From contig JAGBSR010000063.1 in assembly GCA_017631745.1 (NCBI GenBank), positions 1-31,214 of the forward strand: a stretch of DNA of 31,214 nucleotides, in the 5' to 3' direction. Of the stretch, positions 1-31,214 are shown piece by piece. Under the pieces are notes generated by a model. That model made no database searches. It saw nothing but the letters and a program-made list of their open reading frames with translations, and had not been told where the DNA came from. Each line of letters begins with the position of its first letter. The first letter of the stretch is position 1. Both the position numbers and the translations under genes were made by a program. This DNA is from Clostridia bacterium (lineage in GTDB: Bacteria; Bacillota; Clostridia; Oscillospirales; Acutalibacteraceae).

Positions 1-62
1 GATGTGGTGCCCTCAGAATATATATGGCTTAAGTTTTTGGTTTCAAGAACAACTGCGCTCAT
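1..62 (-). CDS. ecfA2: ECF transporter ATPase EcfA2, N-terminal fragment (runs off window start)
   Basis: ATG at 62 reads MSAVVLETKNLSHIYSEGTT, like EcfA2 N-termini; starts 4 nt after the ecfA1 stop; not in the ORF track. Confidence 0.6.
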   Translation of the reverse strand, partial: MSAVVLETKNLSHIYSEGTT

Positions 63-66
63 TTTT

Positions 67-918
67 TCACACCTTTTTGATTCTGATAATTTCGCTTAAA
101 AGCTCTTCTACAGTGAGAATGTTGCCTTTGATGTCCACGCCCTCATTTTTAAGCTCACGGGCAAGGAAGGTTGATTCGGGCACATCAAGACCCACTTGTT
201 TAAGAATATCTATATGGCTGAAAACCTCTCTCGGCTCGCCGTCAAGGATGATTTCACCCTTTTCCATAACAATTACACGTTTTGCTTTGGCAGCCTCATC
301 CATATAGTGAGTGATGAAGATAACTGTGATGCCGTATTCCTCGTTGAGCATTTTAACGGTATCCATTACTTCTTTTCTGCCTCTGGGGTCAAGCATAGAT
401 GTGGGCTCGTCTAAAACGATGCACTGAGGCTGCATTGCGATAATGCCTGCAATGGCAACTCTCTGCTTCTGACCGCCTGAAAGCTTGTGAGGCTCTGAAA
501 GACGAAAATCGTACATACCGACTCTCTTTAAGGCTTCGTCAACTCTTTTTCTGATTTCTGTGGGCTCAACACCTAAATTTTCCGGGCCGAAAGCTACGTC
601 ATCTTCAACTATAGTTGCAACTATCTGATTGTCGGGATTTTGGAATACCATACCGACCTTTTGTCTTATATCGTTGATAGTTTCTTCGTCGGCAGTGTCA
701 ATGCCATCGACTAAAACCTGACCTGACTGAGGAATATTTATGCCGTTGCAAAGCTTTGCTACAGTACTCTTACCGCAGCCGTTATGACCGAGTACCGCAA
801 CGAAATCGCCTTTTTTTATCTTCAAAGAGAAGTTTTCAATAATAGTTTCGCCTATATTGTTATCTTCGTCCTCGTCGTAAGAAAAGGTAACATTTTTAAA
901 TTCGATAAAGTTATCCAT
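67..918 (-). CDS. ecfA1: Energy-coupling factor transporter ATPase EcfA1
   Basis: Walker A GHNGCGKST, Q-loop FQNPDNQIV, signature LSGGQKQR, Walker B VLDEPT. Start moved to ATG 918, which follows AAGGAG. Confidence 0.92.
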   Translation of the reverse strand: MDNFIEFKNVTFSYDEDEDNNIGETIIENFSLKIKKGDFVAVLGHNGCGKSTVAKLCNGINIPQSGQVLVDGIDTADEETINDIRQKVGMVFQNPDNQIVATIVEDDVAFGPENLGVEPTEIRKRVDEALKRVGMYDFRLSEPHKLSGGQKQRVAIAGIIAMQPQCIVLDEPTSMLDPRGRKEVMDTVKMLNEEYGITVIFITHYMDEAAKAKRVIVMEKGEIILDGEPREVFSHIDILKQVGLDVPESTFLARELKNEGVDIKGNILTVEELLSEIIRIKKV

Positions 919-923
919 AAACT

Positions 924-1790
924 TTACTCCTTTTCCCATATAGCAGATGCACCGCAGGGAAGAATCATACCGCTGTCTGTAACGGGCAGACCGATTTCTG
1001 ATGAAGAAACCTTACCGCCGAATTTCTTTTTGATAACAGCGCCTAAAATATATTCCATAACTGAGGATGAAAGACCTGTTGTGTAGGAATTGATGAGCAT
1101 CATAAGGGAATCTTCATATAAAAGCTCACTGCAAAGCTCAACAAAGCCGTAAACCTCATCTTCTAACTTCCATACTTCACCGCCGGGGCCTCTGCCGTAT
1201 GAGGGCGGGTCCATAATGATGATGTCGTATTTGTTACCGCGGCGGATTTCTCTCTGAACAAACTTGATACAGTCGTCAACTATCCAGCGTACACTGCCGT
1301 CGGCAACGCCTGAAGAGATAGCATTTTCCTTTGCCCAGGCTGTCATACCCTTTGATGCATCAACGTGCACAACGTGGGCATTTTCCATTAAAGGAGCAAC
1401 AGTTGCACCGCCTGTGTATGCAAAGAGGTTGAGCACCTTGACGGGTCTGCCTGCTTTTCTGATGACTTCTCTGGTGTAGTCCCAGTTAACAGCCTGCTCA
1501 GGAAAAAGACCTGTGTGCTTGAAGCCCATAGTCTTGATATTGAAGGTCATATCCTTATAGTTGATGCTCCAGAACGGGGGCATCTTGCTTCTCACTTCCC
1601 ATTCACCGCCGCCTGACTTTGAACGGTGGTAGTAAGCGTCAGCCTTGCGCCACAAGGGATTTTTCTTGGGAGTCTTCCAGATAACCTGAGGGTCGGGGCG
1701 TACCAGAACGATATTGCCCCATCGCTCTAACTTTTCACCGTCGGAGCAATCAATGAGCTCGTAATCTTTCCAATCTTTTGTATATCTCAT
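924..1790 (-). CDS. Class I SAM-dependent methyltransferase (RlmI/RlmK-like)
   Basis: VLNLFAYTGG SAM-binding motif and DIIIMDPPSY motif; HTGLFPEQ. Confidence 0.85.
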   Translation of the reverse strand: MRYTKDWKDYELIDCSDGEKLERWGNIVLVRPDPQVIWKTPKKNPLWRKADAYYHRSKSGGGEWEVRSKMPPFWSINYKDMTFNIKTMGFKHTGLFPEQAVNWDYTREVIRKAGRPVKVLNLFAYTGGATVAPLMENAHVVHVDASKGMTAWAKENAISSGVADGSVRWIVDDCIKFVQREIRRGNKYDIIIMDPPSYGRGPGGEVWKLEDEVYGFVELCSELLYEDSLMMLINSYTTGLSSSVMEYILGAVIKKKFGGKVSSSEIGLPVTDSGMILPCGASAIWEKE

Positions 1791-1812
1791 AGTTTTACCT
1801 CTTAATCATAAC

Positions 1813-2832
1813 TTAAAACATTTGCTGCTGACCCGGTACAGGTAAGCCGAGATGCTCGTATGCGGCAGGAGTTGCAACTCTGCCTCTCGGTGTTCTGCCA
1901 AGGAAGCCTATCTGCATAAGATAGGGCTCGTAGACATCTTCGATTGTCACTGCCTCTTCACCGATAGCTGCTGCGATAGTCTCAAGACCAACGGGGCCGC
2001 CGCCGTAAGATTTAATCATAGTTGAAAGAAGAAGTCTGTCTATTGAGTCGAGACCCATATTGTCAATTTCCATTTTTTCAAGAGCGTGGTCGGCACTGTC
2101 TTCATCGATGATGCCGTCGCCCACAACCTGAGCGAAGTCTCTTGCTCTCTTTAAAAGTCTGTTGGCAATTCGTGGTGTACCTCTTGAACGGGAGGCAATC
2201 TCGAGTGCGCCGTATTTTTCTATATCAATGCCGAGGATGCCTGCGCTTCTTGTTACGATCTGAGCAAGCTCTTCGGGAGTGTACAATTCGAGTCTGAGAA
2301 TAACACCGAATCGGTCACGAAGAGGAGCCGAAAGCTGACCTGCTCTTGTGGTGGCACCCACAAGGGTGAACTTGGGAAGGTCGAGTCTGATTGATCTTGC
2401 CGAGGGGCCCTTACCGATGATGATGTCAAGGGCATTGTCTTCCATTGCAGGATAGAGTACTTCTTCAACGCTTCTGTTAAGGCGGTGAATTTCGTCGATG
2501 AAAAGTACATCGCCCTCGTTGAGGTTTGTGAGCAGCGCCGCAAGGTCGCCCTGCTTTTCGATTGCAGGACCTGATGTTACTCGGAAGTTAACATTCATCT
2601 CATTTGCGATGATGCCTGCAAGAGTTGTTTTACCCAGACCCGGAGGGCCGTAGAGAAGCACATGGTCGAGAGTCTCACCTCTCGCCTTAGCGGCTTTTAT
2701 ATATACCTCAAGGTTTTCCTTTGCCTTTTCCTGACCGATATAATCTGTCAGTACTCTCGGGCGAAGGGAGGTTTCTATATCAGAGTCAAGGCCCGTATAA
2801 TCGGGAGCCATTATTCTTTCTTCAAAATCCAT
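1813..2832 (-). CDS. ruvB: Holliday junction branch migration helicase RuvB
   Basis: [12 protein letters not shown], Walker [30 protein letters not shown]. Confidence 0.98.
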
Positions 2833-2843
2833 TATCTTTCACC

Positions 2844-3449
2844 TTACATCTTACTTAAGATTTTAAGAGCTTGTTTAATGAGGCTCTGCACATCAAGTGA
2901 GGGGTCAAGCTTGCTGACAGCCACACTCGCGTCAGACTGTGAGTAACCGAGCATTGTCAGAGCCGCAACAGCTTCGCTTGTGTTGGGCATTTCTGTTACC
3001 GCGCCTATTCTGTCGGCATTTTCAAACATCTCACCGTCGGGGATTACACTCTTGACCTTATCCTTAAGGTCGAGGATAATTCGCTGTGCAATCTTAGGGC
3101 CGATACCGCTTGCACGGGTGATTGATTTTGCATCCTTGGTGGAAATTGCAAGGGCGATTTCGTCAACTGTCAGCTCAGATAAAATTGCAAGAGCCGCCTT
3201 GGGGCCTACGCCGTTTACGGTGATGAGCATCTTGAACCACTCGAGCTCATATTCTGTGGAAAAGCCGAAAAGGTCAAGGGCGTCTTCGCGGACATTGAGG
3301 TGGGTATAAACTGTGCCTTCGGATTTGTCGTCGGGCAAATCGTAAAGAGTGAAACGGGATGTATAACACATAAAGCCTACACCGCCGCAGCTTATTACGG
3401 CATAATTTGTGCCCTTATTGATAACTTTGCCTGTGAGTGAATAGAACAT
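2844..3449 (-). CDS. ruvA: Holliday junction DNA-binding protein RuvA
   Basis: HhH motifs VNGVGPKAALAILS and ASGIGPKIAQRI; C-terminal EAVAALTMLGY; lies between ruvC and ruvB. Confidence 0.96.
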   Translation of the reverse strand: MFYSLTGKVINKGTNYAVISCGGVGFMCYTSRFTLYDLPDDKSEGTVYTHLNVREDALDLFGFSTEYELEWFKMLITVNGVGPKAALAILSELTVDEIALAISTKDAKSITRASGIGPKIAQRIILDLKDKVKSVIPDGEMFENADRIGAVTEMPNTSEAVAALTMLGYSQSDASVAVSKLDPSLDVQSLIKQALKILSKM

Positions 3450-3452
3450 AGC

Positions 3453-3962
3453 TTATATCCCCTTTCTGATTCGTAAATTGTTTGTCATAAGTGAGCCGCT
3501 TGCGTGGGCGTGGCAGATAGCCATTGCCAGAGCATCGGCTGTGTCGTCGGGCTTGGGTACTTTTTCGAGAGCAAGAATTCTTCTTGTCATTTCCTGCACC
3601 TGCTTCTTCTCAGCTCTGCCGTAACCGACTACACTCTGCTTAACCTGCAAGGGTGTATATTCAAATGCCGGTACCGCATTTTTCTGAGCTGCAAGCATTA
3701 TTACGCCTCGTGCCTGACTTACATCGATAACGGTCTTTGCGTTGTTGTTGTAAAAGAGCTTTTCAATAGCCATTGCTTCGGGCTTATGTCGCTCAATTAT
3801 TGCTGTAAGTCCGTCGTATATTTTTTCGAGTCTTATATTAAAAGGTGTGCCCGCATCGGTTAAAATTGCACCGTAATCGATAACACTGAAGTGGTTATTT
3901 TTATATTCAATCACTCCGTAACCGACTATGGCATAACCCGGGTCGATACCTAAGATAATCAT
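3453..3962 (-). CDS. ruvC: Crossover junction endodeoxyribonuclease RuvC
   Basis: ILGIDPG, AIEKLF, QARGV, PDDTADALAMAICH. Confidence 0.97.
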   Translation of the reverse strand: MIILGIDPGYAIVGYGVIEYKNNHFSVIDYGAILTDAGTPFNIRLEKIYDGLTAIIERHKPEAMAIEKLFYNNNAKTVIDVSQARGVIMLAAQKNAVPAFEYTPLQVKQSVVGYGRAEKKQVQEMTRRILALEKVPKPDDTADALAMAICHAHASGSLMTNNLRIRKGI

Positions 3963-3992
3963 GGCATACTACCTCACTATAATAATCAACAT

Positions 3993-4021
3993 ATTATATC
4001 ACAAATTATAGCTTTGAGCAA
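3993..4021 (-). promoter_or_regulatory. Putative sigma-A promoter of ruvCAB
   Basis: TTGCTC-17 nt-TATAAT with a TG extension. Confidence 0.6.
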
Positions 4022-4062
4022 TAGAAAAAGTCAGATTTTTCCGAATATTCCGTGGCTTTTAA

Positions 4063-4177
4063 GTGGGATGAAGAGGGCAGGCAGGGGCTCAGGAAAATTC
4101 CTGCGGAATTTTTGAGAGACGAAGTCTCTCAGCTGTGCCTTCGGCACAGCCCTGAGCCCCTGTCCCACCGTCTGCAG
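4063..4177. repeat. Four-way-junction palindromic element, copy E1
   Basis: Outer stem 4082-4093/4151-4162 encloses three abutting 19-nt hairpins (loops TGC, GAA, TTC); similar structure at 14815 and 27996. Confidence 0.8.
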
Positions 4178-4182
4178 AGCCT

Positions 4183-4209
4183 AAAAAAAGAGCCGGCAAC
4201 TGCCGACTC
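4183..4209 (-). terminator. Intrinsic terminator after the GtrA-family gene
   Basis: Minus strand GAGTCGGC-AGTT-GCCGGCTC followed by T7. Confidence 0.8.
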
Positions 4210-4215
4210 AAAAAT

Positions 4216-4674
4216 TCACTTTTTCTTCCTGAACACAACCAACTTGGAAAAGACATAGTTCAGCACTACAACTGCCGCGGCAAGAACCACTTTCGCAAGG
4301 GTTTCGCCACCGACGGTGAAACCAAGCACCTGCCAGGATATATCTTTCATACCTGCTAAATCCACAAGAGCAACCAAACCGAGTTGTTCCACAAGCAGGG
4401 AAAAAACTCTCGCGGCAAAGAAAGAAGATGCCTCTTTCAATACAAGACCAACATCCCATTTCTTGCTTTCAAAAACGAAAAGCTTGTTGGTCACATAGGC
4501 GAAAACCACGGATACAAACCAGGCTATGATATTGGAAACCCAATACAATTCCACGCCCAGAAGCATATTGAACAGCTCATAGACCAGGAAATTCACCAGA
4601 GTAGTACCCACGCCGAAAATGCCGTAGATAATCAGCTCTTTATATTTAATTATCAGATTCTTGATTGTCTTCAT
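4216..4674 (-). CDS. GtrA family membrane protein (putative lipid-linked sugar flippase)
   Basis: YGIFGVGTTLVN, FAYVTNKLFVF, NYVFSKLVVF motifs; four hydrophobic segments; overlaps the GT2 gene end. Confidence 0.88.
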   Translation of the reverse strand: MKTIKNLIIKYKELIIYGIFGVGTTLVNFLVYELFNMLLGVELYWVSNIIAWFVSVVFAYVTNKLFVFESKKWDVGLVLKEASSFFAARVFSLLVEQLGLVALVDLAGMKDISWQVLGFTVGGETLAKVVLAAAVVVLNYVFSKLVVFRKKK

Positions 4675-5581
4675 AACTTAAAATCTCTTTTGAAATAAAT
4701 ATTGGTCTGTCCTTGACCTGTGTGTGTACCTTGCCGAGATATGCTCCACTGATGCCCTGACAGATAAGCACAAGTGAGCCCGCAAAGAGCACTGCCGAAA
4801 TAATGCCGTAGTAAGGTGCAAGCAAGCCGATTATGCCGAAAACAACTGAAATTACAAGCAGAATTGCACCGAGATATAAAGGCAGTTTAAGAGGCTTGTC
4901 TGTGTAAGCCATAATGCCCTCAATAGCGTAGGCTATAAGCTTTTTAAGATTCCACTTGGTCTCTCCGTTTTCGCGGTCTCTGACCTCATAGGGTATAGAA
5001 ACAGTATTGTAACCCACCCATGAGAATATGCCCTTTGAGAAGCGGTGATATTCGGGCAGAGCCACGATAGTATCAGCTACACACTTGCGAAGAGTACGGA
5101 AATCGCTTGCATCACTGATAAAGTCTATGCCCGACATCTTACTGATAGTCTTATAAAATGTGTGCTTGCCCTTAGAAAGAGCTTTGCCCTCTTTGCGGTG
5201 AGCCTGATATGCGGCAACCATATCGCAGTCAGGGTCACTGTCAAGTATCCTTGCCATTTCAACTGCATACTTGGGGTCCTGCTGTAAATCGGCATCAATT
5301 ATTGTGATGTACTCACCTACCGCCTGAGTGAAGCCTGTATACATAGCAGCTTCCTTACCGAAGTTGCGGGAAAAATTAATCACCTTTATTCTGACATCCT
5401 TATTCTCATTGAATATCTGTCTTAACTTTTTAGGGGTAGTGTCCTTACTGCCGTCGTTGACAAAAATAATCTCATAGGAGTCAGTATAGCCTTTCATAGC
5501 TTCAACTGTCTCTTTAAGGAAATTTTCAACATTACCCTCTTCGTTATAGCAGGGTACTATAAGGCTGTGCTTTACTGACAT
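4646..5581 (-). CDS. GT2 glycosyltransferase, GtrB/bactoprenol glycosyltransferase-like
   Basis: IVPCYNEE, FVNDGSKD, FSRNFGKEAA, IDADLQ, RFSKGIFSWVG; two C-terminal TM helices. Confidence 0.9.
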   Translation of the reverse strand: MSVKHSLIVPCYNEEGNVENFLKETVEAMKGYTDSYEIIFVNDGSKDTTPKKLRQIFNENKDVRIKVINFSRNFGKEAAMYTGFTQAVGEYITIIDADLQQDPKYAVEMARILDSDPDCDMVAAYQAHRKEGKALSKGKHTFYKTISKMSGIDFISDASDFRTLRKCVADTIVALPEYHRFSKGIFSWVGYNTVSIPYEVRDRENGETKWNLKKLIAYAIEGIMAYTDKPLKLPLYLGAILLVISVVFGIIGLLAPYYGIISAVLFAGSLVLICQGISGAYLGKVHTQVKDRPIFISKEILSYEDNQESDN

Positions 5582-5603
5582 AGCAATTCTCCTTTAAGGT
5601 GAA

Positions 5604-6926
5604 TTATTTTCCATCTCTTTCGCGTACGACAAACTTTGTCGGTGTACCCTCAAGGCCGAAAATCTCTCTTATCTGATTATCAAGATAACGCTGATAGCTG
5701 TAATGGAACAGCTCCTTATCATTGACAAAGCAGACAAACGTGGGAGGTCTTGTGGAGGCCTGAGTCATATAATAAATCTTGAGTCTCTTGCCCTTATCTG
5801 TGGGGGGCTGTACTCTTGCGGTAGCTGCAGCGAGAACGTCGTTGAGCTTACCTGTTGAAATTCTCATTGAGTTCTGCTCGTCGACAAACTTGATAAGCTC
5901 AAAGAGTCTGTCAAGGCGCTGACCTGTTTTAGCAGAAATGAAGATAATGGGAGCATAAGACATAAATGAGAAGTCGTTCATAAGCTTCTTTCTGTAGCTG
6001 TCCATTGTCTTGCCGTCTTTTTCAAGAGCATCCCATTTATTTACAGCGATAATACAAGCCTTACCCATTTCGTGAGCAATGCCTGCAACCTTGCTGTCCT
6101 GCTCGGTAAAGCCCTCAAGAGCGTCGATCATAATAACGCATACACTTGCTCTTTCAACGGCCATTTTGGCTCTGATAACGCTGTATTTTTCAATCTGATC
6201 CTCGACCTTGCTCTTTCTTCTGAGACCTGCAGTATCAATAAACATAAAGTCGCCGAATTCGTTATTGATGAAAGTATCTGTAGCATCACGGGTGGTACCT
6301 GCAATGTTTGAAACGATAGCTCTCTCTTCGCCTGAAATAGCATTGATGAGTGAGGATTTGCCTACATTGGGCTTGCCGATAACCGCAACCTTGATGGTAC
6401 TATCGTCGATTTCCTCCTCCTCGTCCTCGGGAAGATGTTCCATAACCGCATCAAGAAGGTCGCCTGTACCGTGACCGTGAACTGATGAAACAGCAATGGG
6501 GTCGCCGAGACCTAAGTTGTAGAATTCGTAGAATTCCATAGGAGGCTCACCGACCTTGTCGCACTTGTTAACACAAAGCACGATGGGCTTATTACTCTTG
6601 AGAAGCATAGCTGCAACATCTTCGTCGGTTGCAACAACGCCCGAATGAATATCAGTAACGAGTACGATAACATCGGCAGAGTCAATTGCAAGCTGAGCCT
6701 GACGGCGCATCTGCTTTAAGATAATATCGTCTGAGTGGGGCTCGATACCGCCTGTATCTATAAGAAGAAAATGACGGTTGAGCCATTCACAGTCACCGTA
6801 AATTCTGTCTCGGGTAACACCGGGGGTGTCGTCAACAATTGACAGACGCTGACCGATAAGCTTATTGAAAAGTGTAGACTTACCTACATTGGGTCTGCCT
6901 ACAATAGCAACGATGGGTCTTGCCAT
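5604..6926 (-). CDS. der: Ribosome biogenesis GTPase Der (EngA)
   Basis: Two G domains (GRPNVGKS, GKPNVGKS; DTGG, DTAG; NKCD, NKWD) and a KH-like C-terminus. Confidence 0.98.
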   Translation of the reverse strand: MARPIVAIVGRPNVGKSTLFNKLIGQRLSIVDDTPGVTRDRIYGDCEWLNRHFLLIDTGGIEPHSDDIILKQMRRQAQLAIDSADVIVLVTDIHSGVVATDEDVAAMLLKSNKPIVLCVNKCDKVGEPPMEFYEFYNLGLGDPIAVSSVHGHGTGDLLDAVMEHLPEDEEEEIDDSTIKVAVIGKPNVGKSSLINAISGEERAIVSNIAGTTRDATDTFINNEFGDFMFIDTAGLRRKSKVEDQIEKYSVIRAKMAVERASVCVIMIDALEGFTEQDSKVAGIAHEMGKACIIAVNKWDALEKDGKTMDSYRKKLMNDFSFMSYAPIIFISAKTGQRLDRLFELIKFVDEQNSMRISTGKLNDVLAAATARVQPPTDKGKRLKIYYMTQASTRPPTFVCFVNDKELFHYSYQRYLDNQIREIFGLEGTPTKFVVRERDGK

Positions 6927-6947
6927 TTAATTCACCATCCTTTTTTA

Positions 6948-8249
6948 TTATTGGCCCATGAACGAGCCGAACAGACTGCCGCCTGTGCAGTCATCAACTT
7001 TAAGATTAACACCGAGAGCTTCTTCAACCTCCTGAGTGCTCACACTGTCAAGGAAGAGGTCGCCCTCGCTTCTGAGCATAACCTGAGGTATGGCAAGGTC
7101 CTTTGCCAAGGGCTTATCTCTGAGCTGACCTATAAGGTCATTGCCCGTAATAAGACCTGCCACGGTTATACTGTGACCGAAAAAGTCGTTCTTTATTTCG
7201 TAAACATCTATTTTACTTTTATTATACTTGCTCATAAAGATTTCTGCAAGCTCTTTTATCAGAGGATAAGCCGCCACGCCCGTTGCCACACTCAGGTGAG
7301 TTTCAGGGTCGGCATCCTCGCAATTTTCAATTTCACAGAGGAATTCTTCTTTCAGTGAAGTCCACATACCCACGCCGTTTTCTATCTGGCAATAGGTTTC
7401 GTAATATTCACCGTCAGGCAAAGCTCTGCCCGACTTGAGATAAAATTCATCAGCGGCATAGACGAGTCTTGTGCCGTATTCTGCCTTGAACTTTTCACCG
7501 AATTCATCGATGATATCTATAACCTCTGCTGCGGTTTCTTTTGTGTACTCAGGCATATCGAAAAGGCCCTCGCGGTGCTTTGTCACACCTACAGGTACAC
7601 AAGCAATGCTCTGAAGATTTTCGCCAAGCTCGCCTAATTTTTCAAGGGAATAGCGAAGCTCCTGACCGTCGTTGATTCCGGGACAAAGCACAAGCTGAGT
7701 GTTTATCGCAATGTCGTTTTGGGCTAAGCGATGAAGTACAGACAGGCTCTCACCTGCGTTTTTGTTTTTCATCATATGCACACGAAGCTCTTTATTCATA
7801 GTGTGCACACTGACATTGACAGGGCTGATGTGCATTTCGATAATCTTTTCCACATCTCTTTCACTAAGGTTAGTCAGAGTGATATAGTTGCCGAAAAGAA
7901 ATGACAGCCTAGAATCGTCGTCTTTGAAATATATTGACTCACGAAGACCCTTGGGATTCTGGTCGATGAAGCAGAAAATACACTTGTTTTTGCAGTGTCT
8001 TTCCTTATCCATAAGATATGTTTCAAAGGTGAGACCTAAATCCTCATCCTCGCCTTTTTTAATCCACACAGCCTTGGTTTTGCCGCCGCTTTCATAGACA
8101 ACACTTATTTTAATATCTTTTGTGTAAAACTGATAATCAAGAAAGTCTGTTATTTCGTGCCCTGATATTTTAATGAGGGTATCCCCTGCTTTTATGCCCT
8201 TTTTATAGGCAGGTGAAGACTTTATAACATCTTTAATTAAAACCGACAT
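6948..8249 (-). CDS. DUF512 family protein (N-terminal PDZ-like domain, putative radical SAM Fe-S)
   Basis: CKNKCIFC CxxxCxxC motif, YFKDDDSRLSFLFGNYITLTN, QIENGVGM, TVAGLITG; sits upstream of der. Confidence 0.88.
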   Translation of the reverse strand: MSVLIKDVIKSSPAYKKGIKAGDTLIKISGHEITDFLDYQFYTKDIKISVVYESGGKTKAVWIKKGEDEDLGLTFETYLMDKERHCKNKCIFCFIDQNPKGLRESIYFKDDDSRLSFLFGNYITLTNLSERDVEKIIEMHISPVNVSVHTMNKELRVHMMKNKNAGESLSVLHRLAQNDIAINTQLVLCPGINDGQELRYSLEKLGELGENLQSIACVPVGVTKHREGLFDMPEYTKETAAEVIDIIDEFGEKFKAEYGTRLVYAADEFYLKSGRALPDGEYYETYCQIENGVGMWTSLKEEFLCEIENCEDADPETHLSVATGVAAYPLIKELAEIFMSKYNKSKIDVYEIKNDFFGHSITVAGLITGNDLIGQLRDKPLAKDLAIPQVMLRSEGDLFLDSVSTQEVEEALGVNLKVDDCTGGSLFGSFMGQ

Positions 8250-8267
8250 AAAATAACCCTTTCTTAA

Positions 8268-8298
8268 AGTTAGAAGTTAGGAGTGAGGAGTTAGGAGT
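8268..8298. repeat. Tandem heptamer repeat (AGTTAGG-type, about 4.5 units)
   Basis: AGTTAGA-AGTTAGG-AGTGAGG-AGTTAGG-AGT. Confidence 0.65.
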
Positions 8299-8333
8299 TT
8301 AACGCCTTGCTATTCACTCTTTAAAAATTAAAT

Positions 8334-8367
8334 AGAGGTGGGAAAGCGAGTCTGCTTCTCCACCTCT
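8334..8367 (-). terminator. Hairpin after rpmF, probable terminator
   Basis: AGAGGTGG...CCACCTCT stem with an interrupted T-rich tail on the minus strand. Confidence 0.55.
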
Positions 8368-8382
8368 CAAAGTTCCAAAGGC

Positions 8383-8568
8383 TTAGTCTTCGTCCTTAAC
8401 AACAACCTGCTTACCTTTGTAATAGCCGCATTCGCCGCAAACCTTATGGGGTACAGTGTATGCACCGCACTGCTTGCATCTTACAAGTGTGGGAGCCTCA
8501 AGCTTCCATACATTTGAACGTCTCTTATCTCTTCTTGCCTTTGATACTCTTCTCTTTGGTACTGCCAT
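8383..8568 (-). CDS. rpmF: 50S ribosomal protein L32 (Zn-binding form)
   Basis: MAVPKRRVSKARRDKRRS, CxxC...CxxC, GYYKG. Confidence 0.98.
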   Translation of the reverse strand: MAVPKRRVSKARRDKRRSNVWKLEAPTLVRCKQCGAYTVPHKVCGECGYYKGKQVVVKDED

Positions 8569-8608
8569 CTTTCAGCACCTCCTTTTATAATATTAAAGTT
8601 AAACTTAC

Positions 8609-9103
8609 TTATTCGTCCAAAAGACCAAGGAGCACCTCGAATCGGGGGTCGATGTCTTTTTTGCATTCGCACGGACCGTCATTTAAGTTTGCACCGCATT
8701 TCGGGCAAAGCCCCTTGCAATCGTCGTCGCAGAGGAATTTACTCGGCAGAGCAAAGTAAATGTCTTCTAAAGTGAGCTGCTTAATGTCGAGCTTCATATT
8801 TTCTGCGATGATGAACTCATCTGTTTCATCGTTCTGAAGCTCAGAAACAAGAATATGCTCAATGGGTACTTCCATATCATATGTCACACCCTCAGCACAC
8901 CTGCTGCAGTAAACATCAAGACTGAAAGTAGCTACGGCCTTAAGTGACACTATCTCGGCAACATTTGTGATTTCACCTTTGAGACAAACAGGTGTCGTGA
9001 ATGGAAACACACCGTCAACCTCTTCTTCGGAGAAGTCAAACTGAAGGTCGAGAGGTATCTCTGTGATACCGCCATTAAACAGGTTTTCAAGTTCAATAAA
9101 CAT
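8609..9103 (-). CDS. DUF177/YceD family protein
   Basis: CSRC, LCDDDCKGLCPKCGANLN, DPRF; canonical position upstream of rpmF. Confidence 0.92.
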   Translation of the reverse strand: MFIELENLFNGGITEIPLDLQFDFSEEEVDGVFPFTTPVCLKGEITNVAEIVSLKAVATFSLDVYCSRCAEGVTYDMEVPIEHILVSELQNDETDEFIIAENMKLDIKQLTLEDIYFALPSKFLCDDDCKGLCPKCGANLNDGPCECKKDIDPRFEVLLGLLDE

Positions 9104-9128
9104 AACTCACCTCATATTAACGAATAAC

Positions 9129-9157
9129 ATTATATATATCTATCTTCGATTTGTCAA
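9129..9157 (-). promoter_or_regulatory. Sigma-A promoter of yceD-rpmF
   Basis: Perfect TTGACA-17 nt-TATAAT. Confidence 0.85.
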
Positions 9158-9243
9158 TAAAAAACTGCAAAATACTTTAAAAAATTTTAAATACTGCCCT
9201 ATTTCACCTTTTAAGAGCCCTGAGGCTCAGGCAAGGGGGGCTT

Positions 9244-12200
9244 TTATTTGGTTTTCACCGAAAGCACCGCGGAATATGCGCCGTAATATACATCCTCGCC
9301 TACAACGCGTACAGCCCTGACTTTGACCTTATAGGTTGTGGCTGCCTTGCGGTTGGTGAATGTGATAGAGTTGGTGTCTGTGGTATTATAGATGACATAT
9401 TTGCCCTTTGATGAGCTGTAAATTGCAACCTCATAATATGTGGCACCCGTGGTCTTTTTCCAGCTGAGCTTAAAGCTCTTGGAGGCAACCGATGAAGCCT
9501 TGAGACTTGTGACCTGCACGGGGTTTGTGGCAAACTTGAACGCCGATGAGGCTGTGCCTGCGGCAATCTCCTTGCCGTTCTTCATATATACACCCTTGAC
9601 CTTATAGCTGTAGGTCTTGCCTGCAGAAAGGCCTGTTACGGTGTAGCTCAGAGACTCGGTCTTGCCGATAATCTCATATTTCTTTGAGCTTGAGGAATAA
9701 CGGTATACATAGTAGTAATTGGCACCGGGAGTCTGATTCCAGGAAAGCTTATGAGATGTGGTCTTCACACTGCTGACAGACATTTTTTCAGGCTTAGCGG
9801 GCTTTGTGACCGCACTGACAGAGGTCATTGAGCCCTTGACGGTTGACGAGGAAAGCTTGATATAAGCTCTGATATAAAACTCATACTCACTGCCCTCGGA
9901 AAGTCCTGTGACCTTGTGAGATGTGCCTGTGGAGGTACCCACAAGAACATACTGTCCGTCTTCGAGAAGATAAATATTATAGCTGTCGGCATTTTCAACT
10001 GCGCTCCAGGTAAATTTCACTGTCTGAGTGTAAGCTGTTGCAGTGAAGTCTTTGACCTTGGCGGGAGTTGTTGCCGCAATGACCTCGGAGGAATATGCGC
10101 TTTCATATTTCTGAGTGCCCGATTTGTACACTGCCGTAATCTTATAGGTATCAATCTGACCGTAATCGAGACCGCCTATATGATAGGAGTTGTTGTCCAC
10201 CGTTGCAACAAGCTCATAGCCGTCGTCATTCAGGCGGTATACATTATAGGAAACCGCATCGGCAATCTTAGTCCATGAAAGCTTATATGAAGCTGACTTG
10301 ACATCGGTGACCTTTATATTTTCGGGTACGGGATAGTCGGTCATTGCACCTGCACTCTCGCTGAAATCGGAATAGACCGTCTTGCCGTTTTTCACGCCTA
10401 CTGCTTTTACGGCAAAGGTGTAATGCTTATTATAATACTGCACCGTTACGGTAGCCTGAGAATCTTCTGTAACAAGCTTTTCAACATATTTTTTCTTGGT
10501 GTCTGAATAAACATAAACGGCGTATTTGTCAGCACCCTCATTTTCCTGCCAGGAAAGAGTAACACTATTGCCCTTTACATAGTCAACGGTCAGGTCTTCA
10601 ACTGTACCGAGAGCCGTTGTGATTTTCACGCTTTTGCTGAAGTTGCCCGTCTGTGTGAGATATACGCCCTCAGCCACGGCAGCAACCTTTATTTCATAGT
10701 CGGTGAATTCACCCAGGTCGCCGAGAGTATAGACAACATCCTCTGTCTCGCCTACTAAGATATTTTCCTTTCCGCTGACAATATAGATATTGTAATAGCT
10801 TGCACCCTGAGCATCAGCCCAGCTGAGCTTGACTTCATTCACACCGATACTGTCGCATTTAAAGGAGGTTACGGTTTCGGGAAGAGTCATTGCATTTACA
10901 GGTACCGATGTCTCCGACACACAGCCGCCCTTTACCGCCGCAACAGCATAGGTCTTTTCCTCGCCTGCTTCAAGGTCTGTAACGGTGAAGCTGTTTGTCT
11001 TTGAGGTTGCAAGGAAGGTAGCATTTTTGCCTGCCATTGTATATATCTCGTATGAATCTGCACCGGGAGATTTTTCCCACACGAGAGTGTATGAATCGGA
11101 ACCGACTTCAACTACACCGAGGTTTGCGGGAATTTCGGGTGCTTCTGCGAGAGTTACCGCATCGGAATATTCACCGTAGACAACACTGCCGCCTTCATCG
11201 CTGTAGGCTCTGATGTAATATCTGTCGAAGTCGAGAGAATACTTATCAATAAGAGTGTAGCTGCAGCCCTCAAGAGCGTCTGCAATTTCAACATATTCAC
11301 CCTCGGCAACATTATAGCCGTAAATGATATAGCCTGTGCAGTAGCTGACCTCGTCCCAGGAAAATCTTACATCACTGCCCACGGCTTCAGCCTTGAAGAG
11401 AGTGATTTTATCCGGTGTGTGGGATACACCGTCGGTTGCGCTGTGAATAACAGCACTCGGAGAATAAACACTGACAACGGACTTATCAAGCAGAGCTCTG
11501 ACACTGACAGTGTAGCGCTGACCCTTTCTCAGGCCCGAGAAAACAGCTGAGGGTGAGGCTGATGAGGTGTTGGCGATGATGTTGCCTTTTTCGTCACAGA
11601 TGCCGAAGGCGTATTTCTCTGCACCTATCATTTCATCGCAGGTGATTCTGATATTTGTATCATCCGATGAAAGTCTGAGATTCTGCGGTTTTGCAACCTC
11701 CTCATCGGATACAATATATTTTACAATGTCGTATCTTCCTACTGAGTCGTAGGCAGTAAGATGAACTGTGCCGCTTTTAAGGAAGCTGACTGTATTTTTC
11801 GATGTTACCTTTGCAATGGCACTGTTTGATGACACAAGAGCCATTTCAGTTTCATTGCCTGCAAACCAGCCTATCTCGTGCTCACCGATACCCACAGAGG
11901 TATATGAGGTATAGGTGACGAAATCCTCAGGCACATAGCCCGTATAAGATTTGGAGTTGTAGGTGAACTTGATTTCCACCCAATGAGGATATTTCAGCTG
12001 ATTGATGTAGTATTTTGAATCGGTGAAGGTCTTGGAGAGAATTTTCACCTCGTGACCCGATGTAAGGCGGATAATGTTGCCACTTTTATCGCTGAGCTGT
12101 GCGTTGTTGGTAGAAGGTCCCGTGCGCACATAACAGCTGCTCTGCTGAATGATAGCATTCTGCACAAGGCTGTCGGCATTGGATGCCTTCTGGGATGTCA

Positions 12201-13278
12201 TATCCTCTGAGGGCATATTTTTATAAACGGGAATTGAGAAAATATAGGTCTGATAAAGGTTGCCTGTTTTGGCGTAAGCGGTGTAGCTTGTATAGCCCTG
12301 AGAGCAGGCACCCGTGAGGTTAGTCATATACTGATGAGTGTAAAGTGAGCCCGTAGCCTTATTGACATTGAACTTCTGAAGATAGCCCGTAAACTGACCC
12401 TTTGCGATATACTTTTCGACTATGTACGCCGCACCGCCCTTAATGGATTTGGCGGGCGTAGTCCAGGGTCTTTTATAGGTTGTGCCGCCTGAAGCCCACT
12501 CGAGACCTCGGGTTATTGCGCCGGCACCGTCTGTGGCGCCGATGTTGTAGAAATTATATATGCCCGGATAAACCGAATGAGTACCCGACACGCTTGCACT
12601 GCCGTCTGCACCTACCTCATTTCTGATTTTTGAAGCAAGATAGCAGGGGTTTACATTGTTTTCCTGACCTGCCTCAAAAATCACCTGAGCATAGGTCTTG
12701 GAGCTTTTTTCCTTTTCTCCCTCGGCTGTGTAGTAGGTAATTTTTGTGTCATACATAAATGTGCCCTTGAGCACACTTTCAACATCCTCCATTGTTACGG
12801 CATCACTGAAGGTCAGCTTCTCAAACTGAAAGATACCCTCTTCATTGAGGAAATTTCTCGGGTCCATATAATATTCAACAGCAAGACGGTTAGCCACAAC
12901 GAAGCCGCCGTCTTTCTCGATATACTTATCCGTAGACTGATTATAGTGGCCCGATTCCTTGCTCTTGAGGTTTTCACTTGCAGCGCTGTCGCTTATAAGA
13001 TTTTTTATACCCCACTGATTGTCTATAACGGTATCCCACTCAAGGTCAGTTTCAAATGCTTCAAAAACCCAGTCGGGATATTTTTCGTGAAGCTCACGCA
13101 GATAGGGCTTGTAGCTTTCGGGGAAATCTGCAATGCTCGCCTCAAAATCCTCTGATGCTGTGCTCACTTCAAGGTTGTCTTCAACAGCATAAGACAAAAG
13201 ACCTGCACCCGCAGATAAGACTATTGCGAGTGTGAGAGTCATTATAAGCAAAACCAGTCTGTTTTTATATTTAAACAT
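9244..13278 (-). CDS. Secreted cell-wall hydrolase-like protein: glucosaminidase (GH73-like) + SH3-like + multiple FN3 domains, 1344 aa
   Basis: Signal peptide; YYMDPRNFL, SKIRNEVG, GIYNFYNIGA, HQYMTN motifs; YVRTGPS SH3b-like; repeated W...Y..Y...L..G..Y...V.A FN3 patterns. Start placed at ATG 13278 after AAGGA. Confidence 0.75.
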   Translation of the reverse strand: MFKYKNRLVLLIMTLTLAIVLSAGAGLLSYAVEDNLEVSTASEDFEASIADFPESYKPYLRELHEKYPDWVFEAFETDLEWDTVIDNQWGIKNLISDSAASENLKSKESGHYNQSTDKYIEKDGGFVVANRLAVEYYMDPRNFLNEEGIFQFEKLTFSDAVTMEDVESVLKGTFMYDTKITYYTAEGEKEKSSKTYAQVIFEAGQENNVNPCYLASKIRNEVGADGSASVSGTHSVYPGIYNFYNIGATDGAGAITRGLEWASGGTTYKRPWTTPAKSIKGGAAYIVEKYIAKGQFTGYLQKFNVNKATGSLYTHQYMTNLTGACSQGYTSYTAYAKTGNLYQTYIFSIPVYKNMPSEDMTSQKASNADSLVQNAIIQQSSCYVRTGPSTNNAQLSDKSGNIIRLTSGHEVKILSKTFTDSKYYINQLKYPHWVEIKFTYNSKSYTGYVPEDFVTYTSYTSVGIGEHEIGWFAGNETEMALVSSNSAIAKVTSKNTVSFLKSGTVHLTAYDSVGRYDIVKYIVSDEEVAKPQNLRLSSDDTNIRITCDEMIGAEKYAFGICDEKGNIIANTSSASPSAVFSGLRKGQRYTVSVRALLDKSVVSVYSPSAVIHSATDGVSHTPDKITLFKAEAVGSDVRFSWDEVSYCTGYIIYGYNVAEGEYVEIADALEGCSYTLIDKYSLDFDRYYIRAYSDEGGSVVYGEYSDAVTLAEAPEIPANLGVVEVGSDSYTLVWEKSPGADSYEIYTMAGKNATFLATSKTNSFTVTDLEAGEEKTYAVAAVKGGCVSETSVPVNAMTLPETVTSFKCDSIGVNEVKLSWADAQGASYYNIYIVSGKENILVGETEDVVYTLGDLGEFTDYEIKVAAVAEGVYLTQTGNFSKSVKITTALGTVEDLTVDYVKGNSVTLSWQENEGADKYAVYVYSDTKKKYVEKLVTEDSQATVTVQYYNKHYTFAVKAVGVKNGKTVYSDFSESAGAMTDYPVPENIKVTDVKSASYKLSWTKIADAVSYNVYRLNDDGYELVATVDNNSYHIGGLDYGQIDTYKITAVYKSGTQKYESAYSSEVIAATTPAKVKDFTATAYTQTVKFTWSAVENADSYNIYLLEDGQYVLVGTSTGTSHKVTGLSEGSEYEFYIRAYIKLSSSTVKGSMTSVSAVTKPAKPEKMSVSSVKTTSHKLSWNQTPGANYYYVYRYSSSSKKYEIIGKTESLSYTVTGLSAGKTYSYKVKGVYMKNGKEIAAGTASSAFKFATNPVQVTSLKASSVASKSFKLSWKKTTGATYYEVAIYSSSKGKYVIYNTTDTNSITFTNRKAATTYKVKVRAVRVVGEDVYYGAYSAVLSVKTK

Positions 13279-13385
13279 AATTTCATTCCTTTGCTTGGAA
13301 AAATCCATTATAATTTTATCAAAAAAAGTCAAATTTTGCAACCTTAATCATTACAAATTAAAACTTTGTTATTACAAATTTAATA

Positions 13386-13414
13386 TTGAAAAACCTTGGC
13401 AGTGTGTATATAAT
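13386..13414 (+). promoter_or_regulatory. Putative sigma-A promoter of the CCA-adding enzyme gene
   Basis: TTGAAA-17 nt-TATAAT. Confidence 0.6.
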
Positions 13415-13437
13415 AAAACAGAAACGAGGTGATTTTA

Positions 13438-14766
13438 ATGCTGATACCCGAAAAAGCACAGATAATATTTCAACTGCTCTCAAATGCAGGCTATGAGTGC
13501 TTTCTTGTAGGCGGATGTGTAAGAGATATGCTCATGGGTAAAGAGCCCCACGATATTGACATCACTACCAACGCCCTGCCCGAAGAGACCAAGGCTGTCT
13601 TTTCAGCTTTTCATACCCTTGATATCGGCATTAAGCACGGCACAATAACTGTTATTATTGACGGTGAGCCTATTGAAATCACCACCTACCGCACCGAAAG
13701 TGAATACACCGACGGCAGACACCCCGACAGGGTTACCTTCACAGCAAATATAAAAGATGACTTATCACGAAGAGATTTTACCTGTAATGCTATCGCATAT
13801 AATCCTGCCGTCGGCCTGGTTGACCCCTTCGGCGGAATGGCTGACATTGAAAGCAAAACACTTCGATGCGTGGGCATTGCCGAAGAGAGATTCAGAGAGG
13901 ATTCCCTGAGAATTCTGCGTGCACTTAGATTTGCAAGCTGTCTCGGCTTCGACATTGAAGATGACACCGCCAAAGCCATGTACACCTGCCGTGAGCTGAT
14001 AAATATCGTCTCTCCCGAGAGAATTTACACCGAGATTTCAAAGCTTATCTGCGGTAAAAATGCAGGTGAGATAATCTCCCTTTATTCCGACATTCTGGCT
14101 GTACCACTGCCTGAAATCAAAGATATGAAAGGCTTTCAGCAGCACAATTTTCATCATATATACGATGTTTTAAATCACACAGCTAAGGTGGTTGACTCTG
14201 TCTCCCCTGCCGCAACATTAAGGCTCGCTGCCCTCTTTCACGATTGCGGAAAGCCCGACTGCTTCAGCATCGACGAAAATGGTGTTGGGCATTTCTACTC
14301 CCACGCTTCGATATCTGCAAGAAAGGCAAACGAGGCACTGCTGAGACTTCGCTGTGACAACGCCACAAGAGAAAAAGTCGTAAAGCTGGTCAAAATCCAC
14401 GACTCACCTATTGAGCCTGACAGCAAGACTGTCAAGAAAAAGCTTCAGAAATACGGTGAGGAGATATTCTTTGACCTGATTAAGCTTCAGCGAGCAGACA
14501 ACAAAGGACTCTCTCCTGAGTTTCTTTATCGGCAGGAAACCTATGACAAGCTTGAAGAAATTGCGAGGCAGGTCATAGAGGAAAATCAGTGCTTTTCGCT
14601 GAAAGATTTAGCCGTGAACGGCAGAGATATGATAGATCTCGGACTTAAGGGAAAAGACATCGGACTTGCTCTCGACCTGCTTTTAAAGGCTGTTATTGAG
14701 GAGCAATGTCAAAATGACAGAGAGTCGCTATTGATATATTATCATAGGAATGTGAAATCTGTATAA
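13438..14766 (+). CDS. cca: tRNA nucleotidyltransferase (CCA-adding enzyme, class II) with HD domain
   Basis: GGCVRDML, DIDITT, DLSRRDFTCNAIA, EDSLRILRALRF, ALFHDCGKP. ATG 13438 follows GAGGTG. CCA-adding versus poly(A) or partial specificity cannot be settled by eye. Confidence 0.8.
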   Translation: MLIPEKAQIIFQLLSNAGYECFLVGGCVRDMLMGKEPHDIDITTNALPEETKAVFSAFHTLDIGIKHGTITVIIDGEPIEITTYRTESEYTDGRHPDRVTFTANIKDDLSRRDFTCNAIAYNPAVGLVDPFGGMADIESKTLRCVGIAEERFREDSLRILRALRFASCLGFDIEDDTAKAMYTCRELINIVSPERIYTEISKLICGKNAGEIISLYSDILAVPLPEIKDMKGFQQHNFHHIYDVLNHTAKVVDSVSPAATLRLAALFHDCGKPDCFSIDENGVGHFYSHASISARKANEALLRLRCDNATREKVVKLVKIHDSPIEPDSKTVKKKLQKYGEEIFFDLIKLQRADNKGLSPEFLYRQETYDKLEEIARQVIEENQCFSLKDLAVNGRDMIDLGLKGKDIGLALDLLLKAVIEEQCQNDRESLLIYYHRNVKSV

Positions 14767-14771
14767 AATTC

Positions 14772-14800
14772 AAGAGCAGCCGTTGAGGTTGCTCTTTTTT
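14772..14800 (+). terminator. Intrinsic terminator of cca
   Basis: AAGAGCAGCC-GTTGA-GGTTGCTCTT followed by a T tract. Confidence 0.8.
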
Positions 14801-14814
14801 ATTTAACGAACAGC

Positions 14815-14915
14815 CTGAGGGCGGGTGCGGCGGCTCCATACCCGAACTGCGTTCGGGTCGGCTACTGCTGTAGCCGTAAATCGCGCAGCGATTTAATGGA
14901 GCCGCCTCCCACCTT
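14815..14915. repeat. Four-way-junction palindromic element, copy E3 (inverted relative to E1 and E2)
   Basis: Stem GGCGGCTCCAT/ATGGAGCCGCC (14829-14839/14896-14906) encloses three abutting hairpins (loops TGC, TGCT, GCA). Confidence 0.8.
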
Positions 14916-14939
14916 TACCGAAACCTCCCCCGTATACAC

Positions 14940-14969
14940 AAAAAGACAGCCTGATTATCAGACTGTCTT
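14940..14969 (-). terminator. Terminator hairpin for the GH27 gene
   Basis: Minus strand AAGACAGTCTGAT-A-ATCAGGCTGTCTT followed by further Ts. Confidence 0.65.
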
Positions 14970-14983
14970 AATTTTATATTGTT

Positions 14984-15040
14984 GCCCTCGCCGGGCGGGC
15001 GTTACTTTTTGCTGCCGCACAAAAAGCAACCAAAAATGCG
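14984..15040. repeat. Intergenic palindrome (GTTACTTTTTG...CAAAAAGCAAC type)
   Basis: Hairpins GCCC-TCGCC-GGGC and GTTACTTTTTG...CAAAAAGCAAC; single copy in this window. Confidence 0.4.
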
Positions 15041-15058
15041 GAGATGCTTTTTGCTTTT

Positions 15059-16708
15059 TTACTTTACAATATACACCTTTACGCCGTGAGCTTCGGGAGC
15101 CGCACTTATCATAGTTGTGCCCTCGCTATACTTGTTGTCCCACACATCGTGAACACTGTAGCCCTCTTTTTTGGGAAGACTTACATAGCCGAGGTTTGCG
15201 ATATCCTTGAGCTTGATTTCGGTGCCGTTTTCTTTATTCGTCTTGTTGAAAACACAGATAGCTACAGCGTTGTCCTTAAGAGGCTTAACAAGCACATCAA
15301 CAAGGCCTTTCTTGAATCTTCTGCACTGAATACCTAAGGGATCCTGATTGATAGCGATCATATCCTTGTTGGTGAGAATCTTGTAAACTGCATTTTCTTT
15401 GTCAACTGTGCCGTCGGGAAGAATGAACTTTCTTATGTCATTGCCAAGGATAAGAGGAGCATTCATCATACACCACAGCGAGAAGTGGGCCTTGTTTTCT
15501 TCCTGAGTCAGGTCGCCGTTACCGACTTCAAGCATATCAGGGTCATTCCACGCACCGGGTACCGAGTATTTATAAAGGTTGACGGTAAACTCATAGAGAG
15601 CGAGAATTGACACCCACTTAGCCTGAATATCACCTGTTGTTCTCCAGAGATTACCTGCTTCAGCGCCCCATTTCCAAGGCTGATTGAAGCCCCACTCGCA
15701 GATTGAGAAGATGATGGGCTTTTCCTGTGTACCGTTCTTTTCAGCGTAAAGCTTAGTTGCTCTCTTGAGCTCTCTGCCCATGAGCTTATACTGCATAGCA
15801 GCAGAGTCCATACGTGATTTTATAGGGTTTTCGAGCACAACTGTATTTGTGCCTTTTTCGAGATATACATTCGTCTGAAGCTTACCCTCAGGTGTCCAGT
15901 TTTTACGGCTGACACAATAGATATGATATTCTTCTTTGCCGTTTATAACAGCTCGGATGAACTTCTCTTTGCGCTCATATTTTCTTATGTCAAGGTGAAG
16001 TATGTACTCCCCTGCTTCTTCAGCTTCTACCTCGAGAGAGAGACTGCCAAGACCGCAGTCAAGACCTGCAATATAGTTACCTGTGTCAACTTTTTCGTCA
16101 GGTACAATGTAAGCGTCACCGTTTAATTTCACATCTTTTGAGGTAAAGTAAGCGAAGGTCTCACCTGCACCCTCTTTTGCAAAACCGACACCGATTATCC
16201 ACGGTGCTATCTGAGGAATGGGTACATTGTGGCAGAAGTCATATTTGAAATATTCGATGCCCCATGAAGCAAAGGTTTCAGCATCAATTCTCTCGTTACG
16301 AAGCGATGCAGGATAATCTTCACAGGTGTGTGTACCGTTTGAAGAGTAAATGCCGAGCTTGACGCCGCGGCTGTTGACATATTCGGTCAGAGCTTTGATA
16401 CCGCCGGGGAAATTGACCTTATCACACTGTAATCTTCCGTTTATGTCTCTTTCACTTGCCTGCCAGCAGTCGTCGATGTTGACATATTGGTAACCTGCAT
16501 CAACAAGACCGCTGTCAGCCATAGCATCTGCGATTTCTTTGATAAGATTTTCGCTGATTTTGTGTCGGAAAAGATTCCAGCTTGACCAACCCATAGGAGG
16601 TGTCATCGCTACGCCGTTATTATATGAGCCTTTGCTGACCTGACTTACCTGAGTTTTTCCGATGATTTTTTTAGCGATGCAGATAGGACAAAATTTCTTG
16701 TTTTTCAT
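15059..16708 (-). CDS. Alpha-galactosidase, GH27, with an inserted carbohydrate-binding-like module
   Basis: TPPMGWSSWN, YVNIDDCWQ, YFKYDFC (nucleophile), WRTTGDI (acid/base), WNDPDMLEVGN, HFSLWCMMNAPLILGND. Confidence 0.92.
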   Translation of the reverse strand: MKNKKFCPICIAKKIIGKTQVSQVSKGSYNNGVAMTPPMGWSSWNLFRHKISENLIKEIADAMADSGLVDAGYQYVNIDDCWQASERDINGRLQCDKVNFPGGIKALTEYVNSRGVKLGIYSSNGTHTCEDYPASLRNERIDAETFASWGIEYFKYDFCHNVPIPQIAPWIIGVGFAKEGAGETFAYFTSKDVKLNGDAYIVPDEKVDTGNYIAGLDCGLGSLSLEVEAEEAGEYILHLDIRKYERKEKFIRAVINGKEEYHIYCVSRKNWTPEGKLQTNVYLEKGTNTVVLENPIKSRMDSAAMQYKLMGRELKRATKLYAEKNGTQEKPIIFSICEWGFNQPWKWGAEAGNLWRTTGDIQAKWVSILALYEFTVNLYKYSVPGAWNDPDMLEVGNGDLTQEENKAHFSLWCMMNAPLILGNDIRKFILPDGTVDKENAVYKILTNKDMIAINQDPLGIQCRRFKKGLVDVLVKPLKDNAVAICVFNKTNKENGTEIKLKDIANLGYVSLPKKEGYSVHDVWDNKYSEGTTMISAAPEAHGVKVYIVK

Positions 16709-16763
16709 ACATATATCTCCTTTTAAATAAAATTAGTTTCGTAGCAAATGATGATCTGTTATA

Positions 16764-17076
16764 AATGCAGAATGCAAAATGCAAAATGCAAAATTGCGGT
16801 CGCGGGTGAACAGGTATTAATCTATAGCTTTCTTCCGCAGAGTCAGTCGGGTTAAAATACCAACCGCCGACGATTTTATTAATCTGTTGTAGCCACGGCA
16901 GTTTGGCGGTGCATTGCTTGATTTTTACATCTGACTTCAGGCGGATACAATCGGAGCGAAGCGCCCCCCTATACAATGCACTGAAAGTGCCACGTTATCT
17001 CGTCTCACCTGAAAGGGGCGATGTCACGAAGTGACAGAGGGGTTTATTCTGCACTCTGCATTTTGCATTCTGCATT
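16764..17076. mobile_element. Non-coding MITE-like element with AATGCA(G/A) heptamer inverted arms, copy A
   Basis: 31-nt inverted arms 16764-16794/17046-17076; core blocks match 29490-29720 in reverse complement. Mobility is inferred only from the dispersed second copy. Confidence 0.6.
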
Positions 17077-17109
17077 CATAAAGCCTACCGTAATTTTATG
17101 CACAAGCTT

Positions 17110-18120
17110 TTATATAAAGGCTGCGCTTTTCATAATGAACACCACAGCAAACATACTGAATACCGATAAGATGCTTGTCCAGACCACAAGCTGACCTGCA
17201 AGCTGTTCGTCGCCGCCTATTTCGCTGACCATAACCGCACTTGATACGGCAACGGGAGTCGAAAACAAAGCGATAATGCCCGGGTACTCCGTGGCGGTAA
17301 AATCGAGCACCCCTAAAATGTCAAGAAGCACCGCACCGCCGACACCCACCAAAGGCGCAACAACGAGTCTTAGTACCACTGCCGAAGAGATAGGCTTGAT
17401 GAGGCTTTTTACAGCCGCAAAATCAAATCTTGCGCCGAGCACCACAAGAGCAAGAGGTGACGCCACCTTAGCAAGATTTGACACAGCCTCATAGATAAAG
17501 GGCAGGTCGTTTTTCACCGAAAACACAAGCTGACCAGCTTCATCCAAGGGGATAAAGCTTCTTATAATCAGCACAATTATACCGAGTCCCACACCTCTGA
17601 TGAGAGGATTTTTAGCGGCGCTTTTAAGTGTGCTTTTTATATCGGGATTTGTATTTTTATCTGAATAGTGTGAAAGTATCATAACCGCAAGGACATTAAA
17701 AAGCGGAATTGATACAGCCGAAAGCACACCTGCAAAGGCAAGAGCCTGAGCCGAGCCTAAGGATTCGGCAAGAGGTATGCCGATAATGGCGTAGTTTGAC
17801 CTGAAGGTGCACTGATTTATTACGCCCTTCTGAGCTCTGTGCTGTGAGAAAAGCTTAGCACTTAAATAGCCTATAAGGCACAGAATAAGTATCACCGCAA
17901 CGCAGTAAAAAAGAGCTGACACATTTATCTCGGATATGGATTTTATATCATAGACATTTTTAAACAGCAATATAGGCAGGAACACCTTAAAAACCATAGT
18001 GTTGCACTTTTTAAAGAAGCTGTCGTCAAAGAGCTTTGTCAGCTTTATTATATACCCTGCCACGGCAAGAAGCAATATAGGTGCCACGGCATTGAAAGAA
18101 AAAGAAAAAACTTCAAGCAT
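17110..18120 (-). CDS. AEC family (auxin efflux carrier-like) transporter
   Basis: FKVFLPILLF, FRSNYAIIGIP, PLALVVLGA, PVAVSSAVM motifs; about ten TM segments. Confidence 0.88.
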   Translation of the reverse strand: MLEVFSFSFNAVAPILLLAVAGYIIKLTKLFDDSFFKKCNTMVFKVFLPILLFKNVYDIKSISEINVSALFYCVAVILILCLIGYLSAKLFSQHRAQKGVINQCTFRSNYAIIGIPLAESLGSAQALAFAGVLSAVSIPLFNVLAVMILSHYSDKNTNPDIKSTLKSAAKNPLIRGVGLGIIVLIIRSFIPLDEAGQLVFSVKNDLPFIYEAVSNLAKVASPLALVVLGARFDFAAVKSLIKPISSAVVLRLVVAPLVGVGGAVLLDILGVLDFTATEYPGIIALFSTPVAVSSAVMVSEIGGDEQLAGQLVVWTSILSVFSMFAVVFIMKSAAFI

Positions 18121-19316
18121 TAATTTTCACCCTGATTATAATTATAGCCGTAAATCAGCTCACGGATTTTTTCTGTAAGCTCATTTGCTGCCGAGAGATT
18201 TGACATATAGCCCGGATGCCCGTCGATAACTATATCGTTTTCACCCATTTTATATGCAATAGTCGTTACCGACACATTATTATCAAAAGAAGCTTCGGAA
18301 TAATTCTTTACCGCCTGCTCAATACAGGAATACATTGAGTTATTCATATCGCCCAGCACACACAGAATGTGAGCATAGGGATTATACTGTCTCACCTGCG
18401 AGATAAAATCGGCATATCTGCGGGTAAATTCCTGTCTGCCGCTTGCACTTTTAGAGCAGTAAGAGGCATCGTTTGTGCCGAGATTTATAACGATTATATC
18501 ACTGTGATTTTCGCTGAAATCCCATAAAATTTCTCTACCGCCATAAAGCAAGCAAGCCTTGTCGTAATAAAGAGGCAGTGTATCTTCAGCGTTTATTCTG
18601 CCGTCTGATGTGTAGCCCGAATAGACACCGAAGCCTGAGAAACAAACTGCACTGTAATCGGCATCAAGATTTTCCGCAGCGATATAGGCATAGCTTTTGG
18701 TGAAGTTTTCCGTGGCTGTGGAAAAATAGCCGTAGGGGTCTGCCTCGTCTATGCCGTATCCGCAGGTAATAGAATCGCCGATAAACTCAATTTTAATATT
18801 CTTTTCCTCGGTGGGCCTTATCCTTTCTTTGCCGTAAACTGCAATGTCACCTATACCCATAGCGGAATACTGAGCCTCTGAAAGTTTGATAATTCTGACA
18901 GTGGTTTCGGTGTTATAGCCATCGAGGGTTATGTGAAATATCTTTTCCCCTTCGGTGAGTATGCTGTCGGTAATAAGCATGCCGTTTTTATATATGGCAA
19001 AACGGGGCTCGTGACCGCCGAGATAATTACCCCCGGAGTCGTCAACAAGGGTTATCATTGCATATTCGCCCTTGCAGATAAATTCCACACCGCTGCCGCT
19101 GTGAGAAAAATATCTCACGCCGTTTTCATAATATGTTCTGCCCAGGGGCTTCACGTTTTCCTTTTCGGCAGAGTACACAGCAAGAGAGGGATTTGTGAAA
19201 ACGGGAATCGGTGACGAAGAGGAGTCGTCTGTGGCATAAAGATAAAGAGCTATGCATAAAAACAAAAGCAAAAACCACAGCAGACATATTCTTATAAATC
19301 TGAAAATCTTTTTCAC
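18120..19316 (-). CDS. Membrane-anchored SGNH/GDSL esterase, CE2-like
   Basis: IEFIGDSITCGYG, VINLGTND, DGHP catalytic blocks; N-terminal TM. Likely GTG start at 19316 after AGGAG; its TAA overlaps the AEC ATG. Confidence 0.82.
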   Translation of the reverse strand: MKKIFRFIRICLLWFLLLFLCIALYLYATDDSSSSPIPVFTNPSLAVYSAEKENVKPLGRTYYENGVRYFSHSGSGVEFICKGEYAMITLVDDSGGNYLGGHEPRFAIYKNGMLITDSILTEGEKIFHITLDGYNTETTVRIIKLSEAQYSAMGIGDIAVYGKERIRPTEEKNIKIEFIGDSITCGYGIDEADPYGYFSTATENFTKSYAYIAAENLDADYSAVCFSGFGVYSGYTSDGRINAEDTLPLYYDKACLLYGGREILWDFSENHSDIIVINLGTNDASYCSKSASGRQEFTRRYADFISQVRQYNPYAHILCVLGDMNNSMYSCIEQAVKNYSEASFDNNVSVTTIAYKMGENDIVIDGHPGYMSNLSAANELTEKIRELIYGYNYNQGEN

Positions 19317-19351
19317 ACCGACTCTCCTTTCCCGCATAATCAATCATTGTA

Positions 19352-19380
19352 ATTATATATAATTATTGTTTCTATGTCAA
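19352..19380 (-). promoter_or_regulatory. Sigma-A promoter of the esterase-AEC unit
   Basis: Perfect TTGACA-17 nt-TATAAT. Confidence 0.8.
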
Positions 19381-19389
19381 ATAATTTAT

Positions 19390-19422
19390 AAAAAACACAA
19401 GCCGGGAAAAAATCCCGACTTG
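19390..19422 (-). terminator. Terminator after the GH30 gene
   Basis: Minus strand CAAGTCGGGA...TCCCGGCTTG followed by TGTTTTTTAT. Confidence 0.7.
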
Positions 19423-19429
19423 CATAAAA

Positions 19430-20964
19430 TTATCTTTCAAATACAACTGTTGTGATACTCTTTTCACCGATGGTGATTTGCTTGTGACCCTTGGTTTCGC
19501 TTGTGAGCTCGAGCTCTCTTTCAGCGTCGGTGGTATATACCTTGGCATCATAGCCGAGCATATTGAAGGAAACCTCTTTGTCACCGCCTTCGTTGACGAT
19601 AACCGCAACATAGTTGCCCTCGGGGGTCTTATAAGCTGAAACTGTCAGATAGTTTTCAACTTTATAATTCTGATAAGCCTTGTCGTTTACCCAGAAAGGC
19701 CAATCGTTGAATTCAGTCGCGGTCATATCACCGACACTTATGTCAGTATCAACAACACGGCTGCCCACAGGAACAAACTTGGTATAATGCCCCATAGCAT
19801 AGTATCTTTTGGAAACAGCATAGTCTTCATAGCTGTCATAAACAGCTATCATTGAGTCAGCTCTGTTGCCGCCCTCATTGACAGCAACCCAGGTTGACCA
19901 GGAATTTACACCGGTATGAGCTATATCTTCACCGATGGTACGGGCCATAATAAGACCTGCTGTAATGTCGTCAATATCGTGCTGACAGGGAAGCTCACAC
20001 CATTCGCTCATTTCAAGCTCAAGGCAAGGATAGTTCATATTGATATACTCACCGAAAGCATCTTTGAGAAGAAAGTCTCTGTCTGTCCAATAGCTGTGAT
20101 AAGCATAGGTACCGAGTACATCTCTGATATCTTCATCAGCATAGAGCTTCTCAAGACACTCAATGGCGTGTTCGCCCACCTGACCGCTTTCAAGAGCAGA
20201 GATCTTTACATCCATATTTCTCTCTTTGATTTCAAGAGCGAAAAGACGGATAACTTCAACGGCTTCATCAATTTCGTAATGACAGCCTTCCTGTCCGACC
20301 CAACCGCCGCCCCAGTCCCACTGAGGCTCATTGATGGGGCTGATATTCTTTACGGGAACGCCCTTATCAATGAAATATTGGGTAATATCAAGAAATACTC
20401 AACGAAATCCTGATAGCATTCTTTCTTGAGATTTGACTGCGCAGGCTCAAGACCGCCTGAAGCGTTACCCGATACACACATTGAATAGTGAGGTGAGTTG
20501 GCGAACATTACAACTGTATCAACACAGCCATAACTGAGCACCATATCAAGAATATTCTGCGCTGCAGCATCCTTGCTCCAGTCATAAACCCAATCCTGCT
20601 CTTCTTCGCTCCATACAAGGAAGCTTTCAGTAGCTCTTGATGATTCCTTCCAAAGGCGGCCTGTGGGGTCGTCTTTAGAACCACCGCCGATATTGTAACG
20701 GTAGATATTAAGACCGAGACCCTCTTCGCTGAAGAGTAGCTTTGTCACTTCTTCAGCACTTTCGCATTCGCCTAATTTCTGAGCCCACCAACAGCCTGAG
20801 GTACCCCAACCTGTGATTTCCTGCTCAAGTGAAACTTTATCGAGTTTGATTCTGGTTTTATCGGCACTGATACCGAAGAAACCTGCGATGTTTACCATAA
20901 TGTAAATAATTACAAGAAATGAGTAAACATATCTTTCACGGAATCTGATCCAATTTTTAAACAT
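19430..20964 (-). pseudogene. GH30-like glycoside hydrolase split by a -1 frameshift near 20393 (pseudogene or sequencing error)
   Basis: 5' ORF has GWGTSGCWWA and GLGLNIYRYNIGGG. The -1 frame is open from 20398 and reads FLDITQYFIDKGVPVKNISPINEPQW (acid/base NEP) straight into ORF 19430..20215, which carries LEMSEW. Confidence 0.8.
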
Positions 20965-20975
20965 AATTTTACCTC

Positions 20976-22196
20976 TTATTCAAGGTTTTCTCTCTGTGCT
21001 GAATAATTGATACTGATTGACTTTTTGAAGAGCATATAGTCATACTGAGGTCTCCATGAGTCACCGCACTTGACATCTTTGAATGCATCTTCGTCAGCAG
21101 CAACGTTCATTTCTGTTACACCCTTAAGCTCACCACCCTCTTCATAGAGAGTGTCCCAGAAAGCGTGATGTCCGATATAAGTTACACTTGAGGGAATGTA
21201 AACATAAGGTAATTCCTGATTGTAGCTGACAGCGTCTGAGCCGATATATTCAAGACCCTCGGGAAGTGAAAGGTACACTTCACCTAAAGCTTCCTGAGAT
21301 GTGAAAGCTGAATCAAGGATTTCAGCATCTGTCTTATAGGAATAGATGTTGTCAAGTGAGGGTGTGTTACTCCACTGATCCTTAGGCTCGTGAAGCTTGA
21401 AGAGTGCAAGAGTTTCAATTCTCTTGAGACCCTCGGGAAGATAGATTCTTCTGAGGTTTGTGTAGTTCATTGAAAGCTCACCGAGAGTTTCAACTGTTGC
21501 GGGTACAACATAAGTCTGAATATCTCTGATGTATTCTTCTGTGGCATCTGCTCTGTAAGGCTCTGTTTCATAACCGAACTTTGTTCTTAAGTACTGGTCG
21601 TGGTTGGGCGGATAGCAGATAAGAGTCTTCATATCCTTACTGTAAAGTACACCGTCTAAGTCGCAGTAGTTGGGGTTGTTTTCGTCAACCTCAATTCTCT
21701 GGAGCGCCCAGCAGGAATAGAATGACTTGCCGTCAATTTCGAGCACCTCGGGACCGATATTGATAACTTCAACAACACCGTCACAGTTGAGCGCGTATTC
21801 GCGGATTGATGTGATAGGCATTGTCTCATCCTTGATGAATGTGAAGTTTGAGGTTACATCGGGGTTTTCCTGATCGTATTCGATTTCTGTAACATAATCA
21901 ATGGTGATTTCTTTAATATAACCTGTGTTGCTGAATTTTGAGAACTCATAGCCCTGACTGTTTTCTTTATACTCAAAAGTATCGCTCTGTACTGTTCTTA
22001 CGCTGAAATAGCATGAAAGTGAAACAGCGATAAGAATGATAATTGCAAGTAACGCCTTCTTTGCGCCCGCATTTTTATAAGGCTTGCCGATATGAGGAGC
22101 TGCAAGACCCTCTACCTGATAAGTCCAGATTTCGTCGTCGGGAATATTGATAACCTGATCGAGTTCTTCTGTATTGTCAATCTTTTTCTTACTCAT
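20976..22196 (-). CDS. Membrane-anchored leucine-rich-repeat (BspA/LRR_5-like) protein
   Basis: TM at about residues 48-66; repeats such as SFYSCWALQRIEVDENNPNY, YLPEGLKRIETLA, SLPEGLEYIGSDA, YIPSSVTYIGHHAF. Confidence 0.75.
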   Translation of the reverse strand: MSKKKIDNTEELDQVINIPDDEIWTYQVEGLAAPHIGKPYKNAGAKKALLAIIILIAVSLSCYFSVRTVQSDTFEYKENSQGYEFSKFSNTGYIKEITIDYVTEIEYDQENPDVTSNFTFIKDETMPITSIREYALNCDGVVEVINIGPEVLEIDGKSFYSCWALQRIEVDENNPNYCDLDGVLYSKDMKTLICYPPNHDQYLRTKFGYETEPYRADATEEYIRDIQTYVVPATVETLGELSMNYTNLRRIYLPEGLKRIETLALFKLHEPKDQWSNTPSLDNIYSYKTDAEILDSAFTSQEALGEVYLSLPEGLEYIGSDAVSYNQELPYVYIPSSVTYIGHHAFWDTLYEEGGELKGVTEMNVAADEDAFKDVKCGDSWRPQYDYMLFKKSISINYSAQRENLE

Positions 22197-22208
22197 ATTC
22201 TCGCCTCC

Positions 22209-23978
22209 TTAACCTGTATATACGCCATCGGTTGAAACGCCCTCTTCTTCAGCCTTCTTCTGAGTAACCTCAGCACGGCGCTTGAGAACTTCCATAACCA
22301 TATTCTGCTTCTTGCTGTCGTAGTCCCAGAAGAGATAGGGAATAGTCATAAGAGCGAAACCGATTACGTCAACGATGATGGGAATAGCAATAATACTTCT
22401 TCTTGAAGCGTCTACAAACAGAACTTCCCAGTTACTGTTGAAGCCGAACTTAAGAAGGAAGATAGGAATGATAAGACCTACAAATGAGGTAATGGGGCCT
22501 GTGAACCAGCCGAAGATACCTGCAAAGCTTTCGAGTCTTTCACCTGAAAGATACATCTGATAGTCGCCGATACGAACGTTCATATCGTGACCTGCAGTTG
22601 TGGGAACTGTCTTTGTCATTTCCATAAAGAAGAGAACTACAATACAGATAGTACCGCAAAGACTGAGGTTGTCACCGCAGAACCAGATAGCAGCAGCAAT
22701 TGCAGCGTTACCGATAGCACGGGACAGCTGATAGAATATCATAATCTGCTTGTATGAGAATCTCTTAAGGAAATAGGGTGACAGGAAATCAGGCGGTGTG
22801 CCTGCAAATGAAACAAGTGCAACAATAAGGCTGTAGGGAAGACCTGACAGACGGAATGTGTAGAGATAAAGAATTGTTACAAAGGGAAGCATACCGTTAC
22901 CCAGTGAGTCAATAAGACCTACGACGGTATTGATAAGCAGATACTTGTTTCTCAGTACACCGAAAAGACCGTCCCAGAATTTAATCTCAACCTTCTTTTC
23001 AATGGGTGGCTGAGGAATTCTTTCCTTGATTCTGCCTGCAAAGAACATTGTAAATACTGCAAATGCAATAAATGTGATGGGGATAATATATCTGTAAAGG
23101 TTGATATCAGCCCATTCATATCTGAGCATACCTACAAATACAGGCAGGATAATAGCAATAATTGAGTGTGCGAAATGTGACATCTTGATAGGATAGCTTC
23201 TTACGAAAATTCTTTCCTGAAGGTTGGGGCTGATACTCTTTGTGCAGGTTTCAAGCACATTACCGAAACCGAATACGTTATATGTAGCAAAGAGAAGGTT
23301 TGCAACCCATACTCTAGTTGCAACATCGGGGATGTTGTAAACGGGAAGCCAACCGATAAGAACAACCATTATGCACTTGGGGATAACGTCTGAGTAAAGT
23401 GAATACTTATAACGGCCGAATTTCGGAATAAGCTTTTTACGCCAGAAAATGTTACGTGCGCCTACCCAACCTGAATAAAGGAAGTGGGTACCGAAGGTCT
23501 TGAAGCAGGCTGTAGCATTCATACCCTCAAGACCGTTGAGATATGTAATAAAGGGACTTGTAGGATTGAAAAGTGAAGTATAGTCGAAAACTATAGTCGA
23601 TATGCCAAACAGGGCCATGGCTATGTAGACTGCGTATATTTTCCGCTCGGTTTTCTTTGGCAGGAAGCCGAGGTTATCACAAACAAACCACCAGATAAGA
23701 GCTGTAATATAGCCTAAAGGCATATTGATGATACCGATTACCGAGAAGGTAAGGTAAGGCAGCTTATAGTGGTGCATGATAAGATAGCAGCTTGCCCAGA
23801 AACCGATGTATTCGAGAATCTTTGAGCCTGCATAGTTACTGCCGACAGCGATGAATATATCCTTATACTCTTTATAAGGAACATATTTGCCCTCAGCAGG
23901 GGTGTTCCAATGGGTCTTTATCTCTGTGGCAAGACCTTTGACCTTACCCATAAGTGACCCACCTGAATTGTTACTCAT
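22209..23978 (-). CDS. MFS-type (GPH/MFS_2-like) sugar transporter, 589 aa
   Basis: Twelve or more hydrophobic segments; KFGRYK loop, ISPNLQER, GERLES motifs reminiscent of glycoside symporters. Confidence 0.72.
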   Translation of the reverse strand: MSNNSGGSLMGKVKGLATEIKTHWNTPAEGKYVPYKEYKDIFIAVGSNYAGSKILEYIGFWASCYLIMHHYKLPYLTFSVIGIINMPLGYITALIWWFVCDNLGFLPKKTERKIYAVYIAMALFGISTIVFDYTSLFNPTSPFITYLNGLEGMNATACFKTFGTHFLYSGWVGARNIFWRKKLIPKFGRYKYSLYSDVIPKCIMVVLIGWLPVYNIPDVATRVWVANLLFATYNVFGFGNVLETCTKSISPNLQERIFVRSYPIKMSHFAHSIIAIILPVFVGMLRYEWADINLYRYIIPITFIAFAVFTMFFAGRIKERIPQPPIEKKVEIKFWDGLFGVLRNKYLLINTVVGLIDSLGNGMLPFVTILYLYTFRLSGLPYSLIVALVSFAGTPPDFLSPYFLKRFSYKQIMIFYQLSRAIGNAAIAAAIWFCGDNLSLCGTICIVVLFFMEMTKTVPTTAGHDMNVRIGDYQMYLSGERLESFAGIFGWFTGPITSFVGLIIPIFLLKFGFNSNWEVLFVDASRRSIIAIPIIVDVIGFALMTIPYLFWDYDSKKQNMVMEVLKRRAEVTQKKAEEEGVSTDGVYTG

Positions 23979-24011
23979 TGGATATTTCCTCCTTTAATTT
24001 ATTCACCATAC

Positions 24012-24040
24012 ATTTTAACAGATTTAACCTCAAAGGTCAA
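24012..24040 (-). promoter_or_regulatory. Putative sigma-A promoter of MFS-LRR-GH30
   Basis: TTGACC-17 nt-TAAAAT with a TG extension. Confidence 0.65.
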
Positions 24041-24082
24041 CAAATATAGTGCAATTGTTTTTAAAAAAATTATATAAATTGT

Positions 24083-24116
24083 AAAAAAGGCAGAGGTTTC
24101 TAATTCCTCTGCCTTT
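24083..24116 (-). terminator. Terminator after dapB
   Basis: AAAGGCAGAGG/CCTCTGCCTTT stem with a T tract on the minus strand. Confidence 0.85.
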
Positions 24117-24123
24117 AGCTTGT

Positions 24124-24864
24124 TTATTCAAGGATATTATCCATATTGTAGAAACCATTTTCCTGCTGTATGAGGAATTCTGCCGCCGATACTGCGCCGT
24201 CAGCAAAAAGACTTCTGTTTTCTGCTTCGTGCTTTAAGGTGATAACCTGTGAGCCCATAGCAAAGATGATTTCGTGAGTGCCAACCTCACTGCCCATACG
24301 AAGTGAGTGGATACCGATTTCTTTTTTGTCTCTCTTGCCGTAATCGCTTCTGCCGATAACATATTCAGCGTCGGTCTTTACGGTTTTGATAGCATCTGCA
24401 AGAAGAATTGCTGTGCCGCTGGGTACGTCAAGTTTCTGATTGTGGTGCTTTTCGACGATTTCGATATCAGCATCGGGGAATGCCTTAGCGGCAATCTTTG
24501 CAAGGCAGGAAAGAAGTGCAACACCCAGGGACATATTCTGTGAATAGAACACGGGGATGCTGTCTGCAGCGCCCTTGATGATGGCAAGCTCAGCCTCACT
24601 CTGACCTGTTGTAGCCACAACAACGGGGAGATTTCTCTTTACTGCATAGCCCATAACATCAGCTGTTGCAAGATGGTTTGAGAAGTCAATGATGCAATCT
24701 GCTTCGCCCTCAAACTCGCGGATATTGTTATAGATATTCTGTGCCTTATCGGTTGCGAACTCCATACTGCAGTATGCTGCAACTGTATGCTTTTCGCTGT
24801 TTTCGATGATGCTTGACAGAGCCTTGCCCATTCTGCCGCCTGCACCGTTGATTATTATTTTCAT
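24124..24864 (-). CDS. dapB: 4-hydroxy-tetrahydrodipicolinate reductase
   Basis: INGAGGRMG, IIDFS, VVATTG, EKHHNQKLDVPSGTA. Start moved to ATG 24864 after GAAGG. Confidence 0.95.
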   Translation of the reverse strand: MKIIINGAGGRMGKALSSIIENSEKHTVAAYCSMEFATDKAQNIYNNIREFEGEADCIIDFSNHLATADVMGYAVKRNLPVVVATTGQSEAELAIIKGAADSIPVFYSQNMSLGVALLSCLAKIAAKAFPDADIEIVEKHHNQKLDVPSGTAILLADAIKTVKTDAEYVIGRSDYGKRDKKEIGIHSLRMGSEVGTHEIIFAMGSQVITLKHEAENRSLFADGAVSAAEFLIQQENGFYNMDNILE

Positions 24865-24910
24865 AAATTTACCTTCTTCAATTAAGGTGACAGCAATCGG
24901 AGTGAACAAG

Positions 24911-25016
24911 TCTTAAATGTCCGATTTCCTGCCACTTTGAAATTTTCCTCCTCACATTATGCGAGTGTAGCTTCGTTGCAAAAATCCCAAATGCACCCAA
25001 ATTCGGGCATTTAAGA
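24911..25016. repeat. Long imperfect palindrome 1 in the dapA-dapB spacer
   Basis: TCTTAAATGTCCGATTT (24911-24927) pairs with AAATTCGGGCATTTAAGA (24999-25016). Confidence 0.5.
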
Positions 25017-25023
25017 TCTTTGA

Positions 25024-25130
25024 GTTCAGAACGAGAAGATTTTCGTCATGTCAAGGCAAAAGCCGCAGGCAATACTTGCGTATTGGCAAGGCTTTTAACG
25101 CAGAGATGGCGGAAATATACCGTGCTGAAC
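25024..25130. repeat. Long imperfect palindrome 2 in the dapA-dapB spacer
   Basis: Nested pairs GTTCAGAACG/CGTGCTGAAC, ATTTTCGTCAT/ATGGCGGAAAT, AAAAGCC/GGCTTTT, AATAC/GTATT. Confidence 0.55.
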
Positions 25131-25157
25131 CTTGTTTACTTCGTTTGATGTTACCTC

Positions 25158-26048
25158 TTAAACGTCGAGGCCTGCTTCACGCATTCTGTCGAGAAGTACT
25201 GCCTTTGTTGCATCTTCCATTACTGTAAGGGGAAGTCTTACATAGTCTTCGCAGAAGCCCATAGCTGCCATAGCTGCCTTTGCGGGAATGGGGTTAACCT
25301 CGCTGAAGAGAGCCTTGATAAGACCGAAATATTTGAACTGCATTTCAGCTGCGCCCTTTACATCGCCGCCGAGGAACTTGTGTACCATTTCTGATGTTTC
25401 CTTGGGAAGTACGTTTGAAAGAACTGAGATTACGCCCTTACCGCCAACTGACATAAGAGGAATAATCTGGTCGTCGTTACCTGAATAAAGGTCGAGCTTG
25501 TCGCCGCAAAGAGCCATTGTCTCTGTGATTTTGTCAATCTGACCGTTAGCTTCCTTGATACCCTGAATCATGGGGTGGTCAGCGAGAGCTGCATATGTAG
25601 CGGGCTCAATGTTTACGCCTGTTCTTGAGGGTACATTGTAAAGGATAACGGGCTTTGTTGATGCATCTGCAATAGCAGTGAACATCTTGATAAGACCCTT
25701 CTGTGTAGCCTTATTGTAGTAAGGTGTAACAACAAGCATAGCGTCACAGCCGATTTCACAAGCGTATTTTGTAAGGTCGATAGCATAATCTGTATCGTTT
25801 GAGCCTGTACCTGCAATAACGGGTACTCTGCCGTCAACAACCTCAACAGCAAACTTGAGAACATCTCTGTGCTCCTCGTCTGTAAGAGTTGAAGCTTCAC
25901 CTGAGGTACCTGCAATAACGAGAGCGTCGATGCCCTCTTCAATCTGCCAGTTGATGAGCTTTCTGAAATTTTCGTAGTCAACACCGCTCTGAGTCATAGG
26001 TGTGATGAGTGCTGATGCAGCACCGGTAAAAATAGGCTTTCTTTCCAT
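25158..26048 (-). CDS. dapA: 4-hydroxy-tetrahydrodipicolinate synthase
   Basis: GTSGEASTL, IAGTGSN, VTPYYNK, LYNVPSRTG, GIKEA, EVNPIPAK. True start ATG 26048 follows AAGGAG. Confidence 0.97.
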   Translation of the reverse strand: MERKPIFTGAASALITPMTQSGVDYENFRKLINWQIEEGIDALVIAGTSGEASTLTDEEHRDVLKFAVEVVDGRVPVIAGTGSNDTDYAIDLTKYACEIGCDAMLVVTPYYNKATQKGLIKMFTAIADASTKPVILYNVPSRTGVNIEPATYAALADHPMIQGIKEANGQIDKITETMALCGDKLDLYSGNDDQIIPLMSVGGKGVISVLSNVLPKETSEMVHKFLGGDVKGAAEMQFKYFGLIKALFSEVNPIPAKAAMAAMGFCEDYVRLPLTVMEDATKAVLLDRMREAGLDV

Positions 26049-26127
26049 TTTGATAATCTCCTTATATAAAGATATATTTCCGAATTTCAAATTAACATAG
26101 ATTAAAATACTGTCGGTATACCCGACC

Positions 26128-26159
26128 AAAATAAAACACCCGATATTTGCATCGAGTGT
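26128..26159 (-). terminator. Attenuator terminator in the dapA leader
   Basis: Minus strand ACACTCGAT-GCAAAT-ATCGGGTGT followed by TTTATTTT, between the riboswitch and the dapA RBS. Confidence 0.65.
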
Positions 26160-26229
26160 AATACAGCTCAGAAAACAACAGTTTCCGACGATAAGTGATG
26201 AAATATAAGTTTCAAAACCTATCTCAATT

Positions 26230-26390
26230 ATAATAGCACTCCGCAAATGCGACAGTCGGACAAATCTTATTTCATCCGCCCAGGTTGTCTTTCGCCTGAC
26301 ACCTTCGGCAGCAACCCCTTTCACTTCGGCGAGTCTTGCGAGGACTCCTTCAAATGCAAAGCTAATGATGATTAACTGCGCCTCTATCTT
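26230..26390 (-). ncRNA. Lysine riboswitch (L-box)
   Basis: Minus strand ATAGAGGCGC...GAAAGGGG...GCCGAA...CTGGG...CTGTC...GGAGTGCTAT with P1 pairing, upstream of dapA-dapB. Confidence 0.92.
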
Positions 26391-26413
26391 TAATTATTTA
26401 TTCGGTTTAGTGA

Positions 26414-26442
26414 AGTTTAGCACTATTTTCATAATATGTCAA
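26414..26442 (-). promoter_or_regulatory. Sigma-A promoter of the riboswitch-dapAB transcript
   Basis: TTGACA-17 nt-TAAACT with a TG extension, just upstream of the aptamer. Confidence 0.7.
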
Positions 26443-26457
26443 TAGAAAAACTGCAAT

Positions 26458-26781
26458 TTAGTCCTTAAAAGAGCTAAAAAATTCCCAAATGCTCTCAAAA
26501 AAGAAAACCGTGCAGGAAAAAGGCGTAAAATAAAGGTAATTGCGGTATCTGCCGAGACTCTTAAGCTCAGAAAAATCAAGGCTGTAATTCTTGCCGTCAA
26601 CGGTCATACTGATTGCATCCGATGTGCTGTTGAGAGTCATAACCGCATAGGGCGTGAAATAGGAATTGAAGTCGCTTCTCTGCTTGGCGGTTATAGCACC
26701 CGCAATAAGACACAAAAGGCAGGTCAGCACAACACTCTTTAAAAGAAAGGCTGGCAGTATCTTTTTCATTTCTCTGTTCAT
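26458..26781 (-). CDS. Small membrane-associated hypothetical protein downstream of spoIIP
   Basis: 107 aa; GAGGAG RBS; N-terminal hydrophobic helix. Confidence 0.7.
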   Translation of the reverse strand: MNREMKKILPAFLLKSVVLTCLLCLIAGAITAKQRSDFNSYFTPYAVMTLNSTSDAISMTVDGKNYSLDFSELKSLGRYRNYLYFTPFSCTVFFFESIWEFFSSFKD

Positions 26782-26783
26782 AT

Positions 26784-27905
26784 TTACTCCTCATATTCTT
26801 TCATTATTTCGCCAAGGGCACTGCCTCAGCACCTGCCCGTGTATACGGCCTCTTCCAATGTATTTGCATCGGAGCCCACCTCAACCAAAAGTGAACAATG
26901 GCTGACATTCATATTATATTTCCTCGGGCAGAAATAAAGGGGTCTTGTTATGCCCTGATACATCTTCTCAAGCTGATTTTGCAGATGCACCGCAAAGGTA
27001 AGATTATATCTCCAGTCAGGGAAATTTTCTATGGGGTTACCCTCCTCCTGACAGCCGCTGATTATCATAATCTGCGCCGCTTTTTTTCCATTGATTGTGG
27101 CAGTAGGCTTGATTTTTGAGCCGTCGCTTTGCTGAATGGCATCACGGTGTATGTCTAATACTATCTGTATTGACGGATGCTTTTTCAGGTATTCTTCCAC
27201 CTTTTTCCTCGAGTGGGCGTAGGCTCCGTTGTAGCTCAGGTCGTGGATTTCCTTATCGTGGATAACCTTGTAGCCTGCCATTTCAATTTCACGGCAGATT
27301 TCCTCGCCTACTCTTATCATATTCTGTCCTGAGTCCTTGGTACGGGTGGCAAAGTTTGTCTCGTAAAAGCCTCTGTCGAGTATCTGATAGGTCTCGGTTG
27401 TGTGGGTGTGGAATATGAGCACCGAGGGCTTATCTGCACTGACGGAAAGGTCGATTTTTTCACCGAGTATCTGCTCTATATCAATGTCAGTTTTATTCAC
27501 ATTTTTTACCTTCACAAGTCCGAAGCTGTCGGTGACTCCCTCGTTTTTATATTGCTTTTCATATATAGTGCCGTCTTTTTTGTCTTTAGAAGCGGTCTTT
27601 TCCCTTTCGGCGATAATCTTCTTTATATCCTCAGGGGTGTCGGTGAAGCTTTCACTGTCGGAAACAGTTACGGAAACGGCCTTTTCAGTTGTCGGCTCAG
27701 TTGCAGGCTGTGCCGTTGTGCTTTCGGCAGTGGTACTGACAGCAGTCGGCAGAGTTATGCCCTTATCGGGCAGATAGCTTTTTGCACTTTTTAAGGCAAG
27801 CTGAGAAAATGCATATATGAAAAATTCGTTGAAAATTACTGTCAGGGCTATTACCGAAGCGATTATCAATACTGCTATGAGATTCCTTAGTCCTTTGTTC
27901 TTCAT
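26784..27905 (-). CDS. spoIIP: Stage II sporulation protein P, with an in-frame TGA at 26826-26828
   Basis: IFHTHTTETY, LDIHRDA, RKYNMNV, LLVEVGSDANTLEEA; N-terminal TM; next to gpr. The frame continues GSALGEIMKEYEE to TAA at 26784-26786. Confidence 0.88.
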
Positions 27906-27995
27906 TCTTGTCCCTCCGGATTTATACTATATATACTAATATTCACAATCCGTGAGTAACATTCGTGCAGGAGGAAAATTTTGCTTTGCCGTAAG

Positions 27996-28109
27996 AGTGA
28001 GGGGCGGCTCAGGAAAAATCCGCTATGCGGATTTTGGCGCGCAGAACGCAGTTCTGTGCGCGGTGTGCGGCTTCGCCGCACACCCAGAGTCGGCACCCCA
28101 CCGCCTGCA
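27996..28109. repeat. Four-way-junction palindromic element, copy E2
   Basis: Stem CGGCTCAGG/CCAGAGTCG encloses three hairpins (loops TAT, GCA, TTC); flank CCACCGCCTGCA matches E1 CCACCGTCTGCA. Confidence 0.8.
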
Positions 28110-28988
28110 CTAACTTACAATTTCAGCAATCTCCCTTGCCGTAAGACCTCTCTGCAAAGCAGTGTTTATCCCCATAGCAATAAGGTGTGAGGCATTGTCA
28201 ATAAGGCTGTCGATTTCCTTGGGCGTGACCATCATCTGACGGTGTGCGCTCAGGTCAATATCAGGCAGAGCCACACCTGCCTTTTCAAAAACATCTGTAG
28301 CCATAGTCAGCGCATCCACCACCGTCGGCACACCCACAGCAATAACGGGCACACCCAGAGTTTCGGCATTGATGCCCTTTCTTCTGTTGCCCACACCCGA
28401 CCCCGGTGACACACCCGTATCGCAAAGCTGAACCGTATTGCCGAGCCTTGCCGTTTCTCTTGAAGCGAGGGCATCGATGACAATAACACAGCAGGGCGAA
28501 ATCTTCTCAACCACACCGCTGATAATTTCCACTGTTTCAATGCCCGTTTTACCGAGCACACCGGGCACAATGCCTGCCACACTGCGAAGCTCACCGAGAC
28601 CGAGACTCTCTGCAAGCTCACTGCCGATATGTCTTGTAGCAAATAGCTTGCCCACACTTTTAGGCCCGAGTGCATCGGGGGTTATGTCTTCATTGCCGAG
28701 GCCCGCCACAAGTACCGTGCCCTCTGAGGGAAGCAGGTCTCTGAGCTCACGGCTGAGAGCATAGCAGACAGCAGTGAAAACCTGACTGCTTTTATAGAGC
28801 TTTTCCGTTTCGAGGGTGATATATCTGCCTATGGGCTTGCCGATGAGCTTTTCACCCTGAGAGTTTATAATTTCTATGGTGGTGATTTTCACTCCGTCTT
28901 CACTTTTACAGGAGGATAAAACCCCGTCGAGTTTTTCTTTTTCGTGATATTCCTGCCTTTCTATGGCAAGATCTGTGCGAAAATTCAA
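28110..28988 (-). CDS. gpr: Germination protease GPR
   Basis: RTDLAIE, VAGLGNEDITPDALGP, PGVLGKTGIET, VIDALASR, GVPTVVDA, MVTPKEID; divergent from rpsT. Confidence 0.96.
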   Translation of the reverse strand: MNFRTDLAIERQEYHEKEKLDGVLSSCKSEDGVKITTIEIINSQGEKLIGKPIGRYITLETEKLYKSSQVFTAVCYALSRELRDLLPSEGTVLVAGLGNEDITPDALGPKSVGKLFATRHIGSELAESLGLGELRSVAGIVPGVLGKTGIETVEIISGVVEKISPCCVIVIDALASRETARLGNTVQLCDTGVSPGSGVGNRRKGINAETLGVPVIAVGVPTVVDALTMATDVFEKAGVALPDIDLSAHRQMMVTPKEIDSLIDNASHLIAMGINTALQRGLTAREIAEIVS

Positions 28989-29080
28989 ATTTTTTCACCT
29001 CAAACTATTGCATTATTTGAATTTTTATAGTATTATTATCGGCGTATGAAAAAAAGTCTATCCAAATTTGCAAAAATATC

Positions 29081-29109
29081 TTGCAATTTTTCAAAAAAAG
29101 TGATATGAT
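29081..29109 (+). promoter_or_regulatory. Putative sigma-A promoter of rpsT
   Basis: TTGCAA-17 nt-TATGAT with a TG extension. Confidence 0.65.
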
Positions 29110-29145
29110 GTCTTTTGCATGACGGTATTAAGAGGAGGTGTAATT

Positions 29146-29406
29146 ATGCCAAACATTAAATCAGCAAAGAAGCGTGTTCTCGTAAACGCAACAAAGCAGG
29201 CTCGTAACAAGTCAGCAAACTCAGCTCTTAAGACAGCTCTTAAGAAGGCTAACGTTGCTATCGAAACAAACGCTGAAGATAAGGAAGCAGCTGTAAAGCT
29301 TGCAGTTAAGAAGATCGACCAGGCTGTAGCTAAGGGTCTTCTTCACAAGAACAACGCTGCAAGAAAGAAGTCAGCTATCGTAACAAAGCTCAATTCTTCA
29401 AAATAA
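29146..29406 (+). CDS. rpsT: 30S ribosomal protein S20
   Basis: MPNIKSAKKRV...KGLLHKNNAARKKS; AGGAGGTG RBS before ATG 29146. Confidence 0.98.
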   Translation: MPNIKSAKKRVLVNATKQARNKSANSALKTALKKANVAIETNAEDKEAAVKLAVKKIDQAVAKGLLHKNNAARKKSAIVTKLNSSK

Positions 29407-29428
29407 TCAGCAAAGTTTATAAGATTAT

Positions 29429-29453
29429 GAGATGGGTTCGCCCGTCTCTTTTT
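29429..29453 (+). terminator. Terminator of rpsT
   Basis: GAGATGGG-TTCG-CCCGTCTC-TTTTT. Confidence 0.85.
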
Positions 29454-29489
29454 CTTTTGGCTCTGTAACATAATTATGGTTGATTCTGA

Positions 29490-29720
29490 AATGCAGAGTG
29501 CACTACGATGAATGCAGAATTCAGAGTGCAGAGTGCAGAATTAAGGGTCGCTTCGCTCCGATTATATCCGATTGAGGTAAGATATAAAATCGACGGCGGT
29601 TGGCATTTTAACCCGACTGACTCTGCGGAAGAAACTTATATATCAGCAGAACTTCACCCGCGACCACAATTCTGCATTTTGCATTTTGCATTCTGCATTC
29701 ATTGCAGTGCATTCTGCATT
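29490..29720. mobile_element. Non-coding MITE-like element with heptamer inverted arms, copy B
   Basis: 53-nt inverted arms 29490-29542/29668-29720; core blocks match copy A at 13/13, 49/51 and 21/22. Confidence 0.6.
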
Positions 29721-29933
29721 ATAATAAAATCATCCTATTGGGGGCACAGCCTTTCTTTTTATAAACGTTTATATTCATTACATATTTCCAACACAAAAAT
29801 CTGCGATAATATAATCAGGTGAGTATTATCCTATATTGTTATATAAAAACTTATATATTAATAAAAAAACAATTGAAATTTAACAACTTTCGTGATAATA
29901 TTTACACAGTATCATTTTGGAGGACTCTGTATT

Positions 29934-31214
29934 ATGAAAAAACATTTTTCAAAGTCGCTGATATTACTTGCCCTTATAATCAGCATTATGGCTCTTATGG
30001 GCCTTTCGGCAAGCGCTAAGACAATCACATCAGGCGATTTTGTTTTTGAAACTGCATCTTCGGGTGCCACTCTCAAGGAATATAAAGGCAAGGCGTCTGA
30101 GGTTGTAATCCCTTCAAAGGTTGAAACCTATAAGGTCACGGCAATCGGTGCTGAGGCTTTTTGGCAGAATAAAACAATGACCTCAGTTGAAATTCCCTCA
30201 ACGGTCACCTCAATCGGCAAGCTTGCATTCAGCGAATGCACTGCTCTTACAAAGGTTGTTTTACCCTCATCGGTAAAGACTGTCAGCGACAGTGCTTTCT
30301 GGTACTGCACCAACCTTAAAAAGATAGTTATTCCCGAATCAGTCAAGTCTATCGGCAACGACGCTTTCAAGGGCTGTGACAATCTGACAGCATATGTTAT
30401 CGAAGGCTCCTACGGTGAAGAGTACATAAAGGCACTCAAGAGTGTAAAGCTCGGCTACAGATACGCTAAGGATATGACCCTCAACTACACCTCTCTCACT
30501 GTGGGTCTCACAGCTGAAAGAAGCCTCAAGGCAACCTTCTCTCCCGAAGAAATCTACTCTTCAAAGGTAACATATAAATCCTCCGACACAAATATTGTAA
30601 CGGTTTCTTCAAGCGGTAAGGTAAAGGCTGTGGGTATCGGCAAGGCAACTATTACAGTCACCTCTTCCGACAACAGTAACCTGAGCAAAACAATATCCGT
30701 TACCGTTAATCCTCAGAAGGTAAAGACCTTAAAGAAAACCGCAGAAACCGCAGACAGCATTTCACTTTCCTGGAGCAAAATCACCAACGCCACAGGCTAC
30801 AAGCTCTATAAATATAATGAGACTACAAAAAAATGGGTCTGCATTTCAACTACATCAAAAACCTCTTACACAGATAAATCTGTTTTAATGGGCGACACCG
30901 CAAAATACAAGGTGCGCGCCTACACCAAGCTCAAAACAAAAACTCATTACGGTGAATACTCATCTGTTCTCACAGTTGCAATGGCTAAGCCAGGCACTGT
31001 TACAAAGCTGACAGCGGCAGCGGCAGAAAATTACGCTAAGCTTTCCTGGAAGGCAGCAGAAAATGCCAACGGCTACAGAGTTTATCTCTACGACACAAAG
31101 ACCAAGAAATTCGTCAAGAAGGCCTCAACCACTTCTCTTGAAGCTAAGATCACAGGCCTCAAAGACAACACCGAATATAAATTTGCAGTTCAGGCTTATT
31201 ACAAGGTTTCAGCC
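29934..31214 (+). CDS. Secreted surface protein: BspA-type LRR + Ig-like (Big_2) + FN3 repeats (partial, runs off window end)
   Basis: Hand translation from ATG 29934 (GGAGG RBS): MKKHFSKSLILLALIISIMALMGLSASA signal; IPSTVTSIGKLAFSEC repeats; YKSSDTNIVTVSSSGKVKA; LSWSKITNATGY. Confidence 0.85.
   Translation, partial: MKKHFSKSLILLALIISIMALMGLSASAKTITSGDFVFETASSGATLKEYKGKASEVVIPSKVETYKVTAIGAEAFWQNKTMTSVEIPSTVTSIGKLAFSECTALTKVVLPSSVKTVSDSAFWYCTNLKKIVIPESVKSIGNDAFKGCDNLTAYVIEGSYGEEYIKALKSVKLGYRYAKDMTLNYTSLTVGLTAERSLKATFSPEEIYSSKVTYKSSDTNIVTVSSSGKVKAVGIGKATITVTSSDNSNLSKTISVTVNPQKVKTLKKTAETADSISLSWSKITNATGYKLYKYNETTKKWVCISTTSKTSYTDKSVLMGDTAKYKVRAYTKLKTKTHYGEYSSVLTVAMAKPGTVTKLTAAAAENYAKLSWKAAENANGYRVYLYDTKTKKFVKKASTTSLEAKITGLKDNTEYKFAVQAYYKVSA

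Follow-up and report, generated by a model that had tools for sequence, protein, structure and literature searches.

Early in a 31,214-nucleotide stretch of DNA from a member of the Acutalibacteraceae (the window), a closing stem encloses three abutting hairpins to form a four-way junction. We call this element E1. Two further sites in the window, near 14.8 and 28 kb, share its plan. The locus raises the question of what kind of element this is, a structured RNA, a mobile DNA or a site that serves the host, and of how its fold is kept perfect.

Architecture of the three window elements

The initial annotation proposed a closing stem with three abutting hairpins at each of the three sites, and this was borne out by the sequence and by folding of both strands (Table 1). 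E1 consists of a G-rich leader, the four-way core and a C-rich trailer, with the AT-rich arm first. Its closing stem pairs CAGGGGCTCAGG (4082-4093) with CCTGAGCCCCTG (4151-4162), and positions 4094-4150 are taken up by three 8+3+8 hairpins that leave no unpaired base at the junction; the triloops are TGC, GAA and TTC. The element is antisense to both neighbouring genes and directly adjoins the terminator of the 4216-4674 gene. The 14.8-kb copy (core 14829-14906) is inverted relative to E1. Its closing stem, GGCGGCTCCAT (14829-14839) with ATGGAGCCGCC (14896-14906), surrounds arms at 14840-14895, and again no junction base is unpaired. The terminators mapped on its two sides place this copy between two terminators, in the class denoted >E< below. 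The 28-kb copy (core 28001-28099) is laid out likewise, but its arms are longer and its closing stem is imperfect; its last base overlaps the stop codon of the minus-strand 28110-28988 gene.

The minimum free energy fold was the four-way junction on both strands at all three sites. Fold z-scores for the two strands were -6.9 and -7.2 for E1, -8.7 and -8.6 for the 14.8-kb copy, and -6.2 and -4.5 for the 28-kb copy, and none of 200 shuffles folded as well as the window copies. The count of seven C-GNA-G loops among nine, read on either strand, was correct for these three copies.

Table 1. Positions of the elements and adjoining terminators in the window
Feature	Position	Strand	Description
E1, whole element	4062..4182	+	Covariance model R1 match, 64.4 bits, E 4.8e-15; GCTCAGG subfamily
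E1, four-way-junction core	4082..4162	.	12-bp closing stem and three 8-bp arms
Terminator adjoining E1	4183..4209	-	Hairpin and T-run; intrinsic terminator of the 4216-4674 gene
Terminator of the 13429-14766 gene	14774..14802	+	From sequence; just upstream of the 14.8-kb copy
14.8-kb copy, whole element	14808..14927	-	R1 match on the minus strand, 102.8 bits; CTCCAT subfamily
Terminator of the convergent 15059-16708 gene	14940..14969	-	From sequence
28-kb copy, including outer inverted ends GTGCAGG...CCTGCAC	27965..28110	+	R1 match, 40.8 bits

An interspersed family in the source genome

The source assembly (G000) is a 2.0-Mb draft metagenome-assembled genome (MAG) in 257 contigs, 87% complete and with 42.6% G+C, assigned to the Acutalibacteraceae. 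A structural scan found 56 perfect four-way junctions in this genome and a later scan found 63, while three locally shuffled genomes gave none each. A profile HMM built from 43 aligned copies recovered 98 loci with nhmmer, and covariance model R1 recovered at least ~95 with 150 of 442 candidates scored. The elements are ~125-150 bp long with four helices; at ~98 copies in 2.0 Mb they occupy ~0.6% of the genome, and all except the 11 of 98 that overlap crude ORF calls are intergenic. The genome-wide search for further copies, which the initial annotation had named as its own test, thus came out in favour of the family, which is far larger than the three copies proposed. The description of these elements as conserved in structure and not in sequence has to be given up, as a profile HMM built from sequence and a covariance model recover ~98 copies.

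The consensus element has a G-rich end, (A)GTGnGCGGTAAAGGTGAG or CTGCAAGAGGTGAG, and a C-rich end, which form imperfect terminal inverted repeats, one being roughly the complement of the other. The 5' flank and the reverse-complemented 3' flank yield a single G-rich consensus ending in GGCGGCTCC. The closing stem, GGCGGCTCC(A/G)T, encloses arm 1, (G)AAATCGC-N3-GCGATTT(C), a variable, GC-rich arm 2 (CGAGGATGCC... or CGGCGAC...), and arm 3, which is (C)GCCGAAC-N3-GTTCGGC(G) or CGCCG-N4-CGGCG. Subfamilies were distinguished by closing stem as CTCCAT, CTCCGT, GCTCAGG and GCTGACG. The rarer, divergent GCTCAGG type includes E1 and the 28-kb copy, which explains why these two had seemed unrelated in sequence to the 14.8-kb copy. 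Copies share a median of 81% and at most 95% identity with their nearest paralog, and the median over all pairs is 65%. No two copies are identical, so nothing points to a very recent burst. Among 139 triloops across the genome, 64 (46%) are GNA or TNC, compared with 12.5% expected by chance; 122 are closed by C-G, and GNA and TNC number 34 and 30.

The closing stem (CTCCATG/CTCCGTG) was also considered as the start of a small ORF. Inspection by eye led us to reject this: the third base changes together with the base it pairs with, the variants being ATG, GTG, ATT, ATC and ATA, and the arm lengths break any frame.

Copies are over-represented at contig ends, with 17 of 98 within 200 nt of one (for example C13:9395-9457, C109:9393-9468, C229:4906-4958, C21:1-79 and C84:1-99), compared with ~5% expected. 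Assemblies of these MAGs often break at copies of the family, and the copy numbers given here are lower bounds for this reason.

Covariation and strand symmetry

Pairing was quantified in alignment A1, where 94.6% of cells are paired. Changes on both sides are seen at 21 of the 29 pairs and amount to 189 cells, against few cells changed on one side. In a control with slid partners, pairing fell to 34-48% (maximum 47.5%), and none of 500 shuffles reached the observed pairing and covariation. This strong covariation supports the proposal of a dispersed non-coding element with a maintained fold. Across the 2306 core pairs, 2231 (~97%) are Watson-Crick, 34 are G.T and 41 are A.C; wobbles are therefore rare and without strand bias. 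The predicted stability of the oriented strand differed from that of its complement by a mean of only 0.65 kcal/mol in 62 full copies (sd 5.3, p 0.22).

No match to a described RNA family emerged. With the whole window searched against Rfam at gathering thresholds there was no relevant match, and around E1 permissive E-values gave nothing below E 0.38. The one model to reach its gathering score was the lysine riboswitch aptamer (RF00168, 73.8 bits, E 1e-17) at 26226-26394 on the minus strand, upstream of the 25158-26324 ORF. No conserved promoter or terminator belonging to the element was seen in the flanks of the copies.

Position relative to genes and terminators

Copies were classed by the direction of the flanking genes relative to the element on a crude ORF map. 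The source genome gave 26 >E>, 23 <E<, 21 >E< and 9 <E> arrangements, and the same classes held 16, 18, 13 and 2 copies in the congener G014. Orientation is thus independent of flanking transcription and convergent gaps are favoured; neither genome has a gene-strand bias of element orientation. When orientation in G014 was compared with GC skew, the counts were 28 and 14 (p ~0.04, an estimate), a weak signal that derives mostly from one contig. Along G014:C30:1-220000, where GC skew is -0.05, 17 elements are on the plus strand and 5 on the minus strand, opposite to the gene-strand majority (67 plus, 131 minus); other contigs have no such orientation bias.

Nearly all copies lie 15-60 nt from a gene 3' end. 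A hairpin with a T-run directly adjoins the element on 61 of the 99 sides that face a gene 3' end and on 2 of the 71 that face a 5' end; as a background, such structures adjoin 215 of 611 gene 3' ends in the genome. In 53 of 56 cases the T-tract ends no more than ~8 nt from the first model position of the element. This tight juxtaposition suggests insertion next to terminators, with the terminator region as the presumed target, and selection for harmless sites could contribute to the adjacency. Two other readings were rejected. The T-runs are not part of the element, as they are enriched only on sides facing gene 3' ends and belong to the terminators there. The element is not itself an intrinsic terminator either, as its closing stem is followed by the C-rich trailer with no T-run, and the nearby T-runs are part of other hairpins, those of the adjacent genes.

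Turnover at orthologous sites

Orthologous sites were compared over 798 kb of G014 and at 40 element loci of G005 and G024, with flanks matched by BLAST. The empty sites that the initial annotation had advised looking for were found in all three comparisons. For 17 sites of the source genome sought in G014, nhmmer found 10 occupied, the E1 site holds a flipped variant that nhmmer missed, and 6 are empty; in the reverse direction 8 of 22 sites are occupied and 14 are empty. Of 22 sites of G005 and G024 traced to the source genome, 14 hold an element in the same orientation and 3 in the opposite one, and 5 are empty. The site of the 28-kb copy is empty in G014, and the E1 site in G020 holds no element. 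Many shared sites carry different subfamilies or opposite orientations in the two species. In the G014 version of E1, arms 1 and 3 are exchanged and inverted and the middle arm keeps its GAA loop. Sites are therefore gained, lost, flipped or replaced between sister species. The differences at shared sites reflect either repeated insertion or inversion or conversion of the core between closing-stem repeats, and where subfamilies differ at one locus, gene conversion could have acted instead of repeated insertion.

Stems and loops behave very differently at these loci. We tallied 36 alignable orthologous arms from 21 pairs, with flank identity of ~70-92%. In these arms 263 base pairs are unchanged, 22 are changed on both sides and 6 on one side. 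This is the opposite of what independent mutation would give, which should produce mostly single-sided changes. In the loops, 41 of 82 bases differ (~50%), about threefold the flanking divergence, and 21 of 25 loops are changed; 11 further loops are altered in length and 3 are exact reverse complements. Paired changes are also seen in the window elements. E1 in G005 has A-T replaced by G-C in the closing stem and T-A replaced by C-G in arm 3. Orthologous copies of the 14.8-kb element in G014 and in the MAG HGM12821 differ in all three loops, and the sole stem change is a compensated A-T to G-C. For the 14.8-kb copy and C138 we found no stem changes against ~15% flank divergence. Stems that are better conserved than flanks at loci where two or three species carry the same subfamily could instead reflect a host function, which we return to below.

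Filled and empty sites were aligned for G014, G015, G020 and G005; no target-site duplication was shown, with flank identities of ~70-92% that blur the junctions. At one filled and empty pair (G014:C30:184158-184252 and G000:C30:5184-5302), the element lies between a stop codon and the ribosome-binding site of the next gene, and both of its junctions resemble the single AAGGCAGGAG site of the source genome. In this one case, at ~78% identity, the site may hint at a purine-rich target or a duplication. Within the species, contigs from four metagenome runs on window positions 1-20000 (three DNA, one nominally RNA but probably DNA) contained no joint that skips E1 or the 14.8-kb copy. The nominally RNA run contained 5% of the words and showed no usable RNA signal. 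A different length change was seen in G014 at L072 (C23:126947-127833), orthologous to window positions ~14767-14815, where ~640 extra bases lie between the end of the homologue of the 13429-14766 gene and the orthologous element. SGB_7510 (L131) has the start of this insert as well.

Distribution of the family and search for a mobiliser

Covariance model R1 gave at least 81-86 matches in each of four congeneric species (G000, G005, G014 and G024), with at least 86 in G014, which is 98% complete. There were 12 matches in G020 and 3 in G015, all divergent relatives with the same closing stem and other arms, and none in 18 other congeners of the 24. Across 16 further families of the order there was one weak match. 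We counted 31 occurrences of the closing-stem pattern GGCGGCTCC-N48-78-GGAGCCGCC in the source genome and none in 400 other genomes representing 217 genera of the class. Perfect junctions occur at one per 32 kb in the source genome and one per 19 kb in G014, and a search of 273 kb from five congeners in which the element is absent or nearly so gave none, whatever the sequence. Among database records, the closest are MAGs of uncultured Acutalibacteraceae recovered from ruminant gut, and the metagenome runs that hold the window are from animal gut, bovine and manure sources. The family thus marks one sub-clade within an uncultured genus of Acutalibacteraceae from the ruminant gut, and in that sub-clade it has expanded to ~100 copies per genome.

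Hairpins capped by C-GNA-G loops had led the initial annotation to suggest a link to IS200/IS605 or RAYT transposases of the HUH type. Across 41 genomes of the genus, the occurrence of the Pfam Y1_Tnp domain (PF01797) does not parallel that of the element. There was no match in G014 or G024, only fragments in the source genome (C242:9-164 and C67:2512-2673) and one full-length match in G005 (model positions 2-121), and the domain is present in many congeners without the element. No autonomous parent or insertion sequence with the same ends was found in these draft genomes. The partial copies in the source genome lie at contig ends or are arm variants, and the 798 kb of G014 gave one partial match.

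Comparison with known repeats

In the literature searched we found no description of bacterial repeats with a closed four-way-junction or cloverleaf plan. The behaviour of the family is that of a REP- or MITE-like interspersed palindrome of a known kind; it is the architecture that is unusual. REPs and REPINs are built on short (20-40 bp) imperfect palindromes, one end of which carries a conserved GTAG (or CGTC) tag (PMC3733652). Like the REP, BIME and REPIN sequences of Proteobacteria, the elements described here are GC-rich palindromes present outside genes in many copies, often close to a gene 3' end and in either orientation, which form lineage-specific families and keep their pairing through compensated changes; such repeats are thought to be selfish DNA with possible secondary roles for the host (PMC3733652). 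The present element differs in being a nested palindrome of 125-150 bp instead of a single 20-40-bp hairpin or hairpin doublet, and in lacking GTAG or CGTC at a fixed end, CGTC being present only inside the closing stem of the rare GCTGACG subfamily. No associated RAYT was found, whereas in REP systems the RAYT gene is typically flanked by REPs, and the host is a Firmicute.

The MITEs Correia/CREE, ERIC/IRU, RUP and BOX (PMC10969869, PMC3184786) offer a second parallel in their length (~100-150 bp), terminal inverted repeats, intergenic position, subfamilies and presence or absence differences between related genomes. For the family described here, however, no parent insertion sequence with matching ends was found, the interior consists of three perfect hairpins and copies sit tight against terminator T-tracts. 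PATEs, which derive from IS200/IS605, have asymmetric subterminal hairpins, no terminal inverted repeats, strand-biased insertion and a TnpA that is present, whereas here the ends are symmetric, there is no gene-strand bias and TnpA was not found in G014. The inverted terminal repeat of the parvovirus AAV is a three-way, T-shaped telomere of a linear single-stranded viral DNA genome, resolved by Rep and found in flip and flop forms. By analogy only, it resembles the present element as a nested palindrome with small hairpins in a long stem and an interior found in both orientations, but the present element is a repeat interspersed in the chromosome and has three arms inside its stem.

RNA function, host function or mobile DNA

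A structured non-coding or cis-regulatory RNA, a cloverleaf-like fold with its own transcript or as part of 3' or 5' untranslated regions, would account for the strong covariation and the very stable predicted folds, and some copies do lie in leaders or between co-directional genes. Judged from sequence features, such an RNA function is very unlikely. The two strands fold equally, G.U-type pairs are rare and symmetric (34 and 41 of 2306), and two-sided changes far exceed one-sided ones in A1. Orientation is independent of flanking transcription (26 and 23), the majority of copies are placed past intrinsic terminators, with 21 in gaps between convergent genes, and whole cores are inverted at one locus. 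The flanks carry no conserved promoter or terminator of their own, and there is no Rfam family match. The symmetry of folds and wobbles, the free orientation and the placement beyond terminators together argue for the role at the level of DNA that the initial annotation had preferred over a non-coding RNA, and the evidence favours stems that would be kept perfectly paired in DNA rather than acting as RNA. The family is a caution for RNA discovery, as textbook covariation is present here with no sign of an RNA; covariation alone is therefore no proof of RNA function.

Among readings at the level of DNA, a REP/REPIN- or IS200/IS605-type single-stranded element, mobilised by an HUH Y1 transposase (RAYT or TnpA) encoded elsewhere in the genome, fits an extragenic, high-copy family whose hairpins are often capped by C-GNA-G-type loops, and the Y1_Tnp fragments in the source genome and the full-length match in G005 are consistent with it. 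We regard it as quite improbable, as G014 has at least 86 copies and no Y1_Tnp at 98% completeness, G024 also has none, and many congeners that carry the domain are free of the element. The consensus has no conserved GTAG or CGTC tag, GNA and TNC loops are equally frequent with no strand bias, and orientation relative to genes is unbiased. A host-domesticated cis-element is somewhat less doubtful, though still unlikely. The junction or cruciform would then be a putative site for binding or processing by a host protein, for which a nucleoid protein, gyrase or a junction-binding or resolving enzyme are candidates, or a barrier behind terminators, a role that has been proposed for E. coli BIMEs. 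The stems at shared orthologous loci are better conserved than their flanks, copies are placed very regularly beside terminators, no transposase follows the distribution of the family and there are no recent identical copies, all of which would suit such a role. Against it, searches of 18 of the 24 congeners and of the other sampled members of the class did not find the family, so close relatives can do without it. Roughly half the sites have no element at the orthologous position in a sister species, orientation and subfamily vary freely at one locus, and no partner protein was identified.

We favour, with some confidence, the interpretation of E1 and its companions as a lineage-specific, REP- or MITE-like palindromic DNA repeat that is non-coding, non-autonomous and selfish or mobile, and that is kept perfect by template-switching. 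The copies would spread by transposition or by targeted insertion next to terminators, with a mobiliser other than a Y1/HUH transposase. In single-stranded or supercoiled DNA the arms may extrude as hairpins, and template-switching during replication inside each inverted repeat would copy a change in one arm onto the other and occasionally invert the loop. The four-way junction would in this way stay perfect with no RNA function, and the exposed loops would mutate fast. Short inverted repeats are known to undergo template switching that makes their arms alike and inverts the spacer (PMC8604942; PMC7202029), and the match between these outcomes and the changes seen here is the reason for reading the perfect junction as self-maintaining. 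Quasipalindrome template-switch mutagenesis perfects imperfect inverted repeats and inverts spacers, which fits the 22:6 ratio of paired to single changes and the flipped loops; it is, however, a mutational process and not a family of elements (PMC7202029, PMC8604942), and it accounts for the upkeep of the fold and not for its origin or spread. A bolder version of this interpretation, which we put forward tentatively as a lesser possibility, is that the repeats represent an undescribed class of mobile DNA defined by structure, 'cloverleaf' palindromes that insert just past terminators, are not moved by HUH enzymes and repair themselves by template switching. Candidate movers for such a class would be a recombinase or nuclease that recognises junctions or hairpins, or replication-coupled copying. 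The family is a natural experiment on DNA palindromes in which stems change almost only in pairs and cores and loops flip, and it would offer a clean genomic read-out of hairpin extrusion and template switching, as we infer them to occur in vivo.

Other repeats and junctions

The source genome also holds a lone perfect four-way junction of unrelated sequence at C184:9250-9320. It gives no match to the family HMM and consists of the closing stem GGTGGCGGTG/CACCGCCACC around the arms CTGCAGCC-GAA, GCGGGCACC-TTT and GATTACGCCCCCC-TTG. A second, unrelated dispersed repeat lies in the window at 14965-15058, just before the stop of the 15059-16708 gene, with the core ...CCTCGCCGGGCGGGC...CTTTTTGC...GCAAAAAG...; it has ~20 partial copies in the source genome and many matches in G005, G014 and G024. 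Window positions 8268-8299 and 16763-17060 are repeats common to many organisms or sites, reaching 10-30 times the surrounding depth in metagenome contigs, with many loose ends. At 16763-17060, joints skip ~260 nt (from 16794 to 17055 or 17059).

Follow-up and report, generated by a model that had tools for sequence, protein, structure and literature searches.

Two related elements in the window

The window – the whole 31,214-nucleotide stretch of DNA analyzed here – is a contig (C66) of a metagenome-assembled genome (G000) of 1.99 Mb in 257 contigs. It contains two related elements in opposite orientation, copy B being the reverse complement of copy A (Table 1). Copy A is flanked by the stop codon of a Mem_trans transporter gene on one side and the ribosome-binding site of a GH27 alpha-galactosidase gene on the other.

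Both elements have inverted arms built from AATGCAG and AATGCAA units, and these arms are among the longest pairs that an inverted-repeat search returned for the window. The 31-nt arms of copy A contain three mismatches, all of them G.T on the minus strand, and the 53-nt arms of copy B contain eight – six G.T on the plus strand, one A.C, and one other. Our recount thus agrees with the 9 of 11 G.T mismatches reported in a preliminary description of this DNA, and the coordinates, identities, and mismatch types given there for the arms were likewise reproduced. That description took the span from arm to arm to be the whole element. While its arm coordinates stand, the inserted units are longer (Table 1).

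The sense-strand order of parts is the same in both copies: 5' arm, module M2, linker, module M1, and 3' arm, with a further module, M3, following the 5' arm in copy A only. Recomputed identities for the near-invariant blocks shared by the two copies (13/13, 49/51, and 21/22) match those first described, as do the differing segments – one of 18 nt and one of 62 nt in copy A versus 13 nt in copy B. Divergence between the copies is block-wise rather than uniform, as the preliminary description had proposed.

Table 1. Coordinates of the two elements and their parts (positions within the window).
Feature	Position	Strand	Remarks
Copy A, whole inserted element	16735-17108	-	~374 nt; spacer is 401 nt here, 23 nt in G014 and ~40 nt in G005
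Copy A, 5' arm (sense strand)	17046-17076	-	AATGCAG-type heptamers, ~4.4 units
Copy A, module M3	16968-17045	-	two short GC-rich hairpins, ~78 nt; not in copy B
Copy A, module M2	16942-16967	-	plus strand CGGATA..TCGGAGCGAAGCG.CCC
Copy A, segment between M2 and M1	16880-16941	-	62 nt here, 13 nt in copy B
Copy A, module M1	16795-16879	-	holds the 13-nt and 51-nt conserved blocks; adjoins the 3' arm on the sense strand
Copy A, variable loop in M1	16811-16828	-	18 nt, closed by GCGG/CCGC
Copy A, 3' arm (sense strand)	16764-16794	-	complementary to 17046-17076
Copy B, target-site duplication, left	29451-29458	.	8 bp, TTTCTTTT
Copy B, whole inserted element	29459-29751	+	293 nt, in the T-tract of the rpsT terminator
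Copy B, left outer terminal inverted repeat	29459-29489	+	GGCTCTGTAACATAATTATGGTTGATTCTGA
Copy B, 5' heptamer arm	29490-29542	+	followed by AATT, GGTCGC
Copy B, core	29545-29667	+	M2 by the 5' arm, 13-nt linker, M1 by the 3' arm
Copy B, 3' heptamer arm	29668-29720	+	GCGACC, AATT directly before
Copy B, right outer terminal inverted repeat	29721-29751	+	ends in ...GGGGGCACAGCC
Copy B, target-site duplication, right	29752-29759	.	8 bp, TTTCTTTT

Filled and empty insertion sites

The preliminary description had suggested looking for empty sites in relatives. We found them for both copies in the two nearest species (genomes G005 and G014). The spacer orthologous to that of copy A measures 23 nt in G014 and ~40 nt in G005, as against 401 nt in G000, and the G014 protein flanking it is 95% identical. 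At the copy B locus, alignment of the orthologous regions showed that the flanks directly adjoin one another in both relatives. Three further elements, on contigs C15, C226, and C219, are also present in G000 and absent from the corresponding sites of G005 and G014, which brings the number of filled/empty comparisons to five. Parsimony across 2 to 4 relatives favors gain in G000 rather than loss in the relatives.

Copy B is bordered by imperfect outer terminal inverted repeats of ~31 nt (GGCTCTGTAAC... and ...GGGCACAGCC), and beyond them TTTCTTTT is perfectly duplicated (8/8). In G005 and G014, where the site is empty, these 8 bp are present as a single copy. Ends homologous to these outer repeats were identified in the copies on C25, C115, and C146 and in one copy in G014 (contig C36). 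TTTTATAA is found on both sides of the C25 copy (8/8), and the G014 copy has a 7/8 duplication, AATTAAA(A/T). The outer flanks of copy A are homologous to terminal repeats of the copy B type but have diverged, and comparison with the G014 and G005 spacers revealed no recognizable target duplication around copy A. The elements on C15, C226, and C219 end in the heptamer arms themselves; their junctions are somewhat ragged and show no target duplication, and these arms-terminal differences could in principle be losses or replacements instead of insertions.

Outer terminal repeats are rare, being confined to a few G000 copies, one or two in G014, and one miniature inverted-repeat transposable element (MITE) with a different cargo in G019. 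A strict genus-wide scan for the repeat, using a pattern that proved too rigid, returned only copy B and one G019 MITE. The G019 element (G019:C64:86992-87330) is ~300 nt long, with ends like the copy B outer repeats and an unrelated interior that lacks heptamers; because its ends are similar and its interior is not, the heptamer-armed unit looks like cargo of that MITE. Judged by sequence, the G019 MITE shows the outer repeats to be a family independent of the heptamer cassette.

We also observed that the right repeat of copy B and the duplicated T-tract form a new terminator-like hairpin at 29740-29759 (GGGGGCACAGCCTTT followed by CTTTTTATAA), just upstream of a gene for an LRR/Big_2 surface protein.

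A repeat family spread through the genus

By sequence similarity, copies A and B belong to a genus-wide repeat family of rumen Acutalibacteraceae. Used as a query, copy A matched 57 places in G000, and a search for period-7 TGCA chains identified ~35 arm arrays at ~30 loci in the same genome, many of them at contig ends. At some of these loci two arms enclose 100-500 nt whose content varies, and others have solo arms. The same arms were found in 23 of the 36 genus genomes searched; of 24 genomes searched in other families of the order, one had them. G036 alone encodes more than 40 copies, in a version of ~330 nt, and in G003 and G007 one element occupies each of several consecutive intergenic spacers. 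The family is thus far larger than the two copies from which it was first described.

Metagenome assemblies gave a similar picture. In the two of four gut metagenome runs that hold the genome, the summed contig depth of the copy A arm bin was ~25-30x the local depth. Metagenome contigs end at arms, and other cargos were seen between like arms. Among these contigs, to which the search was confined, there was no decisive empty-site or inversion joint at the copy A or copy B locus.

The elements are strictly intergenic, and their arms often begin 0-6 nt past a stop codon. In G000 and in relatives, arms often start at or inside the upstream stop codon itself (in G000, for example, C219:9068-9075, C134:1326-1332, and C256:640-646). 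In other cassettes the heptamer often includes TAG or TAA, such that three or more units provide stops in all three frames. We additionally noted cloverleaf-like multi-hairpin palindromes nested in or beside heptamer-armed elements in G000 (C39:590-760, C134:1380-1480, C183:240-330, C23:280-400, and C254:330-440).

Gene-bearing cassettes with the same arms

The preliminary description predicted that larger copies would carry an ORF, possibly for a four-helix-bundle protein, between the same arms. We identified such a copy at C15:4406-4931, where the arms and M2 surround an ORF of 115 amino acids (C15:4451-4798). The encoded protein matches PF05635 (23S_rRNA_IVP; E = 4e-29) and TIGR02436 ('four helix bundle protein'; E = 5.7e-33), as well as the structures PDB 2RLD (1.9e-40) and PDB 2GSC (6.6e-5). 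PF05635 is a widespread family (S23p, related to Avd) whose function is a long-standing puzzle.

Within the T-box leader of alaS (C15:4300-4970), the C15 cassette separates the T-run of the terminator from the ribosome-binding site of the gene. The hairpin of this terminator has a sequence unlike that in G005 and G014, and the expression platform of the alaS riboswitch may accordingly have been reshaped by the insertion. A second PF05635 gene in G000 (C227:423-737) has arms of another heptamer, AATGAAT/ATTCATT. At this locus (C227:300-1000) the gene adjoins a tRNA gene, and an M2-like GTCGCTTCGC motif is present inside the upstream arm.

PF05635 genes are encoded by 34 of 41 genus genomes, with up to 9 copies each. 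We listed 31 of these loci, one of which had too short a flank to be scored, and found that 21 of the remaining 30 are armed cassettes. The 21 share a layout – host stop codon, ~4 heptamers, ribosome-binding site, ORF, ~4 inverted heptamers, next gene – and the heptamer sequence varies from cassette to cassette. AATGCA-type arms on gene-bearing cassettes are also found in G003, G007, G012, and G036. Across many phyla, inverted period-7 arms flank ~50 of 79 scorable relatives of one gene subfamily, a sample that was picked by similarity to armed genes and hence overstates arm frequency for the family as a whole. A GxxExxY nuclease gene was not found in the 41 genus genomes.

Arm type tracks the clade of the four-helix-bundle protein within the genus, a pattern that common descent explains equally as well as recognition of the arms by the protein. 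Two G036 cassettes, on C18 and C51, have a common inner junction (GCGGTCGCG / CGCGACCACAA) and unrelated heptamers (AGGAGTN versus AATGCAN), and their proteins are 53% identical. This pair suggests a more rapid turnover of the heptamer arrays, in concert on the two arms, than of the inner junction.

Relationship of copies A and B to the gene-bearing form

No PF05635/TIGR02436 ORF lies between the arms of copy A or copy B, and we therefore class them as gene-less derivatives rather than full members of the cassette family. Their relationship to the gene-bearing form can be read from both ends. The cassettes of G003, G007, G012, and G036 consist of a 5' arm, an M2-like segment, a leader, the ORF, an M1-like 3' region, GCGACC-AATT, and a 3' arm. 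In local alignment with the G003 cassette, the entire 5' arm and M2 of copy B match over 68 columns, and CCGCGACC and the 3' arm match as well; M2 of copy A is part of a 34-nt stretch with 31/34 identities to the same cassette. M1 in copies A and B occupies the place of the 3' untranslated region of gene-bearing cassettes.

The segment whose length differs between the copies (62 versus 13 nt) takes the position of the leader and ORF in gene-bearing cassettes, and for this reason the ORF deletion probably maps there. Homology of the 62-nt segment to the ORF leader is partial, comprising the first ~10 nt and a CCGCC motif, and the placement of the deletion beyond that homology is inferred from position. 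On our reading of the alignments, the block-wise pattern is a mosaic of modules (arms, M1, M2, and optional M3/M4 hairpins) combined with a deletion breakpoint and one fast-evolving hairpin loop. Consistent with its being an optional module, M3 also occurs in the copies on C115, C44, C146, and C181.

These results suggest that a heptamer-armed PF05635/TIGR02436 cassette gave rise to copies A and B, which are non-autonomous and lack the gene, and that the copy B-type sublineage is a MITE moved in trans – a reading to which we assign a probability of roughly 0.7.

M3 was also observed on its own (C219:4400-4480 and C45:14521-14571), and M3/M4 modules are present outside AATGCAG arms (C219:4380-4560 and C45:14500-14580). 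The C219 modules are located between 7-nt arrays of the GAATAAT and CTCATCA types, which are not mutually complementary.

Probable transposition of the outer-repeat copies

Copy B combines outer terminal repeats with a perfect 8-bp duplication, and this combination argues for a MITE whose transposase is supplied in trans. IS6-family elements make 8-bp target duplications. The inverted repeat of IS257 starts GGTTCTGTTGCAAAGTT (PMC4856351), and its opening 8 nt are the same as the tip of the outer repeat, GGTTCTGT. On these sequence features, the copies with outer repeats are probably moved by a DDE transposase of the IS6 type. Draft genomes often lack IS copies. Within the draft assemblies of G000 and four relatives, no IS6 transposase (PF13610) scored over the cut-off, and neither ISL3 (PF01610) nor IS256 (PF00872) transposases were found in the G000 draft. 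A weak PF13610 match in G014 was considered as an IS6 partner and rejected, as it is an IS3-type rve transposase with unrelated ends. With its many copies, its empty sites, and the terminal repeats and 8-bp target duplication of copy B, the family bears out the earlier suggestion of a non-autonomous inserted element.

The most probable history can be outlined from these observations. In its full form the cassette would have a four-helix-bundle gene between two arrays of 7-nt repeats in inverted orientation, and its AATGCAG-armed lineage would have multiplied in this Acutalibacteraceae genus. Loss of the ORF would have left an arm, M2, a leader remnant, M1, and an arm, with small hairpin modules gained or dropped along the way. 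A sublineage including both window copies would have come to sit inside short outer terminal inverted repeats; this sublineage would enter AT-rich DNA just behind stop codons or terminators and make an 8-bp target duplication. Copies ending in heptamer arms would insert by another route, without target duplication. Throughout, the long stem would be maintained as a DNA palindrome.

A more speculative extension, to which we give a low but appreciable probability, concerns the protein. A pentameric four-helix-bundle protein might recognize the heptamer array, with ~1 protomer per 7-nt unit of the 4-5-unit arms, and the protein-hairpin complex might copy, protect, or relocate the cassette. Gene-less copies would then parasitize the protein of the C15 master copy, and such a system would have left heptamer repeats as its footprint in bacteria generally.

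Folding, wobble pairs, and orientation

The preliminary description had the elements fold on the transcribed strand. Both strands fold strongly (z-scores -6.2 and -5.4, with 0 of 100 shuffles folding as well) and to the same extent (-113.7 kcal/mol for the opposite strand versus -112), and this claim is not upheld. Its companion claim, a sense-strand bias toward G.T wobble pairs, was examined with the sense strand set by ORF or M1 orientation. G.T outnumbered A.C mismatches 25 to 7 over 12 G000 elements, which are not independent copies. Elsewhere the bias did not hold: the ratio was 10 to 14 in G036 (14 scored copies of 20 examined) and 19 to 11 in the 21 gene-bearing genus cassettes. Pooled over these heterogeneous sets, the excess is marginal (p ~0.04). 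A sense-strand G.T excess would also be expected from strand-asymmetric mutation, and the GC skew of the window is -0.035 on the plus strand, making the minus (sense) strand G-rich. Not robust between genomes and explicable by mutation skew, the wobble bias was set aside as evidence for an RNA. The arms are 89-93% Watson-Crick paired and behave as DNA palindromes.

The preliminary description also noted a common orientation of the two copies with respect to local transcription, an observation that extends to other copies. All five M1-bearing copies in co-directional spacers of G000 are in the sense orientation, most G036 copies are oriented with the upstream gene, and the ORF of gene-bearing cassettes has this same orientation. 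The bias may reflect a transcription effect or a replication-strand effect, which are not separable here. Nothing in these analyses shows the RNA or single-stranded DNA intermediate that had been envisaged.

Transcription through copy A could nevertheless have consequences for its host operon. We found no terminator-like site within 16600-17200, making read-through of copy A plausible, and an RNase III gene is present in G000. If copy A is read through in the operon, its arms would form a 31-bp double-stranded RNA stem, RNase III would cut this stem, and the insert would be excised from the mRNA. Given that the co-oriented genes are 23-40 nt apart in relatives, that RNase III is encoded, and that an intervening sequence in Coxiella is cut by this enzyme (Warrier et al. 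2016, PMC4990558), we infer excision of copy A in the manner of an rRNA intervening sequence.

Alternative explanations

Two alternatives would make RNA the functional product. A structured RNA on the transcribed strand – processing, stabilizing, or regulatory, selected as RNA, with mobility incidental – would account for the strong fold (z = -6.2), the consistent orientation in co-directional spacers, and the wobble excess in G000. We nonetheless consider this reading quite unlikely, as the opposite strand is equally stable, the wobble bias disappears in G036, is slight among the diverse cassettes, and is open to the mutational explanation given above, and the orthologous sites are empty in the nearest species, which leaves no locus-specific function. 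Moreover, an Rfam covariance-model search produced no match at the gathering score, only chance-level hits (E of at least 0.44) among which the Gut-1 motif was absent, and the consensus structure from 27 aligned M1 copies supports only a 5-bp GCGGG/CCCGC stem. The alternation of conserved blocks with variable segments had further invited a comparison with programmable mobile elements of the bridge RNA or omega-RNA type, in which a constant scaffold presents variable guide loops. This proposal fails at the loop. Copy B and the C115 and C146 copies lie at three separate loci and have the same 18-nt loop, the variants of this loop across the 27 M1 copies are point-mutation relatives of one another, and a comparison of variants with their own flanks and the rest of the G000 genome, one of the checks originally proposed, returned no match when as many as 2 mismatches were allowed. 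The longer of the variable segments is what remains after a deletion, and no copy contains a recombinase gene, such that guide-like function retains next to no probability. Copies A and B do not look like an RNA guide or regulator; they look like inserted DNA missing from close relatives.

Other alternatives concern the manner of movement. REP/BIME-like palindromes spread as single-stranded DNA hairpins by a domesticated Y1 transposase (HUH, RAYT, or IS200-type) would explain the arms-terminal copies that lack target duplications and outer terminal repeats, and could turn the orientation bias into a replication-strand effect. The mosaic, modular composition resembles that of BIMEs, another abundant palindromic repeat family exists in G000, and Y1_Tnp matches were detected in three of five genomes (as fragments in G000, G003, and G007). 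Against such an origin, which we regard as unlikely, G014 and G036 – the latter with the most copies – have no Y1 transposase, the Y1 genes that were found do not adjoin heptamer arrays, and copy B and its kin have terminal repeats and 8-bp duplications, which Y1 enzymes do not make. The elements could also be invertons, with the heptamer inverted repeats serving as the sites at which a site-specific recombinase flips the DNA between them, since repeats of 31-53 bp surround 125-250 bp of intergenic DNA and recur at many sites. Frequent flipping is hard to reconcile with the orientation bias relative to genes, and solo arms and gene-bearing forms exist. Between species the polymorphism is one of presence or absence rather than orientation, and neither site yielded a contig in the opposite orientation, although contigs cannot show rare variants; we consider inversion very improbable. 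Derivation from the gene-bearing cassette, with the copy B-type sublineage moved in trans, remains our preferred reading.

Comparison with known systems

The closest parallels are the intervening sequences of 23S rRNA in Coxiella burnetii and Leptospira. The Coxiella sequence, which encodes an S23p ORF, has tandem GACAGAT heptamers in a 28-bp stem that RNase III cleaves in vitro (Warrier et al. 2016, PMC4990558). The full-length form described here shares with these sequences its gene family (PF05635/S23p), terminal inverted repeats that form a stem of ~28-31 bp and include tandem heptamers, and tolerance of the insert inside a transcribed unit. Unlike them, copies A and B are located between protein genes rather than in a 23S rRNA helix, and RNase III cutting is here a prediction only. 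The present elements are also multi-copy with common arms, most copies (including A and B) lack an ORF, and some have outer terminal repeats and target duplications.

MITEs that derive from IS6-family insertion sequences (IS26, IS257, and ISS1) resemble copy B and its kin in being short, non-coding, and multi-copy, with terminal repeats and 8-bp duplications. The match between repeat tip and IS257 is limited to those first 8 nt, however, and the interior is a heptamer-armed hairpin cassette rather than a deleted IS. Most members of the present family are without outer repeats, and the five genus genomes searched, all drafts, yielded no IS6 transposase.

Intergenic heptamer arrays have been described elsewhere, as inverted pairs of GGGAATC in Xanthomonas (Rehm et al. 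2015, PMC4692102) and as TAACTGA repeats in Beggiatoaceae, Cyanobacteria, and Bacteroidetes (MacGregor 2015, PMC4679880). Like the arms reported here, these have 7-nt units, often form convergent inverted pairs, and vary in presence among close relatives. The two papers name no gene family and no mobility, whereas the present arrays are the arms of a cassette with a cargo gene. REP/BIME/REPIN sequences with RAYT are similarly abundant extragenic palindromes of mosaic composition placed after genes; they differ in that no associated Y1 transposase was seen here, the arms have a 7-nt period, and the cargo gene is another one. Our literature search found no report linking heptamer arrays with PF05635 outside rRNA, the nearest being the three heptamer studies cited in this section.

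Implications

Three puzzles may be connected by these elements: the origin and mobility of ORF-bearing 23S rRNA intervening sequences, the function of PF05635, and the excess of 7-nt arrays in bacteria. Our analysis adds to these an arm type that dozens of gene-less copies have in common with a gene-bearing one, five loci compared in the filled and the empty state, and three target duplications suggestive of a named transposase family. The genus offers sister-species filled and empty sites together with marks of transposition, so that mobility and the recognition of arms by the protein could both be tested in the laboratory. With regard to annotation, the elements explain why contigs of these metagenome-assembled genomes break at such spacers, and they counsel caution against labeling heptamer-armed elements as regulatory RNAs.

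Other features

A further repeat in G000, beginning GCCCTCGCCGGGCAGGCATTACTTTTT..., recurs on contigs C3, C23, C38, C105, and C256. Within the window, a lysine riboswitch aptamer (RF00168, 73.8 bits) was detected at 26226-26394 on the minus strand. Because it overlaps the 5' end of the minus-strand ORF at 25158-26324, the true start of that ORF is probably further downstream.
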